A DNA stretch of 64,000 nt from Candidatus Peregrinibacteria bacterium GW2011_GWC2_39_14 (GTDB taxonomy: Bacteria; Patescibacteriota; Gracilibacteria; UBA1369; UBA12463). The translations under genes were made by a program, and so were the position numbers. Positions 1 through 64,000 of this stretch are shown here, piece after piece. The notes beneath the pieces were generated by a model. It was not told the DNA's origin and did not search any database. It saw nothing but the letters and a program-made list of their open reading frames with translations. How positions within the stretch are numbered: position 1 is the stretch's first letter; the number at the start of each line of letters is the position of its first letter. The DNA lies in the NCBI GenBank assembly GCA_000993595.1, contig LBWJ01000009.1, positions 5,935 through 69,934 of the forward strand, written 5' to 3'.

Positions 1-83
1 ATAGCGCAATTGGTTTTCAATCCAAAGATGCGTTGAAATCTAAGCTTGATGCTTTATAGGCTGATACAAGCCAATTTTTGCGA

Positions 84-557
84 TTAAAATAGACACTGTT
101 GATCAGTCGATTCATCAAAGTTTATATCTATAGTTGATTTTCTTGGCAATCTTTTTGCTTTCTCGGATTCCATGACTGCAATTTCATCCGCTAAATTATT
201 ATATTCATTACTTGCATGTCCTTTTACCCACTGCCATTCAATATTTATTCCTTTTAAATCTTTATCCATCTCTGCCCAAAGATCTTTATTTTTCTTGCGT
301 TTCCAATTTTTTGTTAACGTTTGAATTAATAGACTTGAATCAGAAAAAATTGTTGCATAATTTTTTTTATTTTTTTTGAGCCATTTTAGTGCTCCAATTA
401 CGGCCATCATTTCCATGCGATTATTGGTTGTGTATGCGTCATTTCCGCTGATGACAATTTTCTTATCATCATCAAATATTATTGCCGCCCAACCACCCGG
501 ACCAGGATTTCCAAGACAACTACCATCTGTAAATATTTTGCTTTTTTCTTTTTTCAT
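84..557 (-). CDS. rnhA: Ribonuclease HI
   Basis: 157 aa. TDGSCLGNPGPGGWA near the N-terminus, NNRMEMMA in the middle and WVKGHASNEYNNLADE near the C-terminus follow the RNase H type 1 catalytic layout. Confidence 0.9.
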   Translation of the reverse strand: MKKEKSKIFTDGSCLGNPGPGGWAAIIFDDDKKIVISGNDAYTTNNRMEMMAVIGALKWLKKNKKNYATIFSDSSLLIQTLTKNWKRKKNKDLWAEMDKDLKGINIEWQWVKGHASNEYNNLADEIAVMESEKAKRLPRKSTIDINFDESTDQQCLF

Positions 558-594
558 ACTATATTAATAATATATCATTTAACCCTCACTTCAA

Positions 595-681
595 ATGGCA
601 AAGAAAAAAGTTGCTAAGAAGGTCGCAAAAAAAGCAGTAAAGAAAGTTGCGAAAAAAGTTGCGAAGAAAAAGAAGAGATAA
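595..681 (+). CDS. Lysine-rich micro-protein (28 aa, MAKKKVAKKVAKKAVKKVAKKVAKKKKR)
   Basis: ATG-initiated ORF too short for the ORF track. Periodic VAKK repeats. It sits in the divergent spacer next to rnhA and is followed by a hairpin plus T-run. Confidence 0.4.
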   Translation: MAKKKVAKKVAKKAVKKVAKKVAKKKKR

Positions 682-710
682 TCGCTAAAGTTTAAATACT
701 GTAGCAAAAC

Positions 711-742
711 AAAAACCCTTGCTTATTTAGTAGGGGTTTTTT
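711..742. terminator. Hairpin with flanking A/T runs between convergent genes
   Basis: AAAAACCCT..(12-nt loop)..AGGGGTTTTTT. It lies between the micro-ORF (+) and the 755..1333 gene (-). Confidence 0.4.
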
Positions 743-754
743 AGTTGTGTTTTT

Positions 755-1333
755 TTAATTCGTTTGCATATTTACACGCACTTCCGGGAATGCTTTTTCG
801 AATGATCTCACGCAATCAGGATAATCCATTACGTTTCCCCCAGATTTTCGAACGAATATTTGGAACATCCAAGAATAGGCATCCTGTTCACATAAATCGA
901 TTGTTGTCTTAAGACCAATAACCTTTGCGACATGCATAAAATCGGCCACAGCAGTTCTGTATTCAGGTGCAACCTCACCGCCACTTTTAAACGCTCCTAT
1001 TAATTCCGCAAGCGCTTCATTTTTTATTCCATTTTTATGAGCCTGTTCGTGCCCCAAAGTTTGTGTTGCAAATTCAAGATCGCGAAAAATAACAGGGTCA
1101 GCTGTTATGCCGGTTGCATCAACCATGCCTGCAATGTCTCCCGGAAGTGTTTTTAAATTTACCTCTTCCGCCCTAAGGCCGGTTTTCATTAACGCAATTC
1201 TTGCGTTTTTTAATTCTATCTTGTGCTGTTCGTATAATGCGATTTCACGAGAACGTGCAATTTTATCCGGATTTAAACGTTTTTTATCCGGAGCATCATC
1301 TTGCGTGAACCATGTTGCTAATGTTTGAACCAT
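755..1333 (-). CDS. Hypothetical protein with an HExxH motif (possible metallopeptidase-like)
   Basis: 192 aa ORF. LGHEQAHKNG contains H-E-x-x-H. No other family signature recognised. Confidence 0.5.
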   Translation of the reverse strand: MVQTLATWFTQDDAPDKKRLNPDKIARSREIALYEQHKIELKNARIALMKTGLRAEEVNLKTLPGDIAGMVDATGITADPVIFRDLEFATQTLGHEQAHKNGIKNEALAELIGAFKSGGEVAPEYRTAVADFMHVAKVIGLKTTIDLCEQDAYSWMFQIFVRKSGGNVMDYPDCVRSFEKAFPEVRVNMQTN

Positions 1334-1386
1334 ATATTCTATTATACCTTATTTTTGTGGCTTTTACAAGCCATATAAAATTACTA

Positions 1387-1415
1387 TTGACAATTTTTGC
1401 GTGTTTTGATATTGT
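1387..1415 (+). promoter_or_regulatory. Sigma70-like promoter candidate for the YerC-like gene
   Basis: TTGACA, 17-nt spacer, TATTGT, about 30 nt upstream of the ATG at 1446. An AACGT..ACGTT inverted repeat follows immediately. Confidence 0.35.
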
Positions 1416-1445
1416 ATCAACGTATTAACACGTTAAAACAATAGA

Positions 1446-1733
1446 ATGACTGAAAAAGCAATAAATACAGTGGAAGCAAAAGAATTGTTTAATGCGATCT
1501 CAAAGCTAAAAAATGCTGACGAGTGTCGCAAGTTTTTTCGTGATCTTTGCACACTTTCTGAACTAACAAGTATGATTGAAAGACTTCAAGCCGCAAAATT
1601 AATTCAAAAAGATACTCCATATAGAAAAATCAGCGAGTTGACCGGTGCCAGCACAACGACGGTGACGAGAGTTGCGCATTGGTTCAACCACGGACTGGGT
1701 GGGTATAAGCTCGTATTAAGCCGTAAAAGGTAA
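1446..1733 (+). CDS. TrpR-related YerC/YecD-family DNA-binding protein
   Basis: 95 aa. The C-terminal HTH ISELTGASTTTVTRVAHWFNHGLGGYK is typical of the YerC/YecD Trp-repressor-like family. Confidence 0.8.
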   Translation: MTEKAINTVEAKELFNAISKLKNADECRKFFRDLCTLSELTSMIERLQAAKLIQKDTPYRKISELTGASTTTVTRVAHWFNHGLGGYKLVLSRKR

Positions 1734-1820
1734 AACGAGGACTGTAATTCCCACCCGAAAAACAATTTGAAAGGCGCAATTAGCGACCTTTTTCTTTTTA
1801 ATTTTTAACTTTATAAAACT

Positions 1821-2825
1821 ATGTCAGCATTACCATTAAATGAAAAAATTCCTGTTATAAAAGGCCTTGATCTTTCGAATACAGACCTTAAAAAAGCACA
1901 GGAAGAAAATAAAATGTTACTTATGGACATTGAAACGTCCAATATCTGCAATCTTAAATGTCGTTATTGTTTCCGTGATGTTTATGGCGGACACGATACT
2001 CTCAAAAATGAATTAACGCTTGAGCAAAGATTCAAATTATTCGATCAAGCCAAGGAACTTGGATGCAGAACTCTTAAGATCTCCGGGGCCGGCGAACCGC
2101 TTATAGATAAGCTTTTCTGGCCTATGGTTGATTATGCAAACAAACTTGGCATGACGATTATTTCTTTCACAAACGGAATGGTGATTGATAAAGCAATGGC
2201 GAAGAAACTTTACGAAAAAAACGTTTCTTTAATTGTTAAATGTAATTCCAGAGATCCAAAGGTGGAAGATTTTATGACCGGAAGAGATGGCTATGCTTTA
2301 AAAAGAAATAAGGCTATAGATTATTTGATCGAACTTGGTTTTAATAAAACAAAACCAACACGGCTTGGTCTTGATGCTGTTATTACAAAATATAACATCA
2401 AAGAAATCATCCCATCATTAAGATTTTGCAGACAGAATAATATAATGCCAATTTTTAGACCTATGATGCCGATTGGAGCCGCTATAAGCGTAAAAGACTG
2501 GGAAATAACTCGAGAAGAAACGATTAAATTGTATGAAAAAGCGCTTGAAATGGATCGCAAAGAATTTGATTTGGATTATGAACTGACTTTGCCTTATATT
2601 GGCGGACTTTGGTGCAGACAGCTTAATTATGCGGTTTATACGAATATTTTGGGTGAAGTTTATATGTGCACGGGCTCGAGAAAAAAACTTGGCGATGTTA
2701 AGAAACAAACACTTTCAGAAATCTGGAATTCGAAAGAAGTTCAGAGAATTAGAAATACCCCATATTCATCTTGTCCAATGCGTGAAAATTATTGGGCAGG
2801 CAAAAAAGAATATGACTGCTTATAA
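1821..2825 (+). CDS. Radical SAM protein with a Cys-rich C-terminal (SPASM/twitch-like) region
   Basis: 334 aa. CNLKCRYCF is the CX3CX2C cluster motif and GAGEPL is a SAM-binding glycine motif. There are extra C-terminal cysteines (CRQ, MCTG, SCP, DCL). Confidence 0.85.
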   Translation: MSALPLNEKIPVIKGLDLSNTDLKKAQEENKMLLMDIETSNICNLKCRYCFRDVYGGHDTLKNELTLEQRFKLFDQAKELGCRTLKISGAGEPLIDKLFWPMVDYANKLGMTIISFTNGMVIDKAMAKKLYEKNVSLIVKCNSRDPKVEDFMTGRDGYALKRNKAIDYLIELGFNKTKPTRLGLDAVITKYNIKEIIPSLRFCRQNNIMPIFRPMMPIGAAISVKDWEITREETIKLYEKALEMDRKEFDLDYELTLPYIGGLWCRQLNYAVYTNILGEVYMCTGSRKKLGDVKKQTLSEIWNSKEVQRIRNTPYSSCPMRENYWAGKKEYDCL

Positions 2826-2841
2826 TTAACTATTTATTAAA

Positions 2842-3684
2842 ATGAATGTATTAGAAACAACTGACGCGATTGATCGCGAACCTACTGACGATATTAAATT
2901 TGAAATTCTTGAACCGGATGATCCTGAAAATGCGGCTCGGCGAATTGAAGAAATAAGGCAAAAAACCCCTTCTGATCCGGATCTTCTTAAGTGGAGGGTT
3001 AAACTTGGCCCTAATCCGTCTCCGCAGGCACGCTATGACATGGAATATAAGCGCGGGATCTATCAATCTTATAAACCCGGCATAGACGATTTTGGAATTG
3101 AAAAATTCTTAGGAAGATCATTGTGGTTTCCCTATGTAACTGAAATCGGTGGCGGTCTCGCAAATATTGCAAATTTAGCTTTGGCGAAATCTGATATTGT
3201 TCAATCGCGCTTTTCGTTTGATATAGCCAAATTGCCCAAAGATCCCAAGTCTCGCGTTACTTATCTACAAGGCGATATAACGGACACCGATGATGCCAGA
3301 GAAATGGTAGCGCGCAGCTCTTGCAGCCCCACGCTGTTTGTTTTATCTTACTGTCTCGATCGCGTTAGCGACCAAAGAATGGCAATAAAAAATTTCGCAG
3401 ATTTAGTAAAATGGAACAAAGAAAATGTTGGATTAATCACTGTTTGTTTGCCGGCAAAACCTTTTAGTCCCGGAGTTTCAACCCTTGATTATTCCGAAAA
3501 CGGCAAATGGCTTACTAAAGGTGAAAACGCCATTGATGATTACAAATTGATAAAACAAGAATTTGAAAAACGCGGACTTCGCGTTCTCAAAAATGGCATA
3601 ACAAAACACTATGGAGTTTCGCTTGATGGTTATGAAGAATTACCTTGCTATTGCATGCTTGTAAAAGCCGACTTATTTGGATAA
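2842..3684 (+). CDS. Hypothetical protein, possibly a class I SAM-dependent methyltransferase
   Basis: 280 aa, 16 nt downstream of the radical SAM gene. VTEIGGGLANIA resembles MTase motif I and YLQGDITD resembles the acidic post-II region. Weak evidence. Confidence 0.4.
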   Translation: MNVLETTDAIDREPTDDIKFEILEPDDPENAARRIEEIRQKTPSDPDLLKWRVKLGPNPSPQARYDMEYKRGIYQSYKPGIDDFGIEKFLGRSLWFPYVTEIGGGLANIANLALAKSDIVQSRFSFDIAKLPKDPKSRVTYLQGDITDTDDAREMVARSSCSPTLFVLSYCLDRVSDQRMAIKNFADLVKWNKENVGLITVCLPAKPFSPGVSTLDYSENGKWLTKGENAIDDYKLIKQEFEKRGLRVLKNGITKHYGVSLDGYEELPCYCMLVKADLFG

Positions 3685-5010
3685 TTTTTCAATTTCTTTC
3701 GCCAGCTTATCCAGTCCAAGATTGCCGACACCGCCTTGATGCTTGGACTGTTTGAGCATGGAAACGATCGAGGATTTGTCGATTTTTATTTCTTTGAGAT
3801 GAGAACCGACTTCACGATAAGCGTCGCGGAAAGACATGCCGCCTTTTACCATTTCAAAAGCTTTGTGCGCGGAAAAAAGTTCAGGCACCATGTTATCGAG
3901 CAATTTTTCTTCGTTTGGAACAATGTTTTTTATGACAACCGACATTGCTTCGAGTGACATTTTTGTGTAACGCAAGCCGAGAAACAACGGACGTTTAATT
4001 TCCTGTCCGTCCCTGTGATAACCGGAAATTTTGTTGATGTAATTCATTATCATTTCACTTCTACATGCAACGACTGTTGCTGTGCGACCGCGAATCAATT
4101 CACAAACATCAAGATTTTTCTTTTGCGGCATGATTGATGAGCCTGTTGAAATATTATCCGGCACATGGAAAAAATTAAATTCCTGAGTCGTGAAGAAAAG
4201 AAGATCACAAGCTAGCTTATTGAGAGTCAGCATTATTTCTATGCAAGCTTCAAGCGTCATTCCTGCAATTCTACCGCGTGAATTGTGGCAATAAATAACG
4301 TTGCTTTGCGTCCTTTTGAAGCCAAGATCGGCCGATAGCTTGTCGCGATCAAATGCAAATGGAGAACCAAATCCCGCGCCACTTCCAAGCGGATTTTGAT
4401 CAACGAGTGTATCTGAAATCGCAATCATCATTTTAATATCATCTAATAAATTTTCCGCAAAAGCACCGTACCAAGTTCCGACAGAAGTCGGCATTGCCTT
4501 CTGCATATGCGTATAACCGGGCATTGGCATAAATTCGTATTTTTTCGCCATATCAACCAAGTCCTTGGCGAGCTTTAATGCAACTTTTTTCATATCAGCG
4601 AGCCTGTCTTTCATAAAAAGCCTTTCTGTAACCAAAATCTGGTCATTGCGTGAACGTGCTGTGTGAATCTTTTTTCCAATTTCACCATAATTCTCAACAA
4701 GATAATTTTCGATTTTTGTATGACAGTCCTCATCTTCAACTGTTAAAACAAATTTTCCCGCATTATAAAGTTTTGTAATTTCCGCGAGACCCTTTTTTAA
4801 TTGCTCCAATTCTTTAGCTGTGATTATTCCATGGCGATGCAGCATTTTCCCATATCCAAGCGATCCCTGGACATCATATGGAATCAATTCCTGATCGCGA
4901 AGAATATCTTCACCCGCGTTATATTCCTCAACCACAGGATCAATTTTCATGGCGGAAGCTTTATACCAGAGTTTTCTTAGTATAGGTTTTTTTGGGGTTG
5001 TTTTAGGCAT
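3673..5010 (-). CDS. argH: Argininosuccinate lyase-like (fumarate lyase superfamily)
   Basis: 445 aa. Contains ARSRNDQ, GYTHMQKAMPTSVG and the signature loop GSSIMPQKKNLDVCELIRG. The usual NPD is NLD here. Confidence 0.8.
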   Translation of the reverse strand: MPKTTPKKPILRKLWYKASAMKIDPVVEEYNAGEDILRDQELIPYDVQGSLGYGKMLHRHGIITAKELEQLKKGLAEITKLYNAGKFVLTVEDEDCHTKIENYLVENYGEIGKKIHTARSRNDQILVTERLFMKDRLADMKKVALKLAKDLVDMAKKYEFMPMPGYTHMQKAMPTSVGTWYGAFAENLLDDIKMMIAISDTLVDQNPLGSGAGFGSPFAFDRDKLSADLGFKRTQSNVIYCHNSRGRIAGMTLEACIEIMLTLNKLACDLLFFTTQEFNFFHVPDNISTGSSIMPQKKNLDVCELIRGRTATVVACRSEMIMNYINKISGYHRDGQEIKRPLFLGLRYTKMSLEAMSVVIKNIVPNEEKLLDNMVPELFSAHKAFEMVKGGMSFRDAYREVGSHLKEIKIDKSSIVSMLKQSKHQGGVGNLGLDKLAKEIEKLSK

Positions 5011-5040
5011 ATCAACTGTTTGATAATTGATTATTGACTA

Positions 5041-6048
5041 TTATAAATTAAGCTTCAGCGTCTTATAGCCATTTGTCGTCGCAACTGCGGCCAATTTTGG
5101 GATGTCGTACAACCTGCATGCGGCCGCGAGCATAAGGACTTCATCCACGAGATCTCCGCTGCAATCCGGAACAATAATATCTGAAATATTGTCCGTACCA
5201 ATTGATACGTTCACGCCGGCTTCAAGCATTTCATCAACTTGCGCTATAGAATTATGAACCGGCGCCATCTTATCTTTGTGCTGTTTCATGGTAATCACAG
5301 CCTTTGGACACACGGTTACATTTGTATTTGTATCAACCATTTTTTTATAAATTCTTTTTCGATCTTCCGTTGATTGGCATGACACGGAAAGCGCATGCAA
5401 AAGCGTCACGCGGCCCTCCATGTGATTCTCCACAATCTTATCCAAAAACCATTCCGTATCTTTTTCGAGCGGATTATTTTCCTGATCAATGTGAACATCT
5501 ATATCTTTATTAAGATTTTTTGCGACTGAGAATAAAAAGTCTGCGTGCTTTCTGCCTCCGTCCCCGAATTTCCTATCCCTTGAAGGCAAACCTCCAACGA
5601 CATCACAAATCGCGCATGCTTTTTCGAACAGACCAGTTTTGACTTTGTCAAAATTGGTCGCATCCGCATTCAAAAATCCCTCCAACGGTTGCGGTGCAAG
5701 CTGAAGAATAAATTTTCCCTTATATTTTTCACGCATTTCGGCGGCTGTATTTATACAAAGCATGTCAACGATGTTGTCCGCATCAACAAAAGTGCGACAA
5801 GCAATGATTCCCTGTTCCATAAAAAGGGCTATAGCATCCTCAAAACGCTTTATCAGCGACTCTCGTGTATGTGCTTTTTTAATATCACGATTTAAAACCC
5901 ATTTTTCTTCCATCAAGGCGTTTGAAAGCGCAAAGTTCTCTTCTGTAAGGGTATATGCGCGATCCAAATGAGCATGACAATTGACCATCCCCTTGGTCTT
6001 TGCGATTTCTTTTAAAAGCATTTCCTTGAATAAGAATTGTTGTGGCAT
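5041..6048 (-). CDS. Amidohydrolase-family protein, cytosine-deaminase-like
   Basis: 335 aa. NCHAHLDRAY gives the HxH metal ligands. Later DVHIDQ, LLHALS and GTDNISD follow the amidohydrolase metal-site order. Confidence 0.7.
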   Translation of the reverse strand: MPQQFLFKEMLLKEIAKTKGMVNCHAHLDRAYTLTEENFALSNALMEEKWVLNRDIKKAHTRESLIKRFEDAIALFMEQGIIACRTFVDADNIVDMLCINTAAEMREKYKGKFILQLAPQPLEGFLNADATNFDKVKTGLFEKACAICDVVGGLPSRDRKFGDGGRKHADFLFSVAKNLNKDIDVHIDQENNPLEKDTEWFLDKIVENHMEGRVTLLHALSVSCQSTEDRKRIYKKMVDTNTNVTVCPKAVITMKQHKDKMAPVHNSIAQVDEMLEAGVNVSIGTDNISDIIVPDCSGDLVDEVLMLAAACRLYDIPKLAAVATTNGYKTLKLNL

Positions 6049-6101
6049 ATTTGTTTTAAAATTTCTGCTTTGTATTTTATATTTTTTGCGGAAAAAAGCA
6101 A

Positions 6102-6977
6102 TTATGAAGTGGTTGATTCCTTTTTTGACAGGAAATAGATGCCAAAAATAAGCAAAAACATGCCTCCCATTTGCATAATAGTCACTGATTCACCAAGAAA
6201 TATAAAGCCCAGAATTGCGACAAAAAATGGAGAAGTAAGCTCAAGACTAGTAACCTGAGCGGCCTTTAGTCTTTTCATGGCTTCATAAAAAAGCAATATT
6301 CCAATTCCAGCGATCACTCCGTTTAATATTTGATAAACATTGCTTACATAAAATGCGTTTGTATAAATTAAATAAGCAACAAGCATAACTGCGCCAATTC
6401 CAAATCTATAAAAAGTCGTAACTCCGGCATTGGTATTACTTAAATATTTTCTTGCAACCATTCCGGTCGTGGCCCATGCAATAGTTGCAATAAGCATAAA
6501 ATAATCCTCTTTTGTACCAATGCTAAAATTCCTCAAGCTATCCATGTCTTTTGCTACCACAAAAAATGCAGCTAAAAACATAAATGCGACTCCGATGTAA
6601 TCGTATTTTGTTATTTTATCGCTCTTTAAGAAAAAATATCCGATTAACAAAATGAATATTGGCTGGATGTGCCCTATCACGGAATAATTTACGACTGAAA
6701 TTTTACTTACTGAATAAAAATATATGAGATCGCCGATTATTGAGCCAAAAATCGCAAGATACATCATTGCGGAAAATTCCTTTTTTGTAACTTTAAAACT
6801 CGCCTTGTTCGTTATCAACGTGTAAATAAAGGCAATAATCACCATTGGAATCGCCCTTATTCCAAGTGTTTGTACGAATGTTGCATTTGAATATGACAAT
6901 TTAACAAGCACGGGATCAATCGCCCAAATGATGCTCGCGAGAAGAATTAAAATCACGCCAACGTGTTTCTTGTTCAT
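6102..6977 (-). CDS. EamA/DMT-family transporter
   Basis: 291 aa and about 10 predicted TM helices in two repeated halves, typical of the EamA family. Confidence 0.8.
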   Translation of the reverse strand: MNKKHVGVILILLASIIWAIDPVLVKLSYSNATFVQTLGIRAIPMVIIAFIYTLITNKASFKVTKKEFSAMMYLAIFGSIIGDLIYFYSVSKISVVNYSVIGHIQPIFILLIGYFFLKSDKITKYDYIGVAFMFLAAFFVVAKDMDSLRNFSIGTKEDYFMLIATIAWATTGMVARKYLSNTNAGVTTFYRFGIGAVMLVAYLIYTNAFYVSNVYQILNGVIAGIGILLFYEAMKRLKAAQVTSLELTSPFFVAILGFIFLGESVTIMQMGGMFLLIFGIYFLSKKESTTS

Positions 6978-7007
6978 GCGTGGATTATAACATGATAGAA
7001 TTGCGTT

Positions 7008-8021
7008 ATGAATTTTTGGGAAAAATTAGGAAAATCAGAGCGGCCGTTTTTTTGTTTGGCGCCAATGGAAGACGTGACCGACACGTGTTTTCGACAAATC
7101 GTTATGAAGGCGGGAAGGCCGGATGTGTTTTTTACTGAATTTATGAACATTGAAGCATTTGGAACAAAGGGTGAGGATAAAGTCATTCATCGGCTTAAAT
7201 ATGCGAAAAAAGAGCACCCGATTGTTGCACAAATTTGGGGAATGGACCTACGAAAATATATTCTTGGAATAAAAAAAATTAAAGAACTGGGATTTGATGG
7301 CGTTGATATCAATATGGCGTGTCCGGAAAAAAGAATTATTAAAAATGGCGCGTGCTCCGCGTTGATTAAAGACCCTGCGTTTGCAAAAGAAATTATTTTG
7401 ATTGCAAAAGAAGCCGCGGGAGACATGCCTGTTAGCGTCAAGACGCGTATTGGATTTAATAACATACAAACTGAGGAGTGGATTGGTTTTTTGCTTACTA
7501 TGGGCCTTGATGCGCTCACGATACACGGCAGAACGCGCAAAGAGATGTCTAAAGTTCCTGCGCACTGGGATGAAATTGGAAAGGCTGTGAAAATGAGAGA
7601 TGAAATGATGAAGGCGGGCGGAAAATTGGTAGGCAACAAGCCCGCGAAAAAAACTTTAATTATCGGGAATGGCGATATAAAAAACCGTGAACATGGAATC
7701 GAAATGGCAAAAAAATATGGCGTTGATGGGATTATGATTGGACGCGGAATTTTTCATAATTTGCTTGCGTTTAAAACTGGTGGCGCCGATGGTTCAAGTG
7801 CGGATTTCTCTGCCCTACCAATCAAAAAACGGCTTAAATATGCACTCGACCACTTGGAGCTTTTCGATAAAACTTGGGACGATTTCAAGAACTACGAAGA
7901 TATGAAAAAATTCTTAAAAATGTATATTATTGGGTTTGAAGGCGCAAATGATTTGAGAGTGAAATTGATGGGAACGAAGAAGAATGAGGAGGCACAAAAG
8001 ATACTTGAAGAATTAATATAA
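7008..8021 (+). CDS. dus: tRNA-dihydrouridine synthase
   Basis: 337 aa. Contains LAPMEDVTDTCFRQI, NMACPEKRIIKNGACSAL and TIHGRT, the Dus FMN/TIM-barrel motifs. Confidence 0.9.
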   Translation: MNFWEKLGKSERPFFCLAPMEDVTDTCFRQIVMKAGRPDVFFTEFMNIEAFGTKGEDKVIHRLKYAKKEHPIVAQIWGMDLRKYILGIKKIKELGFDGVDINMACPEKRIIKNGACSALIKDPAFAKEIILIAKEAAGDMPVSVKTRIGFNNIQTEEWIGFLLTMGLDALTIHGRTRKEMSKVPAHWDEIGKAVKMRDEMMKAGGKLVGNKPAKKTLIIGNGDIKNREHGIEMAKKYGVDGIMIGRGIFHNLLAFKTGGADGSSADFSALPIKKRLKYALDHLELFDKTWDDFKNYEDMKKFLKMYIIGFEGANDLRVKLMGTKKNEEAQKILEELI

Positions 8022-9389
8022 ATATTCTTCCTGATCAACATCTCGATCTTTTCTATCATACCCATCGTAATCTTTATCCATGAATGCACTTTTAATATAC
8101 GGCTGAATTCGCCTGTGCCATATTTGATTTACTCTCTCCCTTGTTATCCCTAAAAAATCGCACATCGCCTGCATTTGATAATCTTCACCGTTTGGAATTG
8201 CAAAAATTTGACTCAATACGACTCTATCAAATTCCGTCATCCTATTCATCGCCATTACGCAAAGCGTCTCCGCGCAATCGTCCATTTTAAATCGCAACAT
8301 GCGGCCAAAAATATTTTCACCCTTAACGACTGCCTCCGGATTATCTTCGCTTTCCATTATCATCGCCTGAAGTTCAACTATTTTTTGACGCTTCATTGTT
8401 GTAACCCCATTTGCTCTTGGCTTAAACTCTTCACACAAACCTTTCAAAACTTCCATAAATCCACTTACGGATTGAACCATATTTTCCATTAGATCCGCAT
8501 TCCTACTCAATCTACAAAGTTTAACCGGATCCCCACACTCGCCGCTGTTTAAATTAAATTTTAAAGACACTATAAGCTGATCTCTTTCACCAAGCCCGCT
8601 AATTGCATTCATCAACAATCTCTTTCTTTCTCTTTTTACAGCGACGCTTTCCGGACTTTCAGCATGCCCATCTGACATCATATCGCCCAACGACCCGCCA
8701 TCATCGTCATTATCGCTACCTCCGGCTTCCATAGATACTGTGCGTGAAGTTATGACTGTTTTTACCTTATATGCCGTTTCTTTTAAACATTTCAAAAGCA
8801 TCTCTATCTCCTCAGGTTGCAGTTCATTCACCTGTCTATCACCGGCAACTTCCGCATAACCAGGCGCAGTTTTCAACTCTCTAATTCTATTTGATCCATA
8901 ACTTGAATCTCTATATCCATGCTTTAATACATATGCACGCAACCTAGCGCTATAAAAATTATTTAATGCCCCTCTGAGGTATGTTAAAAAGGTACAATCC
9001 GAACGATGATCAAACCCCTTGACGCATCTATATGCAACCAAAACACCATCTTGTATCAAATCCATAACCATCTCTTGCTTGCTCTTTTGACCTGACCAAG
9101 AAACCGCTCGACTGATTATAAATCTTAAATTTCGCTCAACTACTTCCTGAGCGGCATCCATATCTCCACTTTGTGCCAAAATAATCAGGCCTCTAGTTTC
9201 AACATCGCTTATGACGGGCTTAATATAAGCCTGTTTGAGCGCCGTCCTTGAAAAACGTATCAAATCTACGTTTCCACCAAGCACGTCCATTAGATTCCCT
9301 CCTGCTCCGGCGTCATATTCAGGCTTGCTTGCTTCAGCATCGCCCTCATCTCCGTATATTCCTAATTCTATAAGGCTATCCGTTATCAT
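8013..9389 (-). CDS. Highly divergent sigma-70-family-like protein
   Basis: 458 aa. VVERNLRFIISRAV..DLIQDGVLVAYRCVKGFDHRSDCTFLTYLRGALNNFY resembles regions 2.1-2.4. The C-terminal LGITRERVNQIWHRRIQPYIK resembles the region 4.2 HTH. A long insert lies between them. Confidence 0.55.
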   Translation of the reverse strand: MITDSLIELGIYGDEGDAEASKPEYDAGAGGNLMDVLGGNVDLIRFSRTALKQAYIKPVISDVETRGLIILAQSGDMDAAQEVVERNLRFIISRAVSWSGQKSKQEMVMDLIQDGVLVAYRCVKGFDHRSDCTFLTYLRGALNNFYSARLRAYVLKHGYRDSSYGSNRIRELKTAPGYAEVAGDRQVNELQPEEIEMLLKCLKETAYKVKTVITSRTVSMEAGGSDNDDDGGSLGDMMSDGHAESPESVAVKRERKRLLMNAISGLGERDQLIVSLKFNLNSGECGDPVKLCRLSRNADLMENMVQSVSGFMEVLKGLCEEFKPRANGVTTMKRQKIVELQAMIMESEDNPEAVVKGENIFGRMLRFKMDDCAETLCVMAMNRMTEFDRVVLSQIFAIPNGEDYQMQAMCDFLGITRERVNQIWHRRIQPYIKSAFMDKDYDGYDRKDRDVDQEEYLY

Positions 9390-9413
9390 TTATATAAATT
9401 TGTAAATTATTTA

Positions 9414-11126
9414 TTATGCGACTGCTGCCGATTCAAACGACTCTACCGCCTCTTGGTTTACAGTCGGACTATCCGCCACAATCGGCTCAACTACAACCGC
9501 CGCCTTGCTTTTTGCCGCCTTCTTTTTCCCTTCCGACATATTCTCGTTACGCATCATCCATAAGTCCAATAGCTCTTTATATGCTTCGATTTTTTCCGCA
9601 CTAAATCCAAGCTTATGCATAGCTTTTTTTATAAGTGGCCTAATTGTATCTTTCACAACCTGATCAACCCTTTGCTTATCGCATCCACATTCATACGCAA
9701 TATCGCTATTTGTTACATCTGCCCATGGCATATCATAAAGATCCAGCCTTCTTAAAAACATATACAGGTCTCTATCGTCCATATCTTCCCTGCTTAAATT
9801 TGATCTGTTCGTTGAGAACCTGTTTTTGATCATCCCCTTAACAATTCTAAGTACTTCCATAAAATTCTTGGATTCAAATCTAATCGCCACGTTCATTTCC
9901 GCCTCATTACAGCCAAGATCGCTCAACCCCTCTGATAGAATTATTCTTTCCAAGTCATGGTTTGCCGGGACATAATCGCCGCTCTCATCCTGAATCGTAT
10001 CGGATGTTGAAAATTCTCTTATATCATCGATACCTAATATCCTTTTTACGTCTTTAATGCTTCTGCCTGTCATTTCCATTATATCGCCTATTGATAGTGA
10101 CTTTCCTTCGGATTCCGCCTCTCTCATGGCTTTTTTTATACTGGCCAATAGCTCCATCTCCCAATATGGTATCCCAACCATGTGCCTGTCTCTTTCTAAA
10201 AATCTTCTTATGTAAGCCGTTATCCACCAATATGCGTATGTTGAAAATTCAGCCCTCCTCAGTTCTATTTTTTTGATCGTACGTTCTAAGCCTCTCAATC
10301 CTTCCTGAATAACGTCCCAAAATATAGCATCACCCTGACGAACTCTAAATTTATTTGCACACCAAACTACTAATCTAAAATTTCTTTTTATCAATTCATT
10401 AGTGGCTATTCTTGAGATTTCCGGGTCACTGCATTTAGCTCTAACCAGCATTCTACGCTGATCTCCACGCGATAAAGGCGAATATGCAAACAATTGATCA
10501 CCAAGGCTTACGAACGTTTTACCGTCATCTTTCAATTTAGCAACACATCCTTTCGCTTCTTCCAGCACTTCGTCCGCTGAACCTTCACCAATGCCCGCTT
10601 CCCCTTCTATATCATCGTCAATATCCCATCCATTAGCATCCACTTTTTCACATAATTTGAGCTTAGCTCGACTTTTATTTATAGCTTTTCTTTTAGTCAA
10701 CCTGTATTTGCCTTTACCGTCCGACTCCATTACTAAATCCAATTTATACAACTTGTGATGCGTAATTTTAACTAATCTTTCAAGCGCCTTCAGCAAAAAT
10801 TTTTCCATATACAATCCGTGAAAAATATAATTTACGTCCTCTAAATCAATCCATGTTTCAATTGGCGAATCAGAAAAACATCGATCTATTATTGCGTATG
10901 TCACGGTTTGTGTAGCTGTAATTTGCCTGCCCCAGCTCCTTATTTCTTCACTATTCTCAACGTCTTCCGGATTAATCAAACATGCGTGCCTCATGCAAAG
11001 TGCGATCTCTCCGTGCTTCATTCTTGTTAAAACTGTTAAATCGTGTCCATTTAAAGGCGCGGCTCTATGCACAGGATCAAATTCCTGCTCAACAAGGTCC
11101 TGCAATGCATCACGTAATGCTCTCAT
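9414..11126 (-). CDS. Divergent sigma-70-family RNA polymerase sigma factor
   Basis: 570 aa. LIKRNFRLVVWCANKF..DVIQEGLRGLERTIKKIELRRAEFSTYAYWWITAYIRRFL..VGIPYWE is colinear with RpoD regions 2.1-3.0. Region 3 and region 4.2-like segments (CDKQRVDQVVKDTIRPLIKK) follow. It has a 230-aa N-terminal extension. Confidence 0.75.
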   Translation of the reverse strand: MRALRDALQDLVEQEFDPVHRAAPLNGHDLTVLTRMKHGEIALCMRHACLINPEDVENSEEIRSWGRQITATQTVTYAIIDRCFSDSPIETWIDLEDVNYIFHGLYMEKFLLKALERLVKITHHKLYKLDLVMESDGKGKYRLTKRKAINKSRAKLKLCEKVDANGWDIDDDIEGEAGIGEGSADEVLEEAKGCVAKLKDDGKTFVSLGDQLFAYSPLSRGDQRRMLVRAKCSDPEISRIATNELIKRNFRLVVWCANKFRVRQGDAIFWDVIQEGLRGLERTIKKIELRRAEFSTYAYWWITAYIRRFLERDRHMVGIPYWEMELLASIKKAMREAESEGKSLSIGDIMEMTGRSIKDVKRILGIDDIREFSTSDTIQDESGDYVPANHDLERIILSEGLSDLGCNEAEMNVAIRFESKNFMEVLRIVKGMIKNRFSTNRSNLSREDMDDRDLYMFLRRLDLYDMPWADVTNSDIAYECGCDKQRVDQVVKDTIRPLIKKAMHKLGFSAEKIEAYKELLDLWMMRNENMSEGKKKAAKSKAAVVVEPIVADSPTVNQEAVESFESAAVA

Positions 11127-11174
11127 TTATGTGTTTTTAGCTCTAAAAATTTGCCTTTCAGCAAATTGGATATA

Positions 11175-11203
11175 ATTTAAACATAAACTTGGTTTGAAGT
11201 CAA
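11175..11203 (-). promoter_or_regulatory. Promoter candidate upstream of the sigma-like gene pair
   Basis: The minus strand reads TTGACT, 17-nt spacer, TTAAAT, about 50 nt upstream of the start at 11126. Confidence 0.3.
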
Positions 11204-11239
11204 GCTAAATAGGGTGCGGTTGTCTGAGGCGAAATTTGC

Positions 11240-11653
11240 CTACTTATTCATCTTCGCCAAAACCAATCCTCCGACGTATTCCTGAACGAAGGATGAGAGC
11301 GTCCAAGATGCGATCATAAGTAGCGAAACTTTGAAGCTTGCATATGAAATGAACATGCCCGGAAATGTTGTGACAAAGAATAATGCGAGTGAGAACATTA
11401 ATGCTCTTTTCCAGATGCTTCCTTTAAAAAGCGATTTTGTTTTGTTCCAAGTCCATGCAAATGCGATACCCATAATAAAAGGGCTGATAAAATAAAGTGA
11501 CATTAGCGGCTCTGTCCAAGCGCGGAAAACGCCGCTTGTTTCGTATTCGCTCATCAGGCCGGGAAAAACCCAGTTGAAGCCTTGATCAAAAAGCATGCCA
11601 AAAACGAGCATTGCGAGGCCGGCAAGCAGGCCCAGGAGGAAAACTTTTTTCAT
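11240..11653 (-). CDS. Small integral membrane protein, function unknown
   Basis: 137 aa with four hydrophobic helices. Confidence 0.6.
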   Translation of the reverse strand: MKKVFLLGLLAGLAMLVFGMLFDQGFNWVFPGLMSEYETSGVFRAWTEPLMSLYFISPFIMGIAFAWTWNKTKSLFKGSIWKRALMFSLALFFVTTFPGMFISYASFKVSLLMIASWTLSSFVQEYVGGLVLAKMNK

Positions 11654-11695
11654 GGGGGTGGGGTTATTTATACTGAGACAATTATAATATGGAAA

Positions 11696-12250
11696 TTATT
11701 GGGGCGCTACAAATCTCTGCAAATCGTCTATACCTATAAAGTGCCGATAATTTGCCTTTTGTATCAAAGAATACGATGGATTATCCTTGAAACTCACGAT
11801 TTCAACTGCTTTATTTTTGCGACGAACCATATCGATTGCCGGAGCCAAATCACCGTCCGAACTTACAAGAAGCGCTTTATCATAATGATTTTCGTATGCA
11901 CCTTCGACCAAATCGATTGCGATTCTAACATCTACGCCTTTTTCCGTGAAAACGTTGCCGATTCTTCTTATTCGCCCTTTTACTATATGAAATTCCGCCA
12001 CTCTTAATCTGCAAAATAATTCTTTTTGAAACCAATACAGCCTTTCACTCTTCAAATCGCCTCTCTTTTTTATAACATGCCCTATGTAATATCTGACACC
12101 CTCTAATCTCCTGTCCCCAACAAAGCTATCTATAAAAGCCTTGAAATCAAAATTTACACTACTACAATTATTTCTCTTGAGATTGTAATATAGATTTGAC
12201 CCATCTATATAAACATAAACCCTTTCTTCTTTATTCATATATTTAAACAA
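11696..12250 (-). CDS. NYN (LabA-like) domain protein
   Basis: 184 aa. VYVYIDGSNLYY at the N-terminus and GVDVRIAIDLV..LVSSDGDLAPAI follow the NYN/PIN-like acidic motif order. Confidence 0.8.
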   Translation of the reverse strand: MFKYMNKEERVYVYIDGSNLYYNLKRNNCSSVNFDFKAFIDSFVGDRRLEGVRYYIGHVIKKRGDLKSERLYWFQKELFCRLRVAEFHIVKGRIRRIGNVFTEKGVDVRIAIDLVEGAYENHYDKALLVSSDGDLAPAIDMVRRKNKAVEIVSFKDNPSYSLIQKANYRHFIGIDDLQRFVAPQ

Positions 12251-12251
12251 A

Positions 12252-12295
12252 TAAAAAACACGCCGTTGAATAACTGAGTTCTCCTAAACGGCGTG
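12252..12295 (-). terminator. Rho-independent terminator candidate
   Basis: On the minus strand, CACGCCGTT..(19-nt loop)..AACGGCGTG is followed by TTTTTT, just downstream of the 12412..12810 gene. Confidence 0.5.
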
Positions 12296-12411
12296 GGGTT
12301 TAAGTAATTTAAATGTTAGACCCGGTTTTGAGCGAAGTCAATGTTTGTCAGGAAAATGTTAGGGGAATGTTAGGTGGGGTTTTATGCGCGCTCACTCCCA
12401 CACCGCCGCCC

Positions 12412-12810
12412 CTATTCTATAATGCTTTGCGCCATCTTCCTCAACTGCTCCGGATCGTTTTTCAAATCAACGTGAACGAATTTATAGATTATTCTGCGCT
12501 CTTTCAATACGGCCATCTCGGCTTCCATAATGTAATCGTCAAACCATCGAAAGTCTTCGGTGAAGTCGATTCCGTCGGTTTTTAATGTAGTCCAAGTGGT
12601 TGGTTTTATCTTTCTGGCATAGCCTAAGGCTTTTCCGGATATTTTGCCTTTCAGATGCTCGATGACGGGTTCGGTGTCGCCGTTACAATGAGTTGTAAGC
12701 CAAAAGCAATTGTGCTCGGTGGTGACATATTCGAGGAATTCTTCAAGAAATAAGGCGGGATTGCCTTCTTTGGTTATGAGGGTGCCGTCGACGTCGAGGT
12801 AGATGTTCAT
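12412..12810 (-). CDS. Small HAD-superfamily-like protein
   Basis: 132 aa. The N-terminal MNIYLDVDGTL carries HAD motif I (DxDGT). Confidence 0.5.
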   Translation of the reverse strand: MNIYLDVDGTLITKEGNPALFLEEFLEYVTTEHNCFWLTTHCNGDTEPVIEHLKGKISGKALGYARKIKPTTWTTLKTDGIDFTEDFRWFDDYIMEAEMAVLKERRIIYKFVHVDLKNDPEQLRKMAQSIIE

Positions 12811-12824
12811 GAGGAGAGTATACG

Positions 12825-13267
12825 CTATTTCTTTTCCGGATTCTTTAAGAAGTTCTGCTTTGTTATAACAGATCGCCCCAATCTTTCTTCAAGCTTTTTG
12901 CGTGCACCGCCCGCGATATCGCCACCTGCGTGAGCATCACTCTTCAATTTTGGAATTCCTTTAGAATCTTCATTGCGATGAATTTCCGTTGTAGCACGTT
13001 CGCCAAGCATATTGAAAATTAGTTCGAAATCATTCATATGGTCGCGCAGATTCTCACGCTTAAGACCTTTCAATGTCTTATATTCACTTGGGGCAAGACC
13101 GAATGTGGCTTTTGATATTTCAGTTGTCTACAAATTGTAGATAACTGAAAATCACCCTCACTCTGCACCCTTGCCTTCATGGCTGTCCAATAAGCACTAG
13201 CTCTCTCGCTGTCGGTTAAAACCTCAATGACATCAACCACTGAAAACCACCATTTATCTTGAAATAT
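12825..13267 (-). pseudogene. Decayed Bro-N/DinD-type (antirepressor-like) gene
   Basis: One frame gives the N-terminal fragment IFQDKWWFSVVDVIEVLTDSERASAYWTAMKARVQSEGDFQLSTICRQLK. Another frame gives the C-terminal fragment ISKATFGLAPSEYKTLKGLKRENLRDHMNDFELIFNMLGE..GGDIAGGARKKLEERLGRSVI. No start codon, an internal deletion and a frameshift. Confidence 0.6.
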
Positions 13268-13294
13268 TCACAATCCTTGGAGGCAGTAATGCGC

Positions 13295-13645
13295 TTAGTT
13301 ATGGCATTTTAAATATTCCTGAATTCGCGCATCATCTTCTCTGGATTTTTGGTTTTTGAGGTAGATTTCAATGAAATCGATGCAATCTTCGCAAACACAA
13401 AAAGAGAAAACGAGCCTTGTTTTGCTTGATCCTTTCAGGCTTCTTACCATTAACCGCGTTTTGATTATTTTGATCTGCTTTCGGCTATCTTCCGTCAAAA
13501 TGACAAACCTTTTATTTTTGGAAAAGTCGACTCCCGGAATGAATTTTTCGAAATTTTTTAAATCTTGCTCCAAAGATGGTATTTTCTTTTTTAAACTTTT
13601 CAAATCCCTCAAGAAATCGTCCAAATAATTAAATTTCATCCTCAT
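13295..13645 (-). CDS. Candidate toxin partner of XRE-Panacea protein 1 (RelE/ParE-like by pattern only)
   Basis: 116 aa. It overlaps the upstream antitoxin-like gene by 17 nt. A basic beta-rich core (KTRLMVRSLKGSSKTRLVFSF..IEIYLKNQKS) resembles RelE-superfamily toxins. Confidence 0.45.
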   Translation of the reverse strand: MRMKFNYLDDFLRDLKSLKKKIPSLEQDLKNFEKFIPGVDFSKNKRFVILTEDSRKQIKIIKTRLMVRSLKGSSKTRLVFSFCVCEDCIDFIEIYLKNQKSREDDARIQEYLKCHN

Positions 13646-14351
13646 ATTGTCTTACGGAATATGGATCGTTGCGATAGAATACGCTTTCATAGCTGATCTC
13701 TTCGCCTTCTTCGTGAGTCATCCAAGGAACATCACCATGCGAATAATCGCTTAATTCTTTTGCGGATTTATCTGAGAGCCTTCCTAAAACGGAGTTAATT
13801 ATTTCGATCTCTCTGCCGTTTAATTTTGATAAATCCGTAGCGATGCGCGGTAGATATTTTCGCTGTTCGTACTTGAAATACTGGCTTTTCACCTCTTCCA
13901 GCTCCCCGATTCTTTTCATTTCTTCAACGACTTTGATGAATTCTTTTGGAGTTGGACCATGATGATTTTTTATGTATGTTAAGCCCATTAACTGCTCTTC
14001 GTATTTTTCGTAATAATCAAAATCTATGAAGTATAGAAGCTTATAAAGCACGGTTAATCCGATGTTTGGCTTACCGCCTACTTTTTCGAGTATATAAAGC
14101 AATACTTGTTTGAATTTATCGAGCTTTTTTTGCGGGATATCGATCCTCATATCGCTTTTTTCTTCGGACTTCTGGTTTTGAATCAAGCCGAATATTTCTT
14201 GAATTTTTTGTTTTTCGTCGAGCTTTAAAGGACGCGTTCCTTTTTCCAAACTGATGAGCGTCGGACGAGAGAGGTTTAGCCTTCTGGCAAGCTCTTCTTG
14301 AGACATGCCGAACTGATGGCGAAGCTCTTTGATGTTGATTGAGTTGTTCAT
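13629..14351 (-). CDS. XRE-HTH plus Panacea (DUF4065/SocA-like) antitoxin-type protein
   Basis: 240 aa. The N-terminal ELRHQFGMSQEELARRLNLSRPTLISLEKG is an XRE HTH. The C-terminal LTVLYKLLYFIDFDYYEKYEEQLMGLTYIKNHHGPTPKEF matches the Panacea domain pattern. Confidence 0.7.
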   Translation of the reverse strand: MNNSINIKELRHQFGMSQEELARRLNLSRPTLISLEKGTRPLKLDEKQKIQEIFGLIQNQKSEEKSDMRIDIPQKKLDKFKQVLLYILEKVGGKPNIGLTVLYKLLYFIDFDYYEKYEEQLMGLTYIKNHHGPTPKEFIKVVEEMKRIGELEEVKSQYFKYEQRKYLPRIATDLSKLNGREIEIINSVLGRLSDKSAKELSDYSHGDVPWMTHEEGEEISYESVFYRNDPYSVRQYEDEI

Positions 14352-14377
14352 AAAGGGGTTTTAATGAAAGCGAGGGT

Positions 14378-14406
14378 AGTATAGTCTGTGTGGAGGAAAA
14401 TGTCAA
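14378..14406 (-). promoter_or_regulatory. Sigma70-like promoter of TA module 1
   Basis: The minus strand reads TTGACA, 17-nt spacer, TATACT, about 27 nt upstream of the start at 14351. Confidence 0.5.
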
Positions 14407-14523
14407 ATTTTACAAAATATTGACAGGAAGTTGACGGGAAGTATACGCTAAGTGGAAAATACGCCTGTATCCACCCACTTTTTAACACCACTTCCTCAGC
14501 TCCGAAAACCCACTCTTCACCTG

Positions 14524-14925
14524 CTACAAAACCCACTGGGTTTCTGTGCATTTTTTGTCGCAATGGTTTTTGCTATAAACAAGCAGGATTTTTATGACGC
14601 CGGTGTTGTTACAGAGAGAAAAAACTACTCTGTTGCCTGAGGATTTGGGAGAAATGTTTGTGCCGGCGATCTTGAAGTCGTATTTGAAAATGCCGATAGA
14701 ATCTTCCTGCGAATATTTGAGCACATCAATCAAGCTTGTTTGCTGAACGAGAAAGGCTCTTTGCAAGGTATCAATAATGGTTTTTTTGGTTTCCAGCCAT
14801 TGCTTGCCTTTGTATTTTTTGCAAAAATCTCTGCAAAAATGAGATTCTGCGTACATCGAAAACTCCACTCGAAAAGCTAGGTCTTTAATAAACATTTTCC
14901 GGATCTTCGTTATTGATAAGCGCAT
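14524..14925 (-). CDS. Candidate toxin partner of XRE-Panacea protein 2
   Basis: 133 aa. It overlaps the upstream gene by 41 nt. KYDFKIAGTNISPKSSGNRVVFSLCNNTGVIKILLVYSKN resembles RelE/HigB-type toxin cores. Confidence 0.4.
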   Translation of the reverse strand: MRLSITKIRKMFIKDLAFRVEFSMYAESHFCRDFCKKYKGKQWLETKKTIIDTLQRAFLVQQTSLIDVLKYSQEDSIGIFKYDFKIAGTNISPKSSGNRVVFSLCNNTGVIKILLVYSKNHCDKKCTETQWVL

Positions 14926-15577
14926 AAGGGATGACTTCCCTATCTTTGCATATTTTCCATGGGATTTGGCGATGCGTGAAATCTACAACCTCTTGAGTGC
15001 TCGCTTTTTTCCACTTTTTACAGACAGCTTGCACGATTTTTCTTTCTTCATCGTTAAGAACCTTATCATCGGGCTCTTCGATAAGAGAAACCATAATTGC
15101 GTTTTCCTTTCTATCGACGCGGATAGACTCATCCTGATCAATGATATCAAAAAACTCAATGGCAACCGGACCTTGTGGCAATTTTTTATATTCAAAACCG
15201 GAAATAGGGTTTAAAGACTTATAATAACTGGCAAAATCGCAGAGATAAACCAATTTTGCGAGCTTGGTCTTGGTTATTTTGAAGTCCTCGCCTGATCCGT
15301 ATTTAATACATTGCAGAATTAGATTATGAAATTTATTAAAAGACTTTTCGCTGAAGCCCTGCGCGTTGATTTTTTCCGAGACTTTTAAATCCTCATCAAG
15401 GATAACCTCGACCGGAATGTCAAAAATCTCAGAAATCTTCCTCAATTCCGTTATTGTGATATCGCGTTCTCCTTTTTCTATAGCAATTAGAGTTGGACGA
15501 GACATCCCGAGCTTTTTTGATAGGTCCTCCTGTGAAAGTCCCGCGGATTTGCGTAGCTTTAAAATAAAATCTTTCAT
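14885..15577 (-). CDS. XRE-HTH plus Panacea (DUF4065-like) antitoxin-type protein, second copy
   Basis: 230 aa. LRKSAGLSQEDLSKKLGMSRPTLIAIEKGERD is the HTH. TKLAKLVYLCDFASYYKSLNPISGFEYKKLPQGPVAIEF is Panacea-like. Confidence 0.65.
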   Translation of the reverse strand: MKDFILKLRKSAGLSQEDLSKKLGMSRPTLIAIEKGERDITITELRKISEIFDIPVEVILDEDLKVSEKINAQGFSEKSFNKFHNLILQCIKYGSGEDFKITKTKLAKLVYLCDFASYYKSLNPISGFEYKKLPQGPVAIEFFDIIDQDESIRVDRKENAIMVSLIEEPDDKVLNDEERKIVQAVCKKWKKASTQEVVDFTHRQIPWKICKDREVIPYALINNEDPENVY

Positions 15578-15614
15578 TATGGTATGGGTTAAATGTGGAT
15601 TAGATATCGTCCAT

Positions 15615-15644
15615 ATTATAGTCTTACTTGAGGTAGATTGTCAA
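15615..15644 (-). promoter_or_regulatory. Sigma70-like promoter of TA module 2
   Basis: The minus strand reads TTGACA, 18-nt spacer, TATAAT, about 38 nt upstream of the start at 15577. Confidence 0.55.
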
Positions 15645-15720
15645 TGTTTTTGACTTTTTGGGGTGGGGTGGGGTGACTAGAGGGGCGTTTGTAAAAGAGT
15701 TTGACAAAATTAAAGTACTT

Positions 15721-16710
15721 TTATTTCTTCTTGGCTCGTTTCAAGAGTTTCGTCGCTTCTCTATCAAAGTCTGAAAGATAATTCTTGCCTTGGTCTTTTT
15801 TATAAATCTCATATTCGTGATCGGCCTTTTGTTCTGCGTCTTGAGCGCTGACGGCACCGGCGTTTTTCAAAACACCTTTGCCAAGAAGGGCTAAGTATTC
15901 GTCCAGCTTCTTTATCCAATCTTTCATAGTCATAGTGCGCTCACTTTTGGCTTGAATCTCGGCAAATGATAAATAAGCGTCCACGATTCGATTGAGCATT
16001 TCGAGCTCCTCTTCGTTTAAATAATTTTTCGCGATGTATATATCACGTTGAATTAGATGTAAACCTGAAAAACTTTTTAGTCCCATGAGTGGTTTTTTGT
16101 TATTCACACGTTCTGCAATGAGCTCGGCAGCGGTTTTGCCACTCACCGCAAAATGCATCTTGTTTTGAACGGTCTTAAAAAACAGCTCTGTTTCTTTTGC
16201 ATCTTTGCGATAATCAATGCTCGTTGCATATATATCAGTCACTTTTTGATATAGCATTCGCTCACTGCTACGGATATCACGAATGCGCTCTAACAATTCT
16301 TCGAAATAGCGCGACTTATAGCCTCCTTGCTTCAGCCTTATGTCGTCCATCGTAAATCCTTTCACCATATATTCTTTGAGTCGTTCTGTCGCCCACTTGC
16401 GGAACAGAATCCCACGATCGGAATTAACACGATAACCAACGGCAATAATGACCTCCAAGCTATACATCTTTGTTTTATATTTTTTACCATCCGTCGCAGT
16501 TATTAGGAAATCCCTAATAACTGAATCGATCATAAGTTCACCTGTTTTAAATATATTCGAAAGATGCTCGTTGATAGTCGGCACTGTGACGTCAAAAAGT
16601 TCCGCCATGAGCTTTTGCGTCAACCAAACGTTGTCGTGCTCAAATCGCACCTCAACTCGAGCTTTTCCGTCCTCGGTTTGATATAGAATGATTTGTGGTT
16701 TACCGTCCAT
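15721..16710 (-). CDS. RhuM-family protein
   Basis: 329 aa. LYQTEDGKARVEVRFEHDNVWLTQKLMAELFDVTVPTINEHL and IIAVGYRVNSDRGILFRKWATERLKEYMVKGF are characteristic RhuM-family blocks. Confidence 0.85.
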   Translation of the reverse strand: MDGKPQIILYQTEDGKARVEVRFEHDNVWLTQKLMAELFDVTVPTINEHLSNIFKTGELMIDSVIRDFLITATDGKKYKTKMYSLEVIIAVGYRVNSDRGILFRKWATERLKEYMVKGFTMDDIRLKQGGYKSRYFEELLERIRDIRSSERMLYQKVTDIYATSIDYRKDAKETELFFKTVQNKMHFAVSGKTAAELIAERVNNKKPLMGLKSFSGLHLIQRDIYIAKNYLNEEELEMLNRIVDAYLSFAEIQAKSERTMTMKDWIKKLDEYLALLGKGVLKNAGAVSAQDAEQKADHEYEIYKKDQGKNYLSDFDREATKLLKRAKKK

Positions 16711-16809
16711 TGTATTGAAGTTATTTCTGTGCCCGTATTATAGGTGAGCAAACGCTCACCGTCAATATTATTTCAGACGATTCTGTTGCGGAATAGTTGG
16801 GATTATTTT

Positions 16810-17053
16810 CTCAACATATTTGCAATATTCACAATCCTCCCCCGCCTTTGGGACTTTATTACTCTTGAGGCATTTGTATATATTTTTGATGGTTTTTGGA
16901 ACCCAGGAATCAGAACCTTTGTATGGGAGAAGCAATTGTGTTCGGCAGTGACGTATTCGAGGAATTCTTCAAGAAATAAGGCGGGAATGCCGTCTTTGGT
17001 TATGAGGGTGCTGCCGATGTCGAGGCAGATGTTCATGAGGAGAGTATACGCTA
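16810..17053 (-). pseudogene. Chimeric remnant: the 3' end of the Cas4-like nuclease gene fused to the 5' end of the HAD-like gene
   Basis: 16810-16932 is a near-copy of 17902-18022 and 16931-17053 is a near-copy of 12705-12827. The junction falls at a shared CAAAAGC-like microhomology. A small indel breaks the nuclease frame. Confidence 0.75.
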
Positions 17054-17101
17054 AATCAGGTTACGCCGTTGCAATAAAGAAAATAATTGGCGTGCCGGAT
17101 C

Positions 17102-17605
17102 TTATCCCTCGGGCTTAAACATTGGAGCTAAGTCAAAAACCAAAGTATTTTCATCTATAACTTTAAACCCTATGTGTTCATAGAATTTCATAGCTTTTCC
17201 GTCAATAGCGTCAACCACTAATAACCTGCATGGTAAAAATGACTTCATTAAACGTGCTATTGAAATAACGAAATTGATTGCGCAACTGCCATAACCTTGC
17301 TTGTGTTGTCCCGCGTCAATAATCAGTTGTCCAATCCTGATTGCCGGTCGTTCAAATAGCCCTCTATTTTTAGGACTACTCAAGTATTTTTGCTTTACAC
17401 TGCATAAAGATAACGCCAAATAGCCTACACATTTATCTCCAGATCTTAGCTCAAAACACTTCGAAATATACTCTTTTTGGCATTTGATAGCCTTATTTTT
17501 AAAAAAAGAATATATGTCTTTATATTCATCAGTATATTTGAAATCCGGGCTTATTAATGTCCTATCATTGAATGGAATAAAATATAACTGTTTTTCACTC
17601 TTCAT
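17102..17605 (-). CDS. GNAT-family acetyltransferase, toxin-like
   Basis: 167 aa. QHKQGYGSCAINF is the Q/RxxGxG/A acetyl-CoA motif. An 11-nt overlap with a small upstream ORF gives a TacT/TacA-like arrangement. Confidence 0.7.
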   Translation of the reverse strand: MKSEKQLYFIPFNDRTLISPDFKYTDEYKDIYSFFKNKAIKCQKEYISKCFELRSGDKCVGYLALSLCSVKQKYLSSPKNRGLFERPAIRIGQLIIDAGQHKQGYGSCAINFVISIARLMKSFLPCRLLVVDAIDGKAMKFYEHIGFKVIDENTLVFDLAPMFKPEG

Positions 17606-17783
17606 CTGCTATGAATTTCACGTTTTGATCGAATCTTCTTGAACCTTCTAATAATTTTTTCTCAAAATCATTAAGCTCTGTTCTTTCATCATTCTCTCTA
17701 AGCATTCTTTCCAGTTTACCGAATGATTTTGCGGATAATATTATTGGAGATAATGGTGATTTTGATCGTGATTTTGTTTTCAT
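17595..17783 (-). CDS. Small putative antitoxin of the GNAT toxin
   Basis: 62 aa. IILSAKSFGKLERMLREND..LNDFEKKLLEG resembles the C-terminal part of DUF1778-type antitoxins. Supported by the overlap with the GNAT gene. Confidence 0.4.
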   Translation of the reverse strand: MKTKSRSKSPLSPIILSAKSFGKLERMLRENDERTELNDFEKKLLEGSRRFDQNVKFIADEE

Positions 17784-17868
17784 ACTTCAATGGTTAACAT
17801 AATAATTTTAGCACCCTAATATTATTTGTTTAATAAATGTTATTGCTAAAAAGGAGGGAATGTTTTAA

Positions 17869-18600
17869 TTATATATGCCTGCTTGCAATGTGGCCTGCTC
17901 CCTCAACATATTTGCAATATTCACAATCCCCCGCCTTTGGGACTTTATTGCTATTGAGGCATTTGTATATATTTTTGATGGTTTTTGGAACCCAGGAGTC
18001 GTCCCCTTTGTACGGCAAAAGCTTGATATCGAACTCTAACTTTCCGTCAAATGTGTCGCAACTTGTTATTCCGTTTGCGTATACAAAATAGCCGGTCTTG
18101 CTGACTTTGAAGCCGTTATGGCGGAATAGCCATTGATAGATTTCCATTTGGCGCTTATAGCCGTCTTGCCATTCGGCGTCAATTGTTACTTCTTCCGCTT
18201 TGGATGTGGCTTTGTAGTCGACGATGATTAGCTCACCTGAGGGTTTTACCCAGACGTCGTCAACGCCTCCGGTTATTAAGAGATTTGTTTTTGGGAATTT
18301 ATAAGTGATGCCTTTATGCAAAGAGTCGCGCCATTCATCGATTTTCTCGTGAGAAAAAGGGATTGCCTTTAAGCCATATGCTTTCATTAATGGATGAGGA
18401 GTACCGTTTGCTCGATGGATATCGAATTCCTTTTTTAATAGCTTATCGACGGCGTTATTTAAAGAAAATGGATAACTTGGGGGTTGCTTGATGCCGAGTT
18501 TGCGGTCGAGATAGAAGCAGCGCGGGCATTTGATGAATAAGTCGATTTTGGAGCGGGAGAGGCGAAAGGGGGCGGGGGTAGTTGGGGAGTAGAGGGGCAT
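17869..18600 (-). CDS. PD-(D/E)XK nuclease, Cas4/RecB-like, with four Cys
   Basis: 243 aa. Contains an N-terminal CPRC, GGVDDVWVKPSGELIIVDYK (D..DxK), QMEIYQW and a C-terminal CEYC. Confidence 0.75.
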   Translation of the reverse strand: MPLYSPTTPAPFRLSRSKIDLFIKCPRCFYLDRKLGIKQPPSYPFSLNNAVDKLLKKEFDIHRANGTPHPLMKAYGLKAIPFSHEKIDEWRDSLHKGITYKFPKTNLLITGGVDDVWVKPSGELIIVDYKATSKAEEVTIDAEWQDGYKRQMEIYQWLFRHNGFKVSKTGYFVYANGITSCDTFDGKLEFDIKLLPYKGDDSWVPKTIKNIYKCLNSNKVPKAGDCEYCKYVEGAGHIASRHI

Positions 18601-18610
18601 AGAAATTAAA

Positions 18611-20032
18611 TTACATCAAAAAATAATATTCTAAGGGAATAGATACGGTTTTAAATTCCTTATCAATTTTTAGCTCAGAACTGGAAAGTATCAAATTATA
18701 ATCGGAATTGATTTTTTTCATACTATTTATAATTTGTTTTTTGTCCTTATCCCCCATCCCTACCTCGATTATAATTTGTTTATTATTCAGTATTTGTAAA
18801 ATGAAATCTGCCCCGCCTTGTTCGCTATCATAACGGATCGCCCCCTGCCCTCTTAAAATAAATTCTCTATATAAATGCGACCCTATTGAATCTTCCAATA
18901 ATTTGCCCTGTCTTGTGAGATACGTGCTTTCCTGTCCGGTAAAATAAAAAAATGACATCCTAATCGCAGGAGACATGAAAAGATATTTATTCGCTTTTTT
19001 TGCAATCGTCATATTCGACCCATATGCCGGAATTTTGATTAATAATTCCGCTTTCTCTAATGCGTCAAAGATGTTAGCTATTGTCAAACGATTTATTTTA
19101 AATCTTTCCTCTAAAGCATTGAGGCTTGTTATGTCGTTCTCGGCGATAGCAAAGATAATTCTTTTCACAACGCCAAGCGTATTTGAATCGAAATTGCCTA
19201 GCATCGGTAGATCTTGCTTGATTATTTTATCCAAAAGTAAGGAAATCGAATCGTATACTGCGGGCTCATTCGGCATTACAAAAGAAAAAGGCAAAGTTCC
19301 ATAGGATAAATATGTCTTAATATCAGCTTTATTTATCTTTGACCAATATTGATTAACTAATGCCTGCAATGGCAATAAATTGTTATATACCTCTTCAGCG
19401 TTTGAAGAAAAATATACCGCCTGTCTTATTTTTTCTTTTAGCTTTGGTGGATAAATGCCGTTTTTGATCATTTCGTATTCCGTAAAACACATCGGAGGCA
19501 TTTTTTCAAAAACTGCTCTACGAGCCAAATTCGTTGTCGTCTGCAGAATCAAAGCCGATGAACCGGTACAACAAAAGAATACGTTTGACGTTTTTTCAAA
19601 TAAGGATTTTAAGGTAACTGCCCATTTGAGATCACTTTGGATTTCATCCAAAAAAATGAGGATGGGTTCTTTTACGCTTTCCAAATTATTGCCTAAAATT
19701 TCTTCATAAGCAGACATAAGTTCTGCAATACCGGCATCAAATAAATTCTTGGCATCTTCAACTGATAGAAATAAAATTTTACCGACTTTACTTTGATATT
19801 CCGTGCATGTTTGTGCCATCAATGTCGTTTTACCAACACCCCTGAAGCCAGGAATTATTACCATTTTAGTCCCTGATTTCTTAGACAAAAAATCGTCTAT
19901 ATATTTCTGCAATTTCACAAACATAAAACGCCTTGGGTGTTTTTTGCCATCCATGCTGTGAGTAAAACGCTTCAACCGCTCATTGGTTGTACGAATTTGT
20001 TGCTGCAGATATTGAACTAGTTCTTGGTTCAT
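18611..20032 (-). CDS. AAA_14-type ATPase with a DUF4143-like C-terminal domain
   Basis: 473 aa. Walker A is GFRGVGKTT and Walker B is ILIFLDEIQ. The C-terminal GADFILQ..IIIEVGMG resembles the restriction-endonuclease-like DUF4143 core. Confidence 0.8.
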   Translation of the reverse strand: MNQELVQYLQQQIRTTNERLKRFTHSMDGKKHPRRFMFVKLQKYIDDFLSKKSGTKMVIIPGFRGVGKTTLMAQTCTEYQSKVGKILFLSVEDAKNLFDAGIAELMSAYEEILGNNLESVKEPILIFLDEIQSDLKWAVTLKSLFEKTSNVFFCCTGSSALILQTTTNLARRAVFEKMPPMCFTEYEMIKNGIYPPKLKEKIRQAVYFSSNAEEVYNNLLPLQALVNQYWSKINKADIKTYLSYGTLPFSFVMPNEPAVYDSISLLLDKIIKQDLPMLGNFDSNTLGVVKRIIFAIAENDITSLNALEERFKINRLTIANIFDALEKAELLIKIPAYGSNMTIAKKANKYLFMSPAIRMSFFYFTGQESTYLTRQGKLLEDSIGSHLYREFILRGQGAIRYDSEQGGADFILQILNNKQIIIEVGMGDKDKKQIINSMKKINSDYNLILSSSELKIDKEFKTVSIPLEYYFLM

Positions 20033-20039
20033 ATATTTA

Positions 20040-20071
20040 ACTATACTAGAGATGTACCCTTCTAGTATAGT
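20040..20071. promoter_or_regulatory. Perfect 11-bp inverted repeat immediately upstream of the ATPase gene
   Basis: ACTATACTAGA, 10 nt, TCTAGTATAGT, starting 8 nt upstream of the start codon at 20032. Confidence 0.35.
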
Positions 20072-20195
20072 CTGTTATACCAGAAAGGTCAAGGGATTGT
20101 TTTTGGCTTATTCTAAGCCATTTACTAAATGGTTTTCTTGATGGCTTTGATGAGATCGGCATGAGCTATGTGATGATTTAACGTTGAAACGTACG

Positions 20196-20567
20196 TTAGC
20201 TTATTACCTTATCTTTTATCGCTTTATCTATTAATTTTTTAAAATCTTCTTGTGGAATCATTGGACAATACTGACCCCATGTCCATTTACCCTTAACTTT
20301 GCCATTTTTCCCTATCATGTAATAGCCAATCCTATATTCAACGTCTCCTGCTTTCAAATACTTGTGAGTATTTTCGCCTTCAATGCCAATTCTTCTCAAT
20401 CTTTCTATTACAAAAACTTTTTCTTCTAAATTATGCTGAGTCATGAATGTCCAAGCTTCTCTTTCGAAAATATGTTTTCCCTTTCGACTTATATCCTTCA
20501 TTTTTATCGGCTTTTTCTTGGTATATTCTTGGTTTTTGCGGGAGATGAATTGTTGAGAGGATTCCAT
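20196..20567 (-). CDS. Hypothetical protein, last gene of the hsd operon
   Basis: 123 aa ORF, 1-nt gap from the upstream ORF. No motif recognised. Confidence 0.55.
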   Translation of the reverse strand: MESSQQFISRKNQEYTKKKPIKMKDISRKGKHIFEREAWTFMTQHNLEEKVFVIERLRRIGIEGENTHKYLKAGDVEYRIGYYMIGKNGKVKGKWTWGQYCPMIPQEDFKKLIDKAIKDKVIS

Positions 20568-20568
20568 G

Positions 20569-21189
20569 TTAATTTTTTATGCAATATTTTTGTGAAGCCG
20601 GCTGTGGACAGGCCCTTTCGCCTAATCCGTCTTTATATTTTTTCTCACATGTTCTTGACGTTATCTCCCACTCTCCGTCTTCTCTCCTGTCAAAATAAAA
20701 TGATATGATTTCCCAAATTCTTTGCGGATTACTGTCGGCTTTTAGAGTATAAGAATATTTACTGCAAATAATTTTACTTTTATTCAACGCTTCCGGGTCC
20801 CAAACTTTAATATCTTCATATCCGCTAATATGCTTGAATACTTCCCTTTGAAGCTCTTGCACCTCAGATCCATCATTTATATCACACTTACTTTTAGCCA
20901 TTAAAGAACAAACTTCTCTAAATCTATTATTATTTAAAAGTCCATAATATTTACCAGTAAGCTCTTCCGGATTGATTCCCTTCAACTCTTCCGTTCTATT
21001 ATTTATGATATTTGGATCTTTTATACCTTCATAATTTATCTGAACTGAATCAGCTTGTATTGCAGGACTCTGATTGCCTGTGGTTGAAATGTTTGTGCTA
21101 CTTGATGGATATATTGGACTTATAAAAGCAACAAGCACTGGAACCACTATAGTTGAAATTATGGCGATTATTTTATTTGTCATATTCAT
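20569..21189 (-). CDS. Hypothetical N-terminally membrane-anchored protein
   Basis: 206 aa. One N-terminal TM helix (IIAIISTIVVPVLVAFISPIY). It starts 5 nt after the hsdR stop. Confidence 0.55.
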   Translation of the reverse strand: MNMTNKIIAIISTIVVPVLVAFISPIYPSSSTNISTTGNQSPAIQADSVQINYEGIKDPNIINNRTEELKGINPEELTGKYYGLLNNNRFREVCSLMAKSKCDINDGSEVQELQREVFKHISGYEDIKVWDPEALNKSKIICSKYSYTLKADSNPQRIWEIISFYFDRREDGEWEITSRTCEKKYKDGLGERACPQPASQKYCIKN

Positions 21190-21194
21190 TGCCT

Positions 21195-24100
21195 CTATAC
21201 GTTAATCAAATCTTTTGAATCCCTGTATCTTTCATAAACAAAGTTATAAACCTCAAATCCTTTTAGCCCGCATTCCTCTTCCGTATAAGCTTCTACCGGC
21301 AATTTCTTGAATAATAGATCTGAAATAGTGACCTTCACCCCAGAGCGATTTGCCTCAAAATCTCTCCAGTGTGGCACAAGAAGAGGTTTAAGATTTGTTA
21401 GCAATTCGTGGGTTGCACCTTTGATACTGGCAACTTCATCTGGATTTAGATTTTCTTTAACTAGTAAATCAAAAATGGCCAATTCATCCTCACTTAGATT
21501 TTCTTTTACTGATCGCTGTTCTTCTTCGCTTAAATCTTTAGCAAGCGCTATAAGATTGTCAAAAAGCTGATCTACATCATGCGCACCGCTATTGTACTCT
21601 TGCAAAAGGGAGACAAGTCTCTCCATAAACTTCGCACGTTTCTTGTTTCTCTTAACCATTTCTGTAATCTTTTTCTCAAGCTCAGCAGACATTGCTTCTA
21701 CTTGTAAATTCTTATCATCAAGACCTGCAAAAAATGTTTGCAAGGCATCTGCATCAAGAGCACTTAAGTCTTTTATTTTTTTATGTTGAGAAATAACATA
21801 TTCTCCAGCTTGGATTGATTTATCAAGCAAGTCCTCCAGATCTTTTTTTACTTGAGATACATCTATACTCTGCGATCCTACATCACGGATGCGTGAAGCA
21901 AGCACGCGAACAGCTGTTACTTCTTTATAAAAATTCTCTGCATCTGGATCAGGTAATACCGAGCGATAGGCACTTTGTAGGTCACTAGCAAGGTTTAAAA
22001 ACTTCTTTTTCTTCTCTTGTTGTCCAATTATTATATTAGCGTATTTTTCCAGTAGCAATAACTTTTGATCGCTTGGAGCTTCGAGTAAAGGAGCTAGTTC
22101 AATCTGTTCAGCGCTTAGAAATTCTTTTATGGTGTGAAGCGCATTTTTTAAATTATTTAAAAGCTCATCTTTGCTTTTGATTATGTCATCTTCATCAACT
22201 CCACTAGCCGCATATAACGCCAAGGCACGCTCAATATTCTTAAATACGCCGATATAATCAACGATTAAACCATTCTTTTTACCTTCATCGGCCACACGAT
22301 TAGCGCGAGCGATAGTTTGCATTAAAGTGTGGTTTTTCAATGGCTTATCCAAGTATAAGGTTGAAAGATTTGGCACATCAAAGCCAGTCATCCACATGGC
22401 GCAAACAAACACAATTCGCAAATTACTATCAGCTTCTTTGAATTCATCTTCAAGAGATATAACCCTTCCATCCTTCGAAGTCTTTTTAAGAATTCTCTCT
22501 CTGATTGGCTTTACATCAATCTCAAATTCTTCCATGTCGGCAATTTCGTTTTGGTTATCGCCAAGACTTACCATCACCGCCATATCAACATTTTCGTGTT
22601 GTTCGAGCTTAACTAAGATCTCTTCGTGTTTGCGTTCATCTGTCGTACGCGTTAGATCCATGGCCAATTTTTTGATATATCGATTCCATTCTTTTTTTAC
22701 TTTGTCATACATTCTGAAAGTGGTTTTCTTATCAATACAAACCACCATTGCCTTTCCGTCATAGCCTCGCCCTGCATAATGCTCCACAATATCGCGCGCA
22801 ATAGTATCCAGGCGATCTTCGCGAGTAATAATCTCATAGAAGTTAGAGTATTCTCGCTCCAGTTTCTCTTCTTCATCTTCATCGAGGTCATATCTATCCA
22901 TAAGTTGTCCCAGTTGTTCCTCGAGGTTTTCGTTTACGTTTTTTAACCTTGGTACACGATTTTCGTAGTATAGTGGCACAGTTGCTCCATCCCGCACAGA
23001 ATCACCAAAATTATATTTGGATACATAGTCTCCAAAAGTTTTTACCGTCTCTGCTTCGCCCATAAGCGGTGTACCGGTAAACCCGATAAAAGATGCGTTT
23101 GGCAGTGCTTTACGCATATTGAGAGCCATTCTGTCATATTGGGTACGGTGTGCCTCATCAGTCATCACTATAATATCTTCACGTTCTGATATAGCCTCTG
23201 ATATATCTTGGAACTTTTGAATGGTAGTGAAAATCTGGCGGTGATCTGCTCTCAACAAATCCTTAAGGTTCTCTATAGAATCCGCATGCACTTCTGCCTC
23301 ATGGACAGCTCCAGCATTAATAAAGTTTTTATAAGCCTGTCCGTCTAGTTGCGTTCTATCCGTAACAATTACGAAGGTGAAATTGCCGGTAACTTTGCGT
23401 AGGACTTTTTGTGATAACCAAACCATAGAATATGATTTACCTGAACCTTGTGTGTGCCAGAAAACACCTAATTTACCTTCCAACTCTTTTCTGTGCAAAA
23501 CGTTGTCAAAAGCTCTATTCACTCCAAGATATTGGAAGTATCGCGGAACAATCTTTTTTGCCTCACCTTTAACTTCATCGAACAAAATAAAGTTTTCAAA
23601 AATATCGAGCAGTCGCGTTTTGTCGCATATCCCACAAAGGATAGTTGTTAGATCAGTTCTCGGTTTATCTTCTTCGCTTTCGGCTTTTTTCCATTCGTTA
23701 AAAAACTCGTATGGTGCAGTTAGTGAGCCAAATTTATTTTCAATACCATTTGAAATAATAATTCCCATGTTATACCAAAATAACTTTGGGATAGTATCTT
23801 TATAATCACGGATATTATCGCGATGCGCGTCTACTAAACTTTTATGAGAGGCTTTGAGCTCTAATAAAACAAGAGGGATGCCGTTTACGAACAAAATAAC
23901 GTCAGGCCTTCGTGTATACATTTCACCCACCACCCACAGCTGAGACACAGCTAAAAAGTGATTGTTCTCTGCCTTTTCAAAATCAAAAAATCGCACACGT
24001 TCAGTCCAAGCATCTCCATCTTCTCCTACAACATTCACATTAACTCCGTCACGCAAAAGTTTGTAAATTTCTTGATTAGCTTTAACTAAACTCAAATTGG

Positions 24101-24344
24101 ATCGGTCGCGAGTGATTGCATCCACGGCTTGCTCAAGCATATCAGCAGGCGTAGCAGGATTGATTTTCTGAAGCGCAGGTAATAAATACTTTTTTAGAAC
24201 AACTTCGCCCTGATTTTCACGTCCAAGTAATAAGTCGTCTTCATCTTTGTAGGCGTTGATATGGCACGTATTATCACCCCATATTTCTTTTATGAGTTTA
24301 ATGACAGTTTGTTCGACGAGATTGTCTTCGGAAAATTGGTTCAT
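21195..24344 (-). CDS. hsdR: Type I restriction endonuclease subunit R
   Basis: 1049 aa. WHTQGSGKSYSM is helicase motif I and MTDEAHRTQ is motif II, with FTGTP and QTIARANR. Typical HsdR length. Confidence 0.95.
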   Translation of the reverse strand: MNQFSEDNLVEQTVIKLIKEIWGDNTCHINAYKDEDDLLLGRENQGEVVLKKYLLPALQKINPATPADMLEQAVDAITRDRSNLSLVKANQEIYKLLRDGVNVNVVGEDGDAWTERVRFFDFEKAENNHFLAVSQLWVVGEMYTRRPDVILFVNGIPLVLLELKASHKSLVDAHRDNIRDYKDTIPKLFWYNMGIIISNGIENKFGSLTAPYEFFNEWKKAESEEDKPRTDLTTILCGICDKTRLLDIFENFILFDEVKGEAKKIVPRYFQYLGVNRAFDNVLHRKELEGKLGVFWHTQGSGKSYSMVWLSQKVLRKVTGNFTFVIVTDRTQLDGQAYKNFINAGAVHEAEVHADSIENLKDLLRADHRQIFTTIQKFQDISEAISEREDIIVMTDEAHRTQYDRMALNMRKALPNASFIGFTGTPLMGEAETVKTFGDYVSKYNFGDSVRDGATVPLYYENRVPRLKNVNENLEEQLGQLMDRYDLDEDEEEKLEREYSNFYEIITREDRLDTIARDIVEHYAGRGYDGKAMVVCIDKKTTFRMYDKVKKEWNRYIKKLAMDLTRTTDERKHEEILVKLEQHENVDMAVMVSLGDNQNEIADMEEFEIDVKPIRERILKKTSKDGRVISLEDEFKEADSNLRIVFVCAMWMTGFDVPNLSTLYLDKPLKNHTLMQTIARANRVADEGKKNGLIVDYIGVFKNIERALALYAASGVDEDDIIKSKDELLNNLKNALHTIKEFLSAEQIELAPLLEAPSDQKLLLLEKYANIIIGQQEKKKKFLNLASDLQSAYRSVLPDPDAENFYKEVTAVRVLASRIRDVGSQSIDVSQVKKDLEDLLDKSIQAGEYVISQHKKIKDLSALDADALQTFFAGLDDKNLQVEAMSAELEKKITEMVKRNKKRAKFMERLVSLLQEYNSGAHDVDQLFDNLIALAKDLSEEEQRSVKENLSEDELAIFDLLVKENLNPDEVASIKGATHELLTNLKPLLVPHWRDFEANRSGVKVTISDLLFKKLPVEAYTEEECGLKGFEVYNFVYERYRDSKDLINV

Positions 24345-24347
24345 GGG

Positions 24348-25859
24348 TTAATCTTTTATTTCAGGTAAATATATTTTTAAAATATCTATTAATACTTGCC
24401 TTTTATCAGAAGATAAAAAACTAAGTACCAAATTTTTATACCCATTTTTTGATAGCTCTATTTTAGTCTGAATTTGACCAACAAGGCCTTTATGAGGATA
24501 CGCTTTTAGTATCTCTGTAACTTCAGCAGTGTGCTCAGGCAAATCTACTGTGGCCAGCTGATCTAATTCTGACAAAATAACTTTTTTAAAATTGTCATAC
24601 TCGGTTTTATCTTTTACTAATCCAAATTTTTCACCAAAATGCCTGTGTATTCTATATTTTGAAGCAGCAAACACCGCTTTTTCTTTATTTTCATGGTAAA
24701 CTTTCCTAATTTCGGCAACAATTTCCTCTTTTTTGTCAGCCTTCGACAAATGATTACAAACTATTCCAACTATTTCTGGTACAAGAAATATATTCTCAAC
24801 TTCATTCAATGTAATACTGAAGATCCCTGCATCCTTTAGTGATGTTAACTGTTCCTCAGTACGAAAATCTTTATCTATAAGACCATAAACCTTTTTGTCA
24901 TGAAGATCAGAATGAGTTCTAAGTCCTTTTACCGCTTCAATAACTTTTTCACAAGAACCACAAGGAATTACTGTGAAATTTTCGTAGTATGTCTGATAAA
25001 TTTGCATATCAAGAGATCCTTTATTGCCTTCCACAAACAAAACAGGTTTTCTACTCCCAAGAATTTCAAGAAAAAGATTTTCAGGGATGACTTCATTGGG
25101 ATCAAGCTCTTTCCAATCCCATAAACTATTCTTATAACCTTGAATCCAAATCAATTTGTTTGATGGCTTACTGACGGCAAAATCAAGATCATGCGTTATA
25201 TAGATAAAAGTACAATCATTTCTACACTCTTCAAGCTTATTCCACAATCTCACCATTAAAGATTTATGCAGATGGAGCTCAGGCTCATCAATAATCAAAA
25301 TACAATCTTTGTCGGCCAAAAGAATTTGCGAGATAAGATATAATCCCACTTTCTCGCCATCGCTCATTTCCGCGCCAGAAAATTCATTTGTTTCATTTAC
25401 GGCTCGCACTCTATCTTTCTCTAATTTTAATGTTCTATATGGAAAAACAAAATTCCAAACTTCAATTACCTGCTCTTTTACAGATTTTAGAAGTTCCTCT
25501 TTTTTGAGACTGCCCTTTGTGTTTATATCATTAATAGCTTTTTCGTTTCTCCAAGATTCCTCGGCAAATAGAGACATCAATACTTGCTGAAAGTCATTTT
25601 GGGGCTGAATAGGGCTTTGATTTTTATAAACACTCCTCAATTGCGACTCTGCGGTTTCATGATCTTGCTTCTGGACAACTTCGCTCAACTGTAAATATCT
25701 TTGCGCAGAAATCCTTTTTGTAGGATTGTTTATCTGTTCAAGTTTCGACCCAAGTCTGGTTTTGCCACTTCCATTTGCGCCAACAATAACTATATTTTTT
25801 TCGATTGTTATAGCCTCTTGTTCACCACTACCCGATTTTAGAATTTGTATGGTTTTCAT
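24348..25859 (-). CDS. Fused ABC-type ATPase plus DUF4435 (Toprim/OLD-like) protein
   Basis: 503 aa. Walker A is GANGSGKT, the signature-like motif is SDGEKV, Walker B is ILIIDEPELHLH and the H-loop is ITHD. The C-terminal VLFVEGNKGSLDMQIY..GLIDKDF resembles the DUF4435 Toprim core. ATGA overlap with hsdS. Confidence 0.75.
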   Translation of the reverse strand: MKTIQILKSGSGEQEAITIEKNIVIVGANGSGKTRLGSKLEQINNPTKRISAQRYLQLSEVVQKQDHETAESQLRSVYKNQSPIQPQNDFQQVLMSLFAEESWRNEKAINDINTKGSLKKEELLKSVKEQVIEVWNFVFPYRTLKLEKDRVRAVNETNEFSGAEMSDGEKVGLYLISQILLADKDCILIIDEPELHLHKSLMVRLWNKLEECRNDCTFIYITHDLDFAVSKPSNKLIWIQGYKNSLWDWKELDPNEVIPENLFLEILGSRKPVLFVEGNKGSLDMQIYQTYYENFTVIPCGSCEKVIEAVKGLRTHSDLHDKKVYGLIDKDFRTEEQLTSLKDAGIFSITLNEVENIFLVPEIVGIVCNHLSKADKKEEIVAEIRKVYHENKEKAVFAASKYRIHRHFGEKFGLVKDKTEYDNFKKVILSELDQLATVDLPEHTAEVTEILKAYPHKGLVGQIQTKIELSKNGYKNLVLSFLSSDKRQVLIDILKIYLPEIKD

Positions 25860-27100
25860 AAATATTCTTTTAGAATTCGCTTCCCAGTGACCAACTGGGG
25901 AATTAAAAGGTCGCGCATTTTTGATAAACGGTTATTTTCTCTCTGTAGTCTAAGAATTAAATCCATAACAGAACTTATAAGCGTCTCAAAATTATTAAGA
26001 ATATTAGACTGCGGGCATAAAATCTTAATCTTTTTAAAATTTCCCTTATTAATTTCTTTAAAGGTTGCTCCTGAACCTAGATCAATGAATAAAGGTACAT
26101 GTTGTTTTAGCCAATAATAAAGAAAATACAAAGTGACTTTTTCGTTGGGCAAACAGGTAATAAAACCCTGATTCGTGGAAGCAAAAGATGTATTAATTGA
26201 AATTGCACCAATAGTTGCTCTACTTGTCATCATTACGCTGAAAGGAGGAAATAACTTTGCAGAACTTTTTTTCAATCCAGTCTCTGTAATCTTTTCGGAT
26301 GATGCGTCTGTAAACATTTGATCGGCTCCAGTCAAATCAGTCGGCGTATACCAATTTATCTCTCCTCCCCAATATTCAGGAACTAACCTAGATGGAGTTC
26401 CTCCTCCTAATATTTCAAAACTTTCTTCAACACTTCGGATCGCCCACTCCTCAGGCACCATACCATATTCAGTACCACTATCCACCATTTTTACTTTTTC
26501 ATGACCCGGAAATTTGAACTTCACAAACCACTCCACGTAGAGAAGCTGTGCCATTTCTTCCAATGCCTTGATGCGCTTTTCGTTGTTTTCGATCAGGTCA
26601 TCGTAGGTAGAGAGGACAGAAGCAATACGGGTTTGTATTTCAATCTCTCTTTTTTGTAACTCTATCGTTTCAATTCTATTCAGAGCTAACTTTGGCTGCG
26701 TACTACCTCCAACACGTGCACGAATTTGAAATTGACCTTCTCTGCTTCGTAGAAAATACATCAAATAATCTCTATCAATTTGTGTTTTATCAAGTTCTGT
26801 AATTTTTGCTGCATTTTCAGTTAGATTCGCTCCCGACAAAAAATTGGGTATTTTACCAACGAGTCCAATCGTCCCCGCAATACTTATGTACACATCGTCA
26901 TCAGAGATGGTATATCGCTTTATTTGTTCAAAAGCCTCATCTGGAACATATTTAATATTTGAGGCGTTCAACTTGTCCGACTCCATGTCAGTGACTCGGA
27001 TATACGGATGGTTTGTCTTCTTGTCTTGCACAAAAAATCCACCAGACAACCTTTTACCACCCTTAACTTTTGCGAAATCTTTTATTTGAAAAATTGCCAT
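25856..27100 (-). CDS. hsdS: Type I R-M specificity subunit
   Basis: 414 aa. Two target-recognition halves are separated by the conserved helical spacer (IKALEEMAQLLYVEWFVKFKFPGHE) and followed by a C-terminal conserved helix (LSKMRDLLIPQLVTGK). Confidence 0.9.
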   Translation of the reverse strand: MAIFQIKDFAKVKGGKRLSGGFFVQDKKTNHPYIRVTDMESDKLNASNIKYVPDEAFEQIKRYTISDDDVYISIAGTIGLVGKIPNFLSGANLTENAAKITELDKTQIDRDYLMYFLRSREGQFQIRARVGGSTQPKLALNRIETIELQKREIEIQTRIASVLSTYDDLIENNEKRIKALEEMAQLLYVEWFVKFKFPGHEKVKMVDSGTEYGMVPEEWAIRSVEESFEILGGGTPSRLVPEYWGGEINWYTPTDLTGADQMFTDASSEKITETGLKKSSAKLFPPFSVMMTSRATIGAISINTSFASTNQGFITCLPNEKVTLYFLYYWLKQHVPLFIDLGSGATFKEINKGNFKKIKILCPQSNILNNFETLISSVMDLILRLQRENNRLSKMRDLLIPQLVTGKRILKEYL

Positions 27101-27883
27101 TTATTTATTGTAAAAATTAATAATTTTCTGTATTCGCTCAAGATATATCGGCAAAACAGAAAAACTTGCGAGTACTTCTTCGCGAGTAATATCAATACCA
27201 GTCGGGTGACCGGAATCATCTCTACCCTTTTTGATTAGATCATAAATACCATTAAATGTTTGCTCAATGTTATTTTTTATATCAGGAGATAAATCATTTT
27301 TATGTGGCTCAAATTCCTTTTTAAAATCTTCCCGTAACTGCTGAAATGGCTTGAATTTAACTGGAATAATCGTAACTCTATATTTTTTCTCAAAAGTTGA
27401 AATCAGCTGTAAAAAGGCCTCTTCAGAAGCGACTCCCAACATAACTGCCGTTGCTCTATACGCACCACCTCGAAAACATTTAATAGCTTCATGGATGTAT
27501 TCCAGTGCCAACTCGCTGATTCCGGCTGCTTTTGTCTTTATGTGATCAAGATAGCCTGCCGGATCATAAGGAACTGGACATTCCGCTTCAGCAACTTTTT
27601 TTCCATATTCCGTTACGCGAAGCCAAGGATAACCTTGAGAAGTAAAGGTTACAATTCCTTGGACCACTAAGTCCCACACAATACCTGCAATTTCTTCGCG
27701 TTGCTCGTTAGTCAAATGATAACCACCACCTTCTCTAGTGCCAGTGGCAATAAATTTTGCTTCTTTGTCTACCCCGTCAATTACACCAAGCATCTGTATC
27801 TGAACACGTGGAACAGACATTTGCTTTTTAAAATATTGTAATACGAATTTGTAGAGTTCTTGTTGTGTGATTGAATTCCCCAT
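27101..27883 (-). CDS. Hypothetical protein with a candidate HEPN-type Rx4H motif
   Basis: 260 aa. It lies between KilA-N and hsdS, and its stop abuts the hsdS start (TAAATG). A helical C-terminal half ends in KKGRDDSGHPTG (R-x4-H). Confidence 0.35.
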   Translation of the reverse strand: MGNSITQQELYKFVLQYFKKQMSVPRVQIQMLGVIDGVDKEAKFIATGTREGGGYHLTNEQREEIAGIVWDLVVQGIVTFTSQGYPWLRVTEYGKKVAEAECPVPYDPAGYLDHIKTKAAGISELALEYIHEAIKCFRGGAYRATAVMLGVASEEAFLQLISTFEKKYRVTIIPVKFKPFQQLREDFKKEFEPHKNDLSPDIKNNIEQTFNGIYDLIKKGRDDSGHPTGIDITREEVLASFSVLPIYLERIQKIINFYNK

Positions 27884-27982
27884 ACTTATTCATTTTTAGT
27901 AGCATTTGCAAGCAAAATCCCTTGTTTTTGCCTTATTCAAGCCAATTTTACTTTTACTTGCTTTGGTCGATGCAAGTAAAAA

Positions 27983-28861
27983 TTACTTACTCGATTCTGA
28001 CGTATCGCGATTAAGACTTTTTTCCAACTTTTTAATTGATGGGTTATTAATCAAGGCTTTCATTTGCGTGATCGCAATCCCATTTAACTTAGCGAGCCTG
28101 TTGGCTTGCGAAAAACCATCAATAATATATTGAGCATTGAGAGACTCCATGTTTACCAACACAACAAGCTGTTCAACTGTGGCATAATCTCTAATGTTCC
28201 CCTCTTTCCCTTTATTCTTGTCGCGCCATTCCTTAGCACTCATCCCAAACAAAGCAACATTCAAAATATCCCCCTCATTGGCATAAATGTGACTTGAAGT
28301 TTTTGGGCTTATCTTTTGAGGTATCAAGTGTCCCTTAATAGCATCGGTGTGGATTCGATAATTAACTTTGGCCAACATTCTTTTTACGTCCCAACCGGAC
28401 TCAATTCTTGACTTCTCCTCCTCTTTTAACCGCTGAAATTCTTTAATTAGATATAGTTTGAATTTTGGATTGATCCACATCCCAAATTCAAAGGCTATGT
28501 CTTTGTGGGCATAAGTGCCTCCATACCTACCCGCAGTGGCTTTAAGACCTATGGCATTGGTTTTTTGGACCCATTCTTTAGCGCTGATCTTGAAGCTATT
28601 CAACCCTGCTTGACTTTTAATTATGGCGAATTCGCCATAATTAAAATCCGGATTGTTAACGCTTTCCCATATCCCCAGAAATTCAACAGTATTCCTGTTC
28701 CTTAGCCAATCAGAGATGAAAAAATCTCCATCTTTTGCCTTTAGCATATCTGTCAAAGACAAATAATCTTGATCTCCCTTAGATATAAATGAAATTTTGG
28801 TTCCTTCAACTATTATTTTTTTGGTTGGTGCCATGTTTTTTAGGTTATAATTTTGTCCCAA
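27983..28861 (-). CDS. KilA-N domain protein
   Basis: 292 aa. DYLSLTDMLKAKDGDFFISDWLRNRNTVEFLGIWE..RYGGTYAHKDIAFEFGMWINPKFKLYL is a KilA-N/ORF6N-type block. It overlaps hsdM by 22 nt. Confidence 0.8.
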   Translation of the reverse strand: MGQNYNLKNMAPTKKIIVEGTKISFISKGDQDYLSLTDMLKAKDGDFFISDWLRNRNTVEFLGIWESVNNPDFNYGEFAIIKSQAGLNSFKISAKEWVQKTNAIGLKATAGRYGGTYAHKDIAFEFGMWINPKFKLYLIKEFQRLKEEEKSRIESGWDVKRMLAKVNYRIHTDAIKGHLIPQKISPKTSSHIYANEGDILNVALFGMSAKEWRDKNKGKEGNIRDYATVEQLVVLVNMESLNAQYIIDGFSQANRLAKLNGIAITQMKALINNPSIKKLEKSLNRDTSESSK

Positions 28862-30420
28862 TCATCCGCGATTTTCTTTTCTAACTCGTGCGATTCAGCA
28901 GTAAGAGCAGTGAATTCGCCCATCAGTTCCTTCATTCTTACATCAAAATCCACATCACTCATTTCTTTTTCTACAATTTCCACGTATCGCCCAGGATTAA
29001 GTGAATAGTCATTGGCGCGCACTTCTTCAAGTGTTGCCACTTTACACCTACCTTTTATGTCTTCGTATTTCTCTTCGCCTCCTTCCTCACGATAACGACG
29101 GACAATGTCGGCTATTTCTTGAATTTGCTCATCAGTCCATTCACTATGAGCACGATCAATCGGAGTGAAAATATCTTGAGCATTGATAAATAAAACCTTA
29201 TTTTGCCTGTCGGTGTCCGCCTTTCGTTTATCAAAAAACCAAAGGGTGCAGGAAAGAGTGGCATTCATAAACATATTGGTACCTACCGAAACGATCACAT
29301 CTACCATTCCATCATCAATCATCTTTTTACGAATTTCTTTTTCTGCATTGCCTGCATCACTGGCTGAATTTGCCATAACAAAGCCAGCTCGACCTTGCGG
29401 ATTAAGAGCACTGGCAAACATTTGCATCCAAAGATAATTGGCATTTGAGATATCTCCCTGACCAGTAATAGGAAGCCCGATATAGTAGCGCGGATCACCT
29501 TTGATTTTTGCCGCATCAATCACTGTTTGTTTATTCTTGTCTTTACCTTTGACGTTAAACGGCGGATTTGCGAGTACAAAATCAAAAGTACCGACACTGC
29601 TAAAAGCATCTTCATAGAAAGAATTAACTTCGGCGATCTTGCCAGACAAACCATGGATTGCTAGATTCATTTTGGCAGTGCGGATATTGCTTGAACCTTT
29701 TTCTTGGCCATAGATCGCAATTTCATTCATTATTTTTGCCGTTTTAGCATGTGCTTTCACAAAGTTTGCAGATTGCACAAACATTCCACCACTTCCACAG
29801 GCAGGATCCAAAATTTTTCCATGATATGGCTCAATAATCTCAACCAGTAATTTAACTATAGATTGTGGAGTGAAAAATTCTCCGCCTTTCGCACCTTCAG
29901 AACGTGCAAATTCACCAAGAAAGTATTCATATATTTCTCCAAAAGCATCGCCCGCTATATCGTCTGGGATTTGATTGAAGTTTTTGAGGAGCGTAATCAG
30001 TATCTGGCTGTTTTCACCAGGGATCTTGTGAAGAGAGGTAAAATCTTGAGGTAATACACCGGCAAGATCAGTGTTCTTCGCCTCAATTTCTTTCATCGCA
30101 TTGTTGACTGCTAAACCTATATTCTCACTCTCGGGAAGACTCATGAGATATGAATAAGTAGCAATTTCAGGCAAAAATAGCACGCCTTTTGATTTGTAGT
30201 GGTCAGGGGTAAGAGGAGCTTGTCTACCTTGCGTGTTATTTTTGCGCTCGGCTTCCATTTCCGCCTGAGCTCGTTTAAATCTGACATCGGCAAATTTCAG
30301 GAATATTAAACCCAGAATCGGTTCAGAGATTTCGTTGAGCTTTAATCCAGAGTTAGCACGAAGCTGTACTGCCGCAGACCAGAGTCTTTCATGAAGTTGG
30401 GTTCTGTTATTTGTTGCCAT
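28840..30420 (-). CDS. hsdM: Type I R-M DNA methyltransferase subunit (N6-adenine)
   Basis: 526 aa. ILDPACGSGGMF is motif I and LANPPFN is motif IV, with an N-terminal HsdM_N-like helix bundle. Confidence 0.95.
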   Translation of the reverse strand: MATNNRTQLHERLWSAAVQLRANSGLKLNEISEPILGLIFLKFADVRFKRAQAEMEAERKNNTQGRQAPLTPDHYKSKGVLFLPEIATYSYLMSLPESENIGLAVNNAMKEIEAKNTDLAGVLPQDFTSLHKIPGENSQILITLLKNFNQIPDDIAGDAFGEIYEYFLGEFARSEGAKGGEFFTPQSIVKLLVEIIEPYHGKILDPACGSGGMFVQSANFVKAHAKTAKIMNEIAIYGQEKGSSNIRTAKMNLAIHGLSGKIAEVNSFYEDAFSSVGTFDFVLANPPFNVKGKDKNKQTVIDAAKIKGDPRYYIGLPITGQGDISNANYLWMQMFASALNPQGRAGFVMANSASDAGNAEKEIRKKMIDDGMVDVIVSVGTNMFMNATLSCTLWFFDKRKADTDRQNKVLFINAQDIFTPIDRAHSEWTDEQIQEIADIVRRYREEGGEEKYEDIKGRCKVATLEEVRANDYSLNPGRYVEIVEKEMSDVDFDVRMKELMGEFTALTAESHELEKKIADDWDKIIT

Positions 30421-30677
30421 AATTTACTTTATTTAACAAATTATATTGTATTCCATCCCGCTCTATAAATAAACCCACTTTCAGAATAAAGCTGACTGTA
30501 ATTTTGACCCATCTCTCTCTTCCTTTTCTGCGCTATAAATGTCCTTCGACATCATCGTTGCACTGCGTGCAACGCGGTCCGCCTCTCTTCAGCAAAAATA
30601 ATCTTCGCTTTGCTCGACTTATTTTCGCTTCAGAGTCCTGCGCTCCGATTTGCCTCAAGAATTCGGCAAAATCTCCG

Positions 30678-30748
30678 CGCGGGATACGGGAATTGAACCC
30701 GCTTTTTCGCCTTGGGAAGGCGACGTACTACCGGTGTACTAATCCCGC
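30678..30748 (-). tRNA. tRNA-Gly (anticodon CCC)
   Basis: Hand-folded cloverleaf. Acceptor GCGGGAT/ATCCCGC, D stem GTAC/GTAC, anticodon arm TCGCC-TTCCCAA-GGCGA, T arm GCGGG-TTCAATT-CCCGT. 71 nt, no encoded CCA. Confidence 0.85.
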
Positions 30749-30751
30749 GGA

Positions 30752-32059
30752 TTATGATTGAACAAAGAACGGGGCGATTAAGAGGGCGACGTTTAGGATG
30801 GCAAGGACCCAGACTGAAACCCAGCCGAAGATGCGCCAAAAACCTTTGGTGGCGTATTCGCCCATGAGGGCTTGATCTTGGGCGATTTTCATCAAGAAAT
30901 ATAAGAAGAATGGAAGAACCAAACCGTTTGCAACTTGGGAAGCGCGCATTATCATGAGGAGCGGCATACCGGGAATTGCGACTGTGATGACGCCTATAAC
31001 TAAAATGGCTGTAAAGATACCGTAAAATATTGGTGCTTCGCCGAATTTTTTATTCATGCCGAGCTCATATCCAAGAGCTTCACAAATGATATATGCGGTT
31101 GAAAGAGGCAATATGAATGCGCCGAAAATAGATGCGTTCAAAAGGCCGAATGCAAATAAATATGATGCGTATTCCCCTGCGAGAGGTGCGAGAGATAAGC
31201 CAATATCGCCAACATTATTAACCGGAATATTGTGTGCGAAAAGAGTTGCGGCACATGCGACGATCATGAAGAAAGAAAATATATCTGTGAAAATTCCGCC
31301 GATCGTTGTATCAATTTGGCTGTATTTTAAATCTTCTTTTTTGATACCTTTTTCAATTGCGGTTGATTGCAAATAAAAATACATCCATGGCGCGACAGTT
31401 GTACCGACGACACCGACTGTTGTGAATAAAAATGCGCTATCGAATTTTAATGTTGGGATGAGTAAACCTTTAAATGCGGCGCTCCAATCCGGTCCGGCCA
31501 TAAATGCGGAAATTATGTATGTGATATAAAAAAGCGCCATTGTTAAAAACAGCTTTTCTATTGATTTGTATGAGCCTTTTACGATTACGAACCATGCGAG
31601 AATTCCTGATAAAACGACTCCGATAATTGGCAAAACCGTTGTCCAAAATATAGTTTCTCCGCCGATTTGTTTGCCTAAAATATATACGGCGGAAGATATT
31701 CCGGAAAATTCACTTATTGTTGTGCCCATGTTGGAAACGAGAACGAGAGCGAGAACAAAAAGCGTTAATTTGATTCTGAATTTCTCACGAATTAATTCGG
31801 CAAGACCAAGGCGCGTGACTATTCCCGTCTTGGTTGTGATGTTCATTGTGAAAACGAGGAGGATTGTAATCGGAATGAGAGTCCATAGCATGGAATAACC
31901 AAATCTTGCCCCTGCAATTGAATACGTTGCAATTCCACCGGCGTCATTATCGACTTGTCCTGTGATTATTCCGGGTCCAATTATCGCCATCAGAATGGCT
32001 AATTTGGCCCATTTGCTCGCAAGCTTTTGCTTGATTTTTACGAGTAAGGCATTAGACAT
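30752..32059 (-). CDS. NRAMP-family transporter with NRMT-like (Mg-type) site substitutions
   Basis: 435 aa and about 11 TM helices. TM1 reads GPGIITGQVDNDAGGIAT (DPGN replaced by DAGG). TM6 reads GTTVAPWMYFYLQS (AxxMPH replaced by TxVAPW). Confidence 0.8.
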   Translation of the reverse strand: MSNALLVKIKQKLASKWAKLAILMAIIGPGIITGQVDNDAGGIATYSIAGARFGYSMLWTLIPITILLVFTMNITTKTGIVTRLGLAELIREKFRIKLTLFVLALVLVSNMGTTISEFSGISSAVYILGKQIGGETIFWTTVLPIIGVVLSGILAWFVIVKGSYKSIEKLFLTMALFYITYIISAFMAGPDWSAAFKGLLIPTLKFDSAFLFTTVGVVGTTVAPWMYFYLQSTAIEKGIKKEDLKYSQIDTTIGGIFTDIFSFFMIVACAATLFAHNIPVNNVGDIGLSLAPLAGEYASYLFAFGLLNASIFGAFILPLSTAYIICEALGYELGMNKKFGEAPIFYGIFTAILVIGVITVAIPGMPLLMIMRASQVANGLVLPFFLYFLMKIAQDQALMGEYATKGFWRIFGWVSVWVLAILNVALLIAPFFVQS

Positions 32060-33240
32060 CGCATGACATCGTCAACGGTTATTATTCCAAGCAACTTGTG
32101 ATGCTTGTCTGTTACGGCAATTGAAAACAGATTATATTTCGTCATTATTTCAGCAACTTTTTTCACATCTGTGGCAGGATGAACTGTATGAATTTTCTTG
32201 AGCGGCTTCATGATTTTTCGCATTGGATCCATCGGATCCTTAATAAGCAAAGTCCTTGCGGAAATAACTCCAAACAATTTTCCCGCCTTATCAACTATAT
32301 AAACAAAAAATATGGATCTATATTTATTTGAAATATTTTTTATGTGAGTTGTCGCTTCTTCAACCGTCCAATCCGGATCAATTTCAACAAAATCGGAAGT
32401 CATAAGACCACCGGCCGTATCGTTTGGATATTCAATAAATTTTTCAACCGTCATACGTTTATCTCTTTTGAGATAAGAAAAAATACGTTTTGTTTCCTTT
32501 AAGTTAAGCGTTTTTACATAGTCGGCCAAATCATCTGTCGGAACGTTATCAAGAACTTCTCTTGCCTGATCTTCGCCGAGCAAATCAACAAGCAAACGCC
32601 TTTGCATTGGATTTAATTCCTGGAAAACTTTCGCGGCTTTTTCCGGTTCCAAGGCGTTGATAAGCGAAATACCTTGCTTTGGAGTAAGCTCTTCAAGGAT
32701 GTTTGCGAGATCTGCGGCATGCAGTTTTTTCAAATCATTTGAAACCGTTTTAAGACGGAGAGCGCCGTTAACAAGTTGAACATTTTTCCAATCAATCAGT
32801 TTTGGTTCAAGGCTTCTGAATATGCGCCACTTCTCAACTCCAACTCTTCGAAGAAGTCCGCGAGTGCTCATGTCTATGCCAAGAATTCGAATTCGGTCTT
32901 CCACTTTTCCGAGTTGAATGTCGTTAACACGAACAACGCGCGTGCCGGAAATATCTACGATTTGCTTATCAACAATGTCACGATAAAGCCAGAAATCTTT
33001 TAAGCTCGATTTATATTGTTCAATTTTTTCAGAGCGAATTTTTAAAGTTATTTCATCGTATGCAAAATTCTCCGCGTATGAAATTGGAATAAACATTTGC
33101 TTATCGCCCTTCTCCACAACAATGGCTTCAATAAAAGGATAATCCTCTCCACCACGCGCAATCATATCCTTCAATTTCCCAATTGTTTTTTCTGTTGCAT
33201 CAACGACTTCCGCGTTTAAATAGTGCGCGAAGAAAATCAT
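32038..33240 (-). CDS. Soluble PRC-barrel / MgtE_N / CBS-pair protein (MgtE cytoplasmic module without the membrane domain)
   Basis: 400 aa. LHAADLANILEEL..AKVFQEL is MgtE_N. AGGLMTSDF plus two CBS repeats follow. It ends before any TM segment and overlaps the NRAMP gene by 22 nt. Confidence 0.8.
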   Translation of the reverse strand: MIFFAHYLNAEVVDATEKTIGKLKDMIARGGEDYPFIEAIVVEKGDKQMFIPISYAENFAYDEITLKIRSEKIEQYKSSLKDFWLYRDIVDKQIVDISGTRVVRVNDIQLGKVEDRIRILGIDMSTRGLLRRVGVEKWRIFRSLEPKLIDWKNVQLVNGALRLKTVSNDLKKLHAADLANILEELTPKQGISLINALEPEKAAKVFQELNPMQRRLLVDLLGEDQAREVLDNVPTDDLADYVKTLNLKETKRIFSYLKRDKRMTVEKFIEYPNDTAGGLMTSDFVEIDPDWTVEEATTHIKNISNKYRSIFFVYIVDKAGKLFGVISARTLLIKDPMDPMRKIMKPLKKIHTVHPATDVKKVAEIMTKYNLFSIAVTDKHHKLLGIITVDDVMRCLMPYS

Positions 33241-33280
33241 GGGGGTTTGTGTTTTAATGGTACAGGGACATTTTAATGGA

Positions 33281-33320
33281 ATGCGGGGACGGAGGCAAGA
33301 GAGATGCGGGGACGGAGGCA
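33281..33320. repeat. Two copies of the 17-mer ATGCGGGGACGGAGGCA separated by a 6-nt spacer
   Basis: Copies at 33281-33297 and 33304-33320, followed by the perfect palindrome TTTTTGCCCCGGGCAAAAA (about 33322-33340). All lie in the leader of the MgtE_N/NRAMP operon. Confidence 0.8.
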
Positions 33321-33498
33321 GTTTTTGCCCCGGGCAAAAAATATTACGAAATTTTTAAGCTATTGCGTAATAGAGAATTCTGTCACGTGACGGAACTGAT
33401 TCAAATCAAGCTCAGAAGAATTTGCGCAAACATGTAGCTATGTTTCGATATAGATTTTTACCACGCGGCAAGCGTAAATCGATTCGCACGATCAGAAT

Positions 33499-35787
33499 TT
33501 AGCGATTTAATTTACCATCAAGCACTCTTCGAACTGCAACTCTGGCCATGTGTGCCCAATATGTTGGTCCGCCGAATCTTTTTGCCGCAATAACTCCGGC
33601 CATGGCAAGAGTCAAAGCTGCGCTTGATAGGTCGCCTGCGTGAATGCGTGTATTGACTGCGCAACCGCCGCCACCGCCTTTGTCTGCCGGTTCGGCTGTG
33701 TATGTATCTTCGCCTGCTGTATCTGTGCCGGTTAGCCCTTCGTCGCCGCCGGAAACGTCCGCTTCTGCGCCGCCTTCATCGCCTGTGGCTTCTTGGACAG
33801 CCTCCTCGACGGCTTCTTCAACAATTTCTTTAACTTCAGCCGGAGATTCGGGATTTTGTTCTGGTTTTGGTTCGGTCGTATCTACACCTTCTGCTACATC
33901 AACGCCTTCAACAACTTCTCCGGCCACTTCTTCAACCACGTCAGGATCAACGGCTTCAACGACTTCAACGGCTTCAGCTGGACCTTCGACTTGTTCGGGC
34001 TGCGTTTCTTCAACTTGTACAATTGTTTTTTGTGTATGAATTCTCATCCATGTTCCGGAAATTGCAAGCGCAACGCCTTCATCGCCTGTCTGTCCTTGAT
34101 ATGGCTCGTCCGATTGTGGGAAATCAACACCTGCTGTGTCCGCATTATCCGCGGAACCTTCGCCCATTTCGATTATGAAATCTGTTCCTTCGGGAATAAC
34201 AACTGTCATATCTTCAGAAGCAGATCCTGTGCTTGTGATAACGACGTCGGAATCCTGAGGGACGGAAACGGTTACCGGGTCCCCTTGAATCACGTCCGCG
34301 TCTCCAAAAACCGTATGACCCGGAGTTGTCTGAACTTCGTCCGAAGTGCCATATAGCTCTTGAGTTGAAGCTGAAACATCGGCCGGATTTTGACATGCGT
34401 CACCGATGCCTGTACCGGTTGTATCGATCTGTTCCTTGTTTGGAACGGTTGGGCAATTATCGATAGAATCAATTACGCCGTCTCCATCTTGGTCAATAAC
34501 AGCTTCACATGCATTTCCGACTCCATTGCCGTCCGTATCGAGTTGGTCGTTGTTTGGAGTGGCCGGGCAGTTGTCGTCGAAATTATTGATTTGATCGCCG
34601 TCTGTGTCGGGGGCGGATGCGAAAGAAACTATTCCATCATAACTGATACCTGTAACAACTGAGCTTGTAACGCCATTGTTTGTATCGAAAACAAAGTGAA
34701 CCATTTTTGTTTTTCCACCTGTATTTTCCTTTTGTGCAATGTCTAGAACATTTGGATTCACTCTTGAAAAGCCACCAATCATTGTTCCGCAGTTTGGGAC
34801 TAATGCGTGGAGAGTTGCTTCCGGAACTGCGATTTGAACGCCGGCGGAAGGGTTGGAGATGTCGAGGGAGTAAATGTTGTCGTTCATGCCAGACATAAAC
34901 CATAATTCGCTTGTGCCTGGGCGGATGCCGAAAGAAGCTTGCAAACTTTCTATCGAAACAATTTGTGGCTCTATTGAAAGATCTGTTTCGCTATATATTA
35001 ATATTTTATCTATAGTCATCGCTACAACGTTCCCATTGTACACAACTGTTTGCATAACCGAACCTGTCCCTATTCCACCTGGCAATTGAGCTTTCCCCGA
35101 TTCAGCATATTGCCCTGGTGCGGTTTGAGAAAAACGTTGAAGAAATCTCTGGTCTTTAACGTTCGTCCCAGCATACAAATAGCCACTTGAATCAAAATTC
35201 ACAGATGAAACGTATGGTTGTGCGCCACTAGCTTCTTTTGGATTTGGGATAATTCTTGTAGTGCTACCATCTGCAAATGTTAAAACTATCTTTGCTTCAT
35301 TTGGATAATCCGGCTCTGACACAGCAAACGTATCGCTTGATTCATCTCCTGCTAAATACGCTGGGCCGTTTATATCACTCGTTGCCGATTGCTCTACTAA
35401 AGTTTTTGGATCTCTAAATGATATTCTGCCTGGATCACCGCCTAAAACGGCACCAAGTTTGTTCCCTGTAAAAGCAACTTCATTCGCTCCATATTGTCCA
35501 CCTGCAGGTACAGCAACTCCGGCTGAAACAACTCCGTCTGTAACGGTTATCGCTCTTAAATTTCCACTTTCATCGGCTGTTACGATTCTATCTAATTCTT
35601 TTCCGAAAACATCTCTTGAAATTGTACCTGCTGCAAAAAGAGTCATAAGAATTCCAATTGCCCTTATCGATCCTGATGAATTTACTCTGTCAAATTCTTC
35701 AGCCGGCATACCGCCAACTTTTAAATATTCTTTAGCCTCATCGGCTAAACTAGGTCTATTGTTTTGTGAGTTTGGCGAATTAATCAT
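33499..35787 (-). CDS. Large surface protein with thrombospondin type 3-like Ca-binding repeats and a C-terminal hydrophobic anchor
   Basis: 762 aa. DTDGDQINNFDDNCPATPNNDQLDTDGNGVGNAC and DQDGDGVIDSIDNCPTVPNKEQIDTTGTGIGDAC are TSP3-like. There is an acidic V/E-rich tract and a C-terminal GGGGGC plus TM helix plus basic tail. Confidence 0.7.
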   Translation of the reverse strand: MINSPNSQNNRPSLADEAKEYLKVGGMPAEEFDRVNSSGSIRAIGILMTLFAAGTISRDVFGKELDRIVTADESGNLRAITVTDGVVSAGVAVPAGGQYGANEVAFTGNKLGAVLGGDPGRISFRDPKTLVEQSATSDINGPAYLAGDESSDTFAVSEPDYPNEAKIVLTFADGSTTRIIPNPKEASGAQPYVSSVNFDSSGYLYAGTNVKDQRFLQRFSQTAPGQYAESGKAQLPGGIGTGSVMQTVVYNGNVVAMTIDKILIYSETDLSIEPQIVSIESLQASFGIRPGTSELWFMSGMNDNIYSLDISNPSAGVQIAVPEATLHALVPNCGTMIGGFSRVNPNVLDIAQKENTGGKTKMVHFVFDTNNGVTSSVVTGISYDGIVSFASAPDTDGDQINNFDDNCPATPNNDQLDTDGNGVGNACEAVIDQDGDGVIDSIDNCPTVPNKEQIDTTGTGIGDACQNPADVSASTQELYGTSDEVQTTPGHTVFGDADVIQGDPVTVSVPQDSDVVITSTGSASEDMTVVIPEGTDFIIEMGEGSADNADTAGVDFPQSDEPYQGQTGDEGVALAISGTWMRIHTQKTIVQVEETQPEQVEGPAEAVEVVEAVDPDVVEEVAGEVVEGVDVAEGVDTTEPKPEQNPESPAEVKEIVEEAVEEAVQEATGDEGGAEADVSGGDEGLTGTDTAGEDTYTAEPADKGGGGGCAVNTRIHAGDLSSAALTLAMAGVIAAKRFGGPTYWAHMARVAVRRVLDGKLNR

Positions 35788-35836
35788 TTTTAATTTTATT
35801 AAAGGAGGTTATAATACTATATATTAACCTTGTTTG

Positions 35837-37135
35837 TCAAGGCTTTTGATAAATATAATCAAAGCCTGTTGGGGTTTCATAAATATTAGCTCTGATCATA
35901 TGCCTGAATCCGCCTGAATAACCTTCTCCGATAATCACGGGAATGCCTGATATTTGACTAGTTCCTGCAGCTGGGCTCCCTCCGTTTGTTTTGTATAAAA
36001 TTTGATATTCAAGATTTGGGATGCTTGTATCACCGTCGCTTCCTACAAAATAATGCTTGCCTGCAAATGGAAATTCGAGGGTGAGACGGAGATAAGGATT
36101 CTCGATGCCAGATGGTGGTAATTTTAGTGCACTTGAAATCTTTGTCGTAGTTTTACTGTTACCAATTTTTAAATTTCCTAAATGTTCAGTGTTGCTTTGG
36201 TCTAATACTATAAAGTCTGCCTGATCCTCCCCTATATTTATTTTCAATGAAGTTATATTTGAGCCATTAAACTCTTTCCCTTTTGTAAAATTCTTCAATG
36301 GTATCATATAATCTCCATCCTCCTCCGTATATAACCCCCAGTTTACAATCGTATTCGTTTGCTCTGGCGCATACATCACGTACCTCTTTCCCGCTTCACA
36401 CATCCCCGCTCCTTCATATATCAACTCTGCTGTGGTAGGGCCATTGCCTTGATCGCCACTTGGACTTTTTATCGCTTTCGCATCACATGCCGTGCGAACC
36501 CTGACTTGAAAATCCGTGAATGTAATTTGCGTTCTTTGCCCTGCGCTATCAACCCCATATAAAGGAATTTCGATCGCTGAGTCGTTGTCTTTTAACTTAT
36601 TCCAATTGCACGGATGATCTTGAGGCTTGCCCATACCGCCACTACTTATGGTTTTTTCGATGTCTGCCGCTATGGCGGTGCCTTCTGTTGTAGAAATATA
36701 TCTCATTAATGATGCTGTAAACTTCTTCATATCTGTCGGCGCATTATATGCGTCACAATCCTTGCCGGCGGTCCCTGAACCCGGGAACGGATACGAGCTC
36801 CAAACTTCATTTTCATTGTCTGTGATCTCGTTCATCAAACCTTCGTCCGCACCAACTCCAAGCACTTTCCACTGCATATTTCCCGCACCTTCTTCGTCTT
36901 CGTCAGGCGCGCCGGACAAAACTCCTTCGCCCGGATGCTGATAATTGTATAAAGCCCTACTCATTGCGGTCTCCGCGTTATAGAAGGCTTGATTTGATTT
37001 ATATGAACCGCCCGTGCTTTTTGCCATGTTTGTCGCGGTTTGCGCAATAGTTGTGGATATCGTTAAGAATGCCATCATAAAAATCAAAGCGACGATTATA
37101 GCAATACCGGAACGAGATTTTGCGTTCCTTTTCAT
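35837..37135 (-). CDS. PilX-like / type IV pilin-like protein
   Basis: The preferred start is MKRNAKSRSGIAIIVALIFMMAFLTISTT, a PilX_N-type hydrophobic N-terminus. The ORF track extends the frame to 37201 through the G10 tract. Confidence 0.6.
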   Translation of the reverse strand: MKRNAKSRSGIAIIVALIFMMAFLTISTTIAQTATNMAKSTGGSYKSNQAFYNAETAMSRALYNYQHPGEGVLSGAPDEDEEGAGNMQWKVLGVGADEGLMNEITDNENEVWSSYPFPGSGTAGKDCDAYNAPTDMKKFTASLMRYISTTEGTAIAADIEKTISSGGMGKPQDHPCNWNKLKDNDSAIEIPLYGVDSAGQRTQITFTDFQVRVRTACDAKAIKSPSGDQGNGPTTAELIYEGAGMCEAGKRYVMYAPEQTNTIVNWGLYTEEDGDYMIPLKNFTKGKEFNGSNITSLKINIGEDQADFIVLDQSNTEHLGNLKIGNSKTTTKISSALKLPPSGIENPYLRLTLEFPFAGKHYFVGSDGDTSIPNLEYQILYKTNGGSPAAGTSQISGIPVIIGEGYSGGFRHMIRANIYETPTGFDYIYQKP

Positions 37136-37161
37136 GTTAACGGCTGTTATAAAAAGTTTTC

Positions 37162-37761
37162 TTAAGAGTGAAAAGCCTTTGTCCCCCCCCCCTCGTACCA
37201 TCCGACCGTCGCGACAACGGTCAATCTATCTTCCAGCAAATCAACTTCATCATGCCTTATTTCAATCATTCTATAGAATGCGGTATCAACGATTTGCCCG
37301 CGATACGAATTTTTATCCACAAGATAATCGTTTGCAAAAACCGAGTCCTTATTGATTTTAGTTAATTTTATTCCAAAAGTACCGGGCATAAAATCCGGTT
37401 CCAATTTATATTTTCCTTCAAATGTTTTACCCGTTTCGCATTTAAAGCCATACGTATATTGATCAAAATCCCAGCATTTTTTGTCGTATTTAATCGAATT
37501 TGCATCCAAGACCACCCTGATTGCATCAATGCCTTCGGTCAAAAAACTTTGCGCCACTAAATTATTTCGCGTTGCGACAAAGGAGCTATTTACTTTGAGA
37601 ATCATAAAAATAAGCGCGCCAATACCAATAGATACAAACAATAAAACGCTTAAAATTCTGAAATACTTGAAATTAAAAGGATTTATCATTTTAACGAAAT
37701 TATACAAAAATATTCTAAACCTCGACTCGTGTATTTGCAATGATTTTCTTGCTTTTTCCAC
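37162..37761 (-). CDS. Membrane-anchored hypothetical protein, possibly minor-pilin-like
   Basis: 199 aa in the track. An internal Met at about 37689 gives MINPFNFKYFRILSVLLFVSIGIGALIF with a single TM helix. The C-terminus reads through the G10 tract. Confidence 0.5.
   Translation of the reverse strand: MEKARKSLQIHESRFRIFLYNFVKMINPFNFKYFRILSVLLFVSIGIGALIFMILKVNSSFVATRNNLVAQSFLTEGIDAIRVVLDANSIKYDKKCWDFDQYTYGFKCETGKTFEGKYKLEPDFMPGTFGIKLTKINKDSVFANDYLVDKNSYRGQIVDTAFYRMIEIRHDEVDLLEDRLTVVATVGWYEGGGTKAFHS
37183..37192. repeat. Homopolymer C10 (G10 on the coding strand)
   Basis: Confirmed from both ORF translations: ..YEGGGTK.. in one frame and MVRGGGDK.. in the other. Confidence 0.9.
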
Positions 37762-37776
37762 GACTTAAGCACGTAC

Positions 37777-39435
37777 TCATGGCTCAATCGCACCATCCAT
37801 CTCATTCATAAAACCCCATTCATTCCACTTCCAAATTCCCAAAGTCTTTGGCGTGCAATTTGGCAAATCCGAATAATCCCCTTCATACGTTACTAGCACC
37901 GGAAATTTTTCATTTGGCACGGTTTGAAATTCAAATGCGCAATTTGGTTTTGATAAATTTGATGACTGCCAAACGGCACTTATTTTTTTACCCTTATAAT
38001 CAAAAACAAAGAAATGATTGCGTACCGAAGGATCGTTTTTAGTCACCCAAAATGGCTTTGATGGGCCAAAATTTCCCGATTTCCAAACTGACATATTCAA
38101 GTCGGGAATGGAATCACCCGTGGAGTCCGCGATTTCGAAAGAATCCACAAACCAAACTTCCGACGACTGCCAAATTTGCTGTGAATTTTCCGAAACCGTT
38201 AATCTGCCATCCTTTAAATCGTATGTTTCTTTTACACCATCTTTATCCAAATCAAAATCTTTATGCGTTTTTTCATTGATAGCTAAAACCGTTGAAAAAA
38301 TGTTTGTTTTTTTGGTGTCGTAATAATGGTAGCCTTCCTGATTTATAAAAACCGAATCGGCATTTGTTTTTACGAAACGCGTTGAATTAAGCAAATTTTC
38401 TTTGTCTGCTGCGGAAAATAGGCGTGGCTGTGAATAATCCTCAATCAAAATCGGCTCAAAATTAATGGATGCAACGCCCGCTTTAGTAAAATCAATTTTT
38501 GCAGTTAGGCCCTCTCGAGTTTCCCGCGACCACATCTGATCAAATACAAAATTTCCAAGGCTATATAAAATATATTTTCCTTTATATTTTTCGACATCTT
38601 GAATCACGTGCGGATGGTGACCGATCACAATCTCTGCCCCGGCATCAATTGCGGCATGCGCAAAATTAACCTGCCTTGTGCTTGGATGCGGAACGTATTC
38701 AATTCCCGAATGCATTGAAACAATAACAAAATCCGCATTATTTTTCGCGTCTTTCACAGCTTTAATCATCTCATCTTCGTACATGGGATTCGTTCCTGCA
38801 TTTGTATCCCACGCAAAATAAGATTTTGGCACGACATCCAAATCATTATATGCGAGAAATGCGAATTTGAAGCCGTTTTTTTCGATATAAACAGGGGCGG
38901 CGGCTGCGGTTTTATTAAGCCCTGCACCTGCAAATTTCACACCCGCTTTATCCAAACTTTCAAAAGTATCTTTCAAACCTTTTTGTCCAAAATTCGGCGT
39001 GTGATTGTTTGCCAAAGATATAATTTCAAAGTTCATTTTCTTTAACACGGAAGCATTTTCGGGATCGGCTCTGAACGACATTTCGCCCGTGACCACAGGC
39101 CTTCCCGGCGTTATTGCAGTTTCAAGATTTCCAAATGCAAAATCCGCGCTCTTTAAATATTCCGCAGTCCTTAAAAATGGATATTCGTAATTTTTATTGG
39201 TACGCATTTTCTGATCCACAACGCGTGAAAGCATGATATCGCCAACCGCAATCATGGAAACTTTTTCAGGATTACTTGCGAGTTCGCGCGCTTCTTTAAA
39301 CTCCTTAAATTCATCTTTTAAAACTCCTTGTAGGGTAATTTTTTCGCGAACTTTCGGATATTTATAAGTGATTACGCCTGCACCAATCACAACTGCAATA
39401 GTTATAAGCGTAACCGCTATGAATTTTTTATACAT
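37777..39435 (-). CDS. CapA-family (PGA_cap metallophosphatase-like) protein with a C-terminal extension
   Basis: 552 aa. Contains MIAVGDIMLSR, FAFGNLETAIT, ISLANNHTPNFG, VSMHSGIEY and VIGHHPHV. Confidence 0.85.
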   Translation of the reverse strand: MYKKFIAVTLITIAVVIGAGVITYKYPKVREKITLQGVLKDEFKEFKEARELASNPEKVSMIAVGDIMLSRVVDQKMRTNKNYEYPFLRTAEYLKSADFAFGNLETAITPGRPVVTGEMSFRADPENASVLKKMNFEIISLANNHTPNFGQKGLKDTFESLDKAGVKFAGAGLNKTAAAAPVYIEKNGFKFAFLAYNDLDVVPKSYFAWDTNAGTNPMYEDEMIKAVKDAKNNADFVIVSMHSGIEYVPHPSTRQVNFAHAAIDAGAEIVIGHHPHVIQDVEKYKGKYILYSLGNFVFDQMWSRETREGLTAKIDFTKAGVASINFEPILIEDYSQPRLFSAADKENLLNSTRFVKTNADSVFINQEGYHYYDTKKTNIFSTVLAINEKTHKDFDLDKDGVKETYDLKDGRLTVSENSQQIWQSSEVWFVDSFEIADSTGDSIPDLNMSVWKSGNFGPSKPFWVTKNDPSVRNHFFVFDYKGKKISAVWQSSNLSKPNCAFEFQTVPNEKFPVLVTYEGDYSDLPNCTPKTLGIWKWNEWGFMNEMDGAIEP

Positions 39436-39450
39436 ATTTTTTCAATCGAT

Positions 39451-41829
39451 TTACTGCTTTGATTTTCCAACGAATTCTTTTGTCCAAGCTGGTTGCTCAG
39501 GTGGAGTTTGTGGCTTAATTGACTCGTCTTCCGGGCCGTTTGGTTGATCGCCCATTCCCATAAGCGTTCTCCATTTTTTATCGGTCAAACGATCATTCAT
39601 TGGCCAAGTGAATTCATAATATGAATAAATTCCACCTCTTGTGAGTCTGAGCTTTCCGTCAATCGGCACAACCGCATAAATTGTGAAAATTCTGCCGGTG
39701 CCTTCTTCAAGCACACTTCCGTTTGGATCTGTTGCGACATCAGCAACAATTGCCGCAGGATTTTCATTTAAGAAAACGTCCCGGCTCATTTCCGCCATAT
39801 CTTCTTTGTTTACCTCATACCAAAAATGCTCGAGTTGTCCGCCATAAGATCTTATTAATTCATACTCCTCTTCCGTTAGCTGAACTTCTTTTAATTCTTT
39901 TTCTGAAATTGTTTTTAAAGATAATGCGAGCGTTTCCATTTTATTCAAGCTTTCAACCATTTCTGGACTAATAATTGCGCGCATACTCAAGCCTTTTTTC
40001 GTCATCTTCAAAAGTGATGCAAGTCTTGCGTATACATATGGATTTGGTTCGACATAACCGCGATCATCTTCTTTATTTTCTTCTCCACCGCCGCCACCAA
40101 GCTCTGCATAAACCTGCTTTGCATATAAAATCGTATCGTGTTTAAGCTCTGTCCAGCTTCCAAAATATGTATTCATTTCCTTTGCGACCCATGCCAAATT
40201 TGTCATGAATGAAGGATAGCCTTCGTTTTTTTCTGTTGTTAAAGGCAAGATCGAATACAACCATCCCCAATATAAATTCTGTGTCCAAATATCTTGCTTC
40301 AATCCCGCGACATATTCTTTCATCTTCTCCATATTATTTGTGTAGTTTGCGAATTCCGTATCTTTAGCTTCTTTAAGCAGGCTATAGGCGTATTTGGAAC
40401 CCATCGCCGCAGCTATATCAAGCGACTTCGGCAGCATTCTTTTTTCGCCCGCCGGATTTTGATCAACATCTCTATAAACTAATTTCTGAAAAATCGCGGC
40501 ATCAATTGTGAATCTCTGCCCCATAAATCTGAAACCTGAAATTTCCTTTTCTCTATCCGGCTGAATATCTGCATTGAAAATCGGCATTGAATTTATTTTT
40601 GGAGGTTCAAGGGTTTTGAGTGATTTTTTTACTGATGCAAATTTGTCTTTATCTTGCGCGATTATTTTTACATCCGGATTTTTACCATAAACCTGCTCAA
40701 CAATATCTATCACTTGATAATATGTGACATCATCACTTTTTCCGACAAAGAACGATGTTGGCTCATAAATTTTATCCCATGGTTTTTTGTTTTCATCTTT
40801 ATCTAAAGCCAAAACAATGAGTATTGCGGATCTGATTTCATCATCACTTTTAAAGCGGAATGTGAGTCTTCCATACCACATCATTGATTTAAAATACGCT
40901 TTTAATAATTCCGTTTTATCATAATGTCCGCGTGGAATATATTGAGTATAATCTTCTTTTAATTGATCAACTGAAAGCGGACCTTGTGGCGAATTTGAAA
41001 GCTCTCCCGGCTTTGTTCCAATGTTCATTACAGGCGATTCCTTAATCCCTTCATGCTTATCGATGAATGCGAGCTCCGCATTAACTTCATTCGCAACTGC
41101 GCTTGGAATTTGAGTTGCAGAATCCATCAATTTTCCGCCAACCGCAAAAAATCCCATGTTTCTTTTTGATGCGTTTTCAAAATCCGATCCTGCAAGTAAT
41201 TCGCCTTGTGCAAGCGATTCTTTAAGCATCCCTGCATTCAATGTTTTTAATTCCGTTGCAAGATATTTTTCTTCGAGTTGCTTTAGAAGATGGTCAAAAA
41301 GTAAATGATAAGTGTGCAAGATCGAATCCGTTGTTACAAAGCTTGGCGTTTGATTGTATCTATTTTGCTCATAAATACTAAAAAATTCCTTGTAGTAAGA
41401 ATAATTGGCGACGAATGCGTTTTTAACCATCATAGCTTTTGAGTCATCTGTCATATATTCCACGTCTCCTTTTAAAGCTTTATTTATCGCAACATTGGAA
41501 AAATCAGTTGAGACTTTATATGGCTTAACAGCAGGCGTCACATCAACTTTAACCTCTTCATAATCTGCAAAATTTTGTGCACCCGCAAGTGCCGGTTTAA
41601 AAATTTGACCCGCGGTTTCATCAATTGGTTGCGGGATATTGTCCGTTGGCGCCGGTTTTAGATATTTAAAATATGCAAATGCCGCACCAAGGCCGATTAT
41701 AACAACTAAAAGCCCTATAATAATCCATTTTAAAGCGCCTGATTTTGGCGAATCTGAAGGCGTTTGTGGCGTTTGCGAATTCTGCGAGGCAGGATTTTGT
41801 GTCGGCGTGTTGTTGTTTTGGTTTTCCAT
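39451..41829 (-). CDS. Large membrane-anchored exported protein, DUF3160-like
   Basis: 792 aa. An N-terminal TM helix follows a Q/P/S-rich head. FVTTDSILHTYHLLFDHLLKQLEE is reminiscent of DUF3160 proteins, from memory only. Confidence 0.5.
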   Translation of the reverse strand: MENQNNNTPTQNPASQNSQTPQTPSDSPKSGALKWIIIGLLVVIIGLGAAFAYFKYLKPAPTDNIPQPIDETAGQIFKPALAGAQNFADYEEVKVDVTPAVKPYKVSTDFSNVAINKALKGDVEYMTDDSKAMMVKNAFVANYSYYKEFFSIYEQNRYNQTPSFVTTDSILHTYHLLFDHLLKQLEEKYLATELKTLNAGMLKESLAQGELLAGSDFENASKRNMGFFAVGGKLMDSATQIPSAVANEVNAELAFIDKHEGIKESPVMNIGTKPGELSNSPQGPLSVDQLKEDYTQYIPRGHYDKTELLKAYFKSMMWYGRLTFRFKSDDEIRSAILIVLALDKDENKKPWDKIYEPTSFFVGKSDDVTYYQVIDIVEQVYGKNPDVKIIAQDKDKFASVKKSLKTLEPPKINSMPIFNADIQPDREKEISGFRFMGQRFTIDAAIFQKLVYRDVDQNPAGEKRMLPKSLDIAAAMGSKYAYSLLKEAKDTEFANYTNNMEKMKEYVAGLKQDIWTQNLYWGWLYSILPLTTEKNEGYPSFMTNLAWVAKEMNTYFGSWTELKHDTILYAKQVYAELGGGGGEENKEDDRGYVEPNPYVYARLASLLKMTKKGLSMRAIISPEMVESLNKMETLALSLKTISEKELKEVQLTEEEYELIRSYGGQLEHFWYEVNKEDMAEMSRDVFLNENPAAIVADVATDPNGSVLEEGTGRIFTIYAVVPIDGKLRLTRGGIYSYYEFTWPMNDRLTDKKWRTLMGMGDQPNGPEDESIKPQTPPEQPAWTKEFVGKSKQ

Positions 41830-41902
41830 TATTAAAAAAGTTAGTTGGTTATATATAAAATACTATATTCGACGACTTCCTCCAAATAACTTTTTGCGTT
41901 TT

Positions 41903-42655
41903 TTATTTCGCAGGAACTTCCGGTTCTGCCGGTTTTTCTGCCGCAACAACCGGGGCCGTTTCTGGAGCTGCTTCCGCGACTGCCACTGGAGCTGCTTCCA
42001 CAACTGCCGGCGTTTCTTCAACCACAGGCGCAACAGGTGGAACGACTTTTTCTCCTGATTTTTTCTTATCTATAGCATCGATAATAAATGTTCGCATTGC
42101 CTCTGCGGATCCCTTTGTTAAGCCATCAATGTGAGGTTCAACTTCCGAATAAGTAACGCTTGAAAAATGCAAATCCTGTAAGCCGAAAAGTTTATCTATG
42201 AAGTCCTGATTGATAAAAACATCTTGAATGTGCTCATATGGAATCGCTATTTCGTTCTGCGTAACTGCGCCTTTTCTAATCATTATGCATTCGGCTGTAA
42301 AATCGTAAAAATATTTACCAAAATATCTTTTTTGATAAAAATAAACCGCTGCAAAAATAACGATTGCGACGATAAATATACCAAAACTAAGCAATCCAAG
42401 GATCAAGCCAAGGTATTTTATTTTTGAACCGACTGAAGCGATAATCGGAAGCACGATACCGCCAAAAAGAAATAAAATAAGAATTGCGAGACCGGCGTAT
42501 TTAACAGTCTTCTTCATTATCTTCTTTGTACTAAGCGGAAAAGCCGCTCTTGTTGGACTCATATCAACTTCCATTCCGGGAATTTTTGGCAAATCAACTG
42601 GCAATTTAATGTCGGGCATTTTAATGTCAGGCATTTTGATTTTTGGGGTTTCCAT
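41903..42655 (-). CDS. Membrane protein with a bacterial PH (YdbS/YdbT-like) domain and an A/P/V/E-rich tail
   Basis: 250 aa. Two TM helices are followed by YFYDFTAECIMIRKGAVTQNEIAIPYEHIQDV. Confidence 0.6.
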   Translation of the reverse strand: METPKIKMPDIKMPDIKLPVDLPKIPGMEVDMSPTRAAFPLSTKKIMKKTVKYAGLAILILFLFGGIVLPIIASVGSKIKYLGLILGLLSFGIFIVAIVIFAAVYFYQKRYFGKYFYDFTAECIMIRKGAVTQNEIAIPYEHIQDVFINQDFIDKLFGLQDLHFSSVTYSEVEPHIDGLTKGSAEAMRTFIIDAIDKKKSGEKVVPPVAPVVEETPAVVEAAPVAVAEAAPETAPVVAAEKPAEPEVPAK

Positions 42656-42729
42656 ATAAAAATTTTATTAACAAAAATAGAACTTAACTGGAATTGTAAG
42701 TTAAAATGGACAATAAATCAAATTTGCTA

Positions 42730-44304
42730 TTAAAACTTCTTGAATGAGCGCTTGAAGCTTTGGCCCGGGCGTGAAAAACTTCGCCTTGGATGTGGTGAGC
42801 CGCCTTGAGACGGGCGCGGTGATCCTTGGCCTGGACGAGCTGAGCTTTGACCTGAATGTGCCGAACCTTGGCTTGGTCGTGGTGCGCCATAATGTGGGCG
42901 TGACGATCCTTGCGCGGAGCGTTGTTCGCCTTGTGCCGGTCGTGATGGTCCATAGCCTGAGCGTGAAAAACTTGGTTTTTTATAACCGGAACGTTGTGCT
43001 GGGCGTGAAGAACCATAGCCTGAACGTTGCGGATATGATGAAGTGTTTTGTGGGTGAGTTGGAACGTGATGTGAACGTGGCGCATGTTGTTGCGGATGTG
43101 GCGCTGATTGCGCCGGTGCGCTTACGCTATGCATTGCCGGGCGTTCTTGTCCCAGTGAAGGCGTAAAAGCGAGCGGATGCTGCAAAACATTTATTCTTAT
43201 TTTCATCAATCTTTCAATCTGATAAACCTTTCCGCGCTGATCTGTTGTGGCGAATGAAATTGCACGACCTTCAAGGCCCGCGCGTGCAGTTCTACCAATT
43301 CTGTGTATGTAATCTTCCGCATCGTCCGGAATATCAAAATTAACAACCAATTCAATTTCTTCAACGTCAATTCCGCGGGACGCGACATCGGTTGCAACAA
43401 GAATGCGATATCTGCCGGATTTGAAGCCTGCAAGCGCTTCTCTTCTTTGACCGAGTGATTTATTTGAATGAATTTCTTTTGCTTTATGGCCCATCAACTG
43501 GATTGATTTGCATATTTTTTGAGCACCAAATTTTGTGCGGGAAAAAACCAAAACAGAACCTTTAAAATCTTTTAACAACTCTTCAAGAAGGCGAATTTTT
43601 TGATCTTTTTTAACGTAATATAAATCTTGTTTAACTTTATCCGCGACTGATCCATGGCGCGCAACCTCAATTCGAATCGGATTTTTCGTATAACGAGTAA
43701 CAAGCGATGTCACGGTGCTTGGCATTGTCGCAGAAAATAACATTGTCTGCCTTTCTGTTGGCAAATGCTCAAGAATTTGTTTTATTTGAGGCGCAAAACC
43801 CATATCAAACATACGGTCCGCTTCATCCAAAACAAGTATATTAAAATCCTTAAGATTAATTGTTCTGTGTTCGATGTGATCGATAATACGACCGGGCGTA
43901 CCAATAATAACTTCCGGTCTTCTGCGAAGCTGTTGCATCTGGCCGCTTATATGTACGCCTCCAATCAAAATCGCGCCGCGAATATCAAAAGGTAGCGCAA
44001 ATTTTTGGATTGTTTCGCCAACCTGAATTGCGAGCTCTCTTGTTGGAACAATAACAATCGCCTGGCGATTGCCAATTTTTGCATTAACAATTTGATGAAT
44101 GATTGGAATCGCAAATGCAAGAGTTTTGCCTGTGCCTGTTTGAGCTATTCCAACGATGTCTTTACCCTCAATTCCAATTGGAATCGCTTTTTCTTGAATA
44201 GGCGTTGGGTGCTCAAACTTCAAACGATTTAATGTTTGCAAAATCTTTGAGTCCATACCCATTTCTGAAAATTTTGCTTTTGTTTCTATTGGTTGTAAGT
44301 GCAT
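42730..44304 (-). CDS. DEAD-box ATP-dependent RNA helicase with a basic low-complexity tail
   Basis: 524 aa. Contains a Q-motif region, AQTGTGKT, DEADRM, SAT and HRIGRTARAG. The C-terminal 150 aa are rich in R/S/G/P/Q repeats. Confidence 0.95.
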   Translation of the reverse strand: MHLQPIETKAKFSEMGMDSKILQTLNRLKFEHPTPIQEKAIPIGIEGKDIVGIAQTGTGKTLAFAIPIIHQIVNAKIGNRQAIVIVPTRELAIQVGETIQKFALPFDIRGAILIGGVHISGQMQQLRRRPEVIIGTPGRIIDHIEHRTINLKDFNILVLDEADRMFDMGFAPQIKQILEHLPTERQTMLFSATMPSTVTSLVTRYTKNPIRIEVARHGSVADKVKQDLYYVKKDQKIRLLEELLKDFKGSVLVFSRTKFGAQKICKSIQLMGHKAKEIHSNKSLGQRREALAGFKSGRYRILVATDVASRGIDVEEIELVVNFDIPDDAEDYIHRIGRTARAGLEGRAISFATTDQRGKVYQIERLMKIRINVLQHPLAFTPSLGQERPAMHSVSAPAQSAPHPQQHAPRSHHVPTHPQNTSSYPQRSGYGSSRPAQRSGYKKPSFSRSGYGPSRPAQGEQRSAQGSSRPHYGAPRPSQGSAHSGQSSARPGQGSPRPSQGGSPHPRRSFSRPGQSFKRSFKKF

Positions 44305-44365
44305 AGACGATTATTTTACTGAGAAAATTCGAGGATGTCAAGGTGAAAGCCCAAAGCCCGCCTTT

Positions 44366-45295
44366 TTAAGGCTGAAACAACTCCTCGGGCCATGGCTTTA
44401 CGGACACGACTCCCGGGAATTGCTTTGCGGTTTCTGATATTTGAGACCATAAAATGCCGATGCGACATGATCCTCCGCCGGATTTATTATAAGGATCTGC
44501 AAAGGTCAACGTGAGAACTCCGCTATTAAGAGACGCCGCTTTTAATTCAAATCCTTGCAATGGGTATTCCGTCGTAATTCCTTGCGCTTTTTCCGCTGTT
44601 GTTAGCTCCCCTTTGAGAAGCAATTTTATCGTATCTTGAATTGGAGTTTTTGTTATATCAATCTTTCTTTGAACCGGGACGAGTCCTTGTTTTGTACACA
44701 TCAAGTTCCCTGTTCCGTCTTTGTCTTTTGACGGGCTGTAATAATATAATAAAACCGTTTGCTGAGCGGGCGCGCTCAATTCGAATTTTACAGGGACTCT
44801 AAGCTCGTCGTCATATTCAGCCAAGCCGGATGGATTATCTTTTTGAAAAATCAAAGTTCCGGTTGCGACTTGTGGTGCTGATCCTTCTGCCAATTTTGGC
44901 ACTGTAAATTCCATTTGTGCTTCAAAAGGTACAAAACTTTCCGTCATCCAATCTGAAGTTGCTTTTGCGATTGCTACACCAATTTGTTTCCCGTTTGCAT
45001 CCACCAATTTTATCGGGAAAGAAGCTTCAAAAAACCATGTACCACGAGCTTGGCCTTTAATATTAAAAGAACTTTTTATAACGCTGTTTGGTGTTGGCTC
45101 TGTGACGCGGATTAAATCGGATTTGTCGGTGATGATAACCGGGTCTTTAACAATCGGATCTTTGCCGCCGTATTTATCTTCATAAATATAAATCCCGCCG
45201 ATAACAACTAAAACGAGGATCACCAAAAGTAGAATCTTGACCAAAAGAGAATTTTTCATGATATAAAAGGTTAGCTTATGGCTATAGTGTAGCAC
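44366..45295 (-). CDS. Gmad2 Ig-like plus GerMN domain protein
   Basis: 309 aa. The likely start is the internal MKNSLLVKILLL at about 45259, followed by a signal anchor. FNIKGQARGTWFFEASFPIKLVDANG is Gmad2-like and VLLYYYSP..TIKLLLKGELT is GerMN-like. Confidence 0.7.
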   Translation of the reverse strand: MLHYSHKLTFYIMKNSLLVKILLLVILVLVVIGGIYIYEDKYGGKDPIVKDPVIITDKSDLIRVTEPTPNSVIKSSFNIKGQARGTWFFEASFPIKLVDANGKQIGVAIAKATSDWMTESFVPFEAQMEFTVPKLAEGSAPQVATGTLIFQKDNPSGLAEYDDELRVPVKFELSAPAQQTVLLYYYSPSKDKDGTGNLMCTKQGLVPVQRKIDITKTPIQDTIKLLLKGELTTAEKAQGITTEYPLQGFELKAASLNSGVLTLTFADPYNKSGGGSCRIGILWSQISETAKQFPGVVSVKPWPEELFQP

Positions 45296-45301
45296 AAAAA
45301 T

Positions 45302-45424
45302 AGCCCTTTAAGGGTTTGCCCTTACGGGGCGCTTTTTAAATCCGTATGCAAATTATATCAAAGTGATATAAATCTTATGTATTTCTTATATATAAATGAT
45401 ATAAAACGTATACGGCTTTAGAAA
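45302..45424 (+). repeat. Direct repeat, left copy (about 123 bp)
   Basis: 45331-45424 matches 47494-47587 with a single mismatch. The preceding 29 nt are more loosely similar. Confidence 0.85.
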
Positions 45425-45529
45425 AACGATAATGGACGGACGACACAAGGGCTTCGTCTCACTAATTTGCATTTGTAACAGAAATGATGGAATTTTATAT
45501 ATTTTCTATATAAATTACACATTCATTAT

Positions 45530-46459
45530 GTGCCGGTATACAAAAGAAGTATGAATCATCAAGCCATCCCCGTGCCTTCGCTGGAATTTCAGTTAACTGA
45601 TACGTGCCAGAATAACTGCGGATTCTGCGCGAATGGCGACAGTCCTTCAAAAAAACAATCACTCTCGCCGGAACTACTGCAAGAAACATTCCGCAGGATG
45701 CGTCCCGAATCTGTGATTTTTAGTGGCGGCGAGCCAACTATACGCATGGATTTGCTTGCTCCTTATATCCGTGCGGCACGTGCGGCCGAAGTAAAAACTG
45801 TAAAAATCAATACCAATCTGGAGCTGTTGGACCCGGAGCGACTCATGCAATTGGAAGATGCGGGACTCAATATTGTTCACTTCGCGCTCAATACTCTCGA
45901 GCCGGAGCAACATCGTAATTTACGCGGCAATCCGCACGCTGAAGTGACTCGTGTACTTGAAAATATTCATGTTATTTTGGAGCAAACGCGACTGAAATTA
46001 AAGCCCGAATTCGTATGCATGCACGAAACTGTAGAAAATTTTTGGGATGTATACGACTACCTTAATGATCTTCACGTAGCGCACCCCGGGCGTTTTGAAA
46101 CTATCGAATTACAACGTTTGATTCTTTTGGGCAGGGCATGCGATGCCTCAGCTCCGAAAACTTCAGAAATAGCTGAGATTATAAGCAGAAGAACTCTTGG
46201 AGCATTACAAGTTGATGCGCTTTGTTTTGGTCAAGAGGGAGCGCAGTTTGCGCCTTATGGCATACATGTGTTTCCGTGCTATAATCCCGCGAATTGCGGT
46301 TGCAGTCCCGTGCGAGTTGACGTGAATGGAGGTGTCTCCAAAACTAATTTTGCCGGCTTGCAGGCGGATTTCAATATAATGAATGTACCTGACGGCGGCA
46401 TAGAGAGATTATTGTCATCTCCATGCTCCGCTTCGCTTAAGGCGTGTGCAAAGGTATGA
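45530..46459 (+). CDS. Radical SAM protein
   Basis: 309 aa. CQNNCGFC is CX3CX2C and FSGGEPT is the SAM-binding glycine motif. The track start is GTG, and an in-frame ATG lies 21 nt downstream. Confidence 0.8.
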   Translation: MPVYKRSMNHQAIPVPSLEFQLTDTCQNNCGFCANGDSPSKKQSLSPELLQETFRRMRPESVIFSGGEPTIRMDLLAPYIRAARAAEVKTVKINTNLELLDPERLMQLEDAGLNIVHFALNTLEPEQHRNLRGNPHAEVTRVLENIHVILEQTRLKLKPEFVCMHETVENFWDVYDYLNDLHVAHPGRFETIELQRLILLGRACDASAPKTSEIAEIISRRTLGALQVDALCFGQEGAQFAPYGIHVFPCYNPANCGCSPVRVDVNGGVSKTNFAGLQADFNIMNVPDGGIERLLSSPCSASLKACAKV

Positions 46460-46485
46460 TCAATGAAATCGGAACCGAATTTCAA

Positions 46486-47364
46486 TTAAGCCACTTTTGA
46501 TATTTTCCATACACCTTTTTCTCTGAAAGCCGGAATGGTTTGACGATGAGCCGCGTTCAAAAGAGCGGAAAGGGATTTTTTAGTTGATTTTGCATAATCT
46601 GCAAGTTTGATAATTTCTTCGCCCTTCATATAAGTAATCCTTTTATGCATTGATTCCATTGCTGCCAAAGCTATTATTCGTTCCATGATTTTTGCGTCCT
46701 TTTTTTCATCATAAGCCCTGAAGGCTTTGTAATATTCCTGCTTTTCTTTATTACGAATAATGATTGGTGGCAAGCCTAAACTTTGAAACTGACAATTTAT
46801 CAAAACGCGTCCCATCCTACCATTGCCATCAATAAAAGGATGTGTATGTTCAAATTCCAAATGAAAACACGCAATTTTATCTAAATAATAAGTGTCATTA
46901 TCTGATAAATATTGAAGGATATTTGTTTCGACTAATCTTTCAATATGCTCAGGCGGAGGCGCAATGTAACTCCCAACGCGCACATATTCTCCGGATCGGC
47001 GGAACCTACCCGCTATATCATCATTGATATTGCTAATTAACATTCTATGAAGTAGCAGTATTGTTTCTTTATTAAGCGTGAATTCTCTGGATTTTCCCCT
47101 AATGTATTCCACTACCCTTGCGAGATTCTTGGCTTCAAATACTTCTCGAAGTGAAACGTTGCGAGAGATTTCCATTTCAAGCAGAATTTTTTCGGTTTCC
47201 TTGAGCGTTAGAGTAGAATTTTCGATTGCATTAGAGTTGTAGACACTTTCCGAAATCTCAGCCTCGTCAATCATTTGCAAAAGAGACTCTTTGCCTTGGC
47301 GCAAAGCCTCATAAGCTTCCCTTAAAGTTTTGATTCTATTACGGATAGTAATAATTGTTGTCAT
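46486..47364 (-). CDS. Fic-family protein with an N-terminal inhibitory SxxxEN motif
   Basis: 292 aa. The active site is HPFIDGNGRMGR. An upstream NSNAIENST matches the auto-inhibition motif (S/T)xxxE(G/N). Confidence 0.9.
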   Translation of the reverse strand: MTTIITIRNRIKTLREAYEALRQGKESLLQMIDEAEISESVYNSNAIENSTLTLKETEKILLEMEISRNVSLREVFEAKNLARVVEYIRGKSREFTLNKETILLLHRMLISNINDDIAGRFRRSGEYVRVGSYIAPPPEHIERLVETNILQYLSDNDTYYLDKIACFHLEFEHTHPFIDGNGRMGRVLINCQFQSLGLPPIIIRNKEKQEYYKAFRAYDEKKDAKIMERIIALAAMESMHKRITYMKGEEIIKLADYAKSTKKSLSALLNAAHRQTIPAFREKGVWKISKVA

Positions 47365-47380
47365 GCTTCCATTATATAGA

Positions 47381-47441
47381 ATTCACGGATCTTTGTCAAT
47401 ATCCCGTGAATTTGTATCGTTCCTGTGGATAATTCACGGAT
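47381..47441. promoter_or_regulatory. Three copies of a TTCACGG-core motif upstream of fic
   Basis: ATTCACGGAT (47381), its inverted partner ATCCCGTGAAT (47401) and AATTCACGGAT (47431), located 17-77 nt upstream of the fic start. Confidence 0.4.
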
Positions 47442-47463
47442 ACGATAAAAATTACGACGAAAA

Positions 47464-47587
47464 GAACCCTCTAAGGTTTTATCCTTATGAAGTGCTTTTT
47501 AAATCCATATGCAAATTATATCAAAGTGATATAAATCTTATGTATTTCTTATATATAAATGATATAAAACGTATACGGCTTTAGAAA
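47464..47587 (+). repeat. Direct repeat, right copy (about 123 bp)
   Basis: See the left copy. Confidence 0.85.
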
Positions 47588-47668
47588 GAAGAGTCTCAAA
47601 GTTTAAATGTGAAATTCTAAATTTTCAAATTTCAAGCAGAAGAGACCCTGCGCTAAGCTTCGGGTCTG

Positions 47669-47743
47669 TGGAGCGGGTAGCGGGAATCGAACCCGCGTCT
47701 ACTCCTTGGAAGAGAGTCATAATAGCCATTATACTATACCCGC
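47669..47743 (-). tRNA. tRNA-Gly (anticodon UCC)
   Basis: Acceptor GCGGGTA/TACCCGC, anticodon arm ACTCT-CTTCCAA-GGAGT, T arm GCGGG-TTCGATT-CCCGC, encoded CCA. 75 nt. A stem (AGACCC/GGGTCT) follows downstream. Confidence 0.9.
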
Positions 47744-47800
47744 GCAAAAGGAGTTGCAGAAAGTATTATAAGCAAATAAGTAAAAAGTGCAAAGAAAAAA

Positions 47801-49903
47801 TCAATATCGTCTTGGCGCTTCTTGCCTGCTTGATTGCTTTCTTATAAACATTGGCGCGTTATCTTCAATCCAACCTCTGCCGAATGTTTTATCGAGATAA
47901 GATCTCTCTAGCCAGAAAACGCGATCGTGTTTTGCGAATTCAGCCCTGCATACTGGATTTCTTTCCATAACCCTGCGAAGATCACCCCAAACTCTGTTCC
48001 ATGAAATGCCTCCACTTATTTCATCTGCTTTTGCTCTAATTAATATTCCTTCCAATTCAGCTTTAGCTGCTGCGTCGAATAATGCATTTTCTGCCGGAGC
48101 CGCACCTTGTTGAAGTCCTCTATGTGCACCTTGCGTTGCCGTTCCACTTCTTGCTGCACCGCTTTCTTTTGCTCTCTTGGCGGCTATCGCCCCTTCTGAT
48201 AAACCTAATTTTTGTAATAATACGCCCACCTCTCCCTTTGAAGGCAAGCCCATTACGGCCTGATTTCGTAATGCACTTATTCTTGTTATAATCGCGACTC
48301 TTGCGGCCATCATTTCATCTCCTGTGAATGCCGCTCTTTGAGCTTCAGGCAAAGATTCGAAAGTCTTTATTGGGTTTTGAGATGCTTTTAATTGGCTCTC
48401 TAATGTCGCTGTTGGCGATGCTTCGTGAACTGCTGGTTTTGAAGCGGGGACTGGAGGCGCGACCGGAGCGTGTTGTTGATGTGCAGGAGCTTGCGGTGCT
48501 GGCGCTTTTTGCTGTGGTTTTGGAGCAGGAGTAGCGGCAGGTGCAGCTACTGCCTTTTTAGATATCGTTAATGCCGCAATCACATCCGGCAATCCTATGT
48601 CAGGTAAAATCGCATGGAATAAAGCATATGGTCGTGGGTCTTGTGCCGCATGCACGGCTTCTCCAACCAATGGTGCAAGATGTTTTTTTTGCACTCTTCC
48701 ACTTCTATATTCTATCAAAAGATGCAATGCCGCTCTTGCATCCGCTTCTATTCCAGGAAATGGTTTCGTTTCAAGACCTGCACTAAATTGCAAAGATAGA
48801 CTTGTCCCCGCTCTCAAATCTCCTGGCTCTAATGTTTGTACAAAAGTCACCAAGTTGCCGAATGTAATTTCTTTTGGGAATTCCGGTTTTTTCTCTGGTG
48901 CAGGAGCGGCGGCTTGCACAACCGCGACCTTTGGCGCTGGCGTTGGTACTGGCGCTGCTGTTTCTTGAACTGCTGCTGCGGCTTCTCGGGCGACTGCGGC
49001 TTGTAAACCTGACGGCGTTGGTGGAGTTGCCGAAGTTTTCGGCGCCGCGGACGGCACGCTTTTCAGCACTTGCTCCGGTACGGATACTCTCATTCCCAAT
49101 TCTTGTTGCGCATCTGCAATTGCAAGCCTTATAAGATCTGATAATCTAGGAAATACATTACATAAAATAGCGGCTGAAGATGTCTGTTCAAGGAGACGAA
49201 CTTGCTCTCCGATATAGCCCGTTATTGCTTCTGCGCTACTCCTCTCTTCAACAAGACGTTTAATGCTCATTGCCATCAAAACCACATCTGATTCATCTGT
49301 TGGTAAATTATTAAATCCTTCGTCTGCGGAAAGCATTTCAAAAAGTTCATTCAATCTTTCAACCGGCGTATCTTGCACTAAATGCAAGATGGAGTTTAAA
49401 GAAATCACGGCAGGTAAATTAATTTTCGGAAGAGTCGGTTGTACCGCGACTTGCGGTGCGGCTTCTAATGCGGCAATCGCTTTGCCGCCTGCTGCTGCTC
49501 GCCTGCCTTCCAACTCTACAACTATCGCCTCAACCTCAACAACATCGTCTGACATAGACGTTCCTCCGCCCATGTCAACTTCTTCAACGACTTCACCTCC
49601 AACAACGGGATTAACCTCAATAACAACTACGGCATCATCTTCTTTTTTCCTTCCTCTACCTCTTTTCTCTCTTGGTAGGACTGTCACACCTTTACCTCCA
49701 AGCATACCGGTCACTTTTCTTGCTCCTGCGGCTATTCTTTCTCCAATTGCCAATAACCCGCTTCCTTTGCTTGCAACTTCATCCGCGGCTTTACATGTTG
49801 GTGGCGGCAATGCTTCTTTTCTTGACAGTTTTGATGGCGCGCTTGGTCTCGGCATAACAGTTGTATGTTGCCCCTTAAAGCTTTCAGCACCTCCTTGACA
49901 CAT
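47801..49903 (-). CDS. Hypothetical 700-aa protein with an internal duplication and Ala/Pro-rich linkers
   Basis: Long ORF 29 nt downstream of the 1497-aa gene. No TM or signal peptide and no recognised catalytic motif. Confidence 0.7.
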   Translation of the reverse strand: MCQGGAESFKGQHTTVMPRPSAPSKLSRKEALPPPTCKAADEVASKGSGLLAIGERIAAGARKVTGMLGGKGVTVLPREKRGRGRKKEDDAVVVIEVNPVVGGEVVEEVDMGGGTSMSDDVVEVEAIVVELEGRRAAAGGKAIAALEAAPQVAVQPTLPKINLPAVISLNSILHLVQDTPVERLNELFEMLSADEGFNNLPTDESDVVLMAMSIKRLVEERSSAEAITGYIGEQVRLLEQTSSAAILCNVFPRLSDLIRLAIADAQQELGMRVSVPEQVLKSVPSAAPKTSATPPTPSGLQAAVAREAAAAVQETAAPVPTPAPKVAVVQAAAPAPEKKPEFPKEITFGNLVTFVQTLEPGDLRAGTSLSLQFSAGLETKPFPGIEADARAALHLLIEYRSGRVQKKHLAPLVGEAVHAAQDPRPYALFHAILPDIGLPDVIAALTISKKAVAAPAATPAPKPQQKAPAPQAPAHQQHAPVAPPVPASKPAVHEASPTATLESQLKASQNPIKTFESLPEAQRAAFTGDEMMAARVAIITRISALRNQAVMGLPSKGEVGVLLQKLGLSEGAIAAKRAKESGAARSGTATQGAHRGLQQGAAPAENALFDAAAKAELEGILIRAKADEISGGISWNRVWGDLRRVMERNPVCRAEFAKHDRVFWLERSYLDKTFGRGWIEDNAPMFIRKQSSRQEAPRRY

Positions 49904-49932
49904 AATTATTTGGTTAAGATATTATTATAGTA

Positions 49933-52900
49933 TTAAGCTTCCTTTGCTTGCAATGGATTTTGTTCATATTCTTCACCCGTCAACGTTTCTTGGATAACCG
50001 CCATTTTTTCCATTAAAGAATCCACTAAATCTCTGACCTCAAAAATGATACCTTTTTTGTCTTTCGGATTTTCTGCACATTTATACCATGCATCCGTACA
50101 TCTTTTAACGGTTTCATAATGATGTTTTCTTGATTCCTCTTTTTTCTTAGCTGACATTTTGCACCATTCGTCATCGTATTGTTTATTAATCCATTTATCC
50201 TCTAAAATATCTTTCATCTTATGCCTTTCAAGTAAATTTTCATATTCTGCAATATACCATTTTCCTATTTCTTCAAATGGCCCTCCAAATTGCGCATTTG
50301 ATAAAGCCGTACTTATAAATTGATAATATTTAATATCGCTCCAGGCTTTTCTTCCAAACATATCGGTTCTGCCTGAAAGATACCCCCAGCCTTTTCTTCT
50401 TCTCATATGAGGCAATATAATCAATTCTCCGCCGTCATCATAAGCCATTATTCTCTTGTCAGTTTCTTCATCATGACTTGTCTTAAAACTATCTAATGGA
50501 TATTCCATACCAACTTCTGTTGAAAGTAAAATGCTACTCCCAAGTATTGCCGCTGAATTATCATCAAGCTTACCCGGTATTGTGACCTGCAGTTCCGGCC
50601 GTCCTTTATCTAAAAGCCCTGTTTCTTCCAAACAAGCTAGAATTATAATCATTTCTTCCTGCGTCATAACCGGAGGAATTATGAATGAATTTGTTGCAGC
50701 TTCCAACTTAAAGGCTGAACTTGTTAATCTCAATAGTCTAAATAAACGATCATACTCTTTTGAATTAATTCCGTGCAAAAGATGGACCTTGCCTCCCACC
50801 GGCAAAACCCCTTTATATTCCGACCTTTTCGCTTCGATTGCGCGCTTTAATTCAATAACCTGTCCTCCAAATTGTCTGCCAACCTGCTTGGCCGCAAATG
50901 CCATTGCATCATGCACGCTCCTAATGGTGTCTCCAATCATTGCCCCGAGTTCGATGTCGCCACCTGCTGGCAATGCCGGCGTTTCATCAATCCTATCATT
51001 GACGTATGCCAAAACTCTATCACGCCCCGCTCCTTTTCCACCTTCTCTTTCCATGAAGTCTACAACCCTTGCAATACCAAAAAACGTCAATACGCTCTTT
51101 AATGCTTTACGTGCATTTTCTTGCTCAATGTTTTCTCTGACTTCGGCCTTTTTACCACAATATCTCTCAACTATATCGTCTATTTCTTTGAATGCATTAA
51201 ATTTTATCAAAATATCGAACTTCGATTTTAGCGTTTTCTGACGCACAAACCTCTCTACGTTAAAGTATTTTACGTTTATAGCTTTTAATGTCTCATTCGC
51301 TTTTACAATTGTTTCCGCCGCGTATTCGCTTATATTTCCGTCATTATCTATTATTGTTTCGAAATCTATATCGTTAGCCGCATATATAAGTTGTCTCATT
51401 CCAACCACCATTTTATAAAAACTTTCCAACATGGCAATTCTATCTTTTGATGTTTTCGCAGATCTCATCTCTTCTTTAACCGCTTCCGCATCAATAAGCC
51501 CATCTTCGATACCCTCTTTTAAAGCTTCTGTAAAATTTTCCCATTCATCTTCATCGCTTCGCGGTAATTTATATGGATTTAGCATGACATCTTTATCTGC
51601 AGTATACTGATCTTCGCCTTCCTGATCCGGCGTATTTAATGCTTCGGAAACCAATCCTTCCATGATTTCTCGATAATTAAAAATGTCTCCTAAATTCATT
51701 ACTTCAATCAAGCTTTTATAATGAACGATAGCCTGCATTGCTCCCGCGATATTGTCCCATCTGAAGTTTAAAGTACCTGAAAAAGCATCTAACAACTCTC
51801 GATGATATTGCTCACTAAGATGATACAATGTCGCTTTAACCCATCCTTGATCCCTAAAATCTGCGCAATGCTCTCCTTCACCTTCCGCTTCAATCCGCTC
51901 ATTTGACTCCATGTGGTCGATCTCCCATTTATTCAATCTCTCATAAATAAAATCCCATTCGCTCTGCTTTACTCCAGCTTGATTAAAGCCGATATTATCG
52001 CCGACTGCATGCTCAATTAGTTTCTCCATCTGTTCATCTGTGACAGCTCCTCTGTTATAAAAATCGATTAATATTCTTACGGCGCAAAGCCTAACGGTCC
52101 TTACCGAAGCTTCATCGCGCGGTCCTCTACCATCTCTTTCGAACATCCTCCTGTTCACGCTTTCCACGGATTCCGGTATTTCTTTTATTGTTTTTATAAG
52201 TTTTAAAAAGTTTTTCGGCGGATTAAATGGGTCTCTCATTGCATTTGCAAACATGGCAAAATACAATCTTAGAACATCTTCATCTACTGAACCTGTTTCT
52301 TCTTTGCAACGATCATATAAATTCATTGCGTTTGAAACTATATTCGCTCTTGCTGGTTTGCTCACCTCCATTCCGCCTTCTCTATGATATGGCAGTGCCG
52401 CGATTGCCGCTGATGCGTTGTGTGGCAACATATGGCTTGCCGCAAGGTTATCTTGATCAAAATCCAATGCCATTCCAAGACGCTCCGCCTCCGGCATCGC
52501 ATTAAATTGTCTCCAAATGCCTCTAAGCAATTTTGCGTCCAAAACCTGTAAATCGAGTTTTCTTTCACGCATCTTATCTCTACTACCATCCAAAGTCGCT
52601 TTGAAAAAATCCAATCCCGGAAATGGCACCGTAACTTCATCACCTTCCATCTTGCAAGTTATTTCACTTCGAGGTTCATTTTTATCAACATGCTCAAGAA
52701 ATTGTTTTATAAAAACTTCCTGCTCTGATGCGTTCAATTTTCCAAGACCCAAAATCATTATGTCTATAATTCTGATTGCTCTTGGCATATTGCCTATTCC
52801 ATATCTGCTAGCTATAAAACACGTTATTTCTATTGTGCGCTTTTTTGGCATAAATTTTTCCAAACCACATCCCCCCTGAAAATATGCTTTGCAACCATAT

Positions 52901-54426
52901 TCAAAATCATACCCTGCATATTTGCTGAATTCTTCAACCGCCTGAATATCATCTTCGCCCATTGCCGCTCTATATTTCCCTTGATGTTCACTTTTTGCCT
53001 TTGCGTAAACCGCAAATGGATTAAAGTTTTTAACAAAATACCACGGCCTTTTATTTTGACCCCAGATGTTATCAACAATCGCGACAACCACTTCCAAAGC
53101 CTGAAACCTGTTGTTTCTTTTTCTCATAACAAATTCAAACATTTCAACTGCTCTGTTTATATCAAGACCGTTTGAAATCCAAAAATCTATTCTTGCATGC
53201 ATTTTTCTTGCAGCATTACTTAAAACAAGTCCTTGCGATGCCGAATCTTTAAGCTTCATGAAAAAATATGTCATGTCCGGATGATGACCAAAGCCCGCGC
53301 TTTCCATGGCATCCAAAATCTTTTGCCTATTGCCATCTATCTTGAATTTTCTCGGCCTTTTTAGGTCTTTTGGAATCGTATCAAACATTTGTTGCGCAAC
53401 CGTTTTAAACGGATGCTCTGTAAAATGCAAAGGCATATCTCCTGATTCAAAAAGATCACTATCGCCGTTTTCCACATACGAAAAAGCTAATTTTGATCTC
53501 AAGAATGCCCAATCAAAAGGCGTGTCGCCTTTTTTCCCAAGACGTGGATACATGGTGTCTGGATAAAATTCATACTGTAAATTGTTTGCCGCCCACATGC
53601 TTTCAGCTTTTTCATCAAATTGTGCCAAAAAACACCTCACGTACTTTTCGTCCTCACTCATTTTTCGATGTCCTTTTTGCGTGAGCCGTATTGAAATCTC
53701 GTCATCATCAATCTCCACGTTACCAGGCTCTTCAATGCGATTATCTTTTAATGCCGGCTTGCCAAGCATGCGCAAGTGGTCTCTCAAGTAACTCGTCTTC
53801 CACACACGATCAAAACCGGACGCACCCTCGCCCGTTAAATACACCGGACATGACATGCCTCGTACGTTCGTAAGATGGTTACCCATTTCATAAATCGTGT
53901 CAAAATAAACCGGCTTTTTATTTCTTCTTTTCTTGCCATCATCATCATCATCGTCGTCTTCATCAACATAATCATCTCTCCTCACAAGCCGACGCTTGCA
54001 TGGTTTAAATTTTTCACTATAAAAATATGCAGTTGGTCCACGATGTCTTTCTTCATCTCTCCTTTCAAAAAAATCCGGCAACTCTCTCCAGACTTTTTTA
54101 TCTTCCTTTTCTCTTCTTTTTTGACCTTGTTTGTATTCTCTCGTTCTTTCCCTTGCATCTCGTTTTCTTTCTCTTTCTCTTTCTTTCATCCATTCTCTTT
54201 GCCTTCTCCTTTTTTCAAGCTCCTTCTTTCTTCTCTCCGCATTTATAGCCCGAATACACTGCTTTTGCTTTAACTCAATATCGTCACCTAATAAAACCGA
54301 TGCGCGTATTGCAGCCAAGTCTCGCTGCAAATCATATAGATCTGCTCCAATAACGGGCTGTTCGCCGTCAAAATCAACTTCCGGAAAATCCATTTCATCG
54401 TCAAACCTGCCTTCAAAATCCTCCAT
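49933..54426 (-). CDS. Hypothetical giant protein (1497 aa)
   Basis: Uninterrupted 4.5-kb ORF. An N-terminal hyper-charged K/R/E block is followed by a poly-Asp run. No recognised domain. Confidence 0.75.
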   Translation of the reverse strand: MEDFEGRFDDEMDFPEVDFDGEQPVIGADLYDLQRDLAAIRASVLLGDDIELKQKQCIRAINAERRKKELEKRRRQREWMKERERERKRDARERTREYKQGQKRREKEDKKVWRELPDFFERRDEERHRGPTAYFYSEKFKPCKRRLVRRDDYVDEDDDDDDDGKKRRNKKPVYFDTIYEMGNHLTNVRGMSCPVYLTGEGASGFDRVWKTSYLRDHLRMLGKPALKDNRIEEPGNVEIDDDEISIRLTQKGHRKMSEDEKYVRCFLAQFDEKAESMWAANNLQYEFYPDTMYPRLGKKGDTPFDWAFLRSKLAFSYVENGDSDLFESGDMPLHFTEHPFKTVAQQMFDTIPKDLKRPRKFKIDGNRQKILDAMESAGFGHHPDMTYFFMKLKDSASQGLVLSNAARKMHARIDFWISNGLDINRAVEMFEFVMRKRNNRFQALEVVVAIVDNIWGQNKRPWYFVKNFNPFAVYAKAKSEHQGKYRAAMGEDDIQAVEEFSKYAGYDFEYGCKAYFQGGCGLEKFMPKKRTIEITCFIASRYGIGNMPRAIRIIDIMILGLGKLNASEQEVFIKQFLEHVDKNEPRSEITCKMEGDEVTVPFPGLDFFKATLDGSRDKMRERKLDLQVLDAKLLRGIWRQFNAMPEAERLGMALDFDQDNLAASHMLPHNASAAIAALPYHREGGMEVSKPARANIVSNAMNLYDRCKEETGSVDEDVLRLYFAMFANAMRDPFNPPKNFLKLIKTIKEIPESVESVNRRMFERDGRGPRDEASVRTVRLCAVRILIDFYNRGAVTDEQMEKLIEHAVGDNIGFNQAGVKQSEWDFIYERLNKWEIDHMESNERIEAEGEGEHCADFRDQGWVKATLYHLSEQYHRELLDAFSGTLNFRWDNIAGAMQAIVHYKSLIEVMNLGDIFNYREIMEGLVSEALNTPDQEGEDQYTADKDVMLNPYKLPRSDEDEWENFTEALKEGIEDGLIDAEAVKEEMRSAKTSKDRIAMLESFYKMVVGMRQLIYAANDIDFETIIDNDGNISEYAAETIVKANETLKAINVKYFNVERFVRQKTLKSKFDILIKFNAFKEIDDIVERYCGKKAEVRENIEQENARKALKSVLTFFGIARVVDFMEREGGKGAGRDRVLAYVNDRIDETPALPAGGDIELGAMIGDTIRSVHDAMAFAAKQVGRQFGGQVIELKRAIEAKRSEYKGVLPVGGKVHLLHGINSKEYDRLFRLLRLTSSAFKLEAATNSFIIPPVMTQEEMIIILACLEETGLLDKGRPELQVTIPGKLDDNSAAILGSSILLSTEVGMEYPLDSFKTSHDEETDKRIMAYDDGGELIILPHMRRRKGWGYLSGRTDMFGRKAWSDIKYYQFISTALSNAQFGGPFEEIGKWYIAEYENLLERHKMKDILEDKWINKQYDDEWCKMSAKKKEESRKHHYETVKRCTDAWYKCAENPKDKKGIIFEVRDLVDSLMEKMAVIQETLTGEEYEQNPLQAKEA

Positions 54427-54511
54427 TTCTTGTTTGGATTAAGAATGGAGGGAAATTTTACCACTTTAAGGTGGAATGTCAAGGTGAATGAGCGTCCAAT
54501 AAAATCGGTCG

Positions 54512-54892
54512 CTATGCTACTCTTCTTGGCTCTGCCGCAGAAGATCTAACGGCTACACTTGGCGCTTGTCTTGTTCCATGCGAGGATCCTCTTGCAGGAC
54601 TTGAAGGTGCTACTGGAGCTGCCAGAGCTGCTGGAGTTGTTGCGGATGCTGGCCTTGAAGCCGGGATTGCATTAAGAGCCCCCAACGTTTGTCTTCTCGC
54701 TGAAAGTCTGGCTAAAAATAAACCACTATTACCTCCTAATTGCGTCTTCCATTCCGCTACTGCCAATTCACTCAAACGGCCTAAATCTTCCAATCCAACG
54801 GTGCTTAATTTAGCATCAATAGCGACCGGATCTCCTCCTTTCACGGTTTCTCTTAATTCTTTACGTCCTCTTTGATCTAATGATAATCCCAT
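54512..54892 (-). CDS. Hypothetical 126-aa protein with an Ala/Pro/Ser-rich tail
   Basis: First ORF of the minus-strand operon, starting about 35 nt downstream of the candidate divergent promoter. Confidence 0.55.
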   Translation of the reverse strand: MGLSLDQRGRKELRETVKGGDPVAIDAKLSTVGLEDLGRLSELAVAEWKTQLGGNSGLFLARLSARRQTLGALNAIPASRPASATTPAALAAPVAPSSPARGSSHGTRQAPSVAVRSSAAEPRRVA

Positions 54893-54924
54893 ATTTTTGT
54901 GGTTAGATTGTATTTTCTACCCAA

Positions 54925-54961
54925 AGCTTATCTTGACATATTTGCACTGTCAAGTTAAACT
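54925..54961. promoter_or_regulatory. Palindromic face-to-face divergent promoter candidate
   Basis: CTTGACA, 9 nt, TGTCAAG. The plus strand reads TTGACA-17 nt-TAAACT and the minus strand reads TTGACA-17 nt-TAAGCT. Confidence 0.45.
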
Positions 54962-54979
54962 CACACCCTTACAATTGAC

Positions 54980-57859
54980 ATGGACAAAAAATTATTACCA
55001 TTACAGCTAGTCGAACGATTTGATCATTGCAAAATGTGGCCGATGGTTCCTGTAACAACGCCTGAAAAAGCACCAACTCTGGACGAGCGAGCGGAAATAG
55101 ATGAATATATAAAACTTGGTAAAGTTGTAATTAAGGAAATTTTGGGCGATGTCGACACTTCACATACACACATTGGTGGTGCAACTCGCGACTATTATTG
55201 CTGTGAAGAAGGGCATGAAGAATATAGACTTTTGATGACTTTGTTAAAAGGAGCAAAAAGCGTTGAACAAGTTCAGGACTTGGTTGCGGGTTATATTTTT
55301 CAAACGATTAACGAATTACGTGATGCCCGTTATATTCCGGATCCCGACTACCCACTAAAACGTAAGCCTATTTATGGAGAAGTGAGAGATGTGATGATCG
55401 GCAGATTGCCTCAACAAGGCACACCATATAATTTTAAAAGAATAATCCCACATTCAGAGTTAAGAAATGAATTTGAACATCAAGAAAGATACAGACTGCA
55501 TTACCATCAAAAACATATCGGAGCAACAACCGGGCATTATTTTAGAATGCCACGAAGCGCAAGCTATTTGATGGAATTTATGCCAACGCTTCAACAATCA
55601 AGACGATATGCATTTGAACCAAACCATGATTGCTTACATACTCTTCTTGCTGATTCACATCATGTTTTTCCTAAGCATTTTCCGGTGGGGCGATATTGGG
55701 CCAAACGTGAAACGCCAAAGAACAAACGTATGACTCCTTCAAAATTAACCAGATTTTTTACTTTACCGGGTTTAAATGATTACCTTGAAGCTGATGGAAA
55801 AATGCCCGATGAATCAATCGCATCGAATTTAACAATTATAGCTGAATATATTTGCGAAAATAGAGGTGCTATTTATAAAAATGATATTAAACCTGAAGAC
55901 ATTGATAAGTGGATGAAAAATAAATTTAAAAAATATCATCCGGATTTAGGCGTTGCCACATATGTTTGGGCAAGATTACTTGGAACCGAATTCGAAGATA
56001 CTTCTCTTTGGATCGAACAATACATCCTTGATCTTATTGAAAAGGAAAACCCGTGGGTCTTTGAAGCCGCAGGCCATGAAACGAGAAAAGATTATAACTA
56101 TCCCAAGTCTCTTTTAATTTTATACGCAAAGGCTTTGGCTGTAACCGATATCGGAATTCCGGACAAAGATAAATTACAAGAATTATTACTTTTAATTCCA
56201 GCCCAAGAATTACTCGAAGCTGCAATGGGTAGCAAAAATTATAAAAGTTGTGGATCCCTTGTTCTTCTTTACTCATATGCTTGTGATAGGTCCAGATATA
56301 TTCCTACACCTGATAAATATAATGATGAACGATGTGAAAATGATTTTTATGGATATTGCTTGGATTTATTTCAAGAGTCTTTCGAACCTTCACATGAATG
56401 GACGCATATTGAAGGATTTGAATTACTTGATCCAATGGCAATTGACGGATACACAAATTCGCGTGGCTGGACCGCTTTGCAAGAAAGAATGAAAGCGGCT
56501 GAAGAAAAAATGAGAACTATGGCACCAAGTGAATTAATGGCATTTAAAATAGCTGTAGTAGATAAATTACCAGAACCTTATGCTGAAAAAGCTTTATATT
56601 TAATTACCGACATTGCAAAAAAATACACTGTTTCAGTTAGCTTCCAGAGTCATGATACAGATGCCATCGCAAATATGGCGTCTAATGGATACGACGGAGA
56701 ACGGCCTGAACTAATTCTTCCCGGCGGAATTTCCTTAGATGAATTGGCCGGAACCGGATATTCGAAAGCACGATTCACGGAAATTGCAGAACTCGCAATA
56801 TTGGAAAGACATCTTCGAGGACAAGTGCGAGGAGACGATGCGCTTATTAAACATCTTATGGCTCATCGCTCTACAATGATGCCCGGCGAGCTTATTGCGC
56901 CAATTCCGGGTTCACCAAATCTGGAAATAATTAAAATATATGGAGATTCTCCGGATTTATTATCTCTTTTAACTATCGCTACATTGCTCGTTTACGTTGG
57001 ATATGATTATGACCAAATTATGAAAGAGATTGAGATGCTACAAGGTGAGCTTATTGATCCAATGCAATCTCGAAATCTCACCGCTACGGTTGGAGCGGAA
57101 CTTGAAATAGTTGGCGCAACTCCGGAAGGACAAATTGTCAACCCTGATCGCTTTGGCCTTCTCACAAATGTAGTTGCAATGGGTAATGATAAGCCCGTAA
57201 ATGAATTAAAAACTCCGCCAACAATGAGTGCGTTTATGCAAAAATATCTTTTTAACCTTATTACCGATGAAAGATTCCAATTTATTTATGCGAAAATGCT
57301 TTGGGACGTTTCGGCGCGAAAAGACAGATCTCCAACCGCTGTGCACGTAAGCGTTGCAATGCCAAAAGACATTCCTTTTTCAGCAGATCTTGTTAGAAAA
57401 TATATGGCTCCGATACACGAGATGCAATGGATCGCCAGTGAAATGAGAGCTCAAGTTCCTCGCGCCAGCAGTGCGGGCTATGTTAAAGACTGGAGGAGCA
57501 TGGCTCTTCTGGACACAGTGGGCGATAAACATCCGTCTATGCAGGTTGAAGACAAAAGCCTATCTCTTGATCCTCGTGGCGATTATGGGAAACAAATAGA
57601 GATGATTCAATTACTATCTTCTGCCGCTGTCCAATACATGAGAGAAAAAGGAGGCTTGCCAATGGATCCGAGCGGTAGAATTATGGCACAAATTTATGTT
57701 GATTTTGTTCGTGAGTCTAAATTGATTTTAGGTATGCCTTTAAATGAAATGTCGCAAGTTGTTGCAAGCGCTTTAATGGAAAAATACGCAGATACTGTAA
57801 AGTCCGAATTAAATCGACCAAGCATGGTAAAAAAGAGTGGAATTGTTTGGGTTGAGTAA
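54980..57859 (+). CDS. Hypothetical 959-aa protein; the C-terminal region has a glutamine-synthetase-like amidoligase motif order (tentative)
   Basis: Long ORF divergent from the giant-protein operon. GAELEI .. NELKTPP .. AVHVSV .. QVEDKSLSLD occur in the order expected for the COOH-NH2 ligase fold. Confidence 0.7.
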   Translation: MDKKLLPLQLVERFDHCKMWPMVPVTTPEKAPTLDERAEIDEYIKLGKVVIKEILGDVDTSHTHIGGATRDYYCCEEGHEEYRLLMTLLKGAKSVEQVQDLVAGYIFQTINELRDARYIPDPDYPLKRKPIYGEVRDVMIGRLPQQGTPYNFKRIIPHSELRNEFEHQERYRLHYHQKHIGATTGHYFRMPRSASYLMEFMPTLQQSRRYAFEPNHDCLHTLLADSHHVFPKHFPVGRYWAKRETPKNKRMTPSKLTRFFTLPGLNDYLEADGKMPDESIASNLTIIAEYICENRGAIYKNDIKPEDIDKWMKNKFKKYHPDLGVATYVWARLLGTEFEDTSLWIEQYILDLIEKENPWVFEAAGHETRKDYNYPKSLLILYAKALAVTDIGIPDKDKLQELLLLIPAQELLEAAMGSKNYKSCGSLVLLYSYACDRSRYIPTPDKYNDERCENDFYGYCLDLFQESFEPSHEWTHIEGFELLDPMAIDGYTNSRGWTALQERMKAAEEKMRTMAPSELMAFKIAVVDKLPEPYAEKALYLITDIAKKYTVSVSFQSHDTDAIANMASNGYDGERPELILPGGISLDELAGTGYSKARFTEIAELAILERHLRGQVRGDDALIKHLMAHRSTMMPGELIAPIPGSPNLEIIKIYGDSPDLLSLLTIATLLVYVGYDYDQIMKEIEMLQGELIDPMQSRNLTATVGAELEIVGATPEGQIVNPDRFGLLTNVVAMGNDKPVNELKTPPTMSAFMQKYLFNLITDERFQFIYAKMLWDVSARKDRSPTAVHVSVAMPKDIPFSADLVRKYMAPIHEMQWIASEMRAQVPRASSAGYVKDWRSMALLDTVGDKHPSMQVEDKSLSLDPRGDYGKQIEMIQLLSSAAVQYMREKGGLPMDPSGRIMAQIYVDFVRESKLILGMPLNEMSQVVASALMEKYADTVKSELNRPSMVKKSGIVWVE

Positions 57860-57888
57860 ATGGGACGAAGATAACAATGCCAGCAACC

Positions 57889-59307
57889 TTAAATCTCCAC
57901 CTCTTCGGCAAACTTTGGAACGTATGCGTCGTAGCCGAGCTCCTTGAGGTGCGCGGCGAAAGTTAAAGATTGTTGTTCTTCACCGTGTACAACAAAAATC
58001 TTTTTGAGACCTTTAACGTTTGAAATAAAATCAATCAAATCGCTACGATCGGCATGACCGGAAAATGCGTCCATCTTCACGATATTTGCATTAACTTTAT
58101 ATTGCTTGCCGAAAATATTGATGACTTTTAAGCCTTCAACAAGCTTGCGACCGAGCGTGCGATCAGCCTGATATCCAACAAATAAAACAGTTGCCTTTGG
58201 ATCCTCAATATTGTTTTTGAGATGATGGACAATGCGACCGTGCTCAGCCATTCCCGAAGCGGAAATGATTATGCATGGACCCTTGTATGAATTGAGCTTT
58301 TTTGAATCTTCGGGATCGGAAATATATTTAAGCGTACCAAATCCAAATGGATTCTCTTTGCCGTGAATAAGTTTGCGCGTTGCTTCATCAAAACATTCGG
58401 GATGCGCTTTGAATACATCTGAAAGCTTGACTGAAAGCGGGCTATCCACGAAAATTGGAATCTGTGGAATTGCCTTATTTTTGCTTAATTCATTGAAGTA
58501 ATAAATAAGCTCTTGCGTGCGTTCCAGCGCGAATGCGGGAATCAAAATCTTGCCGCCTTTTTGTGCGGTTTTGTTTACAATGTCCGCAAGTTGAGCCTGC
58601 ACGTCTTCGATTGGCTCGTGAAATCTATCACCATATGTGCTCTCAATAATCAAATAATCCGTTTGTGGAAGATATTGCGGATCTTTGAGAATTGGAAGGC
58701 TTCTGCGACCAATATCACCTGTATATGCCATTGTAAATCTTTGATTTTTTTCTTTATCATAAACAACAAAATGCGTGATTGCCGAGCCAAGAATGTGACC
58801 TGCGTCATAAAAACATGCCGCAAGACCGTCTTCAACCGGGAATGCTTTTTCATATTCCACTCCGATAAATTGAGTCATTGCTTCTTTTACGTCTTCGACT
58901 GTATAAAGAGGCTCTAATGGAGCTTGATTTGGAGTTAAATTTAGCTTGTTTGGCCTGTTTGGTTTCTCGTGTTTTTTGATATATTCCATGTCACGAGCTT
59001 GAATCATTGCCGAATCCATAAGCATATATGAGGCAAGATCTTTTGTAGCGAGAGTTGAATAAATTTTTCCTTTAAAACCTTTGTGCGAAAGTGCGGGAAT
59101 ATTGCCGCAATGGTCAATATGCGCATGAGAAAGGATCATTGAGTCGATTGAGCGCGGATCAAATGGATATGCATTGTTTTTCGCAAAGGATTCCTTGCGT
59201 GGACCCTGATACATGCCGCAATCAAGCAAAATACGCTTATCGTTGAGCATAAGCAGGTGTTTTGAGCCTGTGACTTCGCGAGCTGCCCCGCAAAAACGGA
59301 TTTTCAT
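57889..59307 (-). CDS. MBL-fold beta-CASP ribonuclease (RNase J/CPSF-like)
   Basis: 472 aa. Contains HAHIDHCGN, a beta-CASP segment and a C-terminal FSGHAD..VHGE. Confidence 0.85.
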   Translation of the reverse strand: MKIRFCGAAREVTGSKHLLMLNDKRILLDCGMYQGPRKESFAKNNAYPFDPRSIDSMILSHAHIDHCGNIPALSHKGFKGKIYSTLATKDLASYMLMDSAMIQARDMEYIKKHEKPNRPNKLNLTPNQAPLEPLYTVEDVKEAMTQFIGVEYEKAFPVEDGLAACFYDAGHILGSAITHFVVYDKEKNQRFTMAYTGDIGRRSLPILKDPQYLPQTDYLIIESTYGDRFHEPIEDVQAQLADIVNKTAQKGGKILIPAFALERTQELIYYFNELSKNKAIPQIPIFVDSPLSVKLSDVFKAHPECFDEATRKLIHGKENPFGFGTLKYISDPEDSKKLNSYKGPCIIISASGMAEHGRIVHHLKNNIEDPKATVLFVGYQADRTLGRKLVEGLKVINIFGKQYKVNANIVKMDAFSGHADRSDLIDFISNVKGLKKIFVVHGEEQQSLTFAAHLKELGYDAYVPKFAEEVEI

Positions 59308-59449
59308 TTGTTTTTGTTTAATTTATATCATTATATCATGGAAATCGAGATTTAGCAAATGGGGACGTTTCCTTAGTTTGGCTTTTACATGTGGAACGGG
59401 GACAGAGGTGATAACATTGACTTTGTGGTAAAAGTATACTACAATTGTA

Positions 59450-60010
59450 GTGATAAATAACTACATAATTATGCTCCCTAAATCAAAACTCACTCAAAGC
59501 CTATTTACGTACTTTTTTTTAAATCCTGAAAAAGAGCTTTATCTGAGAGAATTGGCCAGAACACTCTCTTGCGATGCCGCAAATCTGGATAAAACCCTTA
59601 AAAAACTTGAAAAAGAAGGTTTATTTAAAAGCGAATTTCACGGAAAACAAAAATATTATTTTTTGAATACATCCTTCCCTCTTTATGATGAGTATAAAAA
59701 AATCATTGAAAAGTCATTTGGAGTTCAGAAATTTTTTAGAAATATTTTAGAAGGATTTAATGATATTAGTGTAATCTATATCTACGGATCTTATGCGAAA
59801 AATGAAATGTCTGCAAATAGCGATATAGATGTGCTCGTTATAGGCAGGCCTGATGTGTTAAAGCTTTCTCGTGAAGTATCGGAATTTGAAAATTTGTTTA
59901 ATAGAGAACTAAATTACACGATTATTGATGAGAGTGAATTGGCAAAAAAAAGACAGAACGATCCATTTTTAAAAAATATATTTAAAGGCAAAATTATAAA
60001 AATTACATGA
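59450..60010 (+). CDS. wHTH plus minimal nucleotidyltransferase (MNT) protein
   Basis: 186 aa. The NTase motif is YIYGSYAKNEMSANSDIDVLVIG. The likely start is the internal MLPKSK at about 59471. Confidence 0.8.
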   Translation: MINNYIIMLPKSKLTQSLFTYFFLNPEKELYLRELARTLSCDAANLDKTLKKLEKEGLFKSEFHGKQKYYFLNTSFPLYDEYKKIIEKSFGVQKFFRNILEGFNDISVIYIYGSYAKNEMSANSDIDVLVIGRPDVLKLSREVSEFENLFNRELNYTIIDESELAKKRQNDPFLKNIFKGKIIKIT

Positions 60011-60423
60011 AATTTGAAGAGAAGCATTTTAAAAGATTTGATTTCACAAACAAAGAAATTCGATTGTTTCTTGAAAACAGCAGGCGCGATTTGGACATAG
60101 CAAAAAATAATAAAACGCCTGAAGTTATTTTTAGATTCGGGTATGATTCAATCCTGAAATCCTGCATAGCTTTAATTGCTTTCTGTGGATTTAAAGCCAA
60201 AAGCGTACCTGGTCACCATATCATTATAATCAGCAAAGCTTCTGAAATTTTAAATCATGAATATGCGGAAATTTTTTATTTTTGCAATAATATAAGAAGA
60301 AAAAGAAATTTTGATTTGTATGCCGGTGGATCATTTTTTTCTGTACAAGAAGCCAAAAATTTGATAGAAATATCTGAGAAAATTTATACTATTGTAAAAA
60401 ATTATGTTCAAAAGGGGCGATAA
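60007..60423 (+). CDS. HEPN domain protein (partner of the MNT)
   Basis: 138 aa. 4-nt overlap with the MNT gene. Helical, with NNIRRKRNFDLY typical of the HEPN Rx..Y/H region. Confidence 0.65.
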   Translation: MKFEEKHFKRFDFTNKEIRLFLENSRRDLDIAKNNKTPEVIFRFGYDSILKSCIALIAFCGFKAKSVPGHHIIIISKASEILNHEYAEIFYFCNNIRRKRNFDLYAGGSFFSVQEAKNLIEISEKIYTIVKNYVQKGR

Positions 60424-61819
60424 AACAATTTTAAAAATCGAAAATCTGGCGTTTGGCGGGCAAGGGATTGGGCGCGTTGCTGTTGATGATGATAAAGCTG
60501 AAATTAAAGGCAAAAAGCTCGCAGTTTTTGTCGAGAATGTGATTCCGGGCGATGAAGTTGAGGTGAGTTTTTTTCATATTAAAAAGAATTTTGCAGAAGC
60601 GAATGTTGTGCGAATGATTAAGCCGTCGGAACTCCGTATTGCGCCGCGGTGTCGTCATTTTGGAACTTGCGGAGGATGCGTTTGGCAAAATCTTAATTAC
60701 GAAAAACAGCTTGAATATAAGGAAAATCAGGTTCGTGAAAGCCTTGAAAGAATTGGAAAATTTGAAAATCCACCTGTTAAGAAAATTATCGGATGTAAAT
60801 CACCTTGGGAATATCGAAATAAAATGGAATTCAGCTTTGATGGATCCGGTGCGAACTTGCAGCTTGGGCTGCATTTGGCACGAATGCATCACGATGTTGT
60901 CGACATTCAAGAATGCTTTTTGGTATCCGGAATTTGCGTAGAAATAACAAAATTTGTGCGTGATTTTTTGAAAAAATCCGGTGGCAACGGTGGCAATGGT
61001 GGCAACGGCAGCAATGCCGAGACCGCTCTCGATTTGCGAAATTTCATTATACGTGAGGCAAAAACAACGGGTGAAATTATGGCGAATCTGGTGACGGGGA
61101 CGGAATTCGAAAATGTTCTGGTGGAAAAAATGGGGGCGGAAATTAACGAAAAATTCCCAAGCAAAATCACATCTTTTTATCACACAAAAATTTCTGATAA
61201 AAGAGGTGAAAGAAAAAGCATTAAAGAAGAACTTGTTTTTGGCGCACCCGTTATCCGTGAAGAGCTTTTAATTCACAATGAAAAAATCAAATTCGATATA
61301 ACTCCAAGCGCTTTTTTTCAACCAAATACTTTTCAAGCGCAGGTTTTATATGAAACCGTTTTCTCCCTTGCTGATGCCAAAAAATCTGATTCAATTTTTG
61401 ATTTATTTTGCGGAACCGGAACGATTGGAATTTGTTTTGCAAAATTTTCCTCCCACATTTTTGGCGTTGAAATAAATGCCAGCGCAATTGAAATCGCAAA
61501 GAAAAACGCCGAATTAAACAACCTGAAAAATATTGAATTTTTGTGCGGCGACGCAGAAAGAACCCTTAAGAACCTTCCTCAAAATCCGGACATAATCATC
61601 GTTGATCCGCCACGCGCCTGCCTTGGGGAAAAACTCTCGCTAAAACTTGCCGGATTTAAAGCCCGCAAAATCATTTTTGTTTCGTGCAATCCAACCACTT
61701 TTGCAAGAGATGCGCGCATTTTAGTCGATAACGGCTACGCTCTTCGTGAAGTCCAGCCCGTCGACATGTTTCCGCATACGTATCACATCGAAACTGTGGC
61801 AGTTTTTGAGAAAAATTGA
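60404..61819 (+). CDS. rlmD: 23S rRNA (uracil-5-)-methyltransferase RlmD/RumA family
   Basis: 471 aa. The TRAM domain is IENLAFGGQGIGRV and the Fe-S cysteines are CRHFGTCGGCVWQN. Also DLFCGTGTIG, VDPPRAC and VSCNP. Confidence 0.9.
   Translation: MFKRGDKTILKIENLAFGGQGIGRVAVDDDKAEIKGKKLAVFVENVIPGDEVEVSFFHIKKNFAEANVVRMIKPSELRIAPRCRHFGTCGGCVWQNLNYEKQLEYKENQVRESLERIGKFENPPVKKIIGCKSPWEYRNKMEFSFDGSGANLQLGLHLARMHHDVVDIQECFLVSGICVEITKFVRDFLKKSGGNGGNGGNGSNAETALDLRNFIIREAKTTGEIMANLVTGTEFENVLVEKMGAEINEKFPSKITSFYHTKISDKRGERKSIKEELVFGAPVIREELLIHNEKIKFDITPSAFFQPNTFQAQVLYETVFSLADAKKSDSIFDLFCGTGTIGICFAKFSSHIFGVEINASAIEIAKKNAELNNLKNIEFLCGDAERTLKNLPQNPDIIIVDPPRACLGEKLSLKLAGFKARKIIFVSCNPTTFARDARILVDNGYALREVQPVDMFPHTYHIETVAVFEKN
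60980..61015 (+). repeat. In-frame 9-bp tandem repeat x4 (GGN GGN GGN GSN) inside rlmD
   Basis: ggtggcaac ggtggcaat ggtggcaac ggcagcaat. Confidence 0.8.
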
Positions 61820-61834
61820 TTTTTGCGTTCGCTT

Positions 61835-64000
61835 TTAATATAAACAAACTCCGTTCGCATCAAACGCGCTGCAATTAAAACTATAAACAGCGCCTGGTAT
61901 ATTTTCATCTTTAAGCTCTATGGTCGAAGGAGTTGTGTGAACATAATCTTTTACAGCGACTCCGTGTGTATCTTTTGCTTCAATGTTTTTAAGGTTAAAC
62001 CAAACAACCGGCACTGATACGGTAGGAGGTAAAACGTTTAAATTCAAACAATAAGCATCTCCGTTGTTTACACGCTTAGGATTAGTTAATGTGAAAGTTA
62101 CATCGTGAGGCGTCCATTTAACGATCCCGTCAATTCCTGGTATCGCATTGTTATAATAAATTTTTGTGAATCCTGCATCCAAAATAATATCTTTAAAAGG
62201 AGAATTTTCTTCTTCCCAATGGCTATAAGTAAAAGAGTACAGGTCTGACTGTCCACGAGCCGTGAAGCAAGATGCATTAACGGTGAATTCTCCATTATTA
62301 CCTTGTCTTGATAAGTCTATGTCTTGCCTTGGATAGCCGCTGTAGCCAGGATATACAAAGAGAGAATTATCTCCGAATTCAGTTTTGGCAGATGCAATTG
62401 GCAAAGAATTAACCGGATGTATTGTTGTTGGGACCACATCTCCTGCATGTACATAATAACCATCAGCTTTATATTTAGCGGGGATTGCTTCAACTAAAAA
62501 TTTTATATATTTTGGCGACAAAAGAGAATCACCAGGAACACTTGTTGGAATTATATATGCATTAACGCTTCCGAAACCGCCCACTTCCACTTTATCTATC
62601 GTTATAATACTACCTGGCAATACCGTCATATCACTATTTACTTCGTAAGATGCGTTTGGATCTATTAAATTTCCACGCATTACTCTAATGTGCACTCCCA
62701 TACTTTGAGTGAAATTTCCAAGAACTTTTATTTTTATTGGCCCTACTTCCATATCCGGAGTTGGCGCTGTCCCACTTAAGTTAAGCTGGAAAATTGAGTT
62801 AGCCTCCGGCCCTATAGAATATTTATCAAACCAGTTTGCCCATGAATAAAATTCATACGGATAATACGTTACATCCAAGGTTGAATCGCCTACATCCGGG
62901 ATAACCACATTTATTTCACCGGTTGGATATTTTACAAAAGGCACCGCAGAGCATGAGTTCGTTGCAATATCCGCATGCCAACAAGGATATGAAAGGACTT
63001 GCTCTGCGGTTGTATTAAAGCCCTTATATACTGTTTGAAGTTTTCCGACTGTCCCGGGAAGTTTTTCCGCCATGAAATGCATATTAATATTCGCACCAGG
63101 ATAAAAAGATAAATTTACAGGAATCGTATTCAATCCTTTATGCAAAGTTGCCGGAACTTCTAAGTTTTTTGACCTTATATTATCTGAAAGACTATATTCA
63201 CTATTAATATAAAAATTCCCTTTAATAACCGTGTTATCGTCATACGTAGACTCTAGCTCCACTGTCATGCTGCTCATTTCAGCGTAAGAATCTCCGTAAG
63301 TTCTTACCATTGTAGAGCCAAAATAAACCCATTCGCTATTAATAGGTGGGAATGATGGCGACGGAGGATCTTCGTTGTATTTAATAAATCCAACTTGGTT
63401 TTTATAATCAAATAAATCTATAACTCCATGAGCCGCAGAATCGTTGCCAACCTTCATAAGATAAGGCATATCTGAGGTCCAAATTTTAGCCGTAATAATA
63501 TCTCCGGGAATTTGATTTCGAAGCCCTGTTAAACTGAATTGGTTATATCCAACCGCAGGGGTTTGATTGATTTTTTGATATGCGATACCAAAAACCGTAC
63601 ATTGCTGAGGACCGTTTGGGTCAAGCTTTATTGGAACCGGCAACGTAACATTCCCATTCCAAGACCCCCATGACTCCATTGAACTTGGCCAAAACTGATT
63701 TCCTTTATATGAATTTGTAGCTGCATCCCATGTCAAATAATATCCCTGAAAAGCCGTTGGAATCCCAGGCTCTCCTCTTGATTCAAAAGATGCCGAGTTA
63801 ATCGTCATAGCTTGATTACCCACAACACAAGCCCCAAATAACGTTCCAAACTTTGGCGTATTAACGCTTATATTTGCGGTGTTCATTTTTGCGTATTCAG
63901 CCGGATATTTGAACGCTAAAATGAAGTTTTGAGGAATAGGAAGAGCGTCACCGTAAATATTCCATGGCAAAGTATCTGTATATTCTTTTATTTTTTTGCT
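61835..64000 (-). CDS. Large hypothetical protein, 5'-truncated by the window edge
   Basis: The track starts at a TTG at 63970, but the frame stays open to position 64000. More than 720 aa, rich in N/T/S/Y/G and beta-like, with no recognised domain. Confidence 0.65.
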   Translation of the reverse strand, partial: SKKIKEYTDTLPWNIYGDALPIPQNFILAFKYPAEYAKMNTANISVNTPKFGTLFGACVVGNQAMTINSASFESRGEPGIPTAFQGYYLTWDAATNSYKGNQFWPSSMESWGSWNGNVTLPVPIKLDPNGPQQCTVFGIAYQKINQTPAVGYNQFSLTGLRNQIPGDIITAKIWTSDMPYLMKVGNDSAAHGVIDLFDYKNQVGFIKYNEDPPSPSFPPINSEWVYFGSTMVRTYGDSYAEMSSMTVELESTYDDNTVIKGNFYINSEYSLSDNIRSKNLEVPATLHKGLNTIPVNLSFYPGANINMHFMAEKLPGTVGKLQTVYKGFNTTAEQVLSYPCWHADIATNSCSAVPFVKYPTGEINVVIPDVGDSTLDVTYYPYEFYSWANWFDKYSIGPEANSIFQLNLSGTAPTPDMEVGPIKIKVLGNFTQSMGVHIRVMRGNLIDPNASYEVNSDMTVLPGSIITIDKVEVGGFGSVNAYIIPTSVPGDSLLSPKYIKFLVEAIPAKYKADGYYVHAGDVVPTTIHPVNSLPIASAKTEFGDNSLFVYPGYSGYPRQDIDLSRQGNNGEFTVNASCFTARGQSDLYSFTYSHWEEENSPFKDIILDAGFTKIYYNNAIPGIDGIVKWTPHDVTFTLTNPKRVNNGDAYCLNLNVLPPTVSVPVVWFNLKNIEAKDTHGVAVKDYVHTTPSTIELKDENIPGAVYSFNCSAFDANGVCLY

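Follow-up and report, generated by a model that had tools for sequence, protein, structure and literature searches.

What do four adjacent genes without any recognised sequence domain encode, and do they belong together? The question is raised by a locus in the DNA analysed here, a window of 64,000 nucleotides from a member of the Candidatus Peregrinibacteria. A sequence-only reading had described four ORFs, three on the minus strand and one divergent on the plus strand, filling about 16% of the window. The coordinates are confirmed, and the four ORFs together span 10,059 nt (15.7%). The minus-strand intergenic gaps of 85 nt and 29 nt, and the neighbouring tRNA-Gly(UCC), are also as described. 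We treat the genes as two modules, each pairing a giant protein with a smaller partner:

47669-47743, minus strand: tRNA-Gly(UCC), found by ARAGORN and Rfam, flanking module A
47801-54426, minus strand: module A (1497-aa and 700-aa genes)
47801-49903, minus strand: gene for the 700-aa Pro/Ala-rich partner, recognised by homologues and by its conserved position after the giant gene
49933-54426, minus strand: gene for the 1497-aa giant protein, with HMMER relatives including the full-length relative P0015
54512-57859, both strands: module B (126-aa and 959-aa genes, divergent)
54512-54892, minus strand: gene for the 126-aa module B partner, with a divergent ORF of the same type in related loci
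54980-57859, plus strand: gene for the 959-aa giant protein, with homologues, MAG loci and an AF2 model

The four genes can be taken as real, because homologues were found for all of them and their GC3 (0.25–0.34, against 0.32–0.43 in neighbouring host genes) lies within the host range. A phage or mobile origin was considered and rejected: there are no relatives on viral contigs, the cassette of the 126-aa and 959-aa genes has no flanking terminal repeats, and GC3 is host-like. The longest ORFs of the fetched loci are intact under code 11, which was therefore applied to all of them. The tRNA is the sole structured RNA found by Rfam; it also follows the partner gene in two related loci (L009 and L018), and we regard it as conserved synteny only, claiming no functional part for it. 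Genes of the Fic and MNT/HEPN types are also present near the locus.

The four proteins gave zero matches to Pfam, NCBIfam, PADLOC and PHROGs and none in a sequence search of the PDB, so the earlier remark that no established family signature could be found holds at the level of sequence. PADLOC models remained unmatched at E ≤ 1, and a known anti-phage defence system is not indicated. Searching the PDB with profiles of both giant families yielded nothing meaningful, and Pfam scans of 37 members of the 1497-aa family and 11 members of the 959-aa family (the latter at E ≤ 10) returned scattered noise only. As had been claimed, signal peptides and transmembrane helices are lacking: the maximum Kyte-Doolittle 19-mer score is ≤1.62 and no N-terminus is hydrophobic. 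Relatives are named ‘hypothetical protein’ throughout the databases, and no description of either giant-protein family was found in the literature. Both giant families are thus uncharacterised and lie outside every curated family.

They are not orphans, however. A word-indexed search with the 1497-aa protein returned the query alone and would have made it an ORFan, but that result was falsely negative: run exhaustively, HMMER recovered at least 274 relatives at E ≤ 1e-3, counted as clusters at 50% identity, and 65 at E ≤ 1e-30. The discrepancy between the two methods is a warning for proteins of this kind. The relatives come from Peregrinibacteria, Peribacteria and Gracilibacteria and include a full-length protein from a Candidatus Peregrinibacteria MAG (KKQ67551.1, P0015 above); a 1713-aa domain-less neighbour in locus L007, considered as a further relative, proved unrelated. 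For the 959-aa protein there are ten homologues (29–56% identity) and eight MAG loci. Within the CPR, both modules are characteristic of the Peregrinibacteria/Peribacteria/Gracilibacteria branch. The view that the locus encodes genuine large proteins, so far uncharacterised, whose genes stay linked is borne out, with the linkage kept within the pairs.

Comparison of loci does not support the proposal that all four genes form one system. In 17 loci with homologues of the 959-aa protein, no member of the 1497-aa family occurs within 10 kb. Locus L023 is a close relative of the window (97% amino-acid identity for β-CASP and 88% for TrmA) and has the order β-CASP, 116 nt, giant gene, partner; the 126-aa and 959-aa genes are absent. 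Its giant and partner are 49–50% identical to those of the window, against the 97% seen for β-CASP. Synteny, suggested earlier as a check on all four genes, is therefore conserved within each pair but not between the pairs, whose linkage is found in none of about 40 related loci. The locus consists of two independent conserved two-gene modules. Nor do we claim the giants as paralogues: BLASTP between them was not significant, nor did an HMM built from the 1497-aa C-domain match the 959-aa family significantly, and hhalign of the two C-domains gave a non-significant probability of 3.9% (P = 0.011, 189 co-linear columns). The N-terminal regions are unrelated (hhalign probability 0.1%). The two C-domains do share the same order of secondary-structure elements in their AF2 models.

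Regulatory sequences divide the locus in the same way:

54447-54490, minus strand: promoter of the 1497-aa gene (TTGACA, 16 nt, TG-TAAAAT; hexamers 54482-54455)
54925-54961, no strand assigned: crossed bidirectional promoter/operator CTTGACA-N9-TGTCAAG, a palindrome conserved across loci
54491-57888, no strand assigned: module B cassette absent from L023, as seen when L023 and the window were compared by blastn and blastp

The 1497-aa promoter matches 11 of 12 consensus positions, with an extended −10 element, and its block is 84% identical to the region upstream of the L023 giant, where the adjoining gene differs. With a separate conserved promoter in the 85-nt gap, the 126-aa gene need not belong to the 1497-aa operon. 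The palindrome (arms 54925-54938 and 54948-54961) has a TAnnnT 17–18 nt beyond each TTGACA on the same strand. Palindromic promoters of the form TTGACA-N9/10-TGTCAA occur in 12 of 13 distinct loci, where the chance expectation is about 1e-4 per locus, and the palindrome does not vary among five loci that share just ~30% identity in their proteins. The shared palindromic promoter of the sequence-only reading is thus real, but it couples the 959-aa gene only to the 126-aa gene; co-regulation with the minus-strand operon has to be abandoned, as the 1497-aa gene has its own promoter. That all four genes nevertheless form one co-regulated, previously undescribed system seems to us highly improbable. 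They are adjacent in the window, and the common fold class and disordered partners of the two pairs make cross-talk conceivable; the absence of linkage elsewhere, the separate promoters and the unrelated N-terminal regions all argue against it.

What the giants might do is suggested by their predicted structures. The earlier description of them as ‘domain-less’ is right for sequence profiles but not for structure prediction, which gives both a recognisable fold; contrary to the statement that no structural signature was present, both end in a predicted glutamine-synthetase (GS)-fold, amidoligase-like domain. The relevant regions are:

57077-57829, plus strand: predicted carboxylate-amine-ligase-like C-domain of the 959-aa protein (residues 700-950), from invariant columns, AF2 and Foldseek
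50140-50871, minus strand: predicted C-terminal GS-fold, amidoligase-like domain of the 1497-aa protein with a non-canonical site (residues 1186-1429), from AF2 and Foldseek
51019-53691, minus strand: conserved N-module of the 1497-aa family (residues 246-1136), from the family HMM alignment
53902-54426, minus strand: acidic head, hyper-charged E/R/K block and poly-Asp run of the 1497-aa protein (residues 1-175), from the charge profile
49865-49903, minus strand: N-terminal ‘MC’ motif of the module A partner, MCQGGAESFKGQH in the window's 700-aa protein

The 959-aa protein is predicted by AF2 (pLDDT 81.6, pTM 0.81) to consist of a helical solenoid (residues 1-692), which resembles exportins and HEAT proteins in Foldseek, followed by the ligase-like domain. 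The best Foldseek matches of that domain are GshA (1va6/1v4g, probability 0.87) and Dop, with E = 0.065 and TM ~0.2. The superfamily is defined by a core made of a saddle-shaped sheet, about six strands with helices at its flanks, and by motifs on these strands: GhExE or Ex[EH] on strand 1, acidic residues on 2 and 3, [HD]x[NH] on 4, an arginine on 5 and Ex[RK]x2D on 6 (PMC2588565). The GhExE, NE and HxN motifs of the 959-aa family fit this definition, and its strand-5 basic residue and Ex[RK] resemble the remaining elements. The window copy carries G705-A-E707-L-E709, N741-E742, H789-x-S, basic-x-W838 and E857-x-K859, all on strands of the AF2 model. The GhExE motif is supplied by G705, E707 and E709 on strand 703-711, none of which varies among 11 sequences. 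D737 is invariant, as is N741-E742 on strand 740-744; these correspond to the acidic residues, among which no separate strand-3 equivalent stood out. H789 is conserved on strand 786-795 and corresponds to [HD]x[NH]; HxN is found in 8 of 10 members, with HxS in the window copy and P0003. The basic residue before W838 lies on strand 834-836 and is K, not R, in the window's copy, and E857-x-[RK]859 lies on strand 850-858, with an acidic residue at +7 where the superfamily motif has it at +5. hhalign brings these motifs into register with those of YbdK and GshA, at a non-significant probability of 1–2%, and the family has no significant profile match to GCS2, Glu_cys_ligase, Gln-synt_C, Amidoligase_2 or Pup_ligase.

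The C-domain of the 1497-aa protein (~245 aa; pLDDT 86.3, pTM 0.88 in AF2) is the most conserved part of its family. Its best Foldseek matches in the PDB, with probabilities up to 0.85 and E = 2e-3, are YbdK (1tt4/1r8g), glutamine synthetases, GmaS and Dop, and those in BFVD are phage ‘Amidoligase’ proteins (probability 0.91); TM-scores against the GS-fold matches are only 0.25–0.33. Near-invariant residues are K1213, H1215, E1258, Q1280, T1322, R1353, D1355, W1412 and H1436. Strand 1 reads G-G-K1213-x-H1215 in place of GhExE or Ex[EH], strand 2 (SLLLPP) lacks an acidic residue, and the last strand reads x-G-R1353-T-D1355 with the Glu-equivalent position variable. The canonical metal-binding residues are thus replaced by KxH, ExQ and RxD, which are equally conserved and point to a remodelled site. 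Towards the N-terminus, the N-module is confined to members of 1300–1700 aa and contains no recognisable domain. The acidic head (net charge −13 over residues 1-50), the hyper-charged block (residues 64-111) and the Asp run (DEDDDDDDD, residues 155-163) that had drawn attention to this protein are all present. They form a variable, lineage-specific region N-terminal to the conserved modules: residues 1-175 fall outside both modules, and the L023 and L018 giants have comparable acidic heads and charged regions that align poorly with the window's. This segment is probably disordered or a single charged helix; the earlier likening of it to eukaryotic chromatin-binding or NLS-like segments found no support in the analysis.

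The position of the module A partner gene, directly 3′ of the giant gene, is conserved across loci. The 700-aa protein is 24% P+A, with P/A linkers between helical segments, and is 61% identical to P0014, 60% to the 708-aa protein of L018 and 50% to the L023 partner. In L018/L020 the order is giant gene, the 708-aa partner gene, tRNA-Gly, Fic and Gmad2 (91% identical), and tandem duplications occur in L044 and L038. Proteins encoded downstream of C-domain genes are variable (55–708 aa) and mostly of low complexity; their invariant feature is the N-terminus, with the consensus M-C-[EDNQ]-x-H-R-H-[ILV]-G. The motif is present in 18 of 23 such downstream genes in strict form and in one more as a variant, so that an MC-partner follows 18–19 of 23 C-domain genes although the C-domain proteins range from 590 to 1974 aa. 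It is encoded with both Cys codons and both His codons, and of 545 background genes, those whose products begin MCx(1-3)H are nearly all module A partners. The window's own partner carries a degenerate motif, with MC present and the His at position 13. In module B, a divergent small ORF (118–225 aa) accompanies the giant in 11 of 11 assessable loci; the 126-aa protein consists of a helical N-domain of ~70 aa and a tail rich in Pro, Ala and Ser, and these small partners have no conserved terminal residue to mark a ligation site.

Taken together, the gene pairs suggest an undescribed protein-ligation or protein-tethering system. We count among our results the pairs, their conservation and independence, their motif content and, on the basis of structural models, the fold class. 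Each giant appears to be a cytoplasmic protein with a long helical N-terminal region, next to a Pro/Ala-rich partner that is largely disordered. Our main reading, to which we give a probability of roughly 55%, is that each module combines a helical giant ending in a GS-fold ligase-like domain with a floppy partner, module B being an active amidoligase and module A having a remodelled site. What goes beyond these results, namely that the giants act as ligases, which molecule is the substrate and that the MC peptide docks, is inferred. The 959-aa C-domain has retained the superfamily's catalytic signature and most likely works as an active amidoligase that depends on ATP and Mg, with the solenoid as a probable substrate-binding platform and the co-transcribed 126-aa protein most likely its substrate, tag or regulator. 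The crossed −35/−10 promoters would overlap fully and admit one RNA polymerase at a time, which would tie the expression of the two genes together. In module A, the remodelled site may be that of a non-canonical enzyme or of a peptide-binding pseudo-ligase. The M-C-x-x-H-R N-terminus of the partner could dock into this pocket; once Met is removed, Cys would lie exposed near His, its amine and thiol free, and the docked peptide could then be modified or tethered, for example via a shared metal site.

A different explanation, which we consider unlikely, is that the fold match is coincidental or vestigial and that the giants are non-enzymatic scaffolds of episymbiotic bacteria—cytoskeletal, envelope-associated or involved in host contact—with the partners as structural co-components. 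Foldseek E-values for the two C-domains are only 1e-3 to 7e-2 with TM-scores of 0.2–0.33, and sequence and profile methods never reach significance against any known family. A solenoid resembling exportins and HEAT proteins makes up most of each protein, the 1497-type domain lacks metal ligands, and giant and partner diverge fast while β-CASP hardly changes. Furthermore, host-attachment roles have been assigned to giant proteins of related CPR bacteria (PMC8080830). The Vampirococcus giants are inferred to be membrane proteins, however, whereas those described here have neither signal peptide nor transmembrane segment. Three Foldseek searches placed the same superfamily on top each time (GshA/Dop; YbdK/GS/GmaS/Dop; phage amidoligases), and the invariant GhExE/NE/H/Ex[RK] set on predicted strands of the 959-aa family is difficult to account for unless it serves catalysis or binds a ligand.

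Rapid divergence, together with the tandem duplications, would also suit a conflict or effector system, in which the giant is an effector or toxin whose conserved amidoligase-like C-domain modifies a host or competitor target and the partner an antidote or chaperone that plugs the active site with its MC peptide. Giant and partner are tightly paired with short gaps, as in toxin-immunity loci, module B is present or absent between close relatives, and the Fic and MNT/HEPN-type genes are close by. We nevertheless judge this improbable. There is no secretion or trafficking domain, PADLOC and toxin families are unmatched, the flanking genes are housekeeping genes and both families are absent from viral contigs. 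The partners, which reach 700 aa and are mostly disordered, are unlike compact immunity proteins. A polymorphic toxin-immunity arrangement in particular was rejected, as it would call for an N-terminal trafficking domain, a variable rather than conserved C-domain, and downstream proteins other than the low-complexity ones found.

The main reading of two ligase-like modules matters because much of bacterial diversity belongs to the CPR, whose large proteins are mostly functional dark matter. Two such families now have a concrete hypothesis, in which an amidoligase-like domain of the GS fold works with a disordered partner linked to it genetically, and which names residues: E707, E709, H789 and E857 in the 959-aa protein, K1213, H1215, Q1280, R1353 and D1355 in the 1497-aa protein, and C2 and H5 in the partner. 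Should the MC peptide prove to be a handle for ligation or docking, bacteria would have a novel means of modifying or tethering proteins, and the GS fold would gain a branch without metal-binding glutamates.

Several known systems invite comparison. The Amidoligase proteins of phages and ICEs (Amidoligase_2, PF12224) were reportedly treated by Iyer et al. (2009, Mol Biosyst 5:1636). They are compact domains of the GS fold predicted to modify peptides or proteins, and include the best BFVD match to the 1497-aa C-domain. In contrast, the giants carry a huge N-terminal extension, their families are not on viral contigs, none of 48 giant-family members matches PF12224, and the conserved residues of the 1497-type are distinct.

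In the Pup-PafA/Dop system, as here, the gene of a GS-fold ligase lies beside that of a small intrinsically disordered protein on which it acts (PMC2588565), and Dop is among the Foldseek matches of both C-domains. We do not assign the giants to this system. A Pup-type partner is 50–90 aa long and ends in G[EQ]; the partners here lack that ending and show no conservation at the C-terminus, and what is conserved in those of module A (MCxxHR) lies at the N-terminus. The giants are not members of the PafA family, have no Pup_ligase match in Pfam and belong to another phylum, and no proteasome or Mpa genes occur in any locus context examined. Rv2566 of M. tuberculosis offers a parallel in architecture: it too ends in a carboxylate-amine ligase domain of the GS fold, preceded by a large N-terminal region (PMC2588565). 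Proteins of the Rv2566 type, however, contain a transglutaminase-like domain and have no small partner ORF, whereas the giants have helical N-terminal regions without a recognisable domain and a conserved partner gene.

The closest structural matches of the two C-domains are GCS2/YbdK (PF04107; 1r8g, 1tt4) and GshA (1va6, 1v4g). The 959-aa family has GhExE, the acidic strand-2 residue, HxN and Ex[RK] in register with these enzymes. Both giants differ from them in having no significant sequence or profile similarity, a shorter domain (~250 aa) fused to a helical region of 700–1200 aa, and a conserved adjacent gene for a disordered partner; the 1497-type differs further in having KxH, ExQ and RxD for metal ligands. 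Enzymes of the GCS2/GshA type join a carboxylate to the α-amine of cysteine, and this chemistry is suggestive because the module A partner has an N-terminal Cys. One could extend the main reading to a CPR-restricted tagging pathway, in which a giant scaffold ending in a GS-fold domain recognises that Cys once exposed and, through its α-amine, joins the disordered partner to a carboxylate or adds something to it, and in which the 1497-type represents a third, non-metal branch of the GS fold. We regard this extension as rather unlikely; were it correct, such ligation would parallel pupylation or N-terminal arginylation, but would be driven by ATP and independent of tRNA.

The positions given for the four genes in the sequence-only reading are borne out by the ORF listing, and tRNA and Rfam searches place a tRNA gene beside them:

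47669-47743, minus strand: tRNA-Gly(UCC)
47801-49903, minus strand: partner protein of module A, 700 aa
49933-54426, minus strand: giant protein of module A, 1497 aa
54512-54892, minus strand: small partner of module B, 126 aa
54980-57859, plus strand: giant protein of module B, 959 aa

None of the four proteins matched Pfam, NCBIfam, PADLOC or PHROGs at E<=1, and a PDB sequence search yielded no relative. As had been claimed, they have no TM-like segment or signal-like N-terminus, and the 1497-aa protein does carry the acidic head, E/R/K block and poly-Asp run. GC3 (0.25-0.34) is within the range of neighbouring genes, and where G+C is raised, in the genes for the 700-aa and 126-aa proteins, this is due to their Ala/Pro/Gly-rich composition rather than to foreign origin. 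The neighbours encode Gmad2/Germane, radical SAM, Fic and β-CASP RNase proteins, an NTase/HEPN-like pair and a TrmA-like methyltransferase. Gmad2 shares 91% identity with its counterpart in a Candidatus Peregrinibacteria MAG, which places the window in a CPR genome of Peregrinibacteria type. A perfect 12/12 sigma-70 consensus (TTGACA, 17 nt, TATAAT) is found at 47371-47399 on the minus strand, a short way upstream of Fic (46486-47364). Between the TrmA-like and β-CASP genes, a nucleotidyltransferase gene (Polbeta/NTP_transf_2, 186 aa) and a 138-aa ORF overlap by 4 nt in an MNT/HEPN-like arrangement (59450-60423, plus strand).

The four genes form two independent conserved pairs. In a sister genome, a Peregrinibacteria MAG (L018/L020), the order is a 1511-aa giant (31% identity to the 1497-aa protein), a 71-aa ORF, a 708-aa protein (60% identity to the 700-aa protein), tRNA-Gly(UCC), Fic and Gmad2, and in L009 a homologue of the 700-aa protein is followed by tRNA-Gly, as in the window. 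In a closer relative, L023 (β-CASP 97%, TrmA 88% identity), β-CASP is followed after 116 nt by a giant of 1565 aa (49%) and a partner (50%); giant and partner thus diverge far faster than housekeeping genes. The promoter block of the giant gene (window 54447-54490) is kept there, and the 126/959 cassette (~54491-57888), around which no terminal repeats were found, is absent from the locus. Since module A is kept in L023 without this cassette, the two pairs are independent, and no 1497-aa-family relative was found within 10 kb in 17 loci of the 959-aa family. Adjacent as the genes are in the window, the single four-gene system proposed in the sequence-only reading is therefore very improbable.

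Several further features of these loci were observed. The MNT/HEPN-like pair, too, is missing from L023, so the neighbourhood differs in gene content at a second point. A 53-nt segment of L023 downstream of β-CASP (6155-6207) is 83% identical to window 59357-59409, upstream of β-CASP; judged by sequence it seems to flank β-CASP on both sides in L023, and is possibly a recombination scar where the window carries the 126/959 cassette. All seven contigs with the 1511-aa relative (L018, L019 and L020 included) stop ~150-280 nt upstream of the giant's start. In L018 the terminal stretch (1-177) includes part of an HTH, transposase-like ORF (MDMPYTTNPNIPRLRLQAAKLVLEKGWSTRQVARYTGF...), and assembly was probably interrupted here by a repeated IS element. 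Fic adjoins tRNA-Gly in L018 too, yet the two Fic proteins share only 29% identity. Between Fic and Gmad2 in L018, a few genes from the giant, lies a canonical GCS2 (PF04107) carboxylate-amine ligase gene (9658-11070, minus strand), a position taken in the window by the radical SAM gene (45530-46459).

For module B, ten homologues of the 959-aa protein were identified (29-56% identity), and eight more loci of its family occur in MAGs of Peregrinibacteria, Peribacteria and Gracilibacteria. The family is flanked by housekeeping genes that are different in each lineage. A small divergent gene is present directly upstream in 11/11 loci with enough upstream sequence; the small partner consists of a helical N-domain of ~70 aa and a tail rich in Pro and Ala. 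The palindrome CTTGACA-N9/10-TGTCAAG is invariant among loci whose proteins are merely ~30% identical, with the exact motif in 12 of 13 distinct loci. In the promoter-region alignment, each TTGACA is followed by TAnnnT 17-18 nt later on its own strand; therefore two promoters cross, occupying the same ~37 bp, and polymerase binding would be mutually exclusive. The 959-aa gene had been taken to be co-regulated with the minus-strand operon, whereas the conserved divergent gene and the palindrome pair it with the 126-aa gene.

The 1497-aa protein was rightly said to lack a curated family, but it is not an ORFan. A word-indexed search returned only the query; an exhaustive HMMER scan (query residues 241-1440) recovered 274 proteins with 23-40% identity at E<=1e-3, 65 of them at E<=1e-30. 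Indexed searches alone are unsafe ground for ORFan calls on fast-evolving CPR proteins. An N-module (residues ~246-1136) is common to members of 1300-1700 aa, whilst the C-terminal domain (C-domain, ~1186-1429) is found in proteins of 240-1974 aa. Members with a named source are from Peregrinibacteria and Peribacteraceae. Many database members have W in place of the family G, including P0109, P0077, P0124, P0133, P0144 and P0148 (e.g. IWWKIHF, WRTDILGR); the substitution suggests Gracilibacteria/Absconditabacteria genes of code 25 (UGA = Gly) in which UGA was read as Trp.

Profile methods, including a PDB profile search and hhalign, gave no significant match for either giant. The AF2 model of the 959-aa protein, built on the family alignment (pLDDT 81.6, pTM 0.81), is helical over residues 1-692 and α/β over 700-950. 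Foldseek against the PDB placed E. coli γ-glutamylcysteine synthetase (GCS) first (probability 0.87, E = 0.065) and Dop further down, the other matches being helical solenoids. The model of residues 1170-1497 of the 1497-aa protein (30 homologues; pLDDT 86.3, pTM 0.88) has the same strand and helix order as the 959-aa C-domain. Its top PDB matches were YbdK/GCS2, many glutamine synthetases (GS), GmaS and Dop (E from 2e-3, probability up to 0.85), and phage 'Amidoligase' proteins came first in BFVD (probability 0.91). TM-scores are low (0.2-0.33); the models probably place both C-domains in the GS-fold class, not in a family.

The carboxylate-amine ligase superfamily is defined by five features: GhExE in strand 1, acidic residues in strands 2 and 3, [HD]x[NH] in strand 4, Arg in strand 5 and Ex[RK]x2D in strand 6 (Iyer et al., 2008; PMC2588565). 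The 959-aa family has a largely canonical set, all on predicted strands of the AF2 model: G705-x-E707-x-E709, N741-E742, H789-x-N (with S for N in the window copy), a basic residue preceding W838, and E857-x-[RK], where the acidic residue that follows sits at +7 rather than +5. In hhalign alignments, whose scores were not significant, these are in register with YbdK (GIELE, LELAT, QHVHV, VEVR) and GshA (GLERE, GVHYNFSLP). The 1497-type set is remodelled: K1213-x-H1215, a strand 2 without an acidic residue, E1278-x-Q1280, a conserved Arg in RIMAYD, and R1353-x-D1355. The predicted pocket is conserved, yet it has lost the metal-binding glutamates.

The partners of the 1497-type domain share an N-terminal motif. 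For 23 C-domain genes in the loci compared, the next same-strand gene starts M-C-x-x-H in 18 cases, with one variant (MVCGGH), mostly after a gap of 5-70 nt. Their N-termini share the consensus M-C-[EDNQ]-x-H-R-H-[ILV]-G, and the proteins (MC-partners; 55-708 aa, usually Pro/Ala-rich) are unalignable beyond it. Cys and His are each encoded by both of their codons, so selection acts on the peptide, and 545 background genes contain hardly any MCx(1-3)H starts other than those of MC-partners. The pattern breaks down in L035, in L038, which has two tandem C-domain genes, and at the second gene of L021; the 700-aa partner in the window retains MC, with the His displaced (MCQGGAESFKGQH). C-domain genes often come in twos: two tandem giant and MC-partner pairs in L044 (1954-9518), two back-to-back genes without partner in L038 (5397-11957) and two convergent ones, of 1347 and 1171/1228 aa, in L021 (10001-18915). 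L018 carries consecutive MC-motif ORFs of 71 aa (4883-5098, MCREHTAIA) and 708 aa (5126-7252, MCNSHRGLG), and by sequence the handle seems duplicated in this sister genome. No Shine-Dalgarno-like sequence was found before the MC-partner start in the window (49904-49932), L018, L023, L025-L027, L032, L033 or L037; within an AT-rich spacer, a recurring TTAA[CT] lies ~10-16 nt upstream, which might serve translation coupling or simply reflect composition.

Judging from its model and motifs, the 959-aa protein is probably an active ATP-dependent amidoligase, whose solenoid would bind a substrate protein, the simplest candidate being the disordered partner with which it is co-regulated. The 1497-type domain may bind or modify the Cys-x-x-His peptide at its partner's N-terminus. 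A purely structural role for the giants, which the solenoid matches would suit better than the ligase motifs, appears unlikely, and an effector-antidote pair, to which paired genes would also lend themselves, more doubtful still.

Literature searches found no description of either giant family, and all database members are named 'hypothetical protein'. The predicted fold of the two C-domains is of a known kind; what appears to be new is the architecture, the rule of an adjacent partner bearing the MC motif, and the non-canonical residue set. Among GS-fold enzymes, GCS acts on the α-amine of cysteine and PafA on the disordered protein Pup. By analogy, GCS and PafA-Pup would be natural precedents for the functions proposed here for modules A and B (general knowledge and PMC2588565).
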